From a virus: a DNA stretch of 64,000 bases. Shown one piece after another: positions 1 through 64,000 of the stretch (the first letter of the stretch is position 1; each line of letters opens with the position of its first letter). The position numbers were made by a program, and so were the translations under genes. The stretch lies in the IMG/VR virus record IMGVR_UViG_3300006175_000004, positions 1 through 64,000 of that record; one strand, given 5' to 3'. Under the pieces are notes generated by a model that saw nothing but the letters and a program-made list of their open reading frames with translations, was not told the origin of the DNA and did not search any database.

Positions 1-412
1 TCGCCTGATCAGTCGTGCAAAGGAAAATGTAAATCCACGGCGGTGGCTCTTCCAAGGATTTCAACAGCGACGTGAATGCCTGTCTCGTCAGCGCGTGGAC
101 TTCATCAATGATGACCGCCTTGGTCTGACCGTCCAAAGGCTGATACCGGAAATCGTCGGTGATTTCCCGCATGTCTTCGATGCCGGTATATTTGGCTGCG
201 TCGACTTCCGTCACATCCTGCTTCAGGCGACAGCCCATTTCTACAGCGGCAATCCGGGCAAGCGTGGTCTTGCCCACCCCGGACGGCCCTGACAGAAGGT
301 AGGCGTGATTGAGCTTCTGCTTCAGGGATGCCCGGAATGAGCGAACCAAAACATCCTGCCCGATAACGTCCGCCCAAGTCGCCGGGCGATATTTATTGTA
401 AAGCGATTCCAT
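1..412 (-). CDS. dnaX: DNA polymerase III gamma/tau-like clamp loader ATPase (3' end outside window; not in ORF track)
   Basis: Manual translation from ATG at 412: MESLYNKYRPATWADVIGQD...AYLLSGPSGVGKTTLARI...EVDAAKYTGIEDMREI...VIIDEVHAL...SLLKSLEEPP; KYRP, Walker A, DEVH and LLKxLEEPP are DnaX signatures; TGATG overlap with upstream gene. Confidence 0.93.
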   Translation of the reverse strand, partial: MESLYNKYRPATWADVIGQDVLVRSFRASLKQKLNHAYLLSGPSGVGKTTLARIAAVEMGCRLKQDVTEVDAAKYTGIEDMREITDDFRYQPLDGQTKAVIIDEVHALTRQAFTSLLKSLEEPPPWIYIFLCTTDQA

Positions 413-600
413 CAAACGTGCTCCATGATTCGGCCATCGGGCGTCAGGCAAACCGATGCGCGGCCCAAATTGACAATGTGCCCGCCTTGGGCGGCGCACG
501 CCTTCTTGTAACGATTAACATCCGCTGACAGATAAAATGCTAACCACACAATGAAACACAACGCAGCAACGGGTATAAAACGCGCGACCCACTTCATCAT
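412..600 (-). CDS. Small membrane protein
   Basis: MMKWVARFIPVAALCFIVWLAFYL hydrophobic N-terminus; start overlaps the methyltransferase stop. Confidence 0.6.
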   Translation of the reverse strand: MMKWVARFIPVAALCFIVWLAFYLSADVNRYKKACAAQGGHIVNLGRASVCLTPDGRIMEHV

Positions 601-1823
601 TTGCTCCCTTCGATGGCTTCTGTTGCTTTGTGCGGGTCGCCCTTGCAGAAGATCAAGCAATACTGGTGGGACCGCCCAAGCTTCCGCGATCCTGAGAATT
701 GCTTTCCTACTCTGATCGACAGCGACCCAACGGCGGTGATCAGCACCGCGTCATTGTAAAGCCGGAGCCCCGCCTGCTCGAAAGCGTAGATCGTTTCAGG
801 CACCAACCCAGCGCAGTAACCATTCTTCTTGTCGCGCACTTCGCCCACCACGAATGCAGCAAAGCGGTTCTTCTTCAGCCGTGAACATGACGCCTTGATA
901 ATCTGCTCGTAGGCATCGCAAAACTTGTTCCACGACAGATTGGACAGGTCGGCTGGATCGTCGCTGTATTGCTCGAGGTTCCAATAGGGCGGGCAAGAGA
1001 AGACAGCGTCCTGACTTTCCTTCGCGACCACATTGGCGACGTCGCGAGCATCGCAGCAAACCCACCCCGGCATGGGCTTTTCGCAGATATCCTTCGCCTG
1101 CTGCTTGTTCGCGTCGATCTGCTCCTTTCGCAGATCACAGCCGAGATACTTGAAGCCCAATCGGGAAGCGACAATTCCGCGCACTGATCCGCCCGCGAAA
1201 GGATCAAGGATTTGCCCGCCCTTGGGAACAAACCACCGGTAGAACATTTCGCACAGCACAGGATCGAAGATCGATGTGCCGGTTTGCGATGCAGCACCAC
1301 CTTCTGTGCCATCATACGGGTGAATGGTCGTGCCGAAACTCAACCCGTTCTTATGCGATGCTGACTGCTTGCTGCGATATGGATCGGTGGTGGTATTGAA
1401 GGTCAGCCCGCCCCGCAGATTTGCGGTCTGTTTGCCCGTGGTGCCATCGCCACGTTTGTAGCCTTTGTCGGTTTTGAAAAGCCACGCAGAATTCTTGCCT
1501 GACCCGCCACCCGGTATGGCCTTCTTGTTTTTGAATTCACCCTGAAGCGTTCCCGGCCCACCAGTGTTGAATGACGCGGCCTTCTTCGCCCGCTTCTTCG
1601 CATCAGGCTCGAGCACCGTATCGGAAAACTTGAGCAAATTTTCGCCTCGCCCGATCTCGCTTCTGATACCCAAAGACAACCACGCAATCTTCCGGGCTTG
1701 CCATTCACCCGATCTGCAATCGAGCACGGTGAATGGCGGCAGGCCGAATCGCTGCGACAAGGCCCCGGCCCCGCCTTCGACGAAGACTTCACCTTCCGCA
1801 AACAAGTCCTTGTATTCGGTCAT
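597..1823 (-). CDS. DNA amino-methyltransferase (N6-adenine/N4-cytosine type fold)
   Basis: SAM-binding ILDPFAGGSVRG and catalytic-type SCPPYW motifs; ATGA coupling to the polymerase stop suggests start at 1823. Confidence 0.85.
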   Translation of the reverse strand: MTEYKDLFAEGEVFVEGGAGALSQRFGLPPFTVLDCRSGEWQARKIAWLSLGIRSEIGRGENLLKFSDTVLEPDAKKRAKKAASFNTGGPGTLQGEFKNKKAIPGGGSGKNSAWLFKTDKGYKRGDGTTGKQTANLRGGLTFNTTTDPYRSKQSASHKNGLSFGTTIHPYDGTEGGAASQTGTSIFDPVLCEMFYRWFVPKGGQILDPFAGGSVRGIVASRLGFKYLGCDLRKEQIDANKQQAKDICEKPMPGWVCCDARDVANVVAKESQDAVFSCPPYWNLEQYSDDPADLSNLSWNKFCDAYEQIIKASCSRLKKNRFAAFVVGEVRDKKNGYCAGLVPETIYAFEQAGLRLYNDAVLITAVGSLSIRVGKQFSGSRKLGRSHQYCLIFCKGDPHKATEAIEGSK

Positions 1824-4387
1824 GCTGCTGCCTTCCATGTATCAGTGCGGTAGACCGCCGCTTCCTGTTTCTCGTACAGATTGTTCCATACCGAGCATTC
1901 GACCACCAATGGCACATTCAAGAAATCGTAGTTCACCGACATCAATGTATCGACGGTCTTGTAAGCTAATTTGTCAAAGTGCTCTTCAGGGAAGATCATC
2001 CCGAAGTCATCGTGGATTTCTAGGATCGGCTGCAGGTCCCAATCTTCCTGCTCCGAAAGCTTGTTCATTCCGTCGATCACAATGTCGCACGCGAGCCCTT
2101 GCGGCAGCGTGTTGTAAATTTGATTAGGCGAAAGTGGTGCCCTGCGCCTGCGCCCCATCAGATTCTCTAGGTAGCCGGTCTTCTCATAGAACTTCTTCAC
2201 CCGCTCCTGCCATTTGCGCACCCCGGAGAAGGTGTCCCAAAACTCGTCATACAATGCGCCGCACAATTCCACCGGCACGCCCACCTGCCGGGCAGCGGTA
2301 TCCAATTGCGCCCCGAAGAACAGCGCGAAGACCCACCCGCCTTTCACCTTGGCATTGCGAAAAGTCTTCATCGCCTTTTTGTCTTCCAAGAACTTTTCGC
2401 CACCGACAGCGCGTGGATAGACGTAGGCAAGCTTGCCCGCCCATTCGCCGTGAACATCGTAGCCATCCCAAAGGGACTTCACGAAAGCCTTGTCCTGCGA
2501 TTCCATCGCAATACAGCGAGCTTCGATCTGTCCATAGTCGACCGAGAAACCCACGTAGCCGGGCGGGGCAATGATCTGTTTGCGAACCTTCTTCCCTTCA
2601 TCGTCACGAATCGGAATGTTCTGCTCATTCGGGTCTTCGGATGTCAGCCTTCCGCTTTCCGCGTAGTTGATGTTCAGCAGTGGGTGCAGCCTGCCATCAG
2701 GGTAGACAATCGGGCTGTCCTTGGTCCAAATGTATGTCGATAGCAACTTGTTCGGTTTCTTGTATTCCAGAATGCGCTTCGCAATGGGCCGCTTGATCGA
2801 CAAAAGGACAGCTTCGGTGGCTTTGTACCCGCCATTCTTCTGCCTGCCCTGTGGAAGCTGAAGCACGTCGCGAAACAGCTTCACCGCATCATCAGGCGAA
2901 AGCGGGTTGAATTCCCGCCGGTATTCCTTCTTGAAAAGCTTGGCGTCCGGATCGCCCGCAATGGCAGCGGCAGCGCCGACAAGCTGTGATTCAAGACCCG
3001 CTTTTTGCTTGCGGGCTTCAGCGTCGTCAATCGGCACGCCCTTGATTTGCGTCAGCACCACAGTTGGTGCCCGGCGAATGTGCCACCGGTAGAATTTGAA
3101 CAGCCCTTCGGCCTTCAGTCGCGCGGCCTGCTGATCGAAAAGCAGCCGGTGATATTTCGCATCGACGCCATTATAAAGCAGCACGTCGTCCAACGGCTGA
3201 TCCGCAATCTTGGTGGTATCAACATTGGTCAGCGTTTTGATGTTGACCCCGAAGTATTGCAGCGTGAGAAAGCCCAAGCCTAAACAGCTTCGGTCCTTCC
3301 GCTTGTCCTTCTCGTCGATCTTCGCGCCAACGCGCTCGTCAAGGATCGCGGCCTGCGACATGCTGCAGTCCCACTTCCCTTGCCGCAGCATGAAGCGACC
3401 GAACTTCACCCCGATCCATTCCATCTCGAAGGGCAGGTTGTGGACAATCTTGCGACATTTGGAGATGAAGAATTCGTGCACCGCGTCTTGGATCAGCCGA
3501 AACACATCCTTCGGCCACGGATGCTTTGGGTGATCGAAGGGAAAGGCAATGGTCTTGTCGTGAAGCGATATCGCCATCGTGCAAATGTGCGCACCCTTCC
3601 GATAAGGGCGCAGGACCGATGTCTCAAAGTCCAAGCCCGCCTGATCGGCTGTGCAAGCCCGCTCTAAAAACTTGATGATCCTTTCCGCAGCGCGGGGCAT
3701 ATCGGGGGTAATAATTTCCACATCGTCGAAGACCTGCTTCTTGGAATGCACCGCAGGATCAGGCAGCGATTCCACTTCATCGAATGCGTGTCGCAAATCC
3801 AATCCGAAGACGAAACCTTGCGCGGAATTTTCCCCACCTACCCGAAGCACGCCCGATGGATGCAGCATCGGATAATACCAGCAGGTATGCTTGCCGATCT
3901 GAATTGGCAGCCTGCGGCCCCGCCACTTGACAATCCCGGCCTGTCCTTGCGCCAATGCGTGGCCAATCGCCCAAGACAGGGGCACATTCCCCATTCCGAA
4001 GATCGCTCGGGGCTTGGTCTTCTCGATATCGCGCACAATGGAAGGGCGGCAGCATTCAATGGCGATCTGATCCGGCGTTTCGTTATCGGCAGGCCGAGTT
4101 CGAACGACATTGTTCCAACGGATCGCCACCCCATCCGGCACATGATACCGAAGCAACTGCCCGGATCGCCCTACGAACTGCTTGCCTTCGTAATCCTCAT
4201 CAGCGCCGGGTGCTTCGCCCAAGATATAGACCAAGGGCTTCCCCGATCCTGAAGCGGGCATGTGCGGGTTTGCATTGTCCTTGATCTTGTTCAGCGGACA
4301 CGCCTTGCATTCCATCTTGTGATACAGGTCGATGGATTGCTGCTCTTTGTCGACTTGTGGTTTCACATCAGCAAAGGACCATCCCAT
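1820..4387 (-). CDS. Family A DNA polymerase with N-terminal uracil-DNA glycosylase-like domain and 3'-5' exonuclease
   Basis: N-terminal CKACPL...GEAPGADED...FVGRSG...HPS (family-4 UDG motifs); exonuclease DFET, HNLPFE, YNGVD; polymerase motifs GRLTSEDPNEQNIP, DYGQIEAR, EIHDD. Confidence 0.95.
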   Translation of the reverse strand: MGWSFADVKPQVDKEQQSIDLYHKMECKACPLNKIKDNANPHMPASGSGKPLVYILGEAPGADEDYEGKQFVGRSGQLLRYHVPDGVAIRWNNVVRTRPADNETPDQIAIECCRPSIVRDIEKTKPRAIFGMGNVPLSWAIGHALAQGQAGIVKWRGRRLPIQIGKHTCWYYPMLHPSGVLRVGGENSAQGFVFGLDLRHAFDEVESLPDPAVHSKKQVFDDVEIITPDMPRAAERIIKFLERACTADQAGLDFETSVLRPYRKGAHICTMAISLHDKTIAFPFDHPKHPWPKDVFRLIQDAVHEFFISKCRKIVHNLPFEMEWIGVKFGRFMLRQGKWDCSMSQAAILDERVGAKIDEKDKRKDRSCLGLGFLTLQYFGVNIKTLTNVDTTKIADQPLDDVLLYNGVDAKYHRLLFDQQAARLKAEGLFKFYRWHIRRAPTVVLTQIKGVPIDDAEARKQKAGLESQLVGAAAAIAGDPDAKLFKKEYRREFNPLSPDDAVKLFRDVLQLPQGRQKNGGYKATEAVLLSIKRPIAKRILEYKKPNKLLSTYIWTKDSPIVYPDGRLHPLLNINYAESGRLTSEDPNEQNIPIRDDEGKKVRKQIIAPPGYVGFSVDYGQIEARCIAMESQDKAFVKSLWDGYDVHGEWAGKLAYVYPRAVGGEKFLEDKKAMKTFRNAKVKGGWVFALFFGAQLDTAARQVGVPVELCGALYDEFWDTFSGVRKWQERVKKFYEKTGYLENLMGRRRRAPLSPNQIYNTLPQGLACDIVIDGMNKLSEQEDWDLQPILEIHDDFGMIFPEEHFDKLAYKTVDTLMSVNYDFLNVPLVVECSVWNNLYEKQEAAVYRTDTWKAAA

Positions 4388-5415
4388 TACGGCGTCACCG
4401 CTACGACATAGCCACTGGTCTTATCCGGCATGACGACAAAGCATTCTTCAGTAATCAGGAATCGAGCGCCCTTCGCCAAACCCTTCTGAACCCGCTCGGT
4501 CATCAGGAATACCGACACAGCCGGGTGCTTCTGGTCGAGCGCCATCTTTTCGTTCAGTTCCCCGGCAGCAATGTTGATTGACAGAAGCAACAATTCACCG
4601 GCGATCTCAAACGCGACCTTTTCCGCCGCATCACCGATCAGAACCTTCACCCGATCCAAGGCCGGGCGAAGCTTACTCGGAATATCCACCGACTTGGACC
4701 AAGCCTTGTCAGGCAACAGCCGTTTCAGATTGCCGACAAAATCCGGCGCTGCTTCAGGATCAAGCAGCCGGGAAAAGATGCGGGTGCCATTTGGAGCGAC
4801 CGCCACCACGCTATCGTCATACACAAACAATTCACCTTCATCACCACAAATAGAAATCACCTGCTCGCAGAAGGGCAGCGGCAAAACCAGCTTGTCAGTG
4901 AATGGGTGCTTCTTCCCAAGCGGAAGGTCCGCCCATGCAACAGTCGCCCGATCTGTCGCATAGACCCCGAGCGTGTCACCCTTGGGAATGAAGCAAACAC
5001 CGAAGTCTTCCTTCGCGGCAAGCTTCATGTGGGCCAGAGCAGCCGGAAAGTCAGCCTTAAAGGCCCACGGAGCCGTGTCGTCGCCTTCAGGGAAAGCCCA
5101 ATAGGCGTCAGCCGGGGGAAGGATAGGCAACCGGGAACGATGGCCCGACAATTTCAGCCCCAAATGATCCTTGCCTTCGGTTATTTCGGCCTTCTTGGCG
5201 AGGGACTTGTCGACCAATCCAAGCAGCAGCGTTCCGGTCAACCCGCCCTTGAAATCAGTGGCCAAGGGCACCTCGATCCCGATGACATCATTGTACGCGG
5301 TCACATGCTTCCCATCGAACCAGAAGCACAGAAGCGCGGTAATAGTGGTCTTCGTTCCCAATCCGGCTTTCGCGACCTTCAGGGCTTCCAACAAAACTTT
5401 TCGCTCAATAATCAT
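4387..5415 (-). CDS. Beta sliding clamp-like protein
   Basis: 342 aa; IERKVLLEALK N-terminus, YATDR, FSRLL.....PDF pattern of DnaN; lies beside the polymerase and DnaX-like gene. Confidence 0.8.
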   Translation of the reverse strand: MIIERKVLLEALKVAKAGLGTKTTITALLCFWFDGKHVTAYNDVIGIEVPLATDFKGGLTGTLLLGLVDKSLAKKAEITEGKDHLGLKLSGHRSRLPILPPADAYWAFPEGDDTAPWAFKADFPAALAHMKLAAKEDFGVCFIPKGDTLGVYATDRATVAWADLPLGKKHPFTDKLVLPLPFCEQVISICGDEGELFVYDDSVVAVAPNGTRIFSRLLDPEAAPDFVGNLKRLLPDKAWSKSVDIPSKLRPALDRVKVLIGDAAEKVAFEIAGELLLLSINIAAGELNEKMALDQKHPAVSVFLMTERVQKGLAKGARFLITEECFVVMPDKTSGYVVAVTP

Positions 5416-5618
5416 TCGTGTTCCCCTATCGAGTCGACTATTTCTTCTGCCAATTTTCCGAACACATCAACCGCATGATGACACGGTCGATTTCGCACTG
5501 GACCAAGTTGGTCAAGGCAAATCGCGGCGCACGTACCTTGGCCCGTTTCGAACTTCCCACTTTTACAAAGCACCAAAGCTACCCGCCTAATTCTGTCACT
5601 CATCCCTGTTCCTTTCAA
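5412..5618 (-). CDS. Small Cys/His-containing hypothetical protein
   Basis: ORF coupled by 4-nt overlaps to both neighbours. Confidence 0.55.
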   Translation of the reverse strand: MKGTGMSDRIRRVALVLCKSGKFETGQGTCAAICLDQLGPVRNRPCHHAVDVFGKLAEEIVDSIGEHE

Positions 5619-6379
5619 AGCACGTTAAAGAAAACAGCACCACGTGTGTGGCCGTGCCGCTGCATGAATTCCCAAGCCTTCCGGTCATAGTTGGGACAGG
5701 AATTGAATGGGGCCTCGAACCTGGTCTCCCTAGCAAAGTCATACGGACTGGTTTCCACGGTGACATTGGCCGGGAACTTCTGCGCACCGTGTCGGCTTTT
5801 CAGACCCACAGCTACCGCACGGATTTCAGATTCGGGAAAAGCCTTCCCCAAACAGCGAGCGAGCATTCCCGACCCCATCGCGCACCAGATTTCAGGCGGA
5901 TCACCGCCGAGCCGATTGCAAAGCCGGTGCGATAGAAAATTGACGAACGGTTCTTCCGCATCCGGAACGTCAAAGCCTAAGTGCAGGAATTGAGCGTCGA
6001 CCTTTTCGGCATAGGCCCGCGCCTTGGCCTGAACATTGGTCATGTATCCGGGGCGAACGAACTGCAGATTGGCCCCGTTCCTTCGTGCTGCCGTCTGCCG
6101 GGGGTGCAATTCAGCCCGCGCTGCATAAAACAGCGTCACCTTCTGATTTAATCGCTTCCCGATTTCAGACAGCGCGAAAGCTGCCCCACCGCAGAATGGC
6201 CCGCCATATACCAGTTCACGCCCTTCTTCGATGATGTAGGGAAGGAAGCGCATCTTGGCCCCGCCCGGCAACAGGTCTTCACGAACGACATCAACCCGCC
6301 CCCACTTACCCTTGTGCTCCTGAATGACCGGTCGGGTATCCATTAGAAACCGCAACCGTCGATATGGCTTCTCGCTCAT
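5615..6379 (-). CDS. PLP-dependent enzyme, fold type II (cysteine synthase/TrpB-like)
   Basis: VVREDLLPGGAKMR (Schiff-base Lys), GGAAFALS, IWCAMGSGMLA phosphate-binding loop, YDRKAW. Confidence 0.8.
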   Translation of the reverse strand: MSEKPYRRLRFLMDTRPVIQEHKGKWGRVDVVREDLLPGGAKMRFLPYIIEEGRELVYGGPFCGGAAFALSEIGKRLNQKVTLFYAARAELHPRQTAARRNGANLQFVRPGYMTNVQAKARAYAEKVDAQFLHLGFDVPDAEEPFVNFLSHRLCNRLGGDPPEIWCAMGSGMLARCLGKAFPESEIRAVAVGLKSRHGAQKFPANVTVETSPYDFARETRFEAPFNSCPNYDRKAWEFMQRHGHTRGAVFFNVL

Positions 6380-6492
6380 GGCCTACCTTTTCGTTTGAAA
6401 ACAGTTGGAGCATACCCAATCAACCAAAAGAAAAAGAATGATCCCGCAATCCACGCAAATACAACAACCATCACCCAATCGAATGCTGTCAT
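6376..6492 (-). CDS. 38-aa membrane peptide (not in ORF track)
   Basis: Manual translation MTAFDWVMVVVFAWIAGSFFFFWLIGYAPTVFKRKGRP; ATGA overlaps at both ends. Confidence 0.6.
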   Translation of the reverse strand: MTAFDWVMVVVFAWIAGSFFFFWLIGYAPTVFKRKGRP

Positions 6493-7247
6493 TTTGGTTT
6501 CTCCATCAGCAGCGACGGTTTCCAATACGCATCCAACCCCTTCTTCAAAGCTGCTAGTGCGGTGCCCCGCTTCAGGCGAAGCATGTAGTCAAGTTGCTCG
6601 GGATAATCATCGAAGATGACCACCTGAACCACCACGCCCGCGATTGATACCACCGAGCCGGTGGAAAGGTGGCCCACGACGTGTTTGCTCGCCGCTGCAT
6701 ACCACGGCGTATAAACATCGCGGTGATGCCGCCAAGTTTCCTCGCCTATCACATCCACCGGCGCTGAAGCCCGACCCCTTGGACTTCCACCTTCCATGCT
6801 GCGATTACCAATCACAAGGAATTTTCCAAAGGCTTCCCACACATCCCTGATTTCATCACAGACGGACTCTTGCTCACCGGACAGTCGCTTCGATCTGTTT
6901 TTGTATTTGGCAATCCATGTCAGCGAATCCAGACGGGGCTCCTTCGGCTGCCATTCATTCCCGGTCTTCTCCAATGCCTTGGTCAGCGCAGCGCATTCGA
7001 TAGACTCGTGGCCGAATTGGGCGAAGGATTCCGCCCGGAAGGCCAAGGCGAAGCGACTGACAAATTCCCGCGATGTAGCGTCTGATTTGACCGCCAAATA
7101 TCGGACGCAAAGTTGCTCGATAAACTCGAACAGCTTAGGCGAAACCACAGCCTGCAGTTCCACTGTGACTTGCTTGGCATTCCGGGCCTTTTTGGCCCCT
7201 TTCAGCAAACGGCGCTCATCGCGCGTCTTGTCCTGATTTGCTTGCAC
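6489..7247 (-). CDS. Hypothetical protein, possibly transcription regulator/antiterminator-like
   Basis: 252 aa, GTG start with GAGGGAG SD; C-terminal helical pattern (VVVQVVIFD...ALAALKKGLDAY) resembles Q-like proteins of alphaproteobacterial phages. Confidence 0.45.
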   Translation of the reverse strand: MQANQDKTRDERRLLKGAKKARNAKQVTVELQAVVSPKLFEFIEQLCVRYLAVKSDATSREFVSRFALAFRAESFAQFGHESIECAALTKALEKTGNEWQPKEPRLDSLTWIAKYKNRSKRLSGEQESVCDEIRDVWEAFGKFLVIGNRSMEGGSPRGRASAPVDVIGEETWRHHRDVYTPWYAAASKHVVGHLSTGSVVSIAGVVVQVVIFDDYPEQLDYMLRLKRGTALAALKKGLDAYWKPSLLMEKPK

Positions 7248-7295
7248 TTTTGGGACTCCCTCTGTCCTACATACTTTCGGTCACTCAGGCCCCTA

Positions 7296-7301
7296 ATTAT
7301 A
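7296..7301 (-). promoter_or_regulatory. Consensus -10 box (TATAAT) in divergent intergenic region
   Basis: TATAAT on the minus strand ~50 nt upstream of the 7247 start; no canonical -35 found. Confidence 0.4.
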
Positions 7302-7349
7302 CCGCCCGTATGTAGAGGGTGATGGGCGGGAATGGGGTCGTTCGTGAAA

Positions 7350-7672
7350 ACCTCTCCCACCGCCAATCAAGGGATGTCTTCCCGGCCTCGGGAAGCCAAG
7401 TGGGATCGGGTGACGGCCAGCCAACATCCTAGCGTGCGCTACTGGTGGGAATGGGACAAAGCGCGAGACTCGAGACCTGAAAGCGGAAGCGAGGTCCCAC
7501 AGCGGTGAATGCAGCGTTGGCCGCTGATAGCTTGTCCGAGACTCCTACCCGAGCTGCATCGGGGAATGGATGACGGGTGACGTCCGAATTATACGATGTC
7601 GCTTCCGTCTTTGTGGTCCGCTCCCATTAGGGTACTTCGGTACTCCAGTGGGAAGCGGACGCTTTGACGGAT
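7350..7672 (+). ncRNA. Candidate structured non-coding RNA 1
   Basis: Nested complementary helices across an ORF-free region, G-U pairs favouring the + strand, cUUCGg tetraloop at 7635-7640. Confidence 0.6.
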
Positions 7673-7673
7673 T

Positions 7674-7726
7674 CTGAACCGATTGCCGATTGTCAAACTA
7701 GACTGAACCTCAACTGAACTGAACCT
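7674..7726 (+). repeat. Short direct repeats CTGAAC x4
   Basis: ctgaacc (7674), actgaacct (7702), actgaac (7713), ctgaacct (7719). Confidence 0.5.
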
Positions 7727-7729
7727 CGC

Positions 7730-8245
7730 GTGCGTGAGGAATACCGAAGTGGAAACAGCAAAGGAGAATTACCTGTGGAAAGACGACTACCGAAAACCAG
7801 TCTCGGTCCGACTGTTGCTCAGCAAGACAAAGCAATGGATCGAATGAAGGGTAAGACCAAATCAGTGGTCAAACCCACCTATCTTCAAAAGGTCAGGGAA
7901 AATTATGATCCCGATGACAAACTCGTGTTGCAGGCCGCGAAAGCACCAAAGCCCCAAGATGTGCAATCAACGCCGATGAGCGACGGATACAGCCCGCAAA
8001 GACAACATGTCACATGGTTCGAAGGAATCAAGCTCGGCCTGCAATATCGCAGGAAGAAGCTTTCAGACGGGGAAGCCCGCCGCTATTTCATCGGCTATGT
8101 GCAAGTGGCGTATGTTCGCTTCCATGATGGCGGGAAGATTATGGTCTGCGGGATTCATCAGGATCGCGCATACGACCGGGAATTTGAATCGGAAGAAGCG
8201 GCCCACAAATACATCGTGGCCGAACTGAAAGGGACAGCGGTATGA
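7730..8245 (+). CDS. Hypothetical protein (start uncertain)
   Basis: 171-aa ORF, stop overlaps next ATG. Confidence 0.6.
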   Translation: MREEYRSGNSKGELPVERRLPKTSLGPTVAQQDKAMDRMKGKTKSVVKPTYLQKVRENYDPDDKLVLQAAKAPKPQDVQSTPMSDGYSPQRQHVTWFEGIKLGLQYRRKKLSDGEARRYFIGYVQVAYVRFHDGGKIMVCGIHQDRAYDREFESEEAAHKYIVAELKGTAV

Positions 8246-8490
8246 CCATCGAATTCCCGGCACTAAATGATGACCTGCGAGAAATCTTGGGGAAGCCCAA
8301 TTTTTGGTGCGGTCCCATCGCCCACGCGGCCCGCAACGATGGTGCAGAAATAAAGCCCAAAGCTGAAGACGAACAGGCATTCGTGCTACACCTGATGCTG
8401 ACTTACTATTTTCGCGATCCGATCACTTGGCGTGATGCCTTTGGTGCGGAATTGGTTCGCCTGTCTAAATTGGAAAGGCTGATGAGATGA
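8242..8490 (+). CDS. Conserved phage hypothetical protein (P22 Eaa-like C-terminal domain)
   Basis: LREILGKPNFWCGPIA...KAEDEQAFVLH motif. Confidence 0.6.
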   Translation: MTIEFPALNDDLREILGKPNFWCGPIAHAARNDGAEIKPKAEDEQAFVLHLMLTYYFRDPITWRDAFGAELVRLSKLERLMR

Positions 8491-9158
8491 CCACGCAAAG
8501 CCCCGGCCACTGCAAGCATGGGTACATCAATATGCCTTGTGGTTTGTGCCGCGAAGAAGAAGACGCTGCCCTGCGGGATTTAATGGCCCGCGATGAAGGT
8601 AAAAAGCACCAGTCCAAACAGGACGGGTGGAAAGCCGGGTGGGATGCTGCCGCGAGCATGTTTTCCGGCATCCTGACAAGTGGCTTGACCGACAAGATCG
8701 AGCAAGCGGTCCACGACATGGTCTACGACCATTTCAATAAAGCCAGCGATGAGATCAGGGCAATGACTCCAGTCCGCGATCTGCGGCAGCAAAAGGTTGT
8801 CGATTGGGGAATCGATGCCTTCGGCAAGGATCACATGACCAGCGTCGAACAGCGCGGCCTGCGAATGGTCGAAGAAGCCATCGAAGCGGCACAGGCAGCC
8901 GGGTGCGACCCCGCTGCGCTGCACCATTTGATCCTGTATGTTTACTCAAAGCCCGTGGGCGATCTAAGGCAGGAAGTTGGCGGCACACAGGTTTGTCTTA
9001 TGGCGCTGGCGAATGCGGCAGGCTTCAGCGCCGACCAAGCAGAGCAGCAAGAGATCGAGCGGGTGATTTCTCAGCCTGCCGAGCATTGGGCTGCCCGCAA
9101 TCGGGTAAAGAACGAAGCCGGATTTGTAGCCGGTGCATGGCAAGGAGAAAAGAAATGA
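8487..9158 (+). CDS. MazG-like nucleotide pyrophosphohydrolase domain protein
   Basis: C-terminal W...AFG...RGLRMVEEAIEAAQ...QEVGG all-alpha NTP-PPase pattern. Confidence 0.65.
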   Translation: MTTQSPGHCKHGYINMPCGLCREEEDAALRDLMARDEGKKHQSKQDGWKAGWDAAASMFSGILTSGLTDKIEQAVHDMVYDHFNKASDEIRAMTPVRDLRQQKVVDWGIDAFGKDHMTSVEQRGLRMVEEAIEAAQAAGCDPAALHHLILYVYSKPVGDLRQEVGGTQVCLMALANAAGFSADQAEQQEIERVISQPAEHWAARNRVKNEAGFVAGAWQGEKK

Positions 9159-9445
9159 CCACTTTGAAAGAACTGCGCGATCAAGGAACTGTCGGTGCCG
9201 ATATGAGCCCCGGCGATCCAGTTTGTGCGTGGGCCGCTGATGAAATCGAGCGCCTGCAGGCCGAGCTCAGAGCGAAGTCAGATGACCACTACCGTGTATT
9301 CCTTCTGCAAAAACACTTGGCAGATGACTACAACAAACTGACGATGAAGTTCCTTGAATGCCGGAAGGAATGCGCGGAACTGCGGGCCTGCCTTCGCACA
9401 ATCGCGACGCTCGCTGCGGAAAATTCGGTTCCCCGCCCATCCTGA
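9155..9445 (+). CDS. Hypothetical coiled-coil protein
   Basis: ATGA-coupled start MTTLKELRD; AADEIERLQAEL motif common in phage small proteins. Confidence 0.6.
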   Translation: MTTLKELRDQGTVGADMSPGDPVCAWAADEIERLQAELRAKSDDHYRVFLLQKHLADDYNKLTMKFLECRKECAELRACLRTIATLAAENSVPRPS

Positions 9446-9468
9446 AATACCGAACGTATGTTGAGAGT

Positions 9469-10098
9469 ATGGATGAAAAATTGCTTCAGCAATTGGGGAA
9501 GATGTCTGCCGCTGAACTGGACGAGCTCATTGCGTTCGCCAAGGACAAGCGGAAGGGCAAGAAGCGTCCTGCCAAATTGCAGGGCGATGATTGGCTGTTC
9601 GATGGCTTGGCTGATTTCCTGATCAATCACGGTAAGGTCAACGGCAATTGGCGTTATTCAATTCAGCAGAACGAACGCTACCTGATCTACCTGAAGAAGC
9701 GGGATGAAGCCCAAGCCTTCCTTGCCGAGCTGATACCCGAAGGCGACAGCCGGGCAAGGGCGCAGCTAATGCGTCTTGTGGCAATTGCCCTGTCTGATCT
9801 GCTGACCGAGCGACAAATCTTTTATCCGTCGACCATGTTGTCACGTGTCGATCTAATCCCTGAAGCCATTGACCGTGCATTCCCCGGCTACGTGCAGGCC
9901 GGGCTGTTCCGATCCATCCTTTTACCCGACGAAGAAAGGCCGAAGAAGATGAGCCGTGACCGCTTTGAGTTAGTGAACGGGAATCGCATCCTTGATACCG
10001 AGACGCACGATGATGTGCCAAAGGACAACCGTGACATCGTCCGATTTCTGAATCACCTTGTCGAAGAAAAGGCACAGTCAGATCGTGGCAGAAGATAA
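9469..10098 (+). CDS. Hypothetical protein upstream of helicase
   Basis: ~209-aa ORF overlapping the helicase start. Confidence 0.6.
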   Translation: MDEKLLQQLGKMSAAELDELIAFAKDKRKGKKRPAKLQGDDWLFDGLADFLINHGKVNGNWRYSIQQNERYLIYLKKRDEAQAFLAELIPEGDSRARAQLMRLVAIALSDLLTERQIFYPSTMLSRVDLIPEAIDRAFPGYVQAGLFRSILLPDEERPKKMSRDRFELVNGNRILDTETHDDVPKDNRDIVRFLNHLVEEKAQSDRGRR

Positions 10099-11512
10099 GC
10101 TTACCACTTCCCTTCAGGAATCCGTCCTGACGCTGATCTGTTGCGATGATCGGCGGGGCGCGATTGCGGCCAATCAGATCGATGTAGAATTATTCGAACC
10201 ACCCTACGATGATATCGCCAAGCGGGCGATCAGCTATCGCAAGCGATTCAAGAAGCCACCCGGCCTTGCTCACCTTGACGATCTGTTCGACCATATCCTT
10301 GGCGATCCTAAATCGAAGCGACACCATGTCTACAAGCAGGTGCTTCAGGGGATCAGTGCGCAATCGCAGAACCTGAATGCCGAATATGTTCTGTCTCGGG
10401 TTCAGGATTTCCAAGAGCGGCAAAGCCTGAAGGTCGCTGTCCTTGATGCAGCCGAAGCCTACAAGCGGGGCGGGGATGATCTCGTCACCAATGTCCGCAC
10501 CATTCTGAACGACGCGCTGAAGTTTCGGGAAGACACGAACGACAGCGGTATCTTCCTTGGGGATCGGAAGCAGGTGCTTCGCGTGCTGACCAATCCCCGG
10601 CGCACGTCCTACAAGCTTGGCATCAAGGAACTGGACCGCCTTGGCTTGGGGCCGACACAGGGCGAAGTGCTCGCCTTCATGGCCCCAAAGGGCGGGGGAA
10701 AGACTTGGTTCTGCATCGAGGCCGCTGTCCGATTGCTTCAGCAACAGGCGAAGGTGGTCCACATCAGCTTGGAAATGTCGGAAGAACGGCTGGTGCCCCG
10801 CTACATGCAGCGCATGTTCGCCATCTCGAAACGCAACGAGAGCTTTTCTGTTGCCAATCTCGAGATGGATGATCAGGGACGGGTGGTCGCTCTGAAGCAG
10901 CGGCGATCCCGCGCTCGCCTTTCCCTATCCGACAAGGACATCTACGAAAAGATCGGGGCGAAGCTTGACCGCTTCGGATCGCGTCTGTCCAAATTGGTGG
11001 TCAAGGAATTCCCGACAAGCACCCTGTCCATCGATCAGGTCGAAGCCTACCTTGATGGACTGGAACTCAGCCACGGCTTCAGCCCGGATGCTTTGATCAT
11101 CGATTATCCAAAGCTGATGAAGCTGCCGCGCAATCAGGAATACCGGTTGGCGGTCGGCGGAAACTTTGAGGCACTTCGTGGAATGCTCATCCGGCGCAAT
11201 CTTGCTGGCATCTTCCCGATCCAATCCCATCGCGAAGCGGAAAGCGCGAAGCTCATCACCGGGCAGAATATCGGGGAAGACTACAGCATGGGGCAAACCG
11301 CCGACATTCTGATCACTTACAATCAGACCCGCGCGGAGCACGCTGCCGGATTGGCCCGGCTGTATGTCGATAAGGCAAGGAATGAAGAAGACAAGTTCGC
11401 GGTTCTGATTGCACAGAATTACAAGACCGGCCAATTCTGTCGCGATTCAGCTTGGGTGCCGGGAAACTATTGGCGCAGCCTGAAAGAGCTCACAGGGAAG
11501 GGCGAAGAATGA
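10058..11512 (+). CDS. Replicative DNA helicase, DnaB-like (SF4)
   Basis: Walker A APKGGGKT, HISLEMSE, Walker B LIIDY, QSHR, ARLYVDKARN. Confidence 0.92.
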   Translation: MSKKRHSQIVAEDKLTTSLQESVLTLICCDDRRGAIAANQIDVELFEPPYDDIAKRAISYRKRFKKPPGLAHLDDLFDHILGDPKSKRHHVYKQVLQGISAQSQNLNAEYVLSRVQDFQERQSLKVAVLDAAEAYKRGGDDLVTNVRTILNDALKFREDTNDSGIFLGDRKQVLRVLTNPRRTSYKLGIKELDRLGLGPTQGEVLAFMAPKGGGKTWFCIEAAVRLLQQQAKVVHISLEMSEERLVPRYMQRMFAISKRNESFSVANLEMDDQGRVVALKQRRSRARLSLSDKDIYEKIGAKLDRFGSRLSKLVVKEFPTSTLSIDQVEAYLDGLELSHGFSPDALIIDYPKLMKLPRNQEYRLAVGGNFEALRGMLIRRNLAGIFPIQSHREAESAKLITGQNIGEDYSMGQTADILITYNQTRAEHAAGLARLYVDKARNEEDKFAVLIAQNYKTGQFCRDSAWVPGNYWRSLKELTGKGEE

Positions 11513-11793
11513 TCAGTAAGGAAACGATGGACGCAGTCTGCTCCGATTGCGCCTTGTATGGTAAAATTATGATGCACCAAGCGGGCGGGGAACCTATTGA
11601 CCACCTGACAATGGTCACCGCAATATTCCTGAAGGCTGCGTGCGCCTTTGCGGTGCTGCGGAATTGGGATGAAGCCCGCACGCTGAAACGGGCACAGGAA
11701 ATGGTGCGCGATCATCTGCCCACCGCATACAAGGAAGTCAAAGCGGACTACGAAAACCTGATGAAGCAGCAGGCAGGGGAAGCAAAGCATTGA
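11509..11793 (+). CDS. Hypothetical protein
   Basis: ATGA-coupled ORF MISKETMD... Confidence 0.55.
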   Translation: MISKETMDAVCSDCALYGKIMMHQAGGEPIDHLTMVTAIFLKAACAFAVLRNWDEARTLKRAQEMVRDHLPTAYKEVKADYENLMKQQAGEAKH

Positions 11794-11984
11794 TCACAGA
11801 AAGACCAGTCGATCCCGGATGGTATTGGGCGAAGTTCAAGCATGAAGGGGCGAAGCCTGAAATCGTGAAGGTTGAAGGCCCGCTCAGTTGGTCGCCAATG
11901 CAGACCACCAAGCGGGCGGGGCGGGGCGGGGCCTACTTCCTTGGGGAATTCGATCTCATCCAAAAGATCGACGATCTGACCTGA
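11790..11984 (+). CDS. Small hypothetical protein
   Basis: PGWYWAK motif; coupled to both neighbours. Confidence 0.55.
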   Translation: MITERPVDPGWYWAKFKHEGAKPEIVKVEGPLSWSPMQTTKRAGRGGAYFLGEFDLIQKIDDLT

Positions 11985-13549
11985 TGCTGCATCCCCTCGC
12001 GATCAAGGAATTCCTGGCTCGCAAGCATGATGACCATTCGTGGCTGAAGAAGATTCCCGAAAAGGAACTGGACCGACAGCTTCGTGACCTTCGCTTCCAC
12101 GCGGTGCGTCGCGACAAGCCCTTGGACATTCACCAGAAGGTGATGATCCTGCTGGGGATTGCCTACCCGCGCTTCGCCTTTTGGGCCGCAATGGGATCAG
12201 GCAAGACCCGCGTGATTCTGGAATTGCTGAACTACTTTTGGCAGCGCAACCAGTTCAGCCGGGGCTTAGTGCTGATCCCATCTGAAAGCGGGGTCTTCTC
12301 ATGGGTCGACCAGATTGAAGAATGGGAAATCGACATCCCCTTCCTGCCGCTCGGCAATGGCGGCACCGATGAAAAGCGCGATCAGATTGAAGACTTCGAC
12401 GAAGGATTGATCCTTGCCACCTACAACGGGGCCATGTGGCTGTTTTCCAAGCGGCACAAGAAGGAGCGCCGCAGGATCAATAACATTTACCGGGCGAAGA
12501 AGTTCGGTGCGACGATTGATGCAATTATCCCCGATGAATCGACCAAGCTCGGCAATCAAGATTCCCTGATCTACCGAATCTGCCGGGCAATGATCCGGGC
12601 CGAAGATGGTCCGAAGTTTGTCTGGCCCTTGGCGGGGCGACCATTCGGACGCGATCCTACGATGATGTGGTCGCAGCAGTTCCTAGTCGATGAAGGCGAG
12701 AGCCTTGGCGACACCTTGGGCCTGTTTCGCGCGGCCTTTTTCGATGAGAAAAAGGGCTGGTTCAAAATGTATGACTACAAATTCAAGGAAGAGCTGCGGC
12801 CCAAGCTGACCGAGTGCATCGGGCACCGCTCGATTTCCTATTCCATCGGTGAGTGCATCACGCTTCCGAAGAAGGTGCCCATCAAGCGACATGTCGAATT
12901 GCCGAAGTCCACCCGATCCTATTACGAAGACGCGGTGAAGGCTCTGTGGCAGGCGCGGGGCGACATGACCAAAGCCGAGAACGCCTTCCTGCGGATGCGG
13001 CAATTGTCGTCGGGCTTCCTTGGTACCAAGGATGACGAGACCGGCGAAAAAGCCGAGCTGACCTTTCCGTCAAATCCGAAGCTCGATCTGTTGATCGACT
13101 TGGTGACTGAAATGCCGGAAGACCGGAAGTTCGTGGTCTTCCATGACTTCACGCACAGCGGTCGAATGATCAGCGCCGCCATGAAGAAGGCGAAGGTGAA
13201 GACCGAGTGGATATGGGGCGGCACCAAAAACACGCAGGATATCCTGCGCCGCTTCAAGCGTGACCCATCGCTCACAGGACTGGTCATCAATTCCCGAATC
13301 GGATCGATGGTGCTGAATTTGCAGATCGCCAATTACATTTTCTATTTCGAGTCACCGGTCGGTGCGATTGACCGCGACCAGTCGGAAGCGCGGGTGTGGC
13401 GCAAGGGTCAATTGCTGCCCTGCTTCATTTACGATCTGATCTGTCGGGGCACCGCTGATCAGAAGATTCTCGACTTCCATTCCGAAGGGACCGGGCTCCT
13501 GAAGGCCCTGCTTCGCCACCCTGAAATCTTGGGGCGCAGGCCCGCCTGA
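11984..13549 (+). CDS. SNF2-family helicase
   Basis: MGSGKT, IPDEST, LAGRP, LRMRQLSSGFL, NPKLDLL, LNLQIA, QSEARVWRKGQ; TGATG-coupled start. Confidence 0.9.
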   Translation: MLHPLAIKEFLARKHDDHSWLKKIPEKELDRQLRDLRFHAVRRDKPLDIHQKVMILLGIAYPRFAFWAAMGSGKTRVILELLNYFWQRNQFSRGLVLIPSESGVFSWVDQIEEWEIDIPFLPLGNGGTDEKRDQIEDFDEGLILATYNGAMWLFSKRHKKERRRINNIYRAKKFGATIDAIIPDESTKLGNQDSLIYRICRAMIRAEDGPKFVWPLAGRPFGRDPTMMWSQQFLVDEGESLGDTLGLFRAAFFDEKKGWFKMYDYKFKEELRPKLTECIGHRSISYSIGECITLPKKVPIKRHVELPKSTRSYYEDAVKALWQARGDMTKAENAFLRMRQLSSGFLGTKDDETGEKAELTFPSNPKLDLLIDLVTEMPEDRKFVVFHDFTHSGRMISAAMKKAKVKTEWIWGGTKNTQDILRRFKRDPSLTGLVINSRIGSMVLNLQIANYIFYFESPVGAIDRDQSEARVWRKGQLLPCFIYDLICRGTADQKILDFHSEGTGLLKALLRHPEILGRRPA

Positions 13550-13638
13550 AGCGGCCCCGGAAGCCAGTAGGCCGGAAATCCCGGCAGACTGCCGAAAATG
13601 GCCCCGCAAGCTCTTAGGAACACTTCGTAATTTAGCTC

Positions 13639-13667
13639 TTGCACGCCAATCGGTAACATTCCATATT
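13639..13667 (+). promoter_or_regulatory. Sigma70-type early promoter
   Basis: TTGCAC-N17-CATATT with AT-richer upstream sequence; fits alphaproteobacterial housekeeping promoters. Confidence 0.7.
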
Positions 13668-13671
13668 AACT

Positions 13672-14050
13672 GCGCTGAACGGCGGGCATGGAAACCCCGC
13701 CCCAAGCACAGGGATCAGAAGGCCCCCAAGCAGCCCCGGAATTGGCATCCGCTTTCTGCACCGCGCCTGCCGCGCGATTAGTCGAAAACGGACCAAGCTC
13801 AGGCAGGACAAGATACCCCGATAAAAGGGCGCGGTCCAAAACCCCGGAAAGGCCGATCAGCAGCGCCGGGAGAAGAACGGAAATCCAGACGGCGAGCAGT
13901 GTCCAAGCGACCGCGAAAGGAATCAGGGAAAGGCCCAAGCGAGCGCCCTGATCAATCGGTAGCCAAAGAGCAGAGATTTCCAGAAATCGAATCACATATC
14001 ATTTGCGGATTCAGCGGGCCGGATTTCCACCCGGCCTGCCCCGCCAATCT
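13672..14050 (+). ncRNA. Candidate structured non-coding RNA 2 (long leader of early operon)
   Basis: Three nested long-range helices closing several hairpins between the promoter and first credible start codon (14085). Confidence 0.65.
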
Positions 14051-14058
14051 TTTGCATT

Positions 14059-14080
14059 TGGAAACATCAAAAGGATCAAA
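14059..14080 (+). repeat. 22-bp repeat TGGAAACATCAAAAGGATCAAA, copy 1
   Basis: Identical to 15292-15313; 4 nt upstream of ATG. Confidence 0.85.
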
Positions 14081-14084
14081 CAAA

Positions 14085-14354
14085 ATGAAACGCACCATGA
14101 CGCTTACGCTTTCAATCGAAGTGGAAGATTTGCCTGACAGCGAACTGAAAGAGATCGCGATTGAGCAATTGGGCTGCGACAGTGTCGAAGAAGCCGGGCT
14201 TGGATCGGTCGCGACCTATTCGGCTCGTGAAATTGCTGCGAACATGGTCGACGCCATGAACAACACCGACTGGCAGGCCGAAGGGGTGTGGGCGGGCAGC
14301 GAAATGTTCGCCAAGTTTGGCAAGATCGAATTCACCAAAGTGGAGTGGAACTGA
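14085..14354 (+). CDS. Early hypothetical protein (acidic)
   Basis: ATG after AAAGGA SD; 89 aa. Confidence 0.7.
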   Translation: MKRTMTLTLSIEVEDLPDSELKEIAIEQLGCDSVEEAGLGSVATYSAREIAANMVDAMNNTDWQAEGVWAGSEMFAKFGKIEFTKVEWN

Positions 14355-14614
14355 TGGCCACGAAGAAACCGACAGCGCGAATGGAATTGATGTACGGACG
14401 CTACGTCGACCCCCGGCACGAAAAGCGGGCCTTCCGCAAAATGGGAATGTCCGATCTGATCTACCTTGCTCATTGCATGGGGGAAGCTGCGGCGATGCGA
14501 TCCATTCCGCGCCACCAGATCAATCCCTTCCCACCCGGCGAGCGGCGCGACGCTTTCGACCGGGGCTTCTTGCAGGCCGACCCGATGGGCGAATGGATGG
14601 GGCGCAACCAATGA
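14354..14614 (+). CDS. Early hypothetical protein
   Basis: TGATG-coupled start MATKKPT. Confidence 0.6.
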   Translation: MATKKPTARMELMYGRYVDPRHEKRAFRKMGMSDLIYLAHCMGEAAAMRSIPRHQINPFPPGERRDAFDRGFLQADPMGEWMGRNQ

Positions 14615-14808
14615 AGATCACCCTGACCACAAACGACCCGGCTGAAATCCTGAAAGCCCTTGCCGACGAGGCAAGGCGACAGGCCGAAGGTGAATTCAGC
14701 TTCGCCCGGATGGCCCACACGAAGAAGGTTTCAGAAGCCCGAATGAATCGGGGCTTGGCCCTGAAGGACTTTGCTTCCTTCATCGATCAAATCAAAACCG
14801 GAGAATGA
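14611..14808 (+). CDS. Early hypothetical protein
   Basis: ATGA-coupled start MKITLTT. Confidence 0.6.
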   Translation: MKITLTTNDPAEILKALADEARRQAEGEFSFARMAHTKKVSEARMNRGLALKDFASFIDQIKTGE

Positions 14809-14809
14809 C

Positions 14810-15061
14810 ATGAAGAATAAAGCAGCCGCCGACATCGAAGCCGATAGGCTGAAGGTGCTTGCACATGCCACCCGCTTTGCGTCGGTGGCATTTCGCGGTC
14901 GCGGCAAATACGACCGCGTCGAATCCGATACCCTTGAGCAAGCGCGGGTGGCAGCATCCGAGCTTTATTTTGACCGGCCTGTCACGATCTACGCCATTGC
15001 CTACAATTTGGATGGCGCATCGATCCGGACAGCCCACATCGAAAATTGGAGCCCAAAATGA
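14810..15061 (+). CDS. Early hypothetical protein
   Basis: GGAG SD, start MKNKAAA. Confidence 0.6.
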   Translation: MKNKAAADIEADRLKVLAHATRFASVAFRGRGKYDRVESDTLEQARVAASELYFDRPVTIYAIAYNLDGASIRTAHIENWSPK

Positions 15062-15282
15062 CCACTTACCTTTTACTTTGCGGTGGATCGGTCGCGGTGC
15101 CGCAACTTTCTGCAACGGTGCATGAATTCATCAGTCAGAAAGACACAATTGCCCACGCCAAGGAAATGTCGAAGGCGATTGCCGGTCCGAACGTCTACCG
15201 CTTCAGCCTGTGGCTGGGCAAAACTTGCGTTGCTGATTGGCGGGTCGATCAAAAGCCGACCGTTATTGATTGCCCGCACTGA
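15058..15282 (+). CDS. Early hypothetical protein
   Basis: GGAG SD, ATGA-coupled. Confidence 0.55.
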   Translation: MTTYLLLCGGSVAVPQLSATVHEFISQKDTIAHAKEMSKAIAGPNVYRFSLWLGKTCVADWRVDQKPTVIDCPH

Positions 15283-15291
15283 ATTGAATTC

Positions 15292-15313
15292 TGGAAACAT
15301 CAAAAGGATCAAA
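15292..15313 (+). repeat. 22-bp repeat TGGAAACATCAAAAGGATCAAA, copy 2
   Basis: Identical to 14059-14080; 4 nt upstream of ATG. Confidence 0.85.
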
Positions 15314-15317
15314 TCAA

Positions 15318-16196
15318 ATGTCGACTTTCAATCTGTCTGAGAAAGCGGTGCTTGCGAACTTCACCATTTCCCGGTGGGGCGGTCAGCGTCTCGACGAAAC
15401 GGTGACCAAGGACACCAATACCCGGCTCGCCAATGGCAACGATGTCGGATCATACCGGAAGAAGCTTCTGCCACCGAAGGCCACCCTGAAGATTGACACA
15501 ATCGTTTATGCGGCCCGCAATTATCACCGGGCGAAGACGCAGCCGTGGCTGGACGACGGCACGCGGGTGCTTCCTTCGACATTGGCAATGGAATACGCCG
15601 CGAAGATTCACGAATTTCAATCCGACTTTGGTTCAGCGGTGGACGAATTCATCACCCACGATTATCCCGCCCACTTGCGGTCGGCACCCCGCCGCATGGG
15701 GTCGATGTTCAAGAAGGAAGATTATCCCACCCCGGAAAGCCTGCGGAACAGCTACAGCTTCAGGTCACTGATCTTGCCGATTCCAGATGCCCGCGATTTC
15801 CGGGTGGGTGGTATCGACCTGAATGAAGCGAAGAAGGAAATTGAATCGGCTATGGGCCAGATTCACGATCAGATGCTGCAAGATATCGGCCTGCGGATTC
15901 AGGATACGGTCGGCCACATGGCTGAGCGTCTGAAGAAATACAAACCCGCAGCCGGTAACAAGAAGGCGGAGAGCAGCTTCAAGAATTCGCTGGTCGAGAA
16001 TGTCCGCGACTTGGTGGCGCTGTTGCCGCACTTCAACCTTGACGCCGACCCGAAGCTTGCCAAGCTGATTGACAGCATCGGGAAGAACTTGTGCAAGCAC
16101 GAAGCTGAAGACTTGCGCTTGGACAGCAGGCTTCGCACCAAGGTCGCCAAGTCGGCGGACGAAGTGCTGAAAGCCATTTCCGACTACATCGCCTAA
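15318..16196 (+). CDS. DUF3150-like helical protein associated with MoxR/vWA cassettes
   Basis: ISRWGGQRLD, TQPWLDDGTRVLP, DYPTPESLR, LLPHFNL motifs; position before AAA ATPase. Confidence 0.65.
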   Translation: MSTFNLSEKAVLANFTISRWGGQRLDETVTKDTNTRLANGNDVGSYRKKLLPPKATLKIDTIVYAARNYHRAKTQPWLDDGTRVLPSTLAMEYAAKIHEFQSDFGSAVDEFITHDYPAHLRSAPRRMGSMFKKEDYPTPESLRNSYSFRSLILPIPDARDFRVGGIDLNEAKKEIESAMGQIHDQMLQDIGLRIQDTVGHMAERLKKYKPAAGNKKAESSFKNSLVENVRDLVALLPHFNLDADPKLAKLIDSIGKNLCKHEAEDLRLDSRLRTKVAKSADEVLKAISDYIA

Positions 16197-16209
16197 CCAA
16201 AACAAAAAC

Positions 16210-16326
16210 ATGCGCTACATTCTGCAATTTGCGGCAATCGCGTTCGCGGCAAAGTGGGTATTTGCTGCTGCGCACCTTTTCCAATCCATTGCCGACGCGA
16301 TTGCGTCGGTGAATGGCATTCACTGA
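16210..16326 (+). CDS. 38-aa hydrophobic peptide (not in ORF track)
   Basis: Manual translation MRYILQFAAIAFAAKWVFAAAHLFQSIADAIASVNGIH fills the intergenic gap. Confidence 0.4.
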   Translation: MRYILQFAAIAFAAKWVFAAAHLFQSIADAIASVNGIH

Positions 16327-16380
16327 TCAACCAAAGCTGGGTTGGAAACCCCGGCTTCGATCTTGAAAGGATCAAATTCA

Positions 16381-17385
16381 ATGTCTGACATGACACTTGC
16401 CATCGCGACAGAGTGCCTTCTCGCCAATGTCGCGGCGAACATTCCCACAATGCTTTGGTCACCACCGGGCGTCGGAAAATCCGACACCGTCCGCTATGTG
16501 GGAAGTCTGCTCAAATGCTCGGTGATTGACTTCCGGGCAGCCCTTCGCGACCCGGTCGATTTGCGGGGCCTTCCCTTGGTCGATGCCAAGTCAGGCACGA
16601 CCCGCTGGCTTCCGCCCGCCGAGCTTCCGCAGGAAGGCCGCGACGGGAAGAAGGGTATTCTGTTCATGGACGAGCTGAATGCAGCATCCCGGATGATGAT
16701 GGCCGCGTGCTTTGGATTGGTCCTTGAACGGAAGGTGGGCGAATATGTCCTTCCCGATGGCTGGGCAATCATTGCGGCGGGCAATCGCGTGCTTGACCGG
16801 GCCGCAGCCAATTCCATGCCGACCGCCTTGCGGAATCGGTTCGCCCATCTGACCATCGTGCCCGATTTACAAAGCTGGTGTGAATGGGCCGCACGGGTGG
16901 GCTTGCACCCATTGGTCACCGCCTTCGTTCGCTTCCGCCCTGAATTGCTGCACAAGATGCCGGAAGGCGAGGAGAACAGCTTCCCGACCCCGCGTGCATG
17001 GGAACGGGTGGCGAAGATTTGCGATGCGAAGGAAGGCATCCGCCAGCATCTGGTATCAGCCCTTGTGGGCGACGGCCCGGCTGCGGAATTCGAGGGCTTC
17101 ATCCGGGTATGGAAGAACCTGCCGTCGATCAACGACATCCTCGCCAATCCCCGGACGGTGCACTGCCCTTCTTACGATGAGCCCGCTCAGTGCTACGCCT
17201 TGGCGACAGGCTTGGCTCGCCGCTGCGACAAATCCAACTTCACAAATGCGGTGGCCTACACGGATCGGTTGCCGCGCGAATTCAGCGTGATGTTCGTGAT
17301 CGATGCCATCAAGAAGAACCCCGATCTGAAGAACACCAAGGCATTCACCGGCTGGTTCGCCCGCAATAGCGACGTCCTGATCTGA
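16381..17385 (+). CDS. MoxR-like AAA+ ATPase
   Basis: SPPGVGKS, DPVDLRGLP, LFMDELN, AAGN, ALRNRF, FPTPRAWE. Confidence 0.9.
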   Translation: MSDMTLAIATECLLANVAANIPTMLWSPPGVGKSDTVRYVGSLLKCSVIDFRAALRDPVDLRGLPLVDAKSGTTRWLPPAELPQEGRDGKKGILFMDELNAASRMMMAACFGLVLERKVGEYVLPDGWAIIAAGNRVLDRAAANSMPTALRNRFAHLTIVPDLQSWCEWAARVGLHPLVTAFVRFRPELLHKMPEGEENSFPTPRAWERVAKICDAKEGIRQHLVSALVGDGPAAEFEGFIRVWKNLPSINDILANPRTVHCPSYDEPAQCYALATGLARRCDKSNFTNAVAYTDRLPREFSVMFVIDAIKKNPDLKNTKAFTGWFARNSDVLI

Positions 17386-17399
17386 AAGGAGATCAAACA

Positions 17400-17591
17400 A
17401 TGTTGTGGATGGTTATTCAAAAACCAAAGCATCGATACGTGATGATTCAGAATATCCGATGCACAGTGATCGAAGCTCGATCAGGAAGGGCCGCGATTCA
17501 CCAAGCCAAGATAAGAAACTTCATCTGTGACAGAGACTACAGGCAACCTAAAGCAGTTCAGATCACAGCCGATTTGGACCTGTGGTTCTGA
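17400..17591 (+). CDS. Small hypothetical protein
   Basis: AAAGGAG SD before ATG. Confidence 0.55.
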   Translation: MLWMVIQKPKHRYVMIQNIRCTVIEARSGRAAIHQAKIRNFICDRDYRQPKAVQITADLDLWF

Positions 17592-17602
17592 AAGGATCGA
17601 CC

Positions 17603-17716
17603 ATGACTACTTGGATCATTTCCCACCAAACCGCCTTCTCTTGGTTTTGGTATGGCTTCGCAGCAGCGCAAGTGCTGAACCTTTTCTTCGCACTGATCAA
17701 AGGATCAAGAAGATGA
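17603..17716 (+). CDS. 37-aa membrane peptide (not in ORF track)
   Basis: AAAGGA SD; MTTWIISHQTAFSWFWYGFAAAQVLNLFFALIKGSRR; ATGA overlap with next gene. Confidence 0.55.
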   Translation: MTTWIISHQTAFSWFWYGFAAAQVLNLFFALIKGSRR

Positions 17717-18957
17717 AACCACAAGCAATCGACCCGCGCATGATCAAAGCGCGGACATCGCTGATTCACCGCCACCCATTTTGGGGAAGCTTGGCGTTGC
17801 ATCTGCAAATCGTGGAAGACCCATCGGTGGAGACAATGGCTGTCGATGGGAAGCATTTGTTCTACGCCCCGAAGTTTCTGGACACATTGACGCAGGCGCA
17901 AATCGAAGCGGTGATCGCGCACGAAGTTTGCCACTGCGCTTACAAGCACCATGTCCGCAGGGGCAGCCGCGATTTTGAATTGTGGAACGAAGCTTGCGAC
18001 CACCCGATCAATTTGGACTTACAACGAGCGGGCTTTGATTTGCCGAAGCCCAATCTGTGCGATCCTCAATATGATCGGATGTCGGCTGAAGAAGTCTTCG
18101 CCATCATTGCCAAGAAGCAGGCCGAGCAACAGAAGCAGCAGGGCCAAGGCCAAGGGCAAGGGCAGGGCGCGGCAGGAAGCCCGCAGCCGGGCGGGCAACA
18201 GCCGGGGCAATCCAAGCCCGGCCAAGGGCAAGGACAGCCCGGAAAGGGCACGATTCGCGGCCCTGCGGGCATGGGAAAGGTGCTTGACGCGGCCCCTGAG
18301 CATGATCAGGCGGCAACGGCCAAGGAAGAAGCCGAGTGGGACGTTCTGGTTCGCCAAGCCCTGTCGGTGGAAGCGGGTCGCAATGCCGGAAAGCTGCCCG
18401 GCAATTTGGCCCGCATGGCTGAAGCGGTGAAGCAACGGCCCGTCGATTGGCGGGAAGTATTGCACCGCTTCGTCGATAGCCGAGCATCGTGGGACTATTC
18501 TTGGTCCCATCCCAACAAGCGCATGTTGGGTGGCGGGATCATTTTCCCCGGCACCGAGCCTGATGGGATCGGCAAGCTTGCGGTGGTCCGCGATACTTCA
18601 GGATCGATTGACCGTCGATTGGCGGGCCGCTTCAATAACGAACTGCAAGCCATCCTAGACGATGGATCGGTATCTGAAGTGGTGATGATCGATTGCGACG
18701 CTTCCGTTCGCGATGTTCGTCATTTTCAGATGGGCGATCAGATCAGCATGGAAGTCAAAGGCGGCGGTGGCACCCGCTTCTCACCCGCCTTGGAATGGTT
18801 GGCACAAAAGGAAACCGACATTGTTGCGATCATCTATCTGACCGATCTGGATTGTCGCGACTTCGGACCTGAACCGAATGTGCCGACCCTGTGGGCTGCC
18901 TATGGTCCGAAGGCCCGCAACAGTGTGCCCTTCGGGGAAAAGATCATTCTAATATGA
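17713..18957 (+). CDS. Putative metallopeptidase + vWA domain protein (DUF2201-like)
   Basis: HEVCH (HExxH), WNEACD, Q/G-rich linker, MIDAS DTSGS, GGGGTRF, YLTD. Confidence 0.88.
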   Translation: MKPQAIDPRMIKARTSLIHRHPFWGSLALHLQIVEDPSVETMAVDGKHLFYAPKFLDTLTQAQIEAVIAHEVCHCAYKHHVRRGSRDFELWNEACDHPINLDLQRAGFDLPKPNLCDPQYDRMSAEEVFAIIAKKQAEQQKQQGQGQGQGQGAAGSPQPGGQQPGQSKPGQGQGQPGKGTIRGPAGMGKVLDAAPEHDQAATAKEEAEWDVLVRQALSVEAGRNAGKLPGNLARMAEAVKQRPVDWREVLHRFVDSRASWDYSWSHPNKRMLGGGIIFPGTEPDGIGKLAVVRDTSGSIDRRLAGRFNNELQAILDDGSVSEVVMIDCDASVRDVRHFQMGDQISMEVKGGGGTRFSPALEWLAQKETDIVAIIYLTDLDCRDFGPEPNVPTLWAAYGPKARNSVPFGEKIILI

Positions 18958-18971
18958 AAGGAAGGTAACCA

Positions 18972-19175
18972 ATGACTATTTTTGAAGCCCACAAAAAGTG
19001 GCGGGATGCTTACGCTGCTTGGGTGGACGAAGCCCACGTTGTGCTTGGTCCAAGTGCCCCGGTGAAAGCAATGCAAGGTGAGCCGGGCACCGAATTGCGT
19101 CGTTTGTATGATGAGGTTGAGGCGGCAGCCAATGCGTATGACGCTGTCGCTCGTAGCATTCCTTTGTCTGACTGA
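18972..19175 (+). CDS. Small hypothetical protein
   Basis: GAAGG SD, 67 aa. Confidence 0.55.
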   Translation: MTIFEAHKKWRDAYAAWVDEAHVVLGPSAPVKAMQGEPGTELRRLYDEVEAAANAYDAVARSIPLSD

Positions 19176-19211
19176 AGTTTGGAAACATCGAAACCAAAAA
19201 GAAGGCACCCA

Positions 19212-19565
19212 ATGCGTAAAGTTCACGTGACGTTTGAATGCTTGGAGAATGTGCTCGGGCCAATGCTGCTCGATATCACCGAGCGACCAAATACCCGGAT
19301 CATCCAAATGAAGGCGATCAGCGAACGACCGCCGACAGAAAACAAGCCCGCCAAAAACAAAACCGGTCTTTCCACAAGGGAAGTGATCGAAGACCTCGCC
19401 ATGAAGAAGAAGGGAAAGGGCTTCACCATATCGGAAGCGAAAGCGGCCTTGGAAAATCATGGCTTCTCCAAGTCCACCGTCTACCCGCTGATCACAGACA
19501 TGAAGAAGGCGGGAATAATCGGTGACGGTATCGACAACAACTACATTTCACTGATGGGGAAATAA
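19212..19565 (+). CDS. Putative winged-helix DNA-binding protein
   Basis: C-terminal FTISEAKAAL...SKSTVYPLITDMKKAGII pattern. Confidence 0.55.
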   Translation: MRKVHVTFECLENVLGPMLLDITERPNTRIIQMKAISERPPTENKPAKNKTGLSTREVIEDLAMKKKGKGFTISEAKAALENHGFSKSTVYPLITDMKKAGIIGDGIDNNYISLMGK

Positions 19566-19808
19566 ATGACACGGAAGATCAACGGCTTTCCGATCTACCG
19601 GACCTATTCCTTCACGGGGCAGGACCCGGCTGTGCGCGAAACGCTGAACTGCGTCAAGGACAAAAAGGATTCATCCAAGAAGTCCGGGGTCGCCCGCAGC
19701 ACCTACCGCAATTGGGATACCCGCAAAACCCGCCGCCCGCAATTCGCAACCCTTCAGGCCACCGCCATCGCCAACGGCAAGCGGTGGAAGCTTGGCGATG
19801 ATGATTGA
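19566..19808 (+). CDS. HTH (XRE/Cro-like) protein
   Basis: SGVARSTYRNW....RPQFATLQA. Confidence 0.6.
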   Translation: MTRKINGFPIYRTYSFTGQDPAVRETLNCVKDKKDSSKKSGVARSTYRNWDTRKTRRPQFATLQATAIANGKRWKLGDDD

Positions 19809-19821
19809 AAGGATCACGAAC

Positions 19822-20079
19822 ATGGAAACGGAAACCAAAAAAGTGACGATGGAGTTCGGTCGGCACGATCTTGAAACCATCAAGCGGGCTCTGTCGATTG
19901 CCAGCACCAAGATCAGCGCCGACGTCCGGCGCAAGCAGAAGGCCGCGCAAGAATCCAGGCGCAATCTGCGGCCCGGTGCTATCGCATCGTTGGCGATGGA
20001 AGGCGGTGACTACATAGGGCTGTTTAAGCTGATCGACGCGGTGCTCACCGCCGCATCGAAAAAGGAAGGGGGTGTGTGA
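19822..20079 (+). CDS. Hypothetical protein
   Basis: AAAGGA SD, start METETKK. Confidence 0.55.
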   Translation: METETKKVTMEFGRHDLETIKRALSIASTKISADVRRKQKAAQESRRNLRPGAIASLAMEGGDYIGLFKLIDAVLTAASKKEGGV

Positions 20080-20396
20080 TGGAACGCAGGCACCCCCGCT
20101 GTTCCCCTGACCATTGGCGCGAATTGCTGGTGGCCATGAATCGGTCCGACGACGAAGTGACTGTCAGCGCGGAAGCCTTCAAGGACGTGGCCAATTGCCA
20201 CGTCCAGAAGGGCGGAAGCATCAGCCGTGACATGGTCCTTCAGGCCGGGCGATCCCGAACTGTGCTGCGCCGGAATCAGCTTTGGACTCTGGTTCAGGAG
20301 CACGGGAAGGTTTGTGAAATGAAGGGCGGGTCTGACAAGCCCGCCGACTTCCATACCACCAACGAGCTAATCCGGGCGGGGATCATTAGGCCATGA
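20076..20396 (+). CDS. Hypothetical protein
   Basis: Coupled ORF, 106 aa. Confidence 0.5.
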   Translation: MMERRHPRCSPDHWRELLVAMNRSDDEVTVSAEAFKDVANCHVQKGGSISRDMVLQAGRSRTVLRRNQLWTLVQEHGKVCEMKGGSDKPADFHTTNELIRAGIIRP

Positions 20397-21265
20397 TGCA
20401 CGCCCACCGAGTGATCGAAGCCATGCGGAAGCGAACGCCCGGCACGCATCCGCCGTTGCGGGAATATCTGTCGGAAGAAAAGATCGACACATTTGCCGAT
20501 CTGATCGAAGCAGCCGAGAAGTTTGACTTCGGCCCTTTGGTTCTGGAAAGAAAGGACGACACAATCCTGCCGGGCGGGTATGGCTACTCCCTGCCTGATT
20601 TCACAGACACCGAATGGGAATTGTGGGGCTTGGGCCTGATCCCGCTTCCTGCCAATCCAAGCTGGTATGAATATCAGCTTGGTACTTCCCGATCCGGGCT
20701 GCTTGTTTATACCCATGAAGAAAGGTGGTGCGTCGTTCGGGCTGAATTGGCCCCATCGATGTATTGGGATGCGGTCATGGTTTCCATTCCCCGGAAATCA
20801 GCAGCCCACCAAACTTATACACAATGCGAAATGCACTCCGACTGGATGGCCCCGCAGCAGCTTACTGAAGAACAGAAGCGAACCTTGTGGGGCGATCAAG
20901 CCCACATATCGATCTATCTGACGCTGATGCTTGGATCGAAGACCACAGAAAAGAAGAATGTGCCTGCCCCGGCCTTCATCAATAAGGCACGAGCCAAGAA
21001 GGGGAAGCCCTTGCTGCCGGAGCATACCGTGGTGCGCATTGTGCCCCATCAATACATCACGGAAAGCCAGCGCGAAGCAGGCCGCACCCATGCAAGCCCA
21101 CGCTTGCATTGGCGTCGGTCCCATTTGCGGGTCTATGATCGGGCCACCCCGGCTTCTACATTCGTGGAAGGGAAGGGATGGTGCGTTGCTATTCCCCGTT
21201 GCTTGGTCGGCGTTGCTGACCAAGGCGAAGTCCACCACGAGTATTTTGTGAGGAATGAGACATGA
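20393..21265 (+). CDS. Conserved phage protein with C-terminal SPRLHWRRSH motif
   Basis: INKARAKKGK...SPRLHWRRSHLR motif family common in phage early regions; function unknown. Confidence 0.65.
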   Translation: MMHAHRVIEAMRKRTPGTHPPLREYLSEEKIDTFADLIEAAEKFDFGPLVLERKDDTILPGGYGYSLPDFTDTEWELWGLGLIPLPANPSWYEYQLGTSRSGLLVYTHEERWCVVRAELAPSMYWDAVMVSIPRKSAAHQTYTQCEMHSDWMAPQQLTEEQKRTLWGDQAHISIYLTLMLGSKTTEKKNVPAPAFINKARAKKGKPLLPEHTVVRIVPHQYITESQREAGRTHASPRLHWRRSHLRVYDRATPASTFVEGKGWCVAIPRCLVGVADQGEVHHEYFVRNET

Positions 21266-21741
21266 CCAAACCCAAGAGCATGGAGAAGTGGCAACCGCTG
21301 CGTGAGTCAGCGGTTGTCGGACCACCACCTGAAGATTTGATCAAGGCGACAATGGACCAATTGAAGATCGACAGAGACGAAGCAATCAAGACCCTCAACG
21401 ATGACGAAAAGAATGTGCGATATTTCGTCAATGATCTGTATCAGGTGCAGCTCCGCGTTGCGGATTACCCGTTGCTGCAACTGAACATTCGCCGCAGGGA
21501 CGGAAAGCCCATCTTCCGTGATTGGCGGCACTTCCAGCAGATCAAGAATGAAATTGTCGGCCCGGATTGCGAAGCGGTCGAGCTCTATCCTGCAGAAGAG
21601 CGCTTGGTCGATCAGGGGAACAAATATCACCTGTGGGCGGTGGCTGATCCGAAGTTCCGCTTCCCCTTCGGGTGGAAAACACGAACAGTGGATTACAGTT
21701 CGTATGACTCATCTATAAGCGGACTTCGGCAAAGGGCCTGA
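21262..21741 (+). CDS. Conserved phage hypothetical protein
   Basis: DWRHFQQIKNEIVG...AVELYPAEERLVD...YHLW motif. Confidence 0.7.
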   Translation: MTKPKSMEKWQPLRESAVVGPPPEDLIKATMDQLKIDRDEAIKTLNDDEKNVRYFVNDLYQVQLRVADYPLLQLNIRRRDGKPIFRDWRHFQQIKNEIVGPDCEAVELYPAEERLVDQGNKYHLWAVADPKFRFPFGWKTRTVDYSSYDSSISGLRQRA

Positions 21742-21744
21742 CCA

Positions 21745-22395
21745 ATGGCAATCAATTACGACGAAGCCACCATGAAGAAGTTGCATGATGAAATGTTGAA
21801 GCAGCCTGTATCTGAGTCACTTGTAAAAGACATTATCAGCACTGATGTCAATTTTCTGAAGCTTCAAGATCAGATGCAGGAAGAAATAGCGAAGGCGGTG
21901 GGTATTCCCACCGGTATACTGATGGGGGTTGACCCGGCTTCTTCTTCCCCTTCACCGGGAACGATCTACGTCGATCTTGCGGGTGGGCAATTTACAAGAC
22001 GGTTCCATCGCCTGAACGCTGACCTTGATTGGGTACAGGTTGCGTTCGACAAATGGCGTGGTCGATCACCCCGGCCACCCAACAAGCGGAAGCCTACCCT
22101 GCGGCAACTGGAATTTGTCTACGAGCGCTGCATCCATTCGGACGAATTGGAAAGGCATGGGTTGATTCCGCTGGGTGAACTTCCGTCAGTTTGCTGGTCC
22201 AATCGGACAAAGCCTTTCCGGTGTAACGGATTCTATTTCGTCCCTTCACGATGGGTCATGTCGGTCCTTCGCAGCCGATATCCCAACCCGCTGCTTTCCG
22301 ATCTGGAAATATGTGCAGCGGCGGTCTTCCCTGAAACGCTACCAAAGGACCTCGGCCCTGTGGACTTTCAAGCTCTCAACGAGGGGCACGGCTGA
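21745..22395 (+). CDS. Hypothetical protein
   Basis: 216-aa ORF in operon. Confidence 0.55.
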   Translation: MAINYDEATMKKLHDEMLKQPVSESLVKDIISTDVNFLKLQDQMQEEIAKAVGIPTGILMGVDPASSSPSPGTIYVDLAGGQFTRRFHRLNADLDWVQVAFDKWRGRSPRPPNKRKPTLRQLEFVYERCIHSDELERHGLIPLGELPSVCWSNRTKPFRCNGFYFVPSRWVMSVLRSRYPNPLLSDLEICAAAVFPETLPKDLGPVDFQALNEGHG

Positions 22396-22592
22396 TGGGC
22401 TACGAACCCGCCTACTTGATATATCGGTGCCCGAATTGCGGGGCCGACGTTGGCGTGCGTTGCACTGGTAAAAGGGTTTGCCAAGACCGACTGGTGCGAG
22501 CTGCTTCATTGGGCGAAGGCAACGGACAGCCCAAGTGTCTGGATTCAGAAGGAAAGCGCACTGCTGTTGGCGGTCGTCCAAGGAACTACTGA
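22395..22592 (+). CDS. Small zinc-finger protein
   Basis: CPNCGA....C....C; TGATG coupling. Confidence 0.55.
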   Translation: MGYEPAYLIYRCPNCGADVGVRCTGKRVCQDRLVRAASLGEGNGQPKCLDSEGKRTAVGGRPRNY

Positions 22593-22593
22593 C

Positions 22594-23610
22594 ATGGCAT
22601 TTGATTGGCCACGCTTTCTTGACGCCAACCGGATCGAATACATCGACCGGGGTCCATCCACAGCGAAGGGCAATGTCTACGTGCATTGCCCTTTCTGTGG
22701 TGAAGCTGACCAAGGGAATCACATGGGCGTGTCCCTGCTTGGCAAGGGCTGGGGCTGCTGGCGTCAGGACAGCCACCGGGGCATTGCTCCGCACCGATTG
22801 ATCCAGGCCCTGATTGGCTGCTCATGGGCTGAAGCGGAAAGGATCGCCGGAAGCCGGAAGCAAGTGACCACAGGCGATGGCGATTTGCTGAATCAGGTGT
22901 CCGCCTTGGTCGGCATTCCCGCAGCAGCCGGGCAATTCGAACCGGCACTGGAACAGCCGGGCAGTCGCATCACCAGCAAATGCCGACCGCTGTGGGAATA
23001 TCTCCACAAGCTCCGGGGCTTCCTTGAATACACCGACGAAGTGATCGGGCGATTCAAGCTGACCGGGTCATTGGATGGCCCTTGGCGCTACCGGGTGATC
23101 TTCCCTGTGCAGGATTGGGACCGTTCCCTGATTTCATGGACGGGCCGGTCGGTGGTGACCGGGGCCGAGCCCCGCTACCGTTCCCTGACCGTTGAAGCCG
23201 AGAAGGCCATAGCGGGTCAGGTCGCCCGGCAGCCGATATCTGACTGTCTGTTGCGCCTTCCTGAATTGGCGAAGGGCGGAAGGCTGCTTGTGATTGCTGA
23301 AGGCCCCTTGGATGCCGCCAAGCTGTCCCTGCATGAAAGGGAAAACGAAGCGGTGGCCACCTGTCTGTTCGGAAAGCGAATCAGCACCGGGCAGCTCGAT
23401 TTGCTGGCTCAGCTTCGCAGCCGCTTCGACCACATTGCCTTGCTGCTCGACCCGGACGCGTCGATGGACGCCATTGCGTTGGAATCCGGAGCGAGCTTCT
23501 TGGGGATATCTTCAGTCAGAATGAGGGGCCATGACGCGGGCGAAATGAAAAGCCCGCAAATCCGGGGCCTCTATTCCCGCATCAATCGACGAATGGAATC
23601 TTCCCCTTAA
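22594..23610 (+). CDS. DNA primase (DnaG-type)
   Basis: HCPFC zinc-binding domain, RVIFPV, WTGR, TOPRIM AEGPLDA and LDPDA. Confidence 0.88.
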   Translation: MAFDWPRFLDANRIEYIDRGPSTAKGNVYVHCPFCGEADQGNHMGVSLLGKGWGCWRQDSHRGIAPHRLIQALIGCSWAEAERIAGSRKQVTTGDGDLLNQVSALVGIPAAAGQFEPALEQPGSRITSKCRPLWEYLHKLRGFLEYTDEVIGRFKLTGSLDGPWRYRVIFPVQDWDRSLISWTGRSVVTGAEPRYRSLTVEAEKAIAGQVARQPISDCLLRLPELAKGGRLLVIAEGPLDAAKLSLHERENEAVATCLFGKRISTGQLDLLAQLRSRFDHIALLLDPDASMDAIALESGASFLGISSVRMRGHDAGEMKSPQIRGLYSRINRRMESSP

Positions 23611-23779
23611 TCTGTGCTTGCTTCAGCCCGCCCACGGGGCTTTGCTTCCCATCCATTTCCAAGTCCGTTGGAAGCCGACGCACGCGAGATCCTTGCGCTG
23701 CGGCAGGCGATGTTTCCACCTATCGTCGGGGTAGGTACGGACGACCCGACACCTTTTTTCTTGTGGGGGTTTCAATCGA

Positions 23780-24337
23780 ATGCAACGACGTCGCCCGCGC
23801 GAATACTTCGACCGTGGTCTTCAGCTATGGATCATCAAGACCGCCCACGCCCACCATTGGCGGGTGGCTTCTTGGGTCGGCCCGGACGATCTAATTCAGG
23901 AAGGGTTCGTCATTGCCGCGCTGTGCCGCCACCGATATTCCGCAACGGTGCGTTCGAATTCCCACTTCATGTCGCTGGTAAAAGTTTGCTTTCTGAATCG
24001 GCTGCACGATTTGGCAAAGCAGCGATCCCGCAATCCCGAGCAAATACCCATTTCTCAAATTGTGGAATTCCGGGGCAGGGAAGAAGCGGCGCTGGAATTG
24101 CTGGGTGGTGTGGAGAACGGCGATCAGGAGTTGGTCGCCGCTTTGCGTTCTGCCCCGGCTGAAATCCAAGCCCTGCTCGTTTTGCTGAATGATCCTGTGC
24201 TGCGCAGGAAGGCCCGCCATCCCCGTCGCCGTCCGAATGGCTGCCGGGAAACCCACAGCGAGCAATTCAATCGTCTGCTCAAGCTTCCCATTGACACCGA
24301 CCTGCCCGGAAAGCTCCGGGAACTACTGGTCACCTGA
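23780..24337 (+). CDS. RNA polymerase sigma factor-like protein
   Basis: Region-2-like DDLIQEGFV...RY...FMSLVKVCFLNRLHDL. Confidence 0.65.
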   Translation: MQRRRPREYFDRGLQLWIIKTAHAHHWRVASWVGPDDLIQEGFVIAALCRHRYSATVRSNSHFMSLVKVCFLNRLHDLAKQRSRNPEQIPISQIVEFRGREEAALELLGGVENGDQELVAALRSAPAEIQALLVLLNDPVLRRKARHPRRRPNGCRETHSEQFNRLLKLPIDTDLPGKLRELLVT

Positions 24338-24437
24338 CAGTTCTGTCGATACAGCTATACCTTGCAACGCCAGCACCGGTGCTTTAGTAGCCGGTAGATT
24401 TGGCACGACCAAATCCTTGCAACCAATGGAGCACCCA

Positions 24438-25037
24438 ATGACCAAAGCATCTGACATCGAAAAAGAATTGACCACCACGCTGAAGATCAAAGCGAAGGTC
24501 GGTGAGAAGCGGCAAGTCTTCCTCAATCGCGTCTACGACGCGGTGCTGAAGTGCGACAAGGATACTTGGGACAATCTGTCCGAAGCGGCGCAGAAATGGC
24601 AAGGCAAGGCGACCGACTGCCGCGACGACGATGAGCCGATGATTGACTTCGATGGATCGGCCCCGGAAGCCCCGGAAGCCAAGGGCAAGGAAGCCGATGG
24701 GGCCAAGGGGAAGGGCAAAGCCCCGGCCAAGGGGAAGCGGGCCGCAGAGAAGGCGGATTCGACGCCTGCAAAGGGCAAAACCAAGGCCGCTGCCAAGGGC
24801 GACGGGGAAGGCCGGGCGGTCGGCCAAAAGGGCATCAGCGCCGGGTGGGTGAAGGTCCTGCGCGATCTCGGCAAGAAGGGCGACGAGGGCCTTTCTCTGG
24901 AACAGATGGAAAGCTTGGGCGAAAAGCACGGGGTCGGCGGTCGGTACTTCGCCCGCTTCATTCGGGCCGGATATATCGCCCGGATCGAGCGCGGCCAATT
25001 CAAGCTGACGCGGGCCGGTGAAAAAGCAATCGACTAA
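24438..25037 (+). CDS. Putative DNA-binding protein (Lys/Ala-rich linker, C-terminal winged helix)
   Basis: GGAG SD; KGKGKAPAKGK linker; GYIARIERGQFKLTRAGEKA C-terminus. Confidence 0.6.
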   Translation: MTKASDIEKELTTTLKIKAKVGEKRQVFLNRVYDAVLKCDKDTWDNLSEAAQKWQGKATDCRDDDEPMIDFDGSAPEAPEAKGKEADGAKGKGKAPAKGKRAAEKADSTPAKGKTKAAAKGDGEGRAVGQKGISAGWVKVLRDLGKKGDEGLSLEQMESLGEKHGVGGRYFARFIRAGYIARIERGQFKLTRAGEKAID

Positions 25038-25050
25038 GCCATTCAGAACC

Positions 25051-25096
25051 GAAGACAAGGAAAAGGGCGACCTCGCGGTCGCCCTTTTTTGTCTTC
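25051..25096. terminator. Bidirectional intrinsic terminator
   Basis: AAAAGGGCGACC-TCGC-GGTCGCCCTTTTTT hairpin between convergent operons. Confidence 0.9.
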
Positions 25097-25104
25097 TCAA
25101 TCAA

Positions 25105-25300
25105 GTGGGAAATGGCTCAGTGGCCAAGCTTGTCTAACGCATTTGGTTGCTCCGAATTGTTCCTATGTTCCACGAATCAACATGGCATCCGGAGCTTGCC
25201 GCAAAGGCGGGCCGTTCGCAATCCCAGCAAGCTGACCCATCAGGGGCACCCGGTCCATCCTGATCAGCTTCGGAAAAAGCGAACGGCCCCCTTCGCCCAC
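25105..25300 (-). ncRNA. Candidate structured RNA 3 at 3' end of late operon
   Basis: 11-bp and 7-bp stacked helices plus further hairpins, closed by GTGGG/CCCAC. Confidence 0.45.
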
Positions 25301-25302
25301 CG

Positions 25303-25464
25303 CTAGTGGGCGACCAAAGTCACGAACCACAGGATCGCAGCGACCGTCCACAGAACCCACGCGACCTTGTTTCCCCATGCCGGGGTCTGTGCGCAAACGA
25401 ACATCGCCATGAACCCGACGCCTATGACGAACAGCAATGCGGCGATTGTCAAAATACTGAACAT
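25303..25464 (-). CDS. 53-aa two-TM membrane protein (holin/antiholin-like; not in ORF track)
   Basis: MFSILTIAALLFVIGVGFMAMFVCAQTPAWGNKVAWVLWTVAAILWFVTLVAH; GGGAG SD. Confidence 0.65.
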   Translation of the reverse strand: MFSILTIAALLFVIGVGFMAMFVCAQTPAWGNKVAWVLWTVAAILWFVTLVAH

Positions 25465-25476
25465 GTGCTTCTCCCT

Positions 25477-25917
25477 TCAGTGATGCAGCAGCCAGTTGGC
25501 CACTGCAATTGTCAGCCCCACCATCAATGCGGACAGAGCGGCAAGGATCGCTGCGACGACCTTCCACGCACCCTTCGCGTTATTGATTTCAGCCTGAACG
25601 ACATCAACCTTCTGTTCCAGATTGGTGATCTTTTCATTCAGAGCGACAAATGAATTGCGGCGCTGCTCATCCTGCTTATCTAGTCCGCTGGTGATCTGCT
25701 GCCGCAAAGTGGTGCTGGTCTCCCCGATGATATTGAAGGCTTCCTTGTCCGCGATCTGATGCCCGGCCAAGGATGTCTTCAAGGTTGCCACATCAACTAG
25801 TACCTGACGGGTCAAATCTTCGATCCGCCCAAACGCACGTTCAAGGTCCACGTCGCTCCATTCCCCCTGTCCCTTTGCGGTCCCGTTCCCTGAACCGCTG
25901 TATGTTTCTGGTGACAT
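25477..25917 (-). CDS. Coiled-coil protein with C-terminal TM helix (lysis cassette)
   Basis: TAATG-coupled start MSPETYSG; C-terminal hydrophobic helix. Confidence 0.6.
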   Translation of the reverse strand: MSPETYSGSGNGTAKGQGEWSDVDLERAFGRIEDLTRQVLVDVATLKTSLAGHQIADKEAFNIIGETSTTLRQQITSGLDKQDEQRRNSFVALNEKITNLEQKVDVVQAEINNAKGAWKVVAAILAALSALMVGLTIAVANWLLHH

Positions 25918-26237
25918 TAGTTCCCTTTCGGTGGCCACGAATGAACCAAGTCGCGAATCGTCGTCAACTTGGATCGGCAATCCGCTCCAGCATCGACCGT
26001 CTGGTTCACCCATAAATCAGCCATCACTTCAGTTGAAAGCATCGCCGGTACCGCCGGTTCGGGTAGGCAATTCAAATCGGCTTCTGGAATATCGGGGTAA
26101 ATATTTTTGATCTGGACTTCCGGCACCCTAATGATTTGTGCCGGTGGTGCTTCCGGTGCTGGTTTGGCGGTCGCGCAACCCGCTAAAGAAACGCATAGAA
26201 GCAGGGCCAAGCGGGCGATCTTCCGAAGACAAAGCAT
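25917..26237 (-). CDS. o-spanin (Rz1-like lipoprotein)
   Basis: Signal peptide with LAGC lipobox, Pro-rich, DCRSKL; overlaps i-spanin 3' end. Confidence 0.8.
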   Translation of the reverse strand: MLCLRKIARLALLLCVSLAGCATAKPAPEAPPAQIIRVPEVQIKNIYPDIPEADLNCLPEPAVPAMLSTEVMADLWVNQTVDAGADCRSKLTTIRDLVHSWPPKGN

Positions 26238-26625
26238 GATTCAGTTCCGCTGTAAGTTGTGCTGATGTTTTTGCGTGGGCGATCTGCTCGGCTGACAATT
26301 TCGATTGCAGGCCCGCGATGGTGTCCGAATCCTTCCGGGCCTGATCGGCAGCAATAACGTTCGCATCAGCCCGGTCCTTTTCAATCTGCTGCATGGCTGC
26401 GTTAATCTGAGCCGTCAGCGCATTATAACGCGCGACCTGCTTGGAAGTGGCAGCCTGTTCCTTCGCCACATCGGCCTTCAGGCCCGCAATGGTGGGTGCA
26501 TCAATGAAGCCCCGTCCGATCACGCCTGATGCTGCCCCGGCTGCGTAAATGGCCCCGGCCACGATTGCGTAGCCGATCCATCCCCCGCCTGCTGTTGTGA
26601 ACCATTTCAGAAATACCGCCCACAT
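26128..26625 (-). CDS. i-spanin (Rz-like)
   Basis: N-terminal TM followed by Ala/Gln coiled coil, downstream of endolysin. Confidence 0.75.
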   Translation of the reverse strand: MWAVFLKWFTTAGGGWIGYAIVAGAIYAAGAASGVIGRGFIDAPTIAGLKADVAKEQAATSKQVARYNALTAQINAAMQQIEKDRADANVIAADQARKDSDTIAGLQSKLSAEQIAHAKTSAQLTAELNHALSSEDRPLGPASMRFFSGLRDRQTSTGSTTGTNH

Positions 26626-26626
26626 C

Positions 26627-26908
26627 TCATTTGCTCTCGGTTCTTCGTTTCACTTCGTGCATTCCCTTGGTGATCGTATGAAAGCCAATCGCCCCGACCA
26701 ACGCTTCCCAATTGGTGTGCGCGATGTCGCCTGATACCGCTTGGATCGATGCAGCAAAACCGGTCGCTGCAGCGCAAATGGTTGAGCACATGACGCCAAC
26801 CTTCGACCAGCTCATTTTGGTGGGCGTAGAGTCTTCCAACAGATCGATGAAATAGAGCGCCCTGATCCGCAGGGATGATCCGGCAGGCGGGGCGACTACA
26901 TCAGCCAT
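26627..26908 (-). CDS. Putative holin
   Basis: 93 aa, hydrophobic segments, basic C-terminus, adjacent to endolysin. Confidence 0.5.
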   Translation of the reverse strand: MADVVAPPAGSSLRIRALYFIDLLEDSTPTKMSWSKVGVMCSTICAAATGFAASIQAVSGDIAHTNWEALVGAIGFHTITKGMHEVKRRTESK

Positions 26909-27338
26909 TGCGAATCAACGCTTCGATACGAACCGCCCGGCTACCGACTTCCTGATACCACTTGGTGGTCTTCAGATCGTCGGCAGCTTCTTCGAACTGG
27001 TCAGCTTCCATCATCCCCATAAAGGTATTGAAGCTTGCAAGCCCGGCGACCCCAAGATTGTAAGCCATGTCGGTCAAGGCCCGCTGCCGGGCTTCGGACA
27101 ATCCTGCCGCCCAAGGGAAGCGGGCCAACACGGCATCGGCGGTCTTCTTGCTTCGCATCGAAAGCACCACCGCCGATTCTTCTTCGGTCAAAAACGTGAA
27201 GCCATATCCGAAGGTGGCAGTGCCTTCGATGGTATCGCCTTTGACAATCCGCTTCTCGGTTTTGTCATCATAGGGGTATGACTCAAAACCTTCGTCGATC
27301 TTCAGATCAGCATCAAGCTTCTGTAGATCAACGGTCAC
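26901..27338 (-). CDS. Endolysin (T4-lysozyme-like muramidase)
   Basis: DEG...YPYDD...TFGYG, DMAYNLG, KWYQEVGSRA. Confidence 0.9.
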   Translation of the reverse strand: MTVDLQKLDADLKIDEGFESYPYDDKTEKRIVKGDTIEGTATFGYGFTFLTEEESAVVLSMRSKKTADAVLARFPWAAGLSEARQRALTDMAYNLGVAGLASFNTFMGMMEADQFEEAADDLKTTKWYQEVGSRAVRIEALIRNG

Positions 27339-28354
27339 GACGTGCGTCCGTAAATTTGGATGAATGCGTCAGAAGGATCGGAAGCCTGACCACCTGATCC
27401 GCCGCTGTCACCGAAGTGAATTGTGACCAGTGCATTGACCCCACTGAAGCTGGTACCCATTCCCATCGACCCGGCAGACCCCGGATTGACTCCGTGGCTA
27501 TTCACCGCGATGTAGCCGAACGAGTAATTCAATCCATCGTTCATCTGCACGGTATAAATGCCCGTGCCTGTCCGGGCGATTGCCCCGACATTCTGACTAT
27601 CGGCAACCACCACAGCAGCCCCGGACCAATGGAAGCCCGCCCATCCTTTCAAAGCAAGCGGATGGTATAGGAAGTTCGCCGGAGTGACCTGCCGCAACGT
27701 ATCCGTCATCGTTTCCATTTCTGCGGCGGTGGCTGCACCGTTGGTGCGGCTCATCAGAATGAAGACCGACCCGTTGTACATGATTTCAAACAGGCCGGAT
27801 GTGGGCAATTCACCCACCGCCAATGCGCTGCCATCTGCATGTTCAATGACCGTGGCACCGAGCCCGCTGATCGCAACAGTCGGCGTGGTGGTCGCATTTG
27901 GGGAAGCGATTTTCAGAATGCGAACCGGTGCACCAAGCAGATCAGACAAAGCCACCGGAGCCGGGGTGAGTGCGACCACCAAGGCATCGGCGGTGCCGGT
28001 ATCCACTCCATAGTTCGCGGACTGCTGCTGATTGGCATTGTTCAGGGTGGCGATGTAAGCGGCCTGCCCGGCTGTCCATAGCTGGGCCACCACGTCGCCT
28101 GCAAGCCAAGGCAGCGCGGTGGTGCCTTCCTGCGCACGGACGACCGTCAGGGTATCCCCGGATCGCGCGGTGCAGTGCATGATTTCCTTGATCAGCCCGG
28201 TCGCCGCATCCTTCAGGGTGATCACAAACAAATCAGGGGCCGATGGATTCGGGAACAGCGCCCCGGTGCCTGCAGCCACATTCAGGCTGACCGCCACATT
28301 CGTGATCGATCCAGCAAGTACGGTCTTTGCATCATTCGCAAACAAGTAGGCCAT
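27335..28354 (-). CDS. Tail fibre/baseplate-attached protein
   Basis: LFANDAKTVLA...EIMHCTARSGDTLTVVRAQEGT N-terminus; C-terminal RTGTGIYTV. Confidence 0.7.
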   Translation of the reverse strand: MAYLFANDAKTVLAGSITNVAVSLNVAAGTGALFPNPSAPDLFVITLKDAATGLIKEIMHCTARSGDTLTVVRAQEGTTALPWLAGDVVAQLWTAGQAAYIATLNNANQQQSANYGVDTGTADALVVALTPAPVALSDLLGAPVRILKIASPNATTTPTVAISGLGATVIEHADGSALAVGELPTSGLFEIMYNGSVFILMSRTNGAATAAEMETMTDTLRQVTPANFLYHPLALKGWAGFHWSGAAVVVADSQNVGAIARTGTGIYTVQMNDGLNYSFGYIAVNSHGVNPGSAGSMGMGTSFSGVNALVTIHFGDSGGSGGQASDPSDAFIQIYGRTS

Positions 28355-28366
28355 TTTGGTTTTCCT

Positions 28367-30355
28367 TTATCCGTTGACCACATAAGTGAATTGAAAGGGT
28401 AGTTCTAACGCGCCGGATTCAATCGCTGCCCGCAACAGCGCAACATTAGGAGTTGGCGGAAGCGGGGTAGATGCAACATTCAGTTCGTCGAGTGCGAATT
28501 CATTGAACAGGGCTTCATCGAAGATCAGGCCGTTGATGTCGGTTATCAGCCTTGTCGGGAAATTGATGTTGACGATATTCCCCGGCCCCAGCGTCACGCT
28601 GATCCCGTAGGTGTTGTCGATATTAAGCGGGATACCATTGATCCCGTTCAGGAACTGCACAATCCGCAGCTTCAGCCATCGAATGTTGAAAATCTTTCCG
28701 TAGCGTCTTTCGATGTGCCACGTCAGGATGCGACGGAAGATATCGTCCGTCACCAGAACATTGTCCGCGCTGCTGGTCAGGCGAAGACCGTCGAGCTCCA
28801 ATTCATTGAACAGGTAGGTATCAAATGGGCCGATCCCGGTGGTGCCCATCCCTGAACCAAGGGCAGGCCGGGCCATCCCGTAAAGCCCTTGCGCCACCCA
28901 GTCCAATAATGCCCCGCTGATCGGATCGCCGGTATAGACGGGCAAGTGCAGCGAATTGAACCAGTCCAAGAAGGCTTGTGCGTATGTATTGTATGCTGCG
29001 ACGAATGCCTGCATGTCATCGTCGTCATTGTATTCCTGATACAAATACGACGGGATGACCGTGCCTGCCGCGACGGGGATCGGGGAATTGAAATTGATCG
29101 ATCCAGCCCGCGCCCCTGCGGTGGCCCTTCGCAGCGTGAAGGTAGTCGGTGGCGTCGGCGGCGGATACGTGCCATTCCAAAAGCGCATCCACAACTTCGA
29201 GCTGATCGTGTGGTTGTTCCCCGGCGGTCCCATGTAGCTGCCGAGATAGGTTGGGTGCGTTGAGGTCTCTGACCATGTGCCGTCGACGAATATCGACTGA
29301 CTGACATCATCTGAAACCTGAACACCGCCACCCGATAGATTACCTACGACAGTTAAAACCGCTGTCCCTGCTGTTGTGTCAATGGTGTAAAAATTGGTGC
29401 CGCTGGGACCATAGTAAAGCGTTCCGTTGACGATATTGGCACGCGGAAGATTGGAAGCGTCTGACTGGTTATTGAAATTGCCAACATGACACGCCCATAT
29501 CACGGACGCATCGACAGAACTGAGCTTCACAATGTAGGCTTTATTGGTGACGGACTCGTTCGTTTCACAACTGATCAGAACGTGGCCATCGGTTTGGTCG
29601 TAGCCGCAGCCGATAACGGAACCGAATTTAGTCCACGTCGGATCAACATCAGCCGGATTGAATGTCCCAAGCTTCGCCCATGAGATCACTCCGCTAGTGA
29701 CAGAAATCTTATAAAGGCCCGCTGTGTACAGACTGCCGCCAATGTTGGGAACGCCCAAGACGAAAGCGGTGCCCGTTGTCGCAACAGAACCCGGCCCCGC
29801 ATTCGCGGAGTGCTCATCGACCTGCCCTAGATAAGTATTGTCATTGCCTGATCCGGGGATCGGCAGAACATTCACTGAGCGACCCGCCGTGATGACCATA
29901 TAATCAAGTGGCGTCGGGGTGCCCTGACGCAGCGGTGCCGTATTCGTCGGATTACCGATGTGAGCGTTGCCGGGCGAAGCGATAGAGCGGCTGGGCGATC
30001 CGAACGCCCGATTTAGAGTCAGCGTATCCGCTTTGACTATGTACCACGCGGGCCAATTCGCAGCATCCGCAGTGAATACCAAGTACCCGTTATAACTGAG
30101 GTTCAGCGGTGCCCTGTTAAACAACGCCGTTTCGACATTCGGAATGCCGATAGACGCGCTGCTCTTTTCCAGCAGCTCGGTATCATTCGGCCAATTTCCG
30201 TCAAACTTTGCCCACCCGCTGTCGGTACCGCCGCTGATTCCGCCGTAGCCAATGTAGACAAAGTTATTGACCCAATCGACCAGCAATGGGCCACCGCCAC
30301 TGGTTGTGACGATCTCGCCCGTTCGCTTGTATGCAAGGATGGCCGGTGCTGTCAT
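28367..30355 (-). CDS. Baseplate wedge protein with large N-terminal beta-rich extension
   Basis: C-terminal IPSYLYQEYNDD...LLDWVAQGLYG...DDIFRRILTW wedge domain; N-terminal ~400 aa joined by PPPTPPTT linker. Confidence 0.7.
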   Translation of the reverse strand: MTAPAILAYKRTGEIVTTSGGGPLLVDWVNNFVYIGYGGISGGTDSGWAKFDGNWPNDTELLEKSSASIGIPNVETALFNRAPLNLSYNGYLVFTADAANWPAWYIVKADTLTLNRAFGSPSRSIASPGNAHIGNPTNTAPLRQGTPTPLDYMVITAGRSVNVLPIPGSGNDNTYLGQVDEHSANAGPGSVATTGTAFVLGVPNIGGSLYTAGLYKISVTSGVISWAKLGTFNPADVDPTWTKFGSVIGCGYDQTDGHVLISCETNESVTNKAYIVKLSSVDASVIWACHVGNFNNQSDASNLPRANIVNGTLYYGPSGTNFYTIDTTAGTAVLTVVGNLSGGGVQVSDDVSQSIFVDGTWSETSTHPTYLGSYMGPPGNNHTISSKLWMRFWNGTYPPPTPPTTFTLRRATAGARAGSINFNSPIPVAAGTVIPSYLYQEYNDDDDMQAFVAAYNTYAQAFLDWFNSLHLPVYTGDPISGALLDWVAQGLYGMARPALGSGMGTTGIGPFDTYLFNELELDGLRLTSSADNVLVTDDIFRRILTWHIERRYGKIFNIRWLKLRIVQFLNGINGIPLNIDNTYGISVTLGPGNIVNINFPTRLITDINGLIFDEALFNEFALDELNVASTPLPPTPNVALLRAAIESGALELPFQFTYVVNG

Positions 30356-30359
30356 GGGA

Positions 30360-30821
30360 TTAGGTCAGCGCAAGAATGGATGATCCCGCCGTGTTGGCAG
30401 GAAGAAGGAGCGTCAGCGTATTACTTGAAACGGGGATGATCCCGCCAAAGTTGCCGACATAGGCCGCTCGGTTCGATTTGGTCTTGTTGTAGATCACGCA
30501 GCCGGATGTGCTGAAGGTCGCGGCGACCCACGATGGATTGACCGACCATGACCAAACGCACTCCGATCCTGAAATCGCTGGCGTGATATTCTGAACGTTG
30601 GTCCAAACAAATCCGCCTGTGACATATCCGCTGCCATTCGGCAGTTCGTCGCTGTTGCCTGTCAGATCGGAATAATTGGTGGTGTCCGGCCCATAGGTGC
30701 CAGTTGGGGCAGCAACCCCCAAAGCAAGGGCAAAAGCATCGCCACCGCTGCTGAAGTCCTGAATCGCTGTCGCGAGCTCAAGCTTCAGGCTGTTTGGAAA
30801 GGCTGTGGTAAATCCGGCCAT
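30360..30821 (-). CDS. Virion structural protein
   Basis: NSLKLEL...DFSSGGDAFALAL...GSGYVTGG motif family found in tail modules. Confidence 0.6.
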   Translation of the reverse strand: MAGFTTAFPNSLKLELATAIQDFSSGGDAFALALGVAAPTGTYGPDTTNYSDLTGNSDELPNGSGYVTGGFVWTNVQNITPAISGSECVWSWSVNPSWVAATFSTSGCVIYNKTKSNRAAYVGNFGGIIPVSSNTLTLLLPANTAGSSILALT

Positions 30822-31199
30822 CTAAGTCCCCAAAATGTCAATGTAGCTGCGTGCGTTGCGAAGAAGAACATCCCTGACCGCATCGCGCACGGGCGTAGCG
30901 GTGAACATGAAGGACCATTCTGTCGACTTCACGATTTCCCAAATGACGTACCACATTTCATCCGCAGCCGGGCCGGGCAGGTCCGTCGATTGCAGGCCCC
31001 GGAATTGATCCGCCAAGCGCCACGCAATCTGCCGACGCAAGGCCGCAATCAGCATGACCCTCTCCACCTTGGCTTCAGGGGCCGGGCGGACAATCATATC
31101 CGTTGTGGCCTTCGCCCATGCCAACGGATCAGGCTTCCCCGGCGCTGACAGCATCGGGCGAAGAACCCCGGCTCTAGGACCGGCAGACGCGGGCTCCAT
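30822..31199 (-). CDS. Hypothetical protein
   Basis: 125-aa ORF between baseplate genes. Confidence 0.5.
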   Translation of the reverse strand: MEPASAGPRAGVLRPMLSAPGKPDPLAWAKATTDMIVRPAPEAKVERVMLIAALRRQIAWRLADQFRGLQSTDLPGPAADEMWYVIWEIVKSTEWSFMFTATPVRDAVRDVLLRNARSYIDILGT

Positions 31200-31206
31200 G
31201 CTGATT

Positions 31207-32619
31207 TTATCCCTGTGAAACGACGATCTGGCTGGAGTCAGTCAGGAAGAAGCTTTGAGGATCGCCCGGAATGATCGATGTGCCCGCCGTGGGCAGCACG
31301 CCCACGCCATTGATCGACACGGCGAACAGCAAGCGCGTCAGCAATTGCGGCGGAAGGATATCAGCCACCGCTGCTGAAAAGACGCTTTGCAATTCGAGCA
31401 CATTGATTGGCTGCCCCACTGCGATGCCGTTGATGTAAGCCACAATCTCCGGAATCGCCGCTGCCGATATCGCGACCGGTGAAATGAAATTGGTGGCGTT
31501 CGTATTCCAAGTCACCGCAATCGCCACATCCTGCTGCGGCGGATTGACGTAGGTCACCAAATAGGTGTCCGGATAATCGTAGATCGACACGGTGATATTG
31601 CGATTGTTCGGAGTCACAATCCCACCGCCCGTGTATGGGGCATAGGCTGACGTATCAATCCCAATGCTGAAGTGCGTCGAATCGACCACCGTCACCACGA
31701 ATGTGCCATTGTAGCTGGTCACCACGGAATCCGAGATGGTAGCCGATTGCCCGTTCACGAAGCCGTGATCGAGCGAAGTATGGACCACGCCCGGATTGGC
31801 AGGCGTGACATCAAGCACTTCGTTGATCGATCCGACCAGCGTGGATATGTCGAACAGGGCAATGAAGATCGCGTAGGCCACCTCATTCGGATCGCCACCG
31901 CCGCAAAGGATTGACCATCCGCCTGTGGGTTCCTGAACCACCGATATCAGACGGGCTTGCACGCCGGTCACTTTTGCCAGCAGCGTTTTCAGCATCCGGG
32001 CCATACCCTGCGATGCGACCAAGCCCGCCATCAGCACCCGGCTGCGGTAGGCTTCTTCCGTTTCCGCTGCGCTTCCGGGCGTGCCGGTTTCAGGATTGTC
32101 GACCGACAATGTGATCGTCGATGGCACAGATGTGATCAAGCCCGTGACGGAATTCGCTGGCACCGCCCATTCGCCGGTCTGATTGGCGATGCAAAACATG
32201 GGGGATGAAATCCCACCCGATCCAACAATCCCGCCATCCTGCACCACATATTGATGGGTGCCATCCGTGACCGTGAAGCCGACGGAAATCACGAAGCCGG
32301 GTGTGCCGCTGAAGACCACGAAGACCGATGTGTTGGTCGACAGATTGGGGATAATCCCGTAGACGCCCGCACCAAGCTGGTTCAGCAGGAATTCATTGGC
32401 CCCGAATGGCGACAGCGAATTGATAAGGTCAATCCGCATCTGGTCCATTTGAGTTATCGCACCGACATCGGTGCTGCTGATGTCTTCGATCAGCGATCCC
32501 GGCAGCGCGGTGTAGCCGGGGCGGACAGCGGCGACCAATGCCAAAAGCCCCGCAAGCCATACGGCGGGCGGTGTGGGTTGCAATCCTGCGGCGGTGAGTG
32601 TCGTCGGTAACGTGACCAT
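31207..32619 (-). CDS. Baseplate J-like protein
   Basis: PGYTALPGSLIEDISST, ETEEAYRSRVL; internal beta-domain insertion. Confidence 0.85.
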   Translation of the reverse strand: MVTLPTTLTAAGLQPTPPAVWLAGLLALVAAVRPGYTALPGSLIEDISSTDVGAITQMDQMRIDLINSLSPFGANEFLLNQLGAGVYGIIPNLSTNTSVFVVFSGTPGFVISVGFTVTDGTHQYVVQDGGIVGSGGISSPMFCIANQTGEWAVPANSVTGLITSVPSTITLSVDNPETGTPGSAAETEEAYRSRVLMAGLVASQGMARMLKTLLAKVTGVQARLISVVQEPTGGWSILCGGGDPNEVAYAIFIALFDISTLVGSINEVLDVTPANPGVVHTSLDHGFVNGQSATISDSVVTSYNGTFVVTVVDSTHFSIGIDTSAYAPYTGGGIVTPNNRNITVSIYDYPDTYLVTYVNPPQQDVAIAVTWNTNATNFISPVAISAAAIPEIVAYINGIAVGQPINVLELQSVFSAAVADILPPQLLTRLLFAVSINGVGVLPTAGTSIIPGDPQSFFLTDSSQIVVSQG

Positions 32620-32991
32620 TTAGTACCCCGGTCGTTGCGATAATTCGGACAGCGGAACATCAATTTTGATCTGCTGCCCCTGATGGGTGATGACGGAAAC
32701 ATTGTAAGTCGGTGTGCGCGATGGCTGCTTGATGATGATCAGGCTCGCGAAGAAGCCCGCAAACAATTGCTGGGTGCGGGTGACATAAAAATCGGGAAAG
32801 ACCTGTTGCAGCACTGATGGCTTCGCCGGAATTCCGTAGTTGGCGTAGAAGGGCGATTCGCCAAGGTTCAGCAGAAGCACTTGGATCAGATTGACCAAAT
32901 AGACCGCGTCATTCGATCCGTTAGCAGCGGTTTCGACGACCGTCCATTTCTTGTTTCCCATCGGGTCGGTATATCGTCCGAAAATTCTCAC
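32620..32991 (-). CDS. Baseplate wedge/sheath initiator (gp25/W-like)
   Basis: LLNLGESPFYANYGIPA; position immediately before baseplate J. Confidence 0.7.
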   Translation of the reverse strand: MRIFGRYTDPMGNKKWTVVETAANGSNDAVYLVNLIQVLLLNLGESPFYANYGIPAKPSVLQQVFPDFYVTRTQQLFAGFFASLIIIKQPSRTPTYNVSVITHQGQQIKIDVPLSELSQRPGY

Positions 32992-34103
32992 TGCGACCAG
33001 TCCTTTATCATGGCGTTGCGACGGTAGAATTCGAGATTGGATTTCATCCGGTCATCGTCCGGTGCCAACTCCACCGCAGCTTCAGCTTGGGTCACCGCGA
33101 TGGAATGCAGCCCCAAGTGCCAAGCGGCGATGGATGCAAGGTCGTGCGGCTGCGCACCCCATGACGCAGGATCGTCTGTGTAGAACCCTTCGTGGTTTGT
33201 TATCGCAAGGGCCGACATCGTGGCCCCGAAGCATTCTGCCCAACGAGCCGAATGGTGGGCAAGCATCGCCAAAGCGCACCACGGTTCTCTTGTATGCGGT
33301 GCTTCAGCGGTAGCCCTACGTGCCCACATCAGGGCTTCAGAACGATTCCCCAATTCTTCGTAGCTGCGGGAAATCACCAGCATGGCGTAGCAGACTTCGT
33401 GCGGCCACGCGGACTTCGGAAGCGCGAGATATTTCTTGTAGGCTTCGATGGCTTCCGTCCATTTGCGGTGGAAGCCAAGTTCACGCGCATAGTAGAAGCA
33501 GTTCCGTGGATCATTGGGTTCTTCCCTGACCGACGCTGCAAGCAGGTCAAGGTATTGGCCCCGGCTTTTGGAATTGTCGGGTTTGTGTTCCATCAGCATT
33601 GCGAATGAATCCGCCCACACTTCTTCGATGCGATCCGGCACCAAGTATTCGTGGCAGGGATGGTGCCAACGGTGCCCGTGGCGTGAGTGAATTCTGTCAG
33701 CCCGGAAGGTCAGCCCGCCACCGCAATCGAAACCAAAGCGAAGGCGGGTGGTCTGCCCCAACTTCCAAACCCTTTCGATTTCTTCGCGCCATCCCGGCTG
33801 CAATACTTCGTCCAGATCAAGCGCGATGCACACATCGATGTCGCTCGGGATCAAAGCCAAGGCGGCATTACGGGCGACATCAAATCGCCAAGGCGAAATA
33901 TACACGTCGTGGACAAAGACTTTTGGATTGCCATCCCCGACCCGAATCGCCGGTTCGTTCGCCCAGCGCCACGCCAAGTCTCTCGTTCCGTCATTTGATC
34001 CAGTATCCGCAATCAGAATCACATCGGCTGCCGCTGCGGAATCAAGGAAGCGGTAGACGAACTGCGATTCATTTTTCGCGATGGCGTAGACAGCGATCTT
34101 CAT
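32988..34103 (-). CDS. Glycosyltransferase family 2 with C-terminal TPR repeats
   Basis: IAVYAIAKNE, DTGSNDGT, RFDVARNAAL, LDLDE (DxD), W..PCHE, YYARE followed by TPR helices. Confidence 0.9.
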   Translation of the reverse strand: MKIAVYAIAKNESQFVYRFLDSAAAADVILIADTGSNDGTRDLAWRWANEPAIRVGDGNPKVFVHDVYISPWRFDVARNAALALIPSDIDVCIALDLDEVLQPGWREEIERVWKLGQTTRLRFGFDCGGGLTFRADRIHSRHGHRWHHPCHEYLVPDRIEEVWADSFAMLMEHKPDNSKSRGQYLDLLAASVREEPNDPRNCFYYARELGFHRKWTEAIEAYKKYLALPKSAWPHEVCYAMLVISRSYEELGNRSEALMWARRATAEAPHTREPWCALAMLAHHSARWAECFGATMSALAITNHEGFYTDDPASWGAQPHDLASIAAWHLGLHSIAVTQAEAAVELAPDDDRMKSNLEFYRRNAMIKDWSQ

Positions 34104-34110
34104 GAGGTGC

Positions 34111-34503
34111 TCACGTTTGGACAAAAACAAATGGCCGCGTCGTCACCGATATAACCGCAAGGATCGGCAGGAAGTGGGCACGCAGGATGGCCGGGCTTTC
34201 TAATGACATCGGAGCAGCGCGATGTGTAGGTGGCCAATAGAATGCCTGTATCGGGTAGATCATCCGCCGTGCCCGCCGTGCCGGTGGTTCCACATAGGGC
34301 GGAAATCGCATCGGCCTCGGTGTGTACACCGCGACGTTTACAGGAATGTCCGACATCAGGACTTCGCGAGCGCACTGGGCCAACTGAGCCATCGGCGTGC
34401 CATCCAGCAGCACTTCGCGGGCGACCTGCGCGAATTGCGACTTCGGAGTGCCGTCCATCAGGACTTCGCGGCAAACCTGTGCGAAGCGGGCGAACGTCGT
34501 CAT
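34111..34503 (-). CDS. Small protein with three 17-aa repeats
   Basis: FAQVCREVLMDGTPKSQ / FAQVAREVLLDGTPMAQ / LAQCAREVLMSD. Confidence 0.65.
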   Translation of the reverse strand: MTTFARFAQVCREVLMDGTPKSQFAQVAREVLLDGTPMAQLAQCAREVLMSDIPVNVAVYTPRPMRFPPYVEPPARRARRMIYPIQAFYWPPTHRAAPMSLESPAILRAHFLPILAVISVTTRPFVFVQT

Positions 34504-36011
34504 GAGTCGATCTTGTAGCCAGACGTTGCAGCATTAAGCGTGGTCGAGGTCCACGGAGTCACGCCACCGCTGTCGGTTTCAAACAACGATACGATGTACG
34601 ACCAGCTTGTGCCGGGTGCCTGCGCTCCGCCGCTGACGTCCACGCCCAACGATTTCATGTGCAAGCTGACTGTCCGCGCCCCTGCATCTGAATTCTGCAC
34701 AAGTCCATAGACGTTGACGCAATAGATCGAATTCGGCGTCGTCGCGATGGCCGGGAAGCCAAACAGGTCTTCGTGATTGACCACTGAATCCTGATTGTAA
34801 TTCAGCGAAGTGTTGGTGCCGTTCAGGTTGCCCGGTGATGGCGGCACCTGATTTTCCTGCGGGTAATTCGCAGCCATCCCGGTCAGGTTGCCGTAGATCG
34901 CCCATGACGCCAGCGAACCAGTCATCGCAGGGGCGGTGCCCGGTGCTCCGGAGCCGTAGGTATTGGCCGCGCTGAAACCAAGCAGGCTGCTATCGCTCTG
35001 GTACAACGACACCGAAGTGTCGGTGATGTAACCGATCCAATACGGTGTTCCGCCCGTTAAAGCTTGCGGCGTGACGAGCGCCAAATTGAAGCGCGTGTTC
35101 GCTGTGGTGCCAACAACTTCTGTACCGGACGAAAGCAGCGTGTGTGCCGCCCCACCGCTGTCGTTGTAAATCACGCCCTTGAACTTTGCAGCAGCGCTTG
35201 TTGCCTGCGGAACAATTCCGATGGAATTGATCGTGCAGTTAACCTGCGGCGTGTATTTCCGCAGCACCAATCTGTTCGCGCCGGGTGCGCTGTTTGCATT
35301 GTTGTTCGAGACATCCCACCGACCGAGAACGCCAACCTGAGCGGTGAACTGCACCGCCGAATCCGAGTTCGGGAAATCGGTCTCGATGCGCGGATTCGTC
35401 AGCAGCAGCGTGTTGTTGAACGAGCCGGAATTGTCATTGATGTAAAGGTCATCATAAATGGTGACGCTGCCGGAGCCGCTGTGCAGCGTGAAATTGTCAT
35501 ATGTCGCTGCGGCCCACGTCAGCCCGGATTGGTTGATCGAGGTGATGAGGCCATTGAGGTAAATCTTGCAGGTGCCGGTGCCGGTGGTGCTGAGTAGAAT
35601 TTCAATCTCAAGCACATTGGTTGAGTTCGCCGCGACCGATTGCGCCGAGGTAAAGAGCGTGCCGGACCCGAACGAGTTGCCGGTTCCAACGGTGACATTT
35701 CCTGACGTGTTGAACGCGACCCAACAGATCGCGGTGCTTCCGAGGGTGAACCAAAATCCCGCGTTGCCGCCGTTGTTCTGCGACATGCGACAACCCAACA
35801 GGATTTTCGCAGTCGGCGCTCCGATGGCTTGGGAGCCAAGGGACTGATTGCCCTGAAGCGCCACCGCGAATCCGGTGTTCGACAGCGGCGCAACGAGGGA
35901 GCCGACTGTCGCGCCATTCCACCGCAGCGCGAGGTTGTTGGCGCTGATGGCGTCGTTCACGCCTGACAACTGGCAGTATTTGTCGAAACCGTCAGTGAAG
36001 CGATTGGTCAC
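34500..36011 (-). CDS. Virion beta-sandwich protein (lectin/LamG-like, putative receptor binding)
   Basis: FTDGFD N-terminus, IYDDLYIND, Ser/Thr/Gly-rich; in tail module. Confidence 0.6.
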   Translation of the reverse strand: MTNRFTDGFDKYCQLSGVNDAISANNLALRWNGATVGSLVAPLSNTGFAVALQGNQSLGSQAIGAPTAKILLGCRMSQNNGGNAGFWFTLGSTAICWVAFNTSGNVTVGTGNSFGSGTLFTSAQSVAANSTNVLEIEILLSTTGTGTCKIYLNGLITSINQSGLTWAAATYDNFTLHSGSGSVTIYDDLYINDNSGSFNNTLLLTNPRIETDFPNSDSAVQFTAQVGVLGRWDVSNNNANSAPGANRLVLRKYTPQVNCTINSIGIVPQATSAAAKFKGVIYNDSGGAAHTLLSSGTEVVGTTANTRFNLALVTPQALTGGTPYWIGYITDTSVSLYQSDSSLLGFSAANTYGSGAPGTAPAMTGSLASWAIYGNLTGMAANYPQENQVPPSPGNLNGTNTSLNYNQDSVVNHEDLFGFPAIATTPNSIYCVNVYGLVQNSDAGARTVSLHMKSLGVDVSGGAQAPGTSWSYIVSLFETDSGGVTPWTSTTLNAATSGYKIDS

Positions 36012-36014
36012 GGA

Positions 36015-36488
36015 TCAATCAACTTCTTCAAAGTCCACGCCACCGGAAAGGTGCACTGTTCCAGTCGGAGCGCTGAGCAATTCCCAAACGAAGCCCGCAG
36101 CAGCGGCGATGTTAAATGGCTGCCTGCCTTGCTGAGCGGAATCGTAACCGTTGTAAACGTGGCAGCCCTGTTCATCGACAATTGCTGCGGTGCCGCCTGT
36201 GGTCGCCTTCGATGTATCGTTAACATGGGCGGTAGCCTGAGCCGCAGCATCGGTTTGTGACGCAATCTTCTGTGGCGTTGGAACCGTTCCGCCTGAACCC
36301 TGCGTCACCGTCGCAGGAAGCACGCGGGCACGCATCTGAAGCATTTGCGATACCGGCAGCGAAGTGTCGGTCGCCGTCAGCCAATAGCGTAGGATTTTAC
36401 CCGGCACGGCTGCGGCGAATTTCAATGAGACCAAATCTTGCGCCGCTGAAACGGCCACGCCTTCAAATGTCACGGTATATTTTGGCAT
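36015..36488 (-). CDS. Putative virion protein
   Basis: 157-aa beta-rich ORF in tail module. Confidence 0.55.
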   Translation of the reverse strand: MPKYTVTFEGVAVSAAQDLVSLKFAAAVPGKILRYWLTATDTSLPVSQMLQMRARVLPATVTQGSGGTVPTPQKIASQTDAAAQATAHVNDTSKATTGGTAAIVDEQGCHVYNGYDSAQQGRQPFNIAAAAGFVWELLSAPTGTVHLSGGVDFEEVD

Positions 36489-36489
36489 T

Positions 36490-37644
36490 TCATCTTGTCC
36501 CTATGAATAGAAAGGAAAGCCCGAAGGCCGATCCATCCGCCACAGCCGGGGCGACGAATTTGAACAGATCACCCGTGAAGTTGATGGTCGAAGGAAAAGT
36601 GATAACCCCGGTGGTCAGCCCTGCGGGAACTGTCACCGATCCGATATTGACCGCCCCATTGAGAAAGTTGGCCGTCCAATCCGCAGCGGGCGGACCTTCG
36701 AACTCAACAATGCTGCCCGGCATTCCCGCCGCGATCTGATACCCAACCTTGGTAGGCAGGGCGAAGACTTCATTGTTGGGCGATGCAAGCGGCAGGTACC
36801 ACGATCCTTGGGGCTGCCAAGCATTGACAGAAGTGGCGATTGCGGTCGCCACGCCGCCGATGATCCGAATGGTGACCCCGTCACCCATAACGATTCCGAA
36901 TTGCGCGTCGTCGCCAAGCTGCACAGCCGGGGCCGCATTCGCCCGCATGTATTGTGTGCCGCTGCCATTGATCGCAATCGGCCCCGCAAGGGCTGTAGGA
37001 TTGCCCGGCTGCGGGCCACCGCCACCCCCGCCCCAATTGACCGAGAAGACACCCCCAATGCTTGTGATCGACGAATTGTCAGGCGAAGCCAAGCCAAGCA
37101 AGCCCGGCAGGGCGAAGGGCGACCCATTGATGATGACTTCCCCCGTCATCCCAATCGTAGGGGCCGTGGCTTGCACGCCAGCATTGTTCACAAGCAGGGA
37201 TGACCCACCGCCTATCGTCCGGAGCAAGGCCCCGTCCGGGCCGTAAATCACGACCTGATCGGGGCTGTCCGCCACCGTCCAGTTCTTGTTGGCCAGCGGC
37301 ATGAAGAACAGCGTCGACAGATTGGCAGCCGGGGCCAAGCTTGCTGTCCCTACCCCAAGCCCTGTCTGACCGCCCAAGCGGGCATCCACAGCGACCACTG
37401 TGCCCTTATCGCCGGGCCTGATGGGATACCGGATATACTCCGGGCCGAACATCGGAACCGTGACATTCGGCAGCGTGAATGGCGTGTTCGTCAGTTCGAA
37501 CTTCACCGTCACAATTGATCCGTCGACCGACACCACAGATGCGGGCAGGGATTTTCCAAGGTTCTGAATCGCGTTCGCTGCCTTCTTCGCAGCGAATTGG
37601 TTCATCGAAACTTGGAACGGGGTCTTTTGTGCATTGTTCGCCAT
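36490..37644 (-). CDS. Baseplate spike protein with C-terminal extension
   Basis: N-terminal OB-fold LPASVVSV...PEYIRYPIRPGDKG; position after hub. Confidence 0.75.
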   Translation of the reverse strand: MANNAQKTPFQVSMNQFAAKKAANAIQNLGKSLPASVVSVDGSIVTVKFELTNTPFTLPNVTVPMFGPEYIRYPIRPGDKGTVVAVDARLGGQTGLGVGTASLAPAANLSTLFFMPLANKNWTVADSPDQVVIYGPDGALLRTIGGGSSLLVNNAGVQATAPTIGMTGEVIINGSPFALPGLLGLASPDNSSITSIGGVFSVNWGGGGGGPQPGNPTALAGPIAINGSGTQYMRANAAPAVQLGDDAQFGIVMGDGVTIRIIGGVATAIATSVNAWQPQGSWYLPLASPNNEVFALPTKVGYQIAAGMPGSIVEFEGPPAADWTANFLNGAVNIGSVTVPAGLTTGVITFPSTINFTGDLFKFVAPAVADGSAFGLSFLFIGTR

Positions 37645-37650
37645 TGCTGG

Positions 37651-38646
37651 CTACCCGGTCTTTTGGGCGGAAGCGTCGATCACGGTCACCCAACTATCAG
37701 CGTCAGGCTGCCGGAAGTTTCCGACATGGCGAACCTGCTGCACCAAGAATGATCCCTGAAACGCGGTCTTCAGATCGACTTGCCCGGATTCCGCTGCCTG
37801 CGTCGTGGTGGCGAATATCCCCTGTGGCATTTTGACAATGTCGCTCAATTTGATGTCGGCCCGCATAGGGCACTTGAACTGTATAAGGTTCGGCCCGATC
37901 CATGTTGGCTGCCCGATCAAATCCTTGAACAAGATATTCGTGGGTATCTGATTCACTGTCCCATCGAAGACCGAGAAGACCTTTTCCGTCAGCGCGATTC
38001 TGACCCCGCTATAAGCCCCGCCGATCAGATCGGCAGACATGCCCTGAATGTATGTCGCGTATTCTTCGATGGTTTGGTAGTAGCCGGTATCCGCAACATC
38101 CTGCGTGAAGACCAGATCAGGCGATATCTCGATGTCGGCGGTATATCCGGGGAAGGCTGTCGAAAGCGTTTGAGCGATTGCATCCTTGAGCAGCGTGCCC
38201 TTGGCCCATGAATGGACGATGTTCTTGGGCTTCGCAATTGTGCCAGCATCGACATTCAGGATCAGATCGAGCGACATTTCTGTGCCGATCCAGTTGCCGA
38301 AAGCCTGAAAGACAAAACCCGAAAACAGCAGCCCGGACAGCAGCGGATTGGCGAGCGGCAAGCCCTTCTGCATTCCGCCATAGACCGCAACCTGAAACCC
38401 GTTCAGATCATGCGCCTGACTGATTTCCTGAAGACTGATTCCATGTATCTTGATGAATGACCCGCCCGCAGGCGTGCCGAATGAGGACACGATGATGTCC
38501 ATTTCAACATTCAGTGCGCCGGGCAGCGTCTTCCCGGCCACGAAGCTGGTATACGAAGTATCAAACGCCTGAAGCCTTGCGAGCGACTGCGGGATGAATA
38601 TCTGCCCGGTCGCCGTGTTGGTAAGCCTGATCGAATAGTACCGCAT
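37651..38646 (-). CDS. Baseplate hub protein
   Basis: MRYYSI..., GGMQKGLPLANP, QAFGNWIG, LIGQPTW, RHVGNFRQPD. Confidence 0.8.
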   Translation of the reverse strand: MRYYSIRLTNTATGQIFIPQSLARLQAFDTSYTSFVAGKTLPGALNVEMDIIVSSFGTPAGGSFIKIHGISLQEISQAHDLNGFQVAVYGGMQKGLPLANPLLSGLLFSGFVFQAFGNWIGTEMSLDLILNVDAGTIAKPKNIVHSWAKGTLLKDAIAQTLSTAFPGYTADIEISPDLVFTQDVADTGYYQTIEEYATYIQGMSADLIGGAYSGVRIALTEKVFSVFDGTVNQIPTNILFKDLIGQPTWIGPNLIQFKCPMRADIKLSDIVKMPQGIFATTTQAAESGQVDLKTAFQGSFLVQQVRHVGNFRQPDADSWVTVIDASAQKTG

Positions 38647-40023
38647 TCATGGCAGCCCAAAGCCGGTGCGTAATTTCTTGACTTGCGAGTAAAGGTTGTC
38701 GAATTGCGCAGCGGTCAAAGCAAAATCCCACCCGGCTGAAAATGCGAAGCGACCGTCAAGCGTGAAGGGCTGCGTTGCATCGCCGGTGCCAAGCACGGTG
38801 TCGGACGGGTTGCTGTCGGTATCCCCAAGGAAGATACCGGCAGAAGTTTGGTTCAGCCCATTCACGAAGAAGGTCGACACCCCTGAACTCTGATTGATCG
38901 ATGCGCCGACGAAATACCAACCGGGCGGGGTCGGGGTGGTTGAAGTCAGATACCACTCAACTCCGGCCTGATAATCATCGGCCCCGGCCAGCAGGAATTT
39001 GTCCGCTTGGAAATGCCCGGTGTAGTAATTCACCCCACCGGAGAATTGCAGCCAGCTATAGAATGCGACCGCGATGCCTTCATGCTGAAGCGTCGTGGTG
39101 GTATTGAAGATCGACATCCACCGGAAATCAGAAGCACCCGGCGCTGCATGACCCGGAAAATAGATCAGGCCCGCGCAACTGAAGCTCGCGTTCGACTGGT
39201 GGATTGCTTCTACCCACGCCGGATTGGCTTCGGCAATGCTGAGGAAATCGGTGCCGTCGCTGCTGAAGTATTCGTTGGCAGACAGCCCGCCCGATTGCCC
39301 GTGGAATGTCATGGCGTTCTTATTGAAGTTCAACCCATTGCCCGTCAGATCGGTGACCGTGCCACCGCTGCCCGGATAACTCGCGCTCGATCCTGCATCG
39401 ATCACAAACTTCGCGGGCGGAATGCCTGCCGCTGAGATGATGAAATTGAAGTTCTGATTCGTGGGAAGCCCGCCACCGCCACCGGTATTGGTATTGACTA
39501 CCCCACCAGTCGGCGTCGCTGTCAGAATTTTGATGTCGCTGACTTCGAACTGCTGGCTTGATTCGCGGAAGACCAGTGACGTGCTCGAGAAATATCCGGC
39601 TGTTATATTGATGTTGTAATTCACGATGCCGAGCTTCGTCGGATCGCCGGGGTCCGCATTCAAGGGGAATTGGAATTCGTTCTGCCCGGTGATCAATGCC
39701 TGCGTGGTGCCATTGTAGGCATCCGGGGCCATGCCCGACAGGGTCAGTTCTACCGTATCGTGCAGGATATATCCGTGTGGCTGTTCTGTGACCACAGTCA
39801 CAAAGCCATTCGCCCACGATGCGGACTGCACCGGGATCGCGTCCACCGATCCGATCACAGGCAGGGTCAGGATGCGAATTCCGTTCAGCGCGAACAAGCT
39901 GATGTAATATCGCCGTCCCACCATGTTCCATGTGACGACAGCGGTGTATTGTTGCCCGTCCAAGGTGGGCGTGAATTGGAAGGCCGCAGTCGCCGTCGGC
40001 AGAAAGTGGGTATATGTCGTCAT
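38647..40023 (-). CDS. Baseplate plug-like protein with C-terminal LamG-like domain
   Basis: FQFTPTLDG.QY...WN...RYY N-terminus; C-terminal DAGSSASYPGSGGTVTDLTGNG. Confidence 0.65.
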   Translation of the reverse strand: MTTYTHFLPTATAAFQFTPTLDGQQYTAVVTWNMVGRRYYISLFALNGIRILTLPVIGSVDAIPVQSASWANGFVTVVTEQPHGYILHDTVELTLSGMAPDAYNGTTQALITGQNEFQFPLNADPGDPTKLGIVNYNINITAGYFSSTSLVFRESSQQFEVSDIKILTATPTGGVVNTNTGGGGGLPTNQNFNFIISAAGIPPAKFVIDAGSSASYPGSGGTVTDLTGNGLNFNKNAMTFHGQSGGLSANEYFSSDGTDFLSIAEANPAWVEAIHQSNASFSCAGLIYFPGHAAPGASDFRWMSIFNTTTTLQHEGIAVAFYSWLQFSGGVNYYTGHFQADKFLLAGADDYQAGVEWYLTSTTPTPPGWYFVGASINQSSGVSTFFVNGLNQTSAGIFLGDTDSNPSDTVLGTGDATQPFTLDGRFAFSAGWDFALTAAQFDNLYSQVKKLRTGFGLP

Positions 40024-40784
40024 GGACTGACCGGGGAAGGCGGTTGCGGCACTGATGTATTCGATGCGTTGCCAGCTTGCGCTGCCGGGATCACAGATGA
40101 TCCTGCGAGCGTCGGCGGGAAGCCCAAGGTATTCTCAACGCTTGACCACGCGGGTGGCCCGTTGAAAGCTGTGCCGTTGGTGGCCTTCTGCATGAAGCTG
40201 CTCAAAGCCTGTTCCGCCTGTTCTTCGGTCAGCAGCGGTATCTCAAAGTCCAATTGCCACGCCCAATTCGCCTGCTTGCTTTCCCCACTTGATACATCGC
40301 GGAAGGAGAGCATCAGCGCGTTTGCATAAATGAAAGACGGAGTGGCAAGCGTATATGTGCCGCCCGACTGGTTGTGCTGGTCAAGCGACGCTTTCAACGC
40401 GGTAATAATTGCGGGCTTGTTGCCATATCCGCCCGGCTCGCGCACAGGGCAAACCATCCGGAAGGAGACCTTCAACGGGCTTTGAATGACCGCGTTTGCA
40501 GCCACCGCCTGATTGGCGAAGGGGTAGTGGCCCACATCCTGATTGATCAATTCGGAACCGGGCAGCGGAATGTATTGGGCGAAGAAGTCGTTCAGATCGA
40601 TGTTGGTATCCGCATTTTCCAAAATGCCATTGTTGCCGAAGACCGGGTTCCCAAAGGATGCAGCATCGGTCAGCGAAATGATCGGCAGTATCCCACCCGG
40701 AAGATTTGTGGCGATGCCGTTGGTCAAGATGATGGGGCTGACCTGATAGGCCAACTGAAAGCGGGAGATTCCTGGGCTGACCAT
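40020..40784 (-). CDS. Tail tube initiator/baseplate protein
   Basis: FQLAYQVSPIIL, YPFANQAVAANA; directly after tape measure. Confidence 0.7.
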   Translation of the reverse strand: MVSPGISRFQLAYQVSPIILTNGIATNLPGGILPIISLTDAASFGNPVFGNNGILENADTNIDLNDFFAQYIPLPGSELINQDVGHYPFANQAVAANAVIQSPLKVSFRMVCPVREPGGYGNKPAIITALKASLDQHNQSGGTYTLATPSFIYANALMLSFRDVSSGESKQANWAWQLDFEIPLLTEEQAEQALSSFMQKATNGTAFNGPPAWSSVENTLGFPPTLAGSSVIPAAQAGNASNTSVPQPPSPVSP

Positions 40785-40785
40785 G

Positions 40786-42561
40786 TCAGTGTGGGAGTTG
40801 GGAAGAAGCGACCACTGCGCTTCCGCCTGTGTTGTTCAGAATGTTGATGATCACTTCCTTTGAGAACCCCGCGTTCGCTCTTCGATTTTCCTGCAACGCC
40901 ATCGCTGACAGGATTGAGGCCAATTGGTCCTTGTTGGCTGGATCAAGCGGATCGTTCGCACCGATCTTCGTGCGTTCCGCCACGGCCTTGATGTAACCTG
41001 CGGTATCGTTTTCGTTTGGCGGGGCAAACTTTGTGATGATCCCCGCAATGGTGTTCAGCTTGTCGCGATTTTCGTACAATTGCAATTGATGAGCCGCAGC
41101 CTTCACGCCTTCGGCATCCGATCCAAAGGTTTGAAATGCGGTCGTCGATCCGGGCACCCGAAGGTTGAACGGATTGTGCCTGCCGCCACCCGCGCTTGCG
41201 AATGGAATTCCGCTCGAGCGCACACCGCCACCGCCACCGCCGCTACCACCGAAGAAATAACGAAGCAATTGAGCGCCGGGCTCCATGACCATGTTTGATC
41301 CGTGGCCCGCTGCGGATGCTTCCCGCTGCTTCTCGAAGCTGTAGCCAAAGCCTGCCCCGGCAACCGCGCCAACCGGCCCACCGACAGCGAAACCGCCGAC
41401 AGCCCCGCCACCCGCCGCTGCTGAAGCCTTCAGGCCCGTGCTGGTGACGAGCCAATGGATTGCCCCGGCCAATGCACCGACGTCTTCTGTGAAGCCTTTG
41501 ACCTTCGCCTTGAAATCGGACCCGCCCAAATAGGTGGCCCACTCACCCAGTGTCTTACCGAAGTCCTTGATGGCTTCCTTGAGCTTTGGGGTCTCAAGAA
41601 ATGCCTTGACCGTATCGGCAGCCGATTCGGAAAGGTCGCCAAGCTTGTCAGCCACATCGGTCAGATCATCGACCAAAACATTTTCGATGCGATCCCCGGC
41701 CCGCTCGAGTTTGATCAGAAAGTTCTGCCACTTTTCCTGCGTGTCACCGCCAAGATCGAATGACTTGACATCCTTCCCATATTGCCCGGCGACGGTATTA
41801 AATGTGCCCGCACCCGTGCCCCTGATCCGGTTGGCTTCCTGAATTCCGATACCAAAATTCTCAAGGCCCAAGGCTCCGATGCGATTGCCGAGCTGTGCTT
41901 GCGGAATGCTGTCAAGCAGGGGCTTCAGCTTCTGGAACAGCAGCGGAGCCACATCACCCGTCGTCTTCCCAGCGATATCGGATTCAGTCAGCCCGGCATT
42001 ATAAAGGAACCGCCGCTTGGACACATCGCTCAGAGACTCGTTCACGCCCGACAGGAAGCTGTTGGGATCGACGTAGCGGCTGTAATTCAGGCCGAAGGCT
42101 TGCCGCTGCCCGTATGTCGCATTCAGCCCCAGCGAAGCCCTGCGGCCCGATGACACGGTCTGAGCAAGGCGGTCAAGCCCGAACAGCGATCCCCCGCCAA
42201 TCAGCCCGGTGGCAAGCGTCCCAAGGCCCGTCCATTTGGCGATGGTCCGCAGATTTTCACCAACGCTACGGGCTGCTTCCTTGGTGTATCGCGCGATGTT
42301 CTTCCACGCGGTTTCGGTCTTCTTGATCTCCTTGGTCTGATTTTCCTCAGACTTGGCGAGCTGCTTTGATATCGCATTCCACGTATACAGGGCCTTCACA
42401 ATGTCGGTGAAGGTATCGCTTTGCGCGTCGACCTGACCGCCGATCTTCTTCCACGCGTCGCCCTGCTTCTTGAGAGCTTCAGTGTACTTTTGGAACAGCG
42501 CGTGAAACCGTTTGAATTCGGCGTCATTGACGTCGATATCGATGACAGATTTGACGGTCAT
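40786..42561 (-). CDS. Tape measure protein with C-terminal lysozyme-like domain
   Basis: KSVIDIDVND N-terminus, helical Ala/Gly-rich body, RHNPFNLR...TIAGIITKFAPPNENDTAGYI. Confidence 0.8.
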   Translation of the reverse strand: MTVKSVIDIDVNDAEFKRFHALFQKYTEALKKQGDAWKKIGGQVDAQSDTFTDIVKALYTWNAISKQLAKSEENQTKEIKKTETAWKNIARYTKEAARSVGENLRTIAKWTGLGTLATGLIGGGSLFGLDRLAQTVSSGRRASLGLNATYGQRQAFGLNYSRYVDPNSFLSGVNESLSDVSKRRFLYNAGLTESDIAGKTTGDVAPLLFQKLKPLLDSIPQAQLGNRIGALGLENFGIGIQEANRIRGTGAGTFNTVAGQYGKDVKSFDLGGDTQEKWQNFLIKLERAGDRIENVLVDDLTDVADKLGDLSESAADTVKAFLETPKLKEAIKDFGKTLGEWATYLGGSDFKAKVKGFTEDVGALAGAIHWLVTSTGLKASAAAGGGAVGGFAVGGPVGAVAGAGFGYSFEKQREASAAGHGSNMVMEPGAQLLRYFFGGSGGGGGGVRSSGIPFASAGGGRHNPFNLRVPGSTTAFQTFGSDAEGVKAAAHQLQLYENRDKLNTIAGIITKFAPPNENDTAGYIKAVAERTKIGANDPLDPANKDQLASILSAMALQENRRANAGFSKEVIINILNNTGGSAVVASSQLPH

Positions 42562-42863
42562 GATTGCCCCAAGCCCCGCAAGTAGCGGTGGCGAAAGTCC
42601 TGCGCGTCTGCGAAGTCAAGGCCGGGCATTTTCTGCGCGGCGATCAATTCCGCGAAGCCTTCAGTGACGACCCATTCCAAAACTTCGTGCACTACTGTGC
42701 TGCCTTCTTGGTAATATCTTCGTCCTTGGTCGGTGTCCGCAAGGAAGCTGCGAATTCCGTAGAGTTCGATGACACGATTCGCGCTTCCCATAGATCGCAG
42801 GCCATCCCAAGCACCCCCGGCAGTTGGGTCTTTCGGTGCATGAGCGAGACTACAGTAAAAAAA
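42558..42863 (-). CDS. Tail assembly chaperone -1 frameshift extension (gpGT-like)
   Basis: T TTT TTT at 42863-42857; -1 frame stays open to TGA at 42558 overlapping the tape measure ATG. Confidence 0.6.
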   Translation of the reverse strand, partial: FFYCSLAHAPKDPTAGGAWDGLRSMGSANRVIELYGIRSFLADTDQGRRYYQEGSTVVHEVLEWVVTEGFAELIAAQKMPGLDFADAQDFRHRYLRGLGQS

Positions 42864-43279
42864 GCCAGTGCGTTTTCGACCTCGCTGGCTTCGTCCTGAT
42901 CTAACATGTTTTTGCGGAGCGCTTCATCGAAGGGGATCGCTTCCCAACCTTGCTCGGTCAGAAGGATCGCAGACGTCAGGCGATGGATTTCTCCCACAAG
43001 CCCGTGCTGCACTTCGGCAACATATTCGTCGCCACCCATCTTCTTGGCTTCCTGCTTCAGAAGCAGGGCAGCGACAGCGGGTCCGCTGCTGACCCCCAAA
43101 CCTTCCCCGTAGATCGCGGCGAAGGTTTTGGCGATGACCATGAAATAGGCGTCGAATACCACCCGATTGATTGGCGTCGAATGGATATGGATGGTCTGTC
43201 CATTGTCGCGCGGCAATGGTATGACCAGATTCAACTTTCGATTGATGTGAATTGCTTGCATTGGTGGGTGCCTCTGCAA
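42692..43279 (-). CDS. Tail assembly chaperone
   Basis: INRKLNLVIP...HSTPI; located between tube and tape measure genes. Confidence 0.75.
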   Translation of the reverse strand: MQRHPPMQAIHINRKLNLVIPLPRDNGQTIHIHSTPINRVVFDAYFMVIAKTFAAIYGEGLGVSSGPAVAALLLKQEAKKMGGDEYVAEVQHGLVGEIHRLTSAILLTEQGWEAIPFDEALRKNMLDQDEASEVENALAFFTVVSLMHRKTQLPGVLGMACDLWEARIVSSNSTEFAASLRTPTKDEDITKKAAQ

Positions 43280-43304
43280 TGGTGGAAGGGATCAGGCCAA
43301 GCTC

Positions 43305-43748
43305 TTATTCACTCCACAGATCGTTGTTGATCAAATAGTAACCGCCGATGGTTATCCGATATCCCGCGTCCTTCCCGTTCATCGCAAGCGGGGCCACCGA
43401 TTGAATGGCCGTGTTGATGAACTGGTAGGGCGGGAATGAACGCGTATCAGGCCGCACCGTTATCGTGCCGATCCGGGCGTCCGCTTCCATTTGCTCCTTG
43501 TACAAGCTCGACAGGAACTGCGATTTGAGCAAATGAATGGTGACCTGCACCGGCATATAAGGCTCCGGCGAAGTCACCGCCCCGGTCAGTGTTGGAATGA
43601 ACAGCACCGCGTCGCCTTGCAAAGCGACCCCGATTCCGTCTTCCCCAAGGAAGCCAGCGGTGACATTCAGTTCGGGAAAGTCGGGGATCACAACAGACGC
43701 AATCAGCCTGTTGAGCGTGCCCTGATCAATAAGCGGGTTTCCTGCCAC
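43305..43748 (-). CDS. Tail tube protein
   Basis: NPLIDQGTLNR, VTSPEPY; 147 aa directly after sheath. Confidence 0.8.
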   Translation of the reverse strand: MAGNPLIDQGTLNRLIASVVIPDFPELNVTAGFLGEDGIGVALQGDAVLFIPTLTGAVTSPEPYMPVQVTIHLLKSQFLSSLYKEQMEADARIGTITVRPDTRSFPPYQFINTAIQSVAPLAMNGKDAGYRITIGGYYLINNDLWSE

Positions 43749-43786
43749 GGTCTATCTCCAATCTGGAAGTAAAAGGTTTCGGTATT

Positions 43787-45403
43787 TTACAGGGCGACGA
43801 AGTTGCTGACGTTGATGTTGAAGACGATCTGCGTGAAGCCCCGCGCGGGCACATAGGCGACTGTCAGACCGGCATACCTGCCAATCTTGTAGTCGCCCGG
43901 ATTGGCAAGGCTGTAGGGAATGAAAGGCACAGCGTTGATGACCGTCTTCCCGGCGTATTTCCCGCTGTCCAAAGCTTGCTGGAATGCGACGGCGTCAAGC
44001 TGCGTCTGAACGATGTCGCCAAGCACAAGGCCGAAGGAAACGCCGTCAGTCATCAGATTGACCACAACCGCTTGCAGGCGATTGATTCCATCCTGATTGT
44101 AATACAGCGGGTTCTGCGGGTTGTTCGATCCATTGATTATGGCGTTGGCAATCCGCAGGTCGCCATTGATCTGCACCCAATCCACCGAGTACCAAAAGGT
44201 GAAGTCGTTGCCGTCCTTGGTGGTGCCCCAAAAGATCACGGCGTTGCTGATCCCGCCTTCAGCACCGGTGCCAACCCAGTTCGTGAAGGATGCCTTCAGG
44301 GCCGCGAGCAGAACATTGTTGCCCACGATGGGATATGGGGTAACCCCGAACAGATAGCTGAAGGCGAAGGGCGTGACCTTATTGGTCGATGATGGGGAAT
44401 AATTCAGCGCCACCCAAAAGTCTGCGGCAAGACTGAATTCCGTGACCGGAATGCCCGGTGCTTCCACCGCCACGATGGCGCACTTCATCAGGTCGGTGAA
44501 GCTGGTGTAATTCGATGTGGTGGCCGTGATCCAGAAGTAGGTCTTGGCGGTCAGGGATTCATACCCGGCCATGAATGACAAGAATGTGCTTTCAGCAGCC
44601 CATGACCTCGGCACCAAATATCCGTAGAAGAATTGCGGGCTCGCTGCGATAAAGGCACCAAGCTCGGTCACGCCTTGCGCCGGAGTGCCCGGCCCCAATT
44701 CAAGCACGTAGACCGCTTGCTGCGATCCCATCCCGAAGAAGGTGGTCGCCATCGCCACGAGTTCGGACGAATTGCCCGGCGTATATTTGATGGTGCCAGT
44801 AGCCGGACTGGTCAGCGTGGATGGAATTGTATACGTGAATGTGCTCGCGGATGCTACGGTCGCCAAGAATGTGCCGTTGTATCCGGCAGGCGTAGCTCCG
44901 CTGATGGTGGTCAGGAATGAGCCGGAAGCGGGCATGTTGTCCAATTGGACATCTGCCGTTGCAATGGTCATGGTCAGCGAAGTGGCGACGGTATAGATCA
45001 GCGTGCCGCCCGTCGATCCTGCTTCGGCAGTGAATGTGCCGTCAATCGAAGCGAAGCTGCCTGTTCCCGTTGCCCCGGACACAGTAACCACTTGGCCCGG
45101 AAGAATTCCGATGTTGGCGGTCAAAGTCAGCGTGACTTCTCCCGTCAAAGTGTCATAGCTGCCTGCCGATATGGTGGTCGAAGGCAACGTCGCCGTCGCT
45201 GTGGTGCCTGAAGAAGTCAGGCTCGCCAGCGTGATCGCGGTAGCCAATTGTGCCGTCAGATCGGCAAGCTGCGTCAGCAAAGCCGTTGCACCAACCGCAA
45301 GCTTGGTGCCGCCTTGGCTGATCAATGCCCCTGTCTTCTGAAGTGTCGACGGGGTAGGGGCCACCGTCTCCGTGACATTGGTAATGACAATGTTATTGGT
45401 CAT
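43787..45403 (-). CDS. Tail sheath protein
   Basis: PSTLQKTGALISQGGT, WYSVDWVQIN, NPLYYNQDGINRLQ; start MTNNIV with GAGG SD. Confidence 0.88.
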   Translation of the reverse strand: MTNNIVITNVTETVAPTPSTLQKTGALISQGGTKLAVGATALLTQLADLTAQLATAITLASLTSSGTTATATLPSTTISAGSYDTLTGEVTLTLTANIGILPGQVVTVSGATGTGSFASIDGTFTAEAGSTGGTLIYTVATSLTMTIATADVQLDNMPASGSFLTTISGATPAGYNGTFLATVASASTFTYTIPSTLTSPATGTIKYTPGNSSELVAMATTFFGMGSQQAVYVLELGPGTPAQGVTELGAFIAASPQFFYGYLVPRSWAAESTFLSFMAGYESLTAKTYFWITATTSNYTSFTDLMKCAIVAVEAPGIPVTEFSLAADFWVALNYSPSSTNKVTPFAFSYLFGVTPYPIVGNNVLLAALKASFTNWVGTGAEGGISNAVIFWGTTKDGNDFTFWYSVDWVQINGDLRIANAIINGSNNPQNPLYYNQDGINRLQAVVVNLMTDGVSFGLVLGDIVQTQLDAVAFQQALDSGKYAGKTVINAVPFIPYSLANPGDYKIGRYAGLTVAYVPARGFTQIVFNINVSNFVAL

Positions 45404-45416
45404 CGATTTGATTCCC

Positions 45417-45605
45417 TCAAGGATAATCGGTGCATGGTTCGAACAGATCGTCAGCCGGTGGCCAAGGCCGCATCCGCCCAACCGCCGTCCTGATTTTCTT
45501 TACCAGATCAGGACGGCGTTCGCTTTCCAGCAGCTCGATCAGAAACGCTGCCTCATCCCGCGATAGCTGGATGTAAGCGACCGGGGGTTGATAACAGCGC
45601 GACAT
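45417..45605 (-). CDS. Small hypothetical protein
   Basis: 62-aa ORF filling gap. Confidence 0.45.
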   Translation of the reverse strand: MSRCYQPPVAYIQLSRDEAAFLIELLESERRPDLVKKIRTAVGRMRPWPPADDLFEPCTDYP

Positions 45606-45611
45606 CTGATC

Positions 45612-45908
45612 TTACGGACCAGTTGGCCCAGTCGCTCCGGTTGCTCCGGTTGCTCCGGTTGGCCCGGTAGGTCCGGTCGCTCCGGTTGCTCCGGTTGCTC
45701 CGGTTGGCCCGGTAGGTCCGGTCGGCCCCGCTACTCCGGCACCGGTCTGGTGCCAAGCTCCGGCCCGCCAAACGTAGGAAGCATAAGGCGTGGTGTCGAT
45801 ATTGTAGTAAATCTGCCCGATGGACAGCGCCACTCCGGGCGTGGAAACTCCAGTCGGTGCGCCATGCCCGAACAAAGGCTGTGGTGTCCAGATGGGATTC
45901 TGCGGCAT
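45612..45908 (-). CDS. Collagen-like (Gly-X-Thr) protein
   Basis: GGAG SD; C-terminal GPT/GAT triplets. Confidence 0.75.
45631..45720. repeat. Perfect 45-bp tandem duplication built from 9-bp units
   Basis: gtcgctccggttgctccggttgctccggttggcccggtaggtccg x2. Confidence 0.9.
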
Positions 45909-45919
45909 TGAATTTTCTC

Positions 45920-46957
45920 CTATGGGTCTGGTACAGCGTAATTGATGATGACCGTCTTGATCAATTGCCGGGCGATATCCCGCGCAACACTCTGGTAGTA
46001 AGACACTTCAAAGTCGACCGACTTGCGCTGTGCAAGTATTCCGAATTCGACCTGCGGCCTTTTATCATCCCTGATCACAGGCATGTTCAGCAGGCCGATG
46101 CTGTCGTAATTGACGCTGAACTGATTGACGAAGTCCATGAAAGTCAGTGCCGCGTCGTTGTCGATCCCGTACATCACCACCCGCACAAGGTCTTTGCATA
46201 GCTGTGTGTGACCGTAAGTTCGATCTAGTCGCGGCGCTGACCCAATCGCCACAGTCCCCGTTGGTTCGATGTGAATCGTAGCAAACGGTGGCACTTCGTT
46301 CTGTGGCGAAAGGAATGACGGAAACAGCGGGAAGGTATCGTTGGAAAAGACTTCCCACGGCTGCGCTTTATAGTTGTTCATCGACAACCAAATCGGCAGC
46401 GAATTGGATACGATCAGCCGGTTGCGAAGCTGCTCCGGATCGTCGATCAATTGCGAGGCCATGATCGAATAAATGGCCCGCCCCACATAGTGGTATATGT
46501 CGGCCTGACGGTAGAAGCTGCCCCGGCTGCCGAAGGCGAACTTGATTCCGTCGAAGGTGCCCACATACATCAGGCTGGGATTGACCTCATTCAAATCCTT
46601 CACTTCGTTTTCGGACGTGAAGATCACCCGGTTGGACACGAAGGTTTCCGACTGATCCTGCGACAGATCGCTGATGTAATGCAGGCTTCCCTTCACCCTG
46701 ATGAATTGCGCCGGGGTATCCACGGACGCCAACTGGTCCAATTGGGCGGTATCGAACGGCGACGTATTGAACAGGGCGGACGGAGAAAGCTGATCGGCCT
46801 TCACCCAAAAGACGAAGCCATCAAGCGGAAGGACCACCCGCTTGTAGAGCGTAAAGTCGACTTCCTGCACATAGGATAACGTCTCGATCCCGGCAGCGAG
46901 CGCTGCATTCAGGAACGAGTTGTCGGTGCCGGTTGATTCCGCTGCGTTCGCCATCAC
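45920..46957 (-). CDS. Head closure/tail completion protein
   Basis: [26 protein letters not shown]; neck position. Confidence 0.65.
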
Positions 46958-47319
46958 TCATCCCTTGGCGGAAAGTCGCCTTGGTCATAATCCGCAAGCT
47001 TGATAAAGACGTGCCATCCACATCCGGGCGGATGGTGGTATTTCTTTCCCTTGTGGGTGAATTCCGCTTCCTTGGAATCGAAGAAGCTTTGTGTCACCCG
47101 ACCATCTGCGTGAACATGGTGCAGACCGATCCCGGTTGTGATCCCGCACTTGCATCGCACCAAGGGCTTTAACTGCTTGCCCGCCATATCCTGAACAGGA
47201 AACCAGCCCGGCGCTGTGGTTTTGTCGTACCCATCCAACTTGGGTATCAGGATGGGGTTGTTCGCATCACAGCGGTCGATCCCGCTCACAAGCGACATTG
47301 GGTGCGGTTGGAAAGCCAT
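46954..47319 (-). CDS. Putative zinc-binding hypothetical protein
   Basis: CKCG...H...CGWHVFIKL. Confidence 0.55.
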   Translation of the reverse strand: MAFQPHPMSLVSGIDRCDANNPILIPKLDGYDKTTAPGWFPVQDMAGKQLKPLVRCKCGITTGIGLHHVHADGRVTQSFFDSKEAEFTHKGKKYHHPPGCGWHVFIKLADYDQGDFPPRDE

Positions 47320-47789
47320 CAGTCAACCCACGCCTTGAATGCTGCCTGATATTGTCCGGTGTCGATGAAGGAAGGCCGACGCTTGTTGGCCTTCGCATAA
47401 GGATGCAGCAGGCGATGGTTCACACCCGCCAATGCAGCAGCGGTTGGCACACCGGGGTAGCCGATCTTTTCCGGCCCGCCCATTGACAGCCATTGCTTGA
47501 AACGGTCACCGATATCATCGCCCGCCGATGCAAACGGATCGCCTGAAGCCGGTGCGCCTTGCAGCAAGTCTTCCAGCGCACCCGCCAAGCCCTGCTCGAG
47601 CGACCGCAGCACGAACAATTTGTCGATCTCGAAGAAGTTCTGCATGACGTGGTATTTGGCTTCCAAGATTTCAGCCACGTCATAGGTGCTGATCGACGGC
47701 ACCGACTTCCGGGGCTTCCGCTTGCCCTTGCGCGGGGCGGGCTGTGGATAGGCGTAGGGATGGTCGATTACCCCGAGATGCAGCTTCAT
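47319..47789 (-). CDS. Neck/tail completion protein
   Basis: MKLHLGVID, VAEILEAKYHVM, RPSFIDTGQY. Confidence 0.7.
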   Translation of the reverse strand: MKLHLGVIDHPYAYPQPAPRKGKRKPRKSVPSISTYDVAEILEAKYHVMQNFFEIDKLFVLRSLEQGLAGALEDLLQGAPASGDPFASAGDDIGDRFKQWLSMGGPEKIGYPGVPTAAALAGVNHRLLHPYAKANKRRPSFIDTGQYQAAFKAWVD

Positions 47790-47898
47790 TTTTAAGCCTT
47801 GAGGGGCCGCAGGCCGGGCTTCCAAGGGGCCGGAAGGGCCGGAAGCCGAGGTATGCGGCCAGAATCGCCGGAATTCACGCCTGCCAATGGCCCCGGCT

Positions 47899-48393
47899 TC
47901 ATGGGGTTAGGCCCCAAATGGACGTGCCATAGTCCTGCGCGAATGCAAGATATTGACGGCCCCACGGCGTCTTCAGGTTTTGCAGGTTCGCCATCGTGAA
48001 GTCCTTGGCCGCTTCGATGTTCAGATAGCTGCTGCTCGTCCCTTCATCGCTTGCCGATTGGATCACGCCCGGAATGAACTTCAGGCAATTGTACTGGTTG
48101 CGTGAGTATTTGAAGAAGGGTGCAGGCGGATCGCTTCCGGGGATGGTCGCAGCGCCGGGAAGATCGGCGGCGTAATTGATGAGATTATCACCGCCGAGAT
48201 TGTAAACCGCCAAGACGTAAATGTCAGGAATGACATTCAGGGTAAGGTTCACAATGTCGACCGAGATTTGCAGCGCAAACGGGATCGCCGGGGAATTGTC
48301 CGGCAGCACGGTGGTGTCGATCCCCATGTTCAGGCGAATGAAGTTGGTAAAGCCTGCAACAGACACGGGTTGGATTGTGAAGAACTTACCCAT
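47899..48393 (-). CDS. Head-tail adaptor (DUF4054-like)
   Basis: SASDEGTSSS, LKTPWGRQYL. Confidence 0.75.
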   Translation of the reverse strand: MGKFFTIQPVSVAGFTNFIRLNMGIDTTVLPDNSPAIPFALQISVDIVNLTLNVIPDIYVLAVYNLGGDNLINYAADLPGAATIPGSDPPAPFFKYSRNQYNCLKFIPGVIQSASDEGTSSSYLNIEAAKDFTMANLQNLKTPWGRQYLAFAQDYGTSIWGLTP

Positions 48394-48398
48394 CGAGG

Positions 48399-48932
48399 TC
48401 AGCCCTTGCGGTTGCGCTTGCGGGGCGGTGGCGGGGCTTGCCCGTCAATCTGCTTATTGGTCACCCGGATGCCTTCAGCCACCATGTCGACATTTTCCTG
48501 ATTGGGCTTCTCTTCCTGCACGACCGACATCTCGAGCGTTTCAAGCGTCGAAGGGTTGTTCGCCTCGGCAAGATGGTGATCAATCAGATTGCTGGCGCTG
48601 ACCGCTGCCTGCTTGCGGAATTCCTTTCCGCGCTCGACCAAAATACGGGTGTTGCGGTCCATTGCGAGCATGATGTTGTCAATGCTGATCGGGCGGTCGA
48701 CCGAATAGCACAGCCCGGTGAAGGTGCGAATGTTCTTCACTTCCGATACGGGGATCAATCCGTACTTCTTGTGCTGCTTGACAATGGCGTCAATGTCCGG
48801 GGTATTCAGATCGCCCGCGACCTGGATTTGTCTGCCGATCCCGATCCGTTGAATACGCATGGACACCTCTTCAGGCACGCGGTAGGGCAATTCGATGTTC
48901 TGCTTCGTCAAGTTTGCGATGTAAAGTTTCAT
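48399..48932 (-). CDS. Conserved hypothetical protein downstream of capsid gene
   Basis: MKLYIANLTKQ..., GLCYSVDRPI. Confidence 0.65.
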   Translation of the reverse strand: MKLYIANLTKQNIELPYRVPEEVSMRIQRIGIGRQIQVAGDLNTPDIDAIVKQHKKYGLIPVSEVKNIRTFTGLCYSVDRPISIDNIMLAMDRNTRILVERGKEFRKQAAVSASNLIDHHLAEANNPSTLETLEMSVVQEEKPNQENVDMVAEGIRVTNKQIDGQAPPPPRKRNRKG

Positions 48933-49065
48933 GAGAATTCTCCCAAGGGTCAAAAGGTGGTGTCCGCTACTTTCCCGGACTGGTCACAGTGCGATTTTAT
49001 TCTCCTGTTTTCCTGATGACCCTTGGGTTGGATATCCGTCGGGGGGTATGGCTTCGACGGTTCAA

Positions 49066-49100
49066 GAAACGGGGTGGGGATCGCTTTGTTACATCCCCAC
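49066..49100 (-). terminator. Possible terminator hairpin after capsid gene
   Basis: GTGGGGAT...ATCCCCAC stem followed by weak T-rich tail. Confidence 0.4.
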
Positions 49101-49123
49101 ATCGGAAGCGGATAGTCTTCCGA

Positions 49124-50146
49124 TTACTGATACTGCATCGAGACTCCGGTGATTGCTTCCGGACGAACGCCCCAACCCGATGTCGAACGAAGTTCGCTGA
49201 CAATATCAATCGCGCCACCGGGGATCGGTGTCGGGATTTCTTTTGGCGCAGCCATGTCGTTCAATTGCAGCGTGCAAGCTTCCAAGCCCGGCGACAGCTT
49301 GGCGAACTCGTTGGTATTGATCTTCCCGCCTGCGGGCTTCTGCACTTCAGGCATGACGATGAGGACCAAATCGGTGTTGCCGCCGAGTCCCTGATTGATC
49401 AGGGTATCGTCATAGCACCACAAGATTTCATCCTTGTTGTCGCTTGCCACGGATTTGACCACGCCTGCGGTCGAAGTCGTGCCTGCGCCGGGCCGCTGGA
49501 ATTGCACAAGCTGAACCACGTTGTATTCGAACGTGCCAAGCGTGCGCTGCGGTCCAAGGATGGTGAACTTCCTGCCGATCCCCAATTGATTGGTGCGGGA
49601 TTTGATCTGCTGGATCTGCGACAAAATGAACAACGCCATTTGCCCGTTGTCATAGGTGACGACGGTATCGTTGTTGTTCGAATCAGGCGGCAGCGGGATT
49701 GCCGTCGAACCATTGGTATTGACAATGCCTTCGCCGTTCGCGGGGTTCATCCCGTAAAGCAGCATATTCCGAAGAAGCTGGAAGTGGCCTTGGCGCATAC
49801 CCAACCGCTGGGCTTCGACGATGGAAACATTCCACCGGCTCATCGCAGCGGTATCATGGTGGTCGTATTCAGCCCGGACCCGAAGCAAGTAGGACGCGGT
49901 GCTGATCATCGACATCGCAATGCCGACCGATGGCAGTTCATTGTAAGCCGATTGCCCGCCCGCCATCTTCGTGCGGATATCCGCGCGGCGGATGTAAGCA
50001 ACCAAATCACCTTCGCCCAAGCGGGTCAGCGGTTCGCCACCCCCAAGAAGATCGAAAGCCCCGGAAGCCTGCGAGTAAGGCAGCAGGATTTCCGGCATTG
50101 TGTATGACGGGTTGAGCGTCACATAAGCCGGGGCAATGTTACCCAT
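49124..50146 (-). CDS. Major capsid protein
   Basis: 340 aa; YSQASGAF, RAEYDHHD, GWGVRPEA; follows protease/scaffold and decoration genes. Confidence 0.85.
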   Translation of the reverse strand: MGNIAPAYVTLNPSYTMPEILLPYSQASGAFDLLGGGEPLTRLGEGDLVAYIRRADIRTKMAGGQSAYNELPSVGIAMSMISTASYLLRVRAEYDHHDTAAMSRWNVSIVEAQRLGMRQGHFQLLRNMLLYGMNPANGEGIVNTNGSTAIPLPPDSNNNDTVVTYDNGQMALFILSQIQQIKSRTNQLGIGRKFTILGPQRTLGTFEYNVVQLVQFQRPGAGTTSTAGVVKSVASDNKDEILWCYDDTLINQGLGGNTDLVLIVMPEVQKPAGGKINTNEFAKLSPGLEACTLQLNDMAAPKEIPTPIPGGAIDIVSELRSTSGWGVRPEAITGVSMQYQ

Positions 50147-50191
50147 TTAGAAAATTCCTTTCTGTCAGTGATTGATTGGACGCCCAATCGG

Positions 50192-51100
50192 TCAGATTTG
50201 AACGAGTGCGCAGGAACCGGAACGGTTCCATGTGGCGAAGCCGGTGACCGGGTCGTAGCTGACCACCATGCTGTTGCCGATCTGCACGTTCAGAATTTTG
50301 ACCGGCAGAATGGCAGCGGCTGCACCGCCAACAAGCAGCGATCCACCAGTGATGGTGGAAGCACCAAGCCCGGACCCGGCATTGTAGACCACTGTCGATC
50401 CGGTCGTCCCTGCCAAGGCGGTGAATGTGCCGTTCAGGGAAGCGAATGCCCCGGTGCCGGTCAGCGATGACACCGTGACCGAGTCGCCCGGCCCGAATGT
50501 GATCGGGGCGGACATGGTCAGTGTGACCACACCCGTGCCGTCAACATAAGTGCCGGATGAAATGGTCAGCGCAGAAGCGATGTAGGGCACCAACCGCTGA
50601 TTGGTGAAGTCCCATGACACCGCTTGCGTGATGATATTCCCCTCAAGATCGACCAGTGCAGGATCGATGGCCAGCGCAATGCGGGCGTTCGATCCAAGAC
50701 GGTAGAAATTGACGGTCATGCCGGAAGCGGCAAGTGGGACCGGCGATTGCGGCGTATTGATCATGGAATGGTCCTGATCAAACACCGAGAAGCCGGTCAG
50801 ATCGCCAGCGTCGCCACCGTCAGGCGGGTTCTCCGTATCGGCAATCTGCGTAGCGCGGGTGATCTTCCCGCCATTGACGCCGTTTGCCGATCCGCCAGAA
50901 TATGGCGAAGTGGTTTCACTGATTGCGACACCGCCCCACATGGGAATGGTCTCGCTGTCAGCAAGTACGCCACCGGCCAACCGATAGCGGGCCGAAGGAT
51001 CGTCCATCGCCTGACCCTGAATGTAGCCATCCGACTGGACATTGAATGAACCCGCACCATTGGTGGTAACAAGCGGGTTGAAGGCAATTTGAGCAGACAT
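50192..51100 (-). CDS. Capsid decoration/cement protein
   Basis: GYIQGQAMDDP, PMWGGVAISE, FYRLGSNARI, SWDF; internal beta-domain insertion. Confidence 0.75.
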   Translation of the reverse strand: MSAQIAFNPLVTTNGAGSFNVQSDGYIQGQAMDDPSARYRLAGGVLADSETIPMWGGVAISETTSPYSGGSANGVNGGKITRATQIADTENPPDGGDAGDLTGFSVFDQDHSMINTPQSPVPLAASGMTVNFYRLGSNARIALAIDPALVDLEGNIITQAVSWDFTNQRLVPYIASALTISSGTYVDGTGVVTLTMSAPITFGPGDSVTVSSLTGTGAFASLNGTFTALAGTTGSTVVYNAGSGLGASTITGGSLLVGGAAAAILPVKILNVQIGNSMVVSYDPVTGFATWNRSGSCALVQI

Positions 51101-51174
51101 TGTTTCTAGTTCCTTTCCGCCGGTTCATTCAATGCCCCGGCTGATGATGCGAAAGTGAATTGACCCCTGATCGA

Positions 51175-52116
51175 TCAGCGGCCCTGTTGTGCCGATGGCG
51201 TCAGGAAACCGCCTTTGTCCCAATCCACCTTCTGCACCGGGGCTTTGAAGTCGCGCACGAAGCTGTGCTTGCCGACAAAGCTGATCGTGCGCTGACCGGT
51301 CGCATGGTCAGTGCGGGTAATCTGACGAAGCTCGTCTTCCGGCAGATCGACAGGATTGTCCGCAGCCTTGAACGCGTCTGCGTAAATCTGCCCTTCAGCC
51401 ACATCGAAGGCCGCGTCCGCAATTGCGGCGACATCAACCTTCGACCATGCAGGCGAATGGACCTTCAGCGCGGTAGCCAACCGGCGCTTGTAGGCTTCCA
51501 ACGTTTCCCCATCCAAGGGGCGCGGCGCTGAATCACCAAAGGCTTGGAAGACCGTGTCCGCCTTCGCCTGCACTTCTGCCCGCTTGCGGAAATCCGCATC
51601 GGACATCTGCAACGGCATCCGGCGTTTCAGATCGGCAATTTCGCGCTTCATGGCTTTGACATCGACGCTGTCCTTGCGGGCATCATCGTCATCATCGTCG
51701 TCCTTCTTCGCGTCCTTGCGACCCTTCTTTTTGTCGGCAACGGCGACCTTTTTGTCTTCTTCTTCGTCTTCGTCATCGTCGTCGTCATCGTCGTCGTCTT
51801 TTTTGTCTTCCTTCTTCCCCTTCATGTCTTCAGGGAAGTCGTCCTTCTTGGCCGCATCCTTTTTGTCGGCCTTTTTGTCTTCCTTCTTTTCTTCTTCTTC
51901 GTCGTCGTCATCGTCGTCGGCCTTCTTGGCTTCGAACGCATCCATGCGCGACGACATTGAATCGACCTTCGCTGCGTACTCGTCAAAACGCTGACGATCA
52001 TCGGCCCGGCCTTTCGCCAAGCTGTCAAGACCCGTCAGGATTTTGTCGAGTTTGTCTCCACCTTCCGCATCTGCTCGCACCTTCGCTTCTGCGGCCTTTC
52101 TTTCTTCATCCGTCAC
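51175..52116 (-). CDS. Nested in-frame scaffolding protein (internal start)
   Basis: AAAGGAG SD 8 nt before an in-frame GTG right after the protease domain. Confidence 0.6.
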   Translation of the reverse strand: MTDEERKAAEAKVRADAEGGDKLDKILTGLDSLAKGRADDRQRFDEYAAKVDSMSSRMDAFEAKKADDDDDDEEEEKKEDKKADKKDAAKKDDFPEDMKGKKEDKKDDDDDDDDDEDEEEDKKVAVADKKKGRKDAKKDDDDDDDARKDSVDVKAMKREIADLKRRMPLQMSDADFRKRAEVQAKADTVFQAFGDSAPRPLDGETLEAYKRRLATALKVHSPAWSKVDVAAIADAAFDVAEGQIYADAFKAADNPVDLPEDELRQITRTDHATGQRTISFVGKHSFVRDFKAPVQKVDWDKGGFLTPSAQQGR

Positions 52117-53118
52117 TGTACTGTCTCCTTTCACGAGAGTAGCCACACCGGCTGGATCGCCACCTTTGTCCCAAACACCCTTCTCGCAGATGGCGATATG
52201 ATCGAGCAGAGAAGGTTTACCTTCAATCAGTAATTGTTCACCTGTATCCAATTCCACTTTCGTATTGACGCTTGGATCGCGGAACACCACCGCAGGCGAC
52301 GTGGAAAGCTGTGTGTTCCGCATTTCCTTGATTGCATCTGCATCGTAGATTTTAGCGATGCCCCAAACTTCGCTCGCTTCCGGCTTCAGGTACGGCAGGA
52401 AGACTGATCCAACAACGCGGTCGTTGAATTCCTTGCTGTTCAACATCGCGCTTTTGGGATGCTCGAAGATTACCGACAAGCCCATGCACCGCTGCACGAA
52501 GTCTTCATTCATGTACAGCGATGGATCGCGCCACACATATTCGTTGTGCTTGTGGCGATAGGCCATTCCGGTGCCGGTAATGCGGATATTGAACAGCCAC
52601 ATGTTGTCATAGGGCTGCGGGCTGACCAGAAGCCCGGACATCATCGCGCGGGCGACAGCGAGTTCGTCCATGCCAAGGCGGTCGAGCGCAATCTGACAGC
52701 CGGGGTGCATCGGCTGCGGTGGCTGATCGATGGGTGCCCAAGCCCATCCGACATGTTCGCCATTGACCGTAGGCGTGAATTCTTCCTTCACCCGCTGAAT
52801 GAATGTGGTGAAGTCGACTTCTTCCCCCGGCGCTGCTTCGCCCGGTAGCAAGGCAACGCTGCCATTCAGAGGTGCAGGGGCAAGCGGGGTTGGATCACGG
52901 GGCCTGATTTGCCGCGTCCATTCGGCCCGTGGCCCTGCGGGTATCTTGCCACATTCTTCGATGGCTTCGCGCTCAGCTGCTTCCAGCTCGGTCTCGTCGC
53001 CTTCGATATGGCCACCGGGGAAGCACCAGAAGCCGGGGTAATCACCGCCCGGCCCGCGCTTCAGATACAGGGCCTTGCGATCCTGCGTGATGAAAAGAAT
53101 TCCGGCAGCGCGGATCAT
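51175..53118 (-). CDS. NUDIX hydrolase - prohead protease (DUF2213-like) - scaffold fusion
   Basis: Intact Nudix box GGHIEGDETELEAAEREAIEECG; protease RITGTG, FEHP, QLSTSP, LDHIAIC.KGVWDK; acidic D/E/K-rich scaffold C-terminus. Confidence 0.85.
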   Translation of the reverse strand: MIRAAGILFITQDRKALYLKRGPGGDYPGFWCFPGGHIEGDETELEAAEREAIEECGKIPAGPRAEWTRQIRPRDPTPLAPAPLNGSVALLPGEAAPGEEVDFTTFIQRVKEEFTPTVNGEHVGWAWAPIDQPPQPMHPGCQIALDRLGMDELAVARAMMSGLLVSPQPYDNMWLFNIRITGTGMAYRHKHNEYVWRDPSLYMNEDFVQRCMGLSVIFEHPKSAMLNSKEFNDRVVGSVFLPYLKPEASEVWGIAKIYDADAIKEMRNTQLSTSPAVVFRDPSVNTKVELDTGEQLLIEGKPSLLDHIAICEKGVWDKGGDPAGVATLVKGDSTVTDEERKAAEAKVRADAEGGDKLDKILTGLDSLAKGRADDRQRFDEYAAKVDSMSSRMDAFEAKKADDDDDDEEEEKKEDKKADKKDAAKKDDFPEDMKGKKEDKKDDDDDDDDDEDEEEDKKVAVADKKKGRKDAKKDDDDDDDARKDSVDVKAMKREIADLKRRMPLQMSDADFRKRAEVQAKADTVFQAFGDSAPRPLDGETLEAYKRRLATALKVHSPAWSKVDVAAIADAAFDVAEGQIYADAFKAADNPVDLPEDELRQITRTDHATGQRTISFVGKHSFVRDFKAPVQKVDWDKGGFLTPSAQQGR

Positions 53119-54407
53119 CAGGATACCACTTTCACTTTGCCTTCGGGGATCATGTAGTTGGTATTTTCAGATGGGGCCGATTGGATTTGCAGGTGGCCGT
53201 CGCGGGCAGACAGAACCCGACCGGTTTCGCCGTGGCCACGAATGCCCGGCGCATTGATCTTCACCTGCTTGCCGATCATCGGGTGCTTGTCAGCATCGGT
53301 CCTCGTCTTTGACCTAGGCGGAACAACCGTCACTGATTTGACGTTGCTCTGCGCCTTCATTTCCTTCTCCATGTGACGAGCTTCACTTTCGTGAGTGTAA
53401 ACATAGGTGTCAAAGTCACCGGTCTTCCAATAGACTTTGACTTCCCAATAGCTGGAAGCATCACCACGAACGGCCTTCTTCTTGTCAGGGCCTTCCATCA
53501 TCTTCGCGATGTCGCGGTCGATGTCGTCGATCTTCGCAGCCAATTCCCCGGCCTTGGCAGGATTGCCTTCCGATTTTATCAAGCGGTCAAGCTGGCTCTG
53601 AAGCTCGGTACGCAAGGCCCGCAGGCGAACCAGTTCACCTGCTGTGCTGTCGGCCTTTATTTCGCTGACATATATTCCGGTGCAATCCGGGTGCTTTCGG
53701 TGGGCAATCTTCGCCGCTTCATCTTTGGTAGCTGCCTTGATGTCCAAATCGGCCACGTGCTTTGACGATTGCGGGGTCTTGAATACTTGTACGTGCCATT
53801 CCCGCTCGGCTGCATCAGCCTTCGTGCCCTGATTGGGTTCACGATATGATGCAGCAATGGAATCGATCTTCACCATTGCTTCATCCATCAGGCACGCGTC
53901 CATCTTGGCGCAGATCGCGTCAAGCATCGATGAAGCGGGCGATACCGCGCTGTCGCTGCGCGGTTCCCACTCAAGGGCACCTTCGTCGTTTTCGACATAG
54001 GCCCCTTTGGTCTGTTTGGCCTTGGCGACCGCTTCCTTGAAGCTGTCGATCTGCCCGGAGATTTTACGGCCGTCTTTCACGACGAAGAAGGTCTCCGGCA
54101 CATTCTGCTCAATGCGTGAGTCGGCCCGATTTGCCCCTTCCAATTCCTTGGTCAGATCACGGACGTTCTGCTCGAGCTTTTCCTTGCTCGGGATATTGAT
54201 GGTGTTGAACCGACCGCCCGCCAGCAACTTCTTGGCTTCGGCAAGTTCTTGTTGGATCGCTTCACGTGGCCTGCCTGCATCCGCCCGATCCACGCCCGAT
54301 ATCTTCCCGGCATTCTTGGAAGCGTAGAAGACTTGCTTCCCCTTGTCGCCACCGTATTCCTTTTCCATCGCGGCAAGGATTTCCTCACCTTTTGCTGTCA
54401 ACGGCAT
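53118..54407 (-). CDS. Modular head-associated polyprotein-like protein
   Basis: Conserved MPLTAKG...VFYASKN N-terminal module; seven regularly spaced [RK]xD[AS] motifs; TGATG-coupled to protease gene. Confidence 0.7.
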   Translation of the reverse strand: MPLTAKGEEILAAMEKEYGGDKGKQVFYASKNAGKISGVDRADAGRPREAIQQELAEAKKLLAGGRFNTINIPSKEKLEQNVRDLTKELEGANRADSRIEQNVPETFFVVKDGRKISGQIDSFKEAVAKAKQTKGAYVENDEGALEWEPRSDSAVSPASSMLDAICAKMDACLMDEAMVKIDSIAASYREPNQGTKADAAEREWHVQVFKTPQSSKHVADLDIKAATKDEAAKIAHRKHPDCTGIYVSEIKADSTAGELVRLRALRTELQSQLDRLIKSEGNPAKAGELAAKIDDIDRDIAKMMEGPDKKKAVRGDASSYWEVKVYWKTGDFDTYVYTHESEARHMEKEMKAQSNVKSVTVVPPRSKTRTDADKHPMIGKQVKINAPGIRGHGETGRVLSARDGHLQIQSAPSENTNYMIPEGKVKVVS

Positions 54408-54419
54408 TTGCGTAACCCC

Positions 54420-54758
54420 TTATTGCAGGATGATCGCGTTGTTGATGACAGCGGTGCTGCCGGAAGCATTGGCAAGCTTGATCTTGAACCACCCGAACAG
54501 CTTCCCGTCCGCGATGGCCTTGTTGGTCAGGGTATTGGCGCTGATCGCCTGCGTGGTTTCTTGCACAAGAATATCCCCGGCAGGATCGGCGTATTGATCG
54601 ATGGTCAGCGTCAGGTCGTGGGTGGCCTTCGCCCAAACCGAAATGTTCGCGCCGTGGCTGATTATGATACCGGAGTCATAGGTGACACCGGTAAGAATTT
54701 GTGCCGGGAATGGATTGAGCGGCGGAACCGGGCCTGCAGCATTCGGGTACGGAACCAT
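54420..54758 (-). CDS. Hypothetical (putative virion) protein
   Basis: 112-aa beta-rich ORF in head module. Confidence 0.55.
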   Translation of the reverse strand: MVPYPNAAGPVPPLNPFPAQILTGVTYDSGIIISHGANISVWAKATHDLTLTIDQYADPAGDILVQETTQAISANTLTNKAIADGKLFGWFKIKLANASGSTAVINNAIILQ

Positions 54759-54770
54759 TGGTTGTCCCTT

Positions 54771-55163
54771 CTATTGAATGGGCGGAAATTTCAGGCGAAG
54801 GCGAATTATGTTGACCTGATCCTTCAGGGCCTGGATCGTTTTCTGCTCTGTCTTGTTCGGCCTTGGCCCTGCGTCCGCTTGCGCCTGCTGCAACTGGAAC
54901 TGGTACCATTCCAAGTCGCGCTGATCGCTGCGGTTTTCGGCTGCATCCAAACGCTGAAGAATTCGGTCGTTATTCTGCTGAAGTGTTTGTAGCTGCTTGC
55001 CAAGCTGCACCAAGGCAATTTCGCCGGGGATTGGCAGCGGGCCGCTCTGAATGATCCCGTCCACAATTGGTGCAGCCCATGACACCACAGTAACACCCAT
55101 CATCAGCCCGCCACCGACAGCAGCGACCCACTTTGCCAACCGGATGATCTGAATTCTGTCCAT
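54771..55163 (-). CDS. Membrane-anchored coiled-coil protein
   Basis: N-terminal TM, Gln-rich coil. Confidence 0.5.
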   Translation of the reverse strand: MDRIQIIRLAKWVAAVGGGLMMGVTVVSWAAPIVDGIIQSGPLPIPGEIALVQLGKQLQTLQQNNDRILQRLDAAENRSDQRDLEWYQFQLQQAQADAGPRPNKTEQKTIQALKDQVNIIRLRLKFPPIQ

Positions 55164-55189
55164 GACTGCACCAATCGCTTTAGGATGAT

Positions 55190-55453
55190 TTATTTCTTCC
55201 CGGCCTTCTTCGCCTTCCATGCCTTCTGTTTGGCGATGGCTGCGTCGCCTGCCGGATGACCCGCAGGAGCGTGCTCGTAGATCGTCAGCGATCTACCATC
55301 TGACATTGCCAGTTGGTAGGCGTCGATGATCCCTTCCTGATCGGTCATCAGCATGTTGGTGCCGTGAGCAATCGATTCCTGCAGCTTGTCCAAATCCAAG
55401 CTGCCGTCCGGCGCGTGCGGGTCGTGATTCCATGTGGTAGGTTTATGTGCCAT
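55190..55453 (-). CDS. Hypothetical protein
   Basis: AGGAG SD, 87 aa. Confidence 0.55.
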   Translation of the reverse strand: MAHKPTTWNHDPHAPDGSLDLDKLQESIAHGTNMLMTDQEGIIDAYQLAMSDGRSLTIYEHAPAGHPAGDAAIAKQKAWKAKKAGKK

Positions 55454-55742
55454 TGGGTGCTCCTTTGCTTTGATCGCCGGTTTCCAATTCGGTGGGCGAT
55501 ATCACCGGTTCCATTCCATTGCGGACCCATTCCAAGGCTGCATCCCGCGCGGCGATTGCGTGGGTCACCTCTTCCTTGAAATGCTGCACGCTATTGATCG
55601 CCGGGTGCCTGACGAACAGCAGCATCACAAGAGTGCCTACCCGCTCACCAAAGCCTTTGTGGATTGCACCTTCGTAGTAAGCGATCCGCCTGATTTTCAA
55701 CTCGCGCTGTGCCGCAGCGGCAAGGTCTTCAGAAGCCGTCAC
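55443..55742 (-). CDS. Hypothetical protein
   Basis: GTGA-coupled to head morphogenesis gene. Confidence 0.5.
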   Translation of the reverse strand: MTASEDLAAAAQRELKIRRIAYYEGAIHKGFGERVGTLVMLLFVRHPAINSVQHFKEEVTHAIAARDAALEWVRNGMEPVISPTELETGDQSKGAPNGT

Positions 55743-56593
55743 AATCCAGCCACCATTTCGCGCACCTTGGCCTGCGCTTCCTTCAGGCTCTTCTCGCCTT
55801 TCGCGGTCAGCATCGACTTCGGCAGATCGCGCACATGGTAGACATATTGGCCGTAGCAGCGACAGAATGGTTCTTCAGCGGGCTGCGTGATCTTGTCGAG
55901 AAACCCCGCGTTGCCTTGCCGCATCAATCCCTGCTCGAGAGCCCAGTTGCCCCGAATGGTATAGACCAGCATGTCGCGCTCCTTGTGGTCTTCGCGATAA
56001 TTGTAGCCCGGCTGCCGCCAATGGCTGTGCCAGATCATCGCAAGCGCGTTGTTGTCTTTCGCCACGATGTCATTGATTGCCGATGTCAGCTTGTGGCCCT
56101 GATCAATCAGCACGCGGCGTTCTTCAAATTTGGTCCGCGCCAGCGACTTGCGTATATCCTGCTTGGCTGCGGGCTTCTGACCGGCCACTTTCGTTCCGCC
56201 CTTGGGGATCGATGTGGCCCAACCACTGAAGCGTTGCAGCGTCTTCTCGATGGATTGCTGACGGTTCAATCTGATGAGATTGGCCGATGCCAGTATCCGG
56301 CGATCCAATTCCGCCCGAAGATGAGGCCGCAACCGTTCAATGGTAAATCTTCCGACCCCGGCATGATACCGAGCGATGCCGCCCTTCTCGACCATGCGGG
56401 TATAAATCGCGATCAACCCGCCCCGCAGCATGGCCTCGAGCACATGGGGCTGGGTGAATTCCTTTTCGGCTGCTTCCTTGATCTTCTTTTCCCACATCAC
56501 CAATCGTTCAACGGTGTCGAAGCCGTGGGTGAGCAAGTCATCCACGGCTTCAGTGACAACGTCGTAGAAGGAATTACCCTTCTGTGATGGCAT
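55739..56593 (-). CDS. Head morphogenesis protein (SPP1 gp7/Mu gpF-like)
   Basis: IDQGHKL, WHSHW...YREDHKERD, PAEEPFCRC. Confidence 0.85.
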   Translation of the reverse strand: MPSQKGNSFYDVVTEAVDDLLTHGFDTVERLVMWEKKIKEAAEKEFTQPHVLEAMLRGGLIAIYTRMVEKGGIARYHAGVGRFTIERLRPHLRAELDRRILASANLIRLNRQQSIEKTLQRFSGWATSIPKGGTKVAGQKPAAKQDIRKSLARTKFEERRVLIDQGHKLTSAINDIVAKDNNALAMIWHSHWRQPGYNYREDHKERDMLVYTIRGNWALEQGLMRQGNAGFLDKITQPAEEPFCRCYGQYVYHVRDLPKSMLTAKGEKSLKEAQAKVREMVAGL

Positions 56594-56955
56594 TAGGGTG
56601 CAGGGGCTGCCGGGGTATTCGCAGTGACCGCTGCCGCAAGCGAAGTATCATTCGCGGCAAGCGTGGTTTGCAAATCGGTCAGCGATTGAAGCTGAGCCGG
56701 GGTGGCTCCTGCCGCTTGTGCTGCGGCAACTGCATCCGCGATCATTTTCGGGATGCCATTCAGCAGGGCGACAGCCGATTCTTCGACGGTGGTTTCGTTG
56801 GCGACTTCAGCGGTAAGCGCGGCAATCTTGTCGTCAAGTACTGACATCTTCACTTCCTCTTGTTTCAGGGTGCGTAGGATTTGGCCGAGCAGTCTTTCGA
56901 TGCGATCAAGTCGGCCTTGGCAATGATCGCAAATACAACAATCAAATCTGTTCAC
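56593..56955 (-). CDS. Coiled-coil hypothetical protein
   Basis: Ala/Thr-rich coil; possible internal start MSVLDD with GAGG SD. Confidence 0.6.
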   Translation of the reverse strand: MNRFDCCICDHCQGRLDRIERLLGQILRTLKQEEVKMSVLDDKIAALTAEVANETTVEESAVALLNGIPKMIADAVAAAQAAGATPAQLQSLTDLQTTLAANDTSLAAAVTANTPAAPAP

Positions 56956-57166
56956 GGCGTCCCCTTCTGCACATGTGCATAACTAGGGTTTCAGGATCGG
57001 CTCCGAACTTCTTCGCCACGGCTTCCTTCAGCGATTTGAAGGCCCGCTGGGCAGCCGCTTCCTTGGCTTGGCGGGCCTTGGCCGCTGCTTCCCGCTCAGC
57101 CCGCTGCCGGGCCGTAAACGACGCCTGCTTGGCCCTATTTGAAGCGATGGCGGGCATCAGGGCCAC
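56942..57166 (-). CDS. Small basic hypothetical protein
   Basis: Ala/Arg-rich ORF in operon. Confidence 0.45.
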   Translation of the reverse strand: MALMPAIASNRAKQASFTARQRAEREAAAKARQAKEAAAQRAFKSLKEAVAKKFGADPETLVMHMCRRGRREQI

Positions 57167-57518
57167 CTAATCGGGCCGGGCTTGGCCCTGCGGGCAAGCT
57201 TCGCGGCCTTCCGGCGCTCGTGGCGGTTCTGCGGAAGCTGATCTTCAGGTGTGGTTGCCATTACTTCAAACCCATAAATGACCGGTCCTTGATCCAAGTA
57301 GCTATCCACCGAAGACGCGGTTTGATCGCTGCTCGTCAGATAGGAACAGCAGCCTGATGTATTGGTCCTTGATAAGCCGGGCACCATTCAGCGACCCCAA
57401 ATCCATACGGGGGTCAGGATTACCAACATGACCAGCGTCAAGAAGGCCCCAGCGATAATCAAGGCACCGACGAAGGCTTGCGCGATCTGACCGGCGATCT
57501 GAAACGATGCCGATATCA

Positions 57519-57710
57519 TCAGGACGGGTCCACTTGGACGACTTCGCCATTCGACAACGTCACGATTGCCCCGGCAGGATAATCCCGCGAATTCAGCGTG
57601 ACCACCGCTGTGCCCTTCTTGGGGTGAATGAGGATCATTTGCTGCGTCAGCGCCGCTGCCCCAGCGGTGTGCATTAGATATCCACGAAGCCGCTTCTTCA
57701 TCAGTCCCAC
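57519..57710 (-). CDS. Small hypothetical protein
   Basis: 63-aa ORF in operon. Confidence 0.45.
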   Translation of the reverse strand: MGLMKKRLRGYLMHTAGAAALTQQMILIHPKKGTAVVTLNSRDYPAGAIVTLSNGEVVQVDPS

Positions 57711-57725
57711 CGCCCGTTCTTCACT

Positions 57726-57914
57726 TCATTTGCTGAAGTCAGCGCGAAAGTCGCAGCCTTCCCATGTGGCGTTGACATTGTATTTCGATTTGCACCTGAC
57801 CTTGATATCGGCAGGCACAAAGACAGTTTGCCTACCGCTTTTCGCGGTCAGGTAATCAGCCACAATCTGTTTCAGTTCAGCAGCATCGATGCTGCCGGAA
57901 ATTACGATTGACAT
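57726..57914 (-). CDS. Small hypothetical protein
   Basis: 62-aa ORF after portal. Confidence 0.5.
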   Translation of the reverse strand: MSIVISGSIDAAELKQIVADYLTAKSGRQTVFVPADIKVRCKSKYNVNATWEGCDFRADFSK

Positions 57915-57926
57915 AATCAGCCCCGT

Positions 57927-59510
57927 CTAGGCAGCGCGATCCATTTTCTTGCTTTGACGCAGCAACTTGGTCAACACATTGACCATTGCAGAGTCAGCCC
58001 TTGGCAGCTTCGGCTGATGCTCTTTCGGTGCCGCCTGCTTGCCCGGCTGCTTGTCGCCGTCTTCTTCGTCATCGCCTTCGCCGTCATCTTCGTCGTCGCT
58101 CTGATCATTCCCGCCACCGCCACCGTTCTGCATCATTGCGGCCTGCGGGTCGAAGTTCTCCAAGGCGTCGAAGTCGAGCATCAATTCGTTCGGGAACAGC
58201 AGCTTCAATTCGTTGAAGTTGTCCGCCAGCCATTGAATGATGATGTTGCGATTGTCGGGATCGACCGCAGGAAGCAGGACTTCGACCGCTTCGATCATCG
58301 CATCCAATCGGGTCTTGTCGACCTTCTGCTGTTCCGATGGCGGTTCGGTCAGCAGCGAAGGCCATTCAAACGCGAACGTGTTCACCCAATCGTAGAAGGC
58401 TTCGGTATAGGATTTGGTTTCGTATTCAGGGAAGTCAGCCTTCAGCGTTTCGTAGAATTCCGGGGTCCACGCCTTGTACATGCAGACCTTGTCACAGAAC
58501 TGATACAGGGGCCGCAGCCATGTGCGAACCCCGTCAATGTATTTGGCGATGTTCTTGGCGTCTTCGGTGCCTTCCGCCATCCCGCCGACCATTGTCTCAT
58601 TTTCCAGAAGCTTCGCGGGCATGTCAGCAGCGGTCGCGATGTTCTTCAGGATATTGGTGCGCACCACCTGATAGGGGCCGTCGAGATTGCGGAAGTTCAG
58701 GCTTTCGATTGCATCGTCCGGGCCGATAGAAATGACCCCGCCCGTCGATGCTTCCCTGATCATTCCGCGCTTCTGGCCCCACACCAGTTGCATCATGTTG
58801 TTGATGATCGACCCCGGTGCTTTGATCTTGGCAATCAGAACGCCGACCTTCACCGTGACCAAGTCATCGGTCAGAAGCGTTTGCAGAAACGACTTCAGCG
58901 GGAACAGCGCTCGCTGGTAGACGCTTCTGCCGACGAAGCCGAAGGCCGATTGTGTGAACGCGATATAGATCGGCTCTTCGTTCAGCACCACAACGCTTCG
59001 GCTGCGATGGAATGCGCTGCCCTGAACGCTGACCTGATCGGGTTTCATAAAGTCGATTGACAGCGGGTTCTGGTTCAGCACCAGCGATCCGGCTGTATTC
59101 AATGGATCGTAGACGTTGAAGCTGGTCTTCAGCTTCGACAGCTCTTTGTAATCGAGCGGCCTGCCGGGTGGCACGCCTTCCGCCATCAGGGTCAGCGTGG
59201 CGATCCCGTAGACGCGCGACAGGGATGCGACATTCTTGATTGCGCCATCGCAGCCAAGCTTGGTCCACATTTCCTCAAAGGCATTCTTCACGCGGTCTTG
59301 CGGCGATTTGCTGACCACAATTTCGCGCTTCTGCGATTGGGCCATTTTGATCGGGGCTTCCGCCATCTTGGCCCCAAGCGGGTGGTACAGGTAGATCGTC
59401 TTGCAAAGCTGATACGACGGATCGTCGCCCGGCTGTATATCTTCGGCCTGCAACAGATCGGACAACTGGTTGCCCAGCGACGATCCATTGATGCTGATGC
59501 TTGCTGGCAT
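57927..59510 (-). CDS. Portal protein (DUF1073-like)
   Basis: PSYQLCKTIYLYHPLG, HRSR, FGFVGRSVYQRA, IATAADMPA, EGTED; follows terminase. Confidence 0.88.
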   Translation of the reverse strand: MPASISINGSSLGNQLSDLLQAEDIQPGDDPSYQLCKTIYLYHPLGAKMAEAPIKMAQSQKREIVVSKSPQDRVKNAFEEMWTKLGCDGAIKNVASLSRVYGIATLTLMAEGVPPGRPLDYKELSKLKTSFNVYDPLNTAGSLVLNQNPLSIDFMKPDQVSVQGSAFHRSRSVVVLNEEPIYIAFTQSAFGFVGRSVYQRALFPLKSFLQTLLTDDLVTVKVGVLIAKIKAPGSIINNMMQLVWGQKRGMIREASTGGVISIGPDDAIESLNFRNLDGPYQVVRTNILKNIATAADMPAKLLENETMVGGMAEGTEDAKNIAKYIDGVRTWLRPLYQFCDKVCMYKAWTPEFYETLKADFPEYETKSYTEAFYDWVNTFAFEWPSLLTEPPSEQQKVDKTRLDAMIEAVEVLLPAVDPDNRNIIIQWLADNFNELKLLFPNELMLDFDALENFDPQAAMMQNGGGGGNDQSDDEDDGEGDDEEDGDKQPGKQAAPKEHQPKLPRADSAMVNVLTKLLRQSKKMDRAA

Positions 59511-59737
59511 TTTCTACCTTCCCTGAATGCGGCGGGGTGGCGGGGGTTCACTCGCCACCACCCCTATCGCCTGCGGTCTTCCGGTGAACTCGGATCGCGG
59601 GCGAATGAGAATTGATCAGCCCGTCCAGTCCGTCCAAGGCGGGTCCTTCGGCAACATGCGATACCGGCTCAGCGCCCATGCCAAGTGGCAGAACCAACCC
59701 GATCCGAAGGCTGCGATCAGCGACCAGTAAAGGTGGT

Positions 59738-59977
59738 TCATGGGGCTGCCGCGTGGTGAATGTCGTTCAGCTTCGCGCGAATGGCAGCGGCATCCGATTC
59801 CGACATTCCTTCTTCCGGCCTTGGCTGATGCCCGGCCTGATGATCCATCAGCCAATCAAGGTGCAACGCCGCAAAGGCTTTGTGGGCAGCATTGTCCAAG
59901 GTAGCGAAGTATGCGTCGCCTGCTTCGGTCATTTTCTTCAGCCGTAGATCGGCAGCGGCCTTCTTGATATCCATCAA
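59738..59977 (-). CDS. Small hypothetical protein
   Basis: GGAG SD, 79 aa. Confidence 0.5.
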   Translation of the reverse strand: MMDIKKAAADLRLKKMTEAGDAYFATLDNAAHKAFAALHLDWLMDHQAGHQPRPEEGMSESDAAAIRAKLNDIHHAAAP

Positions 59978-59991
59978 CCATTCTCCATTGG

Positions 59992-61314
59992 TCAGTATCC
60001 CGACGAGTCACCCAACGCCAACGATATGCCATAGCAGAAGCAATCCAACAGATCGTCGGCCCGCTTGTTCGCATCCGGATCGGCAACCCTGAAGCCCAAT
60101 ATCTGCGACATCATTTGATTGCGGGTGCTGCCCTTGAACGTGGTCACCTTGTCATAGGCTTGCTCGGTCACCTTGACCAAACCCTGATAGACATAACCGC
60201 TGACATTGATCGCCCGCTCGTCCTTGCCCTTGCTCACCAGCTCGGTGTCAATGGCTTGGGCTTTCCATCCCCGCTTCACCGCTTGCTGAAGCAGGATCGT
60301 GCCGCTGTTTGTATCTTCGATGAATGCACCCAACGATCCAGCGCGGGCCTCGTATTCCTTTGCGAAGGATTCCAGCAGCCGGAACACATTGGGCAGCCAT
60401 GCTTCAAGGCTTGCGCCTTCGATCTGTACAAGGTCCCAATCCAGAATGTAGAGTGTGTTCCCCTTCGATTTGGTGAAACCGAAATAGATCACGCCGGTGC
60501 CGTCATTCTCCTTTCCGGTCTTGATGGCCGTATCAATGACCGCGAAGACGCTGTCGATCCGCTTGGGACAGACCGCAGGCTTCCCATTGATGAGCAGCTT
60601 GTCCTTGCCGAAGAAGGCGATACCCGACCAGTCGACGAATTCGGCCAAGTATTCCTGCTGATAAACCAACGGGTGGTTTTCAGCTTCCAGCTCCTTGAAA
60701 ATGACTTCCCTGCGGGCCAGCCACTCGGCTTCGGTCTCATGGGGATCGCGGATCGGGATGAGGGGATTGTCGAACGTGGGCGCGTGGAATTCTACAAAGC
60801 CCAGCTTCTTCTCATTGCAAATCTTGTAAAGGAAATTGTCGGGATCGTTTCCGTTGGTGTTCGACAGAACAATCGCGCTGCCCTGATAATCCAACAGCGT
60901 GGGCCTGATCGATTTCTCCCAAATCCCCAACATATTGTTCTTGGTGAATGCACCTTCGTCGATGATCACCTTGTGATAGTGCCGGGATCGCCCGGCTGAC
61001 TCGTTGTCCAATGTCCAGAAATCAATCCGGCCACCGCCTATGGTACGAATGACCCCTTCGACCTTGCTGCTACTGGTCCGGATCGGCAGAAGCATGGCAG
61101 CCAGATCGTTGAAGGCTTCCGATGATTTCTTGTAATCAGGGGCGAACCATCCGATGCATTCCTGATTGATTGCGCCATCAGCGGCAATCACTTCACCGAA
61201 TGTGGTCTTCCCCCATCGCCTTCCGCACCTGATGGCTTTGAAGCGGGCCGGGTAATCGAATGCTGATACCTGCCCGTCATGCAGGGTCGGCAGTGACACA
61301 TGGACATCAGGCAT
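59992..61314 (-). CDS. Terminase large subunit
   Basis: CGRRWGKT Walker A, VIIDEGA Walker B, QQEYLAEF, IDTA, DDLLD nuclease residues. Confidence 0.95.
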   Translation of the reverse strand: MPDVHVSLPTLHDGQVSAFDYPARFKAIRCGRRWGKTTFGEVIAADGAINQECIGWFAPDYKKSSEAFNDLAAMLLPIRTSSSKVEGVIRTIGGGRIDFWTLDNESAGRSRHYHKVIIDEGAFTKNNMLGIWEKSIRPTLLDYQGSAIVLSNTNGNDPDNFLYKICNEKKLGFVEFHAPTFDNPLIPIRDPHETEAEWLARREVIFKELEAENHPLVYQQEYLAEFVDWSGIAFFGKDKLLINGKPAVCPKRIDSVFAVIDTAIKTGKENDGTGVIYFGFTKSKGNTLYILDWDLVQIEGASLEAWLPNVFRLLESFAKEYEARAGSLGAFIEDTNSGTILLQQAVKRGWKAQAIDTELVSKGKDERAINVSGYVYQGLVKVTEQAYDKVTTFKGSTRNQMMSQILGFRVADPDANKRADDLLDCFCYGISLALGDSSGY

Positions 61315-61528
61315 GGGGATTTGCCTGAACCCACGCCCGCATGGCCCCGCGCAAATCGCAGTATCCGCAGAATTCCCGAATGGTCTTACCGCGCATATCG
61401 CACCGCGTCAGAACAGCCACCGCATCGCGGGCAAGTGTGAAGGCGGTACAACCATATAATCGGGCACCGCACAGGAAGCATTTTCTGTCAGGCATCAGCG
61501 AGGCGAATTGCAGAACCAGCAATCCCAT
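61307..61528 (-). CDS. Small zinc-finger protein
   Basis: CFLC...CGYC. Confidence 0.45.
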   Translation of the reverse strand: MGLLVLQFASLMPDRKCFLCGARLYGCTAFTLARDAVAVLTRCDMRGKTIREFCGYCDLRGAMRAWVQANPHA

Positions 61529-61661
61529 GAACTGTCGTTATTTCGCCCGCCGCAGAACGAGCATAGCCACTTGCAGATCGCACGCATCGATTGGGGTCCA
61601 TATTGGGGAAAAGGATCAGGGGCAGCCGTTGTTGGCCTAACGGATTTCCGCCCCTGATCAG

Positions 61662-61853
61662 TTATCCCGTCCGGGCTCGGGTGAGTACCGGACGGTGAGG
61701 AGTCTGATTGGTGATCTCGGTCAAAGCATCGTCCCGCATGACATGTGCATTCTCTGTGGGCGATCCATTAGGCCCGAAGCAAAGCTGCCCGGCGACAGCC
61801 CCGCAATAGGGACAAGGGATTTGGTAAAGCATTCTGCCGGTCTTCTGTGTCAT
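61662..61853 (-). CDS. Small zinc-finger protein
   Basis: CPYCGAVAGQLC...H..R. Confidence 0.55.
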   Translation of the reverse strand: MTQKTGRMLYQIPCPYCGAVAGQLCFGPNGSPTENAHVMRDDALTEITNQTPHRPVLTRARTG

Positions 61854-61941
61854 CGCCTGATCTTCACATAGACATGACAGCCAAGCACCACGATCCAGAA
61901 GCCAATGATCCCGCCCGCAATGCCTTCAAGGAAACAGACCA

Positions 61942-62427
61942 TCAATGCACCGTGGTTATCCCGGTCGGCGCTGGGGCCGGTAATGCAGGCCTGCGACGTG
62001 GAAGCCCGCCTTCGACAATGATGCGGGTATCCCGATTGTCGGGCACATCGGCTTCCCTTGGTATCTCACGCCAACCCGCACGGCATTTCAGGTAGAAGCA
62101 AATGGCCCAAGGCTGCCCCTTCTTCAGTGCATCATAAAGCTTTCCCACCGCCATTCCTGTGAAGCTGTTGACCGCCTGATCGAGCTCGAATGCAAAGTGG
62201 TCCTGAAGGGTGGTCAGGCTCATGTGATAATACGAGGCAATTTCTGTCTGCTTGACGCCTGCTACGACCAATGCCCTGACACCCGCTTTCAATTCCGCTG
62301 TCGGTTTGAATGTCGGCCTGCCGGTCTTCTTCCATTTCTTGTTCGGATCGATGGATTTGTTGACCAATCCTTTGGTCGTCAGGACCGGCTTCTTGGTTCT
62401 GCTTGGCTTTGGTTTCTTGCGGGGCAT
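61942..62427 (-). CDS. Terminase small subunit
   Basis: GRPTF, HTH, AICFYLKCRAGWRE; upstream of large terminase. Confidence 0.8.
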   Translation of the reverse strand: MPRKKPKPSRTKKPVLTTKGLVNKSIDPNKKWKKTGRPTFKPTAELKAGVRALVVAGVKQTEIASYYHMSLTTLQDHFAFELDQAVNSFTGMAVGKLYDALKKGQPWAICFYLKCRAGWREIPREADVPDNRDTRIIVEGGLPRRRPALPAPAPTGITTVH

Positions 62428-62463
62428 CGTTTCTCTTTGTGTTATGGTATCGGGTACTTTGGA

Positions 62464-62895
62464 TTATGCGGCCTTTTGCTGGGTACCGCTGAAGACCACG
62501 CGCTCATGGTAAGCGCACCACGGGTTGTCGATGCCGCTGGTCTTATGGCCGCACATTCTGAAGTTGTGCTTGGCCGGGTCATCGCGGGTATATTTGCACC
62601 GCGCTCCGGACGGAAAATCGTTCAGCGGGCCGATGGGTGCTGGCTCAACTGTGGGGATTGGCTCTTGTGATTTCATGGGTTGGGATTTCTTCACAGGCTT
62701 GGTGGTGAAGTAGCTTTTCACCTTTTGCCCGGATCGCTTTAATCCCATGCGATCTATAATTCCGCCTACCGCATTGCGCGACAGATCGACCTTGAATGCT
62801 GATTGTAAAAGCACCGAGATGGATTTGGGCGAATAACCTTCTTCGAACTTCGCCTTGATAAATTCGCGGTGCTTGTCAGAATGAGGACTTGGCAT
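62464..62895 (-). CDS. gcrA: GcrA-like cell-cycle transcription regulator
   Basis: N-terminal EGYS...SRNAVGGIIDRMGL and C-terminal CKY..DDP....FRMCG.....PWCAYH. Confidence 0.85.
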   Translation of the reverse strand: MPSPHSDKHREFIKAKFEEGYSPKSISVLLQSAFKVDLSRNAVGGIIDRMGLKRSGQKVKSYFTTKPVKKSQPMKSQEPIPTVEPAPIGPLNDFPSGARCKYTRDDPAKHNFRMCGHKTSGIDNPWCAYHERVVFSGTQQKAA

Positions 62896-62974
62896 GGTAT
62901 TCTAATACCCCCCGGTATAATCGCGATGTTTGGATTGGTGCGCGGTAGTGACAGTTCTGGCGCGATTTGGGGAA

Positions 62975-63307
62975 CTAATGTGATTCGGGGTCTTCGGCAA
63001 GAGGGTCTGAAGGCTTCAGGTTGGGGATAATCTCGCCCTGCCGGGCGGACAGCCAATCGACCATTCTATGCACACAATCCATTGCCTCATTGATTTTCCT
63101 GATGTCTGGCGCGGGTTTGTGCTTTCCAATCTGAGAAGCTGTCATCACGCAGTGGATTGCCTGTTGAGAATTTCCCATCCGGGCATGAGCCCAAGCCAGT
63201 ACCAGTAAATGAGCGGACTCGTCGCGGGCAAGCAGCACAAACATGGGTTCGTCGGGCTCGGCTTTGCTGTAGCAGTCCCATTCACCGGGATTGTTCTTGG
63301 TGCTCAT
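62975..63307 (-). CDS. Conserved phage hypothetical protein
   Basis: KAEPDEPMFVLLARD motif. Confidence 0.65.
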   Translation of the reverse strand: MSTKNNPGEWDCYSKAEPDEPMFVLLARDESAHLLVLAWAHARMGNSQQAIHCVMTASQIGKHKPAPDIRKINEAMDCVHRMVDWLSARQGEIIPNLKPSDPLAEDPESH

Positions 63308-63627
63308 TTGCTAATACCTTTTCACGTTCAAGAAGGTGGTTGTCGGCATGGGCTTTGATAACTTCGTAGGCTTCCACGCACATGGCATATTTCACATTGT
63401 TGCTCGCCAGTGGGATCGGAGACCACACGATCCAAATCGCGATTGCGGTTTCGAGATCCATCAGCGTAACTTCCTTTCTGTAAACTTCTTCATGGCATCA
63501 TGCAGCTTCATCCACAGGTCGCGGTCGCACATTTCCTGCGGTACATAGTTCATCAGATCAATCAACCGCTGCAATTCCCTGCGATACAATCGAAGGTTGA
63601 TTTGCTGCCCCTGCACCGGCCCCAGCA

Positions 63628-63918
63628 TCAGTGGATCTCGCTCTGCTTCAGGATGGCGTCGATCTTTTCGTCGACCTTGCCGATTTCCGCGATCACATAA
63701 TCTTCGAGCACCCTGATCCGCTGCTCAGCCCGCTCATATTCTTCGTCATATTCTTCTTCGGGCGGGCACAGCTCTTCCCTTTCGAGCATCAGGCCGTCCC
63801 TGTTGCATTTCAGGGTATGGCGTTCCTTGATCAAATCGATCAGCGTGCGGTCTTCGGGCAGCGCTTCTTCTGATTTGCGCTTCAACAAATCGGCTATGTG
63901 CTTGGTGGTAGTCGTCAT
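63628..63918 (-). CDS. Hypothetical protein
   Basis: 96-aa acidic coiled-coil ORF. Confidence 0.55.
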   Translation of the reverse strand: MTTTTKHIADLLKRKSEEALPEDRTLIDLIKERHTLKCNRDGLMLEREELCPPEEEYDEEYERAEQRIRVLEDYVIAEIGKVDEKIDAILKQSEIH

Positions 63919-64000
63919 TTGGATTTCCCTTTGCTGAACTTGCTGGTTTCGTCACCCATGCAATCCCACCGGGGCCATTTCTGACGGGCGAACATTTCCA

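Follow-up and report, generated by a model that had tools for sequence, protein, structure and literature searches.

A modular protein encoded among phage head genes, with conserved Arg/Lys-x-Asp joints, is a candidate polyprotein substrate of the prohead protease

Prohead proteases of the gp21 fold, such as T4 gp21 and HK97 gp4, are active only after assembly in the prohead. The MuF polymorphic toxins join a conserved MuF head domain to variable C-terminal toxin domains. The T4 proteins IPI, IPII, IPIII and Alt carry a capsid targeting sequence that gp21 removes at [LI]-x-E (see the reviews PMC3012670 and PMC9026906). Related proteases cut after an acidic and before a small residue; gp245 of SPN3US cuts after A-x-E, with Ser preferred at P1' (PMC10052503). 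In the phiKZ-like giant phages, a gp21-type protease recognises a short motif in many ejection and inner-body proteins of the head and cleaves some of them at several sites (PMC10052503, PMC7411985). Polyvalent proteins comprise 2-15 unrelated domains per polypeptide, are encoded with portal, MuF and head genes, and show extensive mosaicism; packaging and injection have been predicted for them (Iyer et al. 2017, PMC5512222). In the literature on DUF2213, XkdF, phage polyproteins and phage RMF, we found no description of the architecture reported here. A cleavage rule for the DUF2213 proteases was not found in the searchable literature, and a Xanthomonas phage paper (PMC2248197) offered no usable cleavage site.

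In this study, we analyzed a window of 64,000 nucleotides of phage DNA and, within it, a gene for a protein of 429 aa, here called P0001, identified from the list of open reading frames and its translation (53118..54407, minus strand). The source is an uncultured 74-kb phage known from an IMG/VR record. A ribosome-binding site, AAGGGG, lies 8 nt upstream of the ATG. The protein consists of a conserved N-terminal module (N-module) and seven variable modules, and has no match as a whole in Pfam, PHROG or NCBIfam. The initial annotation had described seven motifs dividing it, all of which we recovered at their positions: RADA at aa 41, RADS at 94, RSDS at 150, KADA at 196, KADS at 251, RGDA at 314 and RTDA at 369, with successive spacings of 53, 56, 46, 55, 63 and 55 aa. 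The loose pattern used there, [RK]xD[AS], matches P0001 nine times, the extra two matches (KMDA 168 and KIDS 180) falling within module 4. When P2 is restricted to a small residue (strict motif, [RK][ASGT]D[AS]), seven occurrences are observed against 0.27 expected by chance, a number reached in 0 of 20,000 composition-preserving shuffles of P0001. In the window as a whole, 77 non-overlapping ORFs totalling 19,805 aa contain the strict motif 14 times: seven in P0001, two in the next gene, one in the portal tail and four as singles elsewhere. The shuffles and the window count rule out chance or low complexity as the source of the joints. A DNA repeat serving as a recombination site is ruled out as well, since the seven sites differ in codons. 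The joints are conserved at the peptide level, not at the DNA level.

P0001 has several features in common with the T4 internal proteins. Both are non-structural, are encoded among head genes and carry a short N-terminal address, which for P0001 is a candidate. The protease encoded next to P0001 has the same fold as T4 gp21 (Z 10.2). In addition, the putative joints resemble the T4 sites in placing a small residue behind an acidic P1, and in both systems the content varies between related phages. However, T4 uses separate genes with one cut behind a leader of 10-20 aa, whereas the single gene of P0001 strings together mini-domains of 46-63 aa across seven or eight putative joints. The P1 residue is Glu in T4 and Asp at the putative joints. 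Unlike the T4 leader, the address candidate of P0001 is a folded module of 40 aa, which is found as a free protein as well. The giant phages trim long propeptides off large proteins, whereas P0001 is wholly partitioned into folded, exchangeable units of similar size. With the polyvalent proteins, P0001 shares the strings of unrelated domains, the head and portal gene context and the mosaic architectures. Those proteins are, however, large, with recognisable enzyme domains and often a peptidase of their own, whereas P0001 is made of units of ~55 aa, none recognisable, whose joints bear a defined motif fitting a separate prohead protease. Like the MuF toxins, P0001 has a conserved head-associated N-terminal part and variable C-terminal cargo, but the 40-aa module that would be its carrier has no relation to MuF, and its cargo consists of many small modules instead of one toxin domain. 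P0001 has no MuF match, and the MuF gene (55739-56593, phrog_324) is separate from it.

The explanation that we favor, with a probability of roughly 0.55, is that P0001 enters the prohead as a polyprotein and is processed there by the prohead protease. The Arg/Lys-x-Asp joint is most likely the cutting site of this protease, and hence the capsid of this phage is probably loaded with mini-proteins that form a swappable set. The N-module, probably together with a scaffold-like helix in module 4, would bring P0001 into the assembling prohead, alongside the protease-scaffold protein made from the translationally coupled next gene. The gp21-fold protease, active only inside the prohead, would cut after the Asp of [RK]-small-Asp when Ala or Ser follows, and would process the portal tail and the scaffold part of its own polypeptide likewise. 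Seven or eight mini-proteins of 4.6-6.9 kDa would thereby be freed. These fragments may remain in the head and reach the next host with the DNA, like the T4 internal proteins. Alternatively, they may leave the head; by analogy with propeptides, which usually do so, fragments of 5-7 kDa might escape the prohead (PMC10052503). Modules would be gained, lost and swapped among phages as cassettes, because, as we propose, the joint alone must fit the resident protease. What we observe is the enriched motif, module mosaicism with conserved joints, joints that differ between lineages but end in Asp in each, the fold of the protease and the head context. A broader reading, which we put forward only tentatively, is that many tailed phages with DUF2213-type head proteases possess cassette polyproteins that are loaded into the prohead by a 40-aa address module, cut by the head protease at a lineage-specific Asp joint and injected together with the DNA as a first wave. 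On that reading, some mini-proteins would be ribosome-modulation-factor-like and others perhaps anti-defence, and the joint would be a simple code letting any module plug into any phage.

Module structures were taken from a single-sequence AlphaFold model of P0001. The module classes proposed earlier agree with this model: helical hairpins at aa 48-98 and 255-305, alpha/beta units at 107-147, 202-249 and 321-362, a mostly helical, poorly predicted segment at 153-198 and an all-beta unit at 381-419. Among the variable modules, only 2, 4 and 6 are helical, and modules 3, 5, 7 and 8 contain beta structure. As the initial annotation had anticipated, the joints are located in low-pLDDT stretches separating independently structured units. 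The troughs that coincide with joints span aa 42-44, 95-104, 150-199, 307-318 and 365-373, and the units flanking them each have their own secondary structure. A Foldseek search of the whole model against viral models returned only stand-alone viral proteins of 52-58 aa at high target TM-score; little can be learned from such a search when the model resembles beads on a string. Searched singly against Pfam, PHROGs and NCBIfam, the modules gave no match except for module 7, and none of the eight matched a known effector family in these databases.

The N-module (aa 1-43; 54279..54407, minus strand, as are all modules) is a 40-aa helical hairpin ending in G-V-D, followed by joint 1, RAD/A (aa 41-44; the slash marks the putative cut). 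Module 2 (aa 44-96; 54120..54278) is a helical hairpin with helices at 48-63 and 75-98 and with pLDDT below 50 at 95-104; it ends in joint 2, RAD/S (aa 94-97), and no homologue was found beyond P0001 itself. Module 3 (aa 97-152; 53952..54119), a small alpha/beta unit ending in joint 3, RSD/S (aa 150-153), is 64% identical across its full 56 aa to a module of P0047 that is bounded by KAD/S and RGD/S. Module 4 (aa 153-198; 53814..53951), predicted with low pLDDT, contains a scaffold-like 'LDA' helix and ends in joint 4, KAD/A (aa 196-199). It is also present in P0003 and, immediately behind the N-module, in P0002, with joints on both edges. Module 5 (aa 199-253; 53649..53813), a beta-beta-alpha-beta unit ending in joint 5, KAD/S (aa 251-254), shows 65% identity across its full 55 aa with a module of P0045 bounded by KAD/A and KAD/S. 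Module 6 (aa 254-316; 53460..53648) is a helical hairpin (helices 255-279 and 283-305) ending in joint 6, RGD/A (aa 314-317); its copies in P0002 (88% identity) and P0003 (73%) are both preceded by KAD/S. Module 7 (aa 317-371; 53295..53459), a beta-beta-alpha-beta unit ending in joint 7, RTD/A (aa 369-372), matches phrog_4939, a family of 67-aa stand-alone phage proteins (E 7.5e-4), and units similar to it are repeated in another protein, L005. Module 8 (aa 372-429; 53121..53294) is an all-beta SH3/KOW-like unit, 95% identical to a copy in P0002 and 63% to one in P0043; the P0002 copy has KAD/A before it and one more module after it. Its structure neighbours in the Atlas are KOW/SH3-like domains, NdhS and viral proteins of 60-68 aa.

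Modules 3, 4, 5, 6 and 8 thus recur in the metagenomic proteins P0047, P0002, P0003, P0045 and P0043 beside other neighbours and in changed order, with the same start and end residues and bordered by K/R-x-D followed by A or S. This is the pattern that had been predicted for homologues, namely variation in module number and order with joints kept exactly at the module edges. Colinear homologues lacking conserved motifs, which would have spoken against the proposal, were looked for among the homologues and did not occur. A metagenome scan with P0002 and an IMG/VR scan with the whole of P0001 found nothing. The NUDIX-protease is also encoded by the cultured phages PdC23, Chronis, RothC/D and QDWS, but these lack a P0001-type gene and are therefore unusable as a direct model; no cultured relative with such a gene was found.

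The exchange of modules takes place in a stable gene neighbourhood. In relatives, terL is likewise followed by portal, MuF, two small genes, the P0001 gene, protease-scaffold, a 302-aa protein and the capsid protein, in this order. The flanking head genes align with those of relatives from end to end at 50-80% identity, whereas P0001 aligns with the proteins at the same position only over aa 1-40 to 1-63. The modules of relatives include RMF (in L086, 36.7 bits) and DUF6900. These data bear on an alternative that we consider unlikely, in which P0001 would be an auxiliary or sacrificial core protein, cut for clearance before DNA packaging, with modules that are filler or assembly aids and are not delivered. 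Indeed, module 4 is similar to the helix behind the protease domain and to the one at the N-terminus of scaffolds encoded as separate genes, and another recurring helix, ending in E-P-E-H ahead of a joint, is found both in module-string proteins and in scaffold regions. Moreover, where the protease has 370 aa, in one subclade, the counterpart of P0001 is a conserved protein of 104-148 aa, made of the N-module and the E-P-E-H helix, and is not hypervariable. Protease-made fragments are also generally expected to exit the head (PMC10052503). Such a role, however, leaves unexplained the folded units of alpha/beta and SH3-like type, with their resemblance to small phage proteins that stand alone, the RMF modules of relatives and the fast module exchange amid colinear flanking head genes. 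The scaffold role appears to be already filled by the C-terminal part of the downstream gene product.

The N-module is a widespread phage module that has gone unannotated. At least 896 cluster representatives match P0001, nearly all of them across aa 1-45 only, and the module is present in at least 549 IMG/VR loci, without any Pfam, PHROG or NCBIfam model. It has 14 invariant columns and, in the AlphaFold model, helices at 5-18 and 20-32. We found it alone, with tails that vary, or at the N-terminus of DUF2213 proteases, to which it is fused. This last setting would fit a function in head loading, as such proteases must themselves enter the prohead. An Asp precedes internal copies of the N-module (D/PLT in P0080, P0099, P0152, L086 and L099), and a cut at this point would restore the N-terminus of the stand-alone form. 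The N-module is also found in abundant marine phages, for example HMO-2011 and pelagiphages; on its own it is gp63 of the cultured HMO-2011 and gp32 of HTVC023P. No protease was seen in the HMO-2011-type podophages that carry it, so that its role cannot rest on the protease alone.

A second lineage of module strings (L086, L099, P0038 and P0152) has a different joint, K[TS]KD, present 5-9 times per protein. One module is common to P0002 and P0038 (48% identity, E 1e-13), and each copy is flanked by the joint of its own lineage. In the phage encoding L099, the protease-scaffold is a canonical DUF2213 member (168 bits), and another module string lies directly upstream of this protease. Two TKD occurrences are seen in the protease-scaffold, where 0.12 would be expected (P 0.005). 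Exact KTKD was not found in the cognate protease-scaffold of this lineage, which has TKD alone in common with the joint.

The gene that follows P0001 had been taken for a prohead protease gene. A protease is indeed encoded there, but as part of a 647-aa fusion of NUDIX, protease and scaffold. The NUDIX domain (aa 3-138; 52705..53112, minus strand) matches PF00293 (E 3e-15) and NUDIX structures in the PDB. The prohead protease domain (about aa 165-332; 52123..52626, minus strand) scores 21.5 bits against PF09979, for which the cut-off is 22, and reaches E 2.5e-4 when searched as an isolated domain; close relatives of the protein are annotated PF09979 plus PF00293. Pairwise BLAST of this protease against a canonical DUF2213 member was not significant. 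The AlphaFold model of the domain (pLDDT 86.4) shows the fold of T4 gp21 and herpesvirus assemblin: its top structural match is T4 gp21 (5jbl_A; Z 10.2, rmsd 2.9 over 129 aligned residues), and herpesvirus proteases rank next (Z 5-7.3). Among 25 aligned sequences, His220 is kept in 100% and His307 in 96%. Ser272/274 is conserved within the clade only, and the alignment to canonical members is shifted there.

The boundary between protease and scaffold is marked by KGD/S (aa 330-333; 52120..52131, minus strand). Its Asp332 is kept in 96% of the 25 aligned proteases, canonical DUF2213 members included, and lies in the sole segment of the model with pLDDT below 50, a disordered linker behind the protease domain. 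The scaffold-like C-terminal part (aa 333-647; 51178..52122, minus strand) comprises an acidic low-complexity stretch and helices, and contains further motif matches (RADA 348, KVDS 384, RMDA 391, KKDA 419, RKDA 467 and RKDS 481). In relatives with a 370-aa protease, the scaffold is a separate, motif-rich gene. Scaffold motifs fall mostly in K/A/D-rich low-complexity sequence and are less telling there. The joints could also be left uncut, P0001 acting as an intact beads-on-a-string protein whose motif reflects a flexible-linker habit or serves, as a repeated short binding motif, in docking to the scaffold or the inside of the capsid, as do encapsulin cargo-loading peptides. Precedents for packaging without cleavage are the N4 virion RNA polymerase and many of the polyvalent phage proteins (PMC5512222), and scaffolds, whose function requires binding to the capsid protein, are rich in the motif. 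We regard this as improbable, however, given that the joints of both lineages end in Asp followed by a small residue, like the cleavage sites of related proteases, that internal N-modules are preceded by Asp, and that the near-invariant Asp behind the protease domain sits at the usual place of self-processing.

The proposed translational coupling of P0001 to the protease gene is seen in TGATG, where the stop of P0001 shares one base with the next ATG. Together with modules that look like stand-alone small proteins, this coupling would suit multi-protein late expression, with cytoplasmic cutting and products acting unpackaged in the same infection, but we judge this very improbable, since prohead proteases of this fold work only once assembled in the prohead, to which the conserved position in the head module, the N-module common with proteases and the helices common with scaffolds also point.

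If the joints are cut by the prohead protease, as we favor, they provide a testable specificity rule, with Asp at P1 and lineage-specific residues at P2-P4. A cleavage rule would serve the DUF2213-type phage head proteases, a very large and barely studied family. The widespread 40-aa N-module would become a candidate head-loading address, and the phage would have a compact means of transporting and exchanging numerous small proteins, which the host would contain from the very start of infection. The mini-proteins would then be a natural place to search for new anti-defence or host-takeover factors, and address and joint could be used for loading chosen proteins into phage capsids.

In the capsid protein of this clade, neither a propeptide nor the motif was found, and it thus offers no cleavage site for calibration. 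A motif search located RAD/S in the C-terminal tail of the 527-aa portal (aa 504-507; 57990..58001, minus strand). Most portals of the clade keep R-A-D-S/D or A-A-D-S about 20 aa from the C-terminal end, in tails that are otherwise variable. The motif also occurs in a MuF extension of relatives.

The protein of 429 residues encoded at window positions 53118-54407 (minus strand) consists of modules bounded by short Asp-containing joints, and several of these modules recur in other proteins. Sequence searches with this protein returned 896 cluster representatives, and nearly all of them align to residues 1-45 alone. By per-module BLAST, we found modules 3, 4, 5, 6 and 8 again in five other proteins, in a different order and with different neighbours. 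In every case, the recurring module starts and stops at a joint of the form K/R-x-D followed by A/S. This is the key result of our analysis, and it bears out the expectation of the initial annotation that homologues would vary in module order while conserving the junctions. The metagenomic homologue P0002 has its first 40 residues in common with our protein and carries modules 4, 6 and 8 at 74-95% identity; modules 2, 3, 5 and 7 are missing and two other modules take their place. Another homologue, P0028, comprises the N-module (residues ~1-43) and about eight modules with R-[GS]-D joints followed by A. In five related IMG/VR phages, the flanking head genes all align over their full length (50-80% identity), but the polyprotein gene aligns over its first 40-63 residues only. 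Hence, this gene is a hypervariable locus within a conserved head module.

The source, an IMG/VR virus record of 74,108 bp, is complete and has direct terminal repeats. The head genes lie on the minus strand in the order large terminase (59992-61314), portal (57927-59510), MuF/SPP1 gp7-like protein (55739-56593), two small genes, the polyprotein gene, a 647-residue NUDIX-protease-scaffold protein (51175-53118), a 302-residue protein of phrog_6268 (50192-51100) and the 340-residue capsid protein. The polyprotein gene has a good ribosome-binding site upstream of its start, and its stop codon overlaps the ATG of the 647-residue protein as TGATG. The two small genes code for proteins of 149 residues, with a predicted membrane helix (54771-55220), and of 112 residues (54420-54758); a family match was found for neither, and the latter is conserved in the phage loci L005 (63%) and L001 (35%). 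The 302-residue protein is kept throughout the clade and might serve as a decoration protein or as a second capsid protein. Its homologue in Pantoea phage PdC23 is annotated as an endosialidase, a label that looks doubtful because of the gene position.

The seven joints reported in the initial annotation are all at the residues indicated there. The strict motif, [RK][ASGT]D[AS], was expected 0.27 times in this protein, and none of 20,000 shuffles reached the seven observed. Half of the strict motifs in the 77 ORFs of the window fall in this protein, and three further ones in the 647-residue gene and the portal tail. The looser pattern [RK]xD[AS] has two extra matches, both within module 4, which had not been listed. 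The joints are kept at the peptide rather than the DNA level, and no residue preference was found at them beyond the four motif positions. A single-sequence AlphaFold model of the whole protein was weak overall (pLDDT 64.8). Nevertheless, each segment has its own secondary structure and the pLDDT troughs (42-44, 95-104, 150-199, 307-318 and 365-373) fall on the joints, as anticipated for independent domains with junctions in linkers. The model also reproduced the proposed module classes, from helical hairpins to a terminal SH3/KOW-like unit. Structural neighbours of module 8 include KOW/SH3-like domains as well as stand-alone viral proteins of 60-68 residues, and module 7 matches a PHROG family of 67-residue proteins.

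In the 647-residue protein, a NUDIX part (residues 3-138) is followed by a protease domain and then by a scaffold part that is acidic and helical, with no motif between the first two. The protease domain alone scored 21.5 bits against PF09979, just under the cut-off of 22. Its model, built with 24 relatives (pLDDT 86.4), matched T4 gp21, the capsid assembly protease, best (Z 10.2, rmsd 2.9, 129 residues), with herpesvirus proteases next. His220 is present in 100% and His307 in 96% of 25 aligned sequences. Prohead proteases usually process themselves right behind the protease domain. Asp332, in K-G-D followed by S, occupies the sole disordered stretch of the model, directly behind the domain, and is kept in 24 of 25 aligned proteins, canonical DUF2213 members among them. 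Proteases of the gp21 type cleave after an acidic residue, and SPN3US gp245 cleaves after A-x-E with Ser preferred at P1' (PMC10052503). Within the scaffold part, RADA occurs at 348, together with five matches to the looser pattern; where relatives have the scaffold as a separate gene, it is packed with the motif, partly in low-complexity sequence. About 20 residues from the C-end, portal tails of the clade retain R-A-D-S/D or A-A-D-S, and the motif marks the edges of small C-terminal modules in the MuF protein of a related phage (locus L039). Neither motif nor propeptide was found in the capsid protein. The L039 MuF-like protein (4979-7096, plus strand) is split by an intein-like insert, as in L040; its terminal modules are Cys-rich, bounded by R-A-D and R-T-D joints, and resemble the tail of an L042 protein (weak HiPIP match). 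The NUDIX fusion also occurs in the cultured phages PdC23, Klebsiella Chronis and RothC/D, and Shewanella QDWS, annotated merely as NUDIX hydrolase or hypothetical. If brought into the prohead with the protease, the NUDIX enzyme could be packaged.

In the N-module, 14 alignment columns are invariant, and positions 38-40 are G-V-D in 207 of 251 sequences and G-V-E in 31, most often followed by Ser or Ala. No model for it was found in Pfam, PHROG or NCBIfam, and its Atlas neighbours are unnamed viral clusters. Across 87 loci it takes several forms: a free protein of 44-60 residues whose tail is short and basic, a protein with a variable tail of up to 1,962 residues, or a fusion to the N-terminus of DUF2213 proteases. 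Where a subclade has a 370-residue protease, the polyprotein gene is replaced by its short form, which codes for a conserved protein of 104-148 residues, made up of the N-module and one helix that resembles the scaffold N-terminal helix and module 4. The cultured carriers found were only HMO-2011 (gp63) and pelagiphages HTVC023P and HTVC033P, with portal and terminase genes nearby; cultured phages bearing the same NUDIX-protease lack the N-module. In HMO-2011, an abundant marine phage, gp63 (L103:6001-6360, plus strand) has a strongly basic 80-residue tail, pointing to an internal head protein associated with DNA. The longest form (L055:8001-13886, plus strand) continues as a repeat-laden chain rich in Gly/Ala/Pro, in which G-E-A-A-P-M-G-G units recur and one stretch is Cys-Gly-rich; it had no Pfam match.

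A second lineage (L086, L099, P0038, P0152 and P0099) has the same protein type with five to nine K-[TS]-K-D joints per protein and an internal N-module directly preceded by Asp. P0002 and P0038 have one module in common (48% identity over 67 residues, E 1e-13), flanked in each by the joint of its own lineage. Therefore, the joint is a property of the phage, not of the module. The L099 phage encodes a canonical DUF2213 protease-scaffold (168 bits) in which T-K-D occurs twice (0.12 expected, P 0.005), and a second module string of 229 residues lies directly upstream. K-T-K-D polyproteins also have a distinct conserved N-terminal leader, M-L-L/V ... I-K-[DN]-[IV]-K-N, seen in L114:693-1382 (plus strand) and at the N-termini of P0038, P0152, P0099 and the L099 protein. 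One phage has two leader-type genes, the first behind the terminase and the second just ahead of the protease.

We propose, with a probability of about 0.55, that the gene encodes a processed, prohead-loaded polyprotein, which would enter the prohead together with the scaffold, after which the head protease would cleave the joints. That the pieces form a full injected cassette is a more tentative, rather doubtful extension. A putative assembly role for them draws support from the helices that resemble the scaffold and from the short form of the gene, which is conserved. Three points speak for delivered effectors: relatives contain ribosome modulation factor modules (RMF, PF04957), modules resemble stand-alone small phage proteins and module turnover is fast. 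The RMF module of L086 (3525-6014, plus strand) scored 36.7 bits, above the cut-off, and that of P0073 23.3 bits, below it; such modules may be phage-delivered ribosome modulators. Weaker RMF look-alikes occur in P0152 and P0003. The proposed polyprotein is close in concept to T4 internal proteins, ejection proteins of phiKZ-like phages and polyvalent proteins (PMC5512222). Unlike these, the entire gene is partitioned into mini-domains, with Asp joints, cassette exchange and an unannotated N-module, an architecture that no paper found in our literature search describes.

Elsewhere in the window, a single 855-residue ORF (1820-4387, minus strand) encodes a family A DNA polymerase together with a 3'-5' exonuclease and a domain of the uracil-DNA glycosylase superfamily. 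The replication half of this genome carries an AAA_5 (MoxR-like) ATPase gene followed by a DUF2201 metallopeptidase/VWA-like gene (16342-18957, plus strand).
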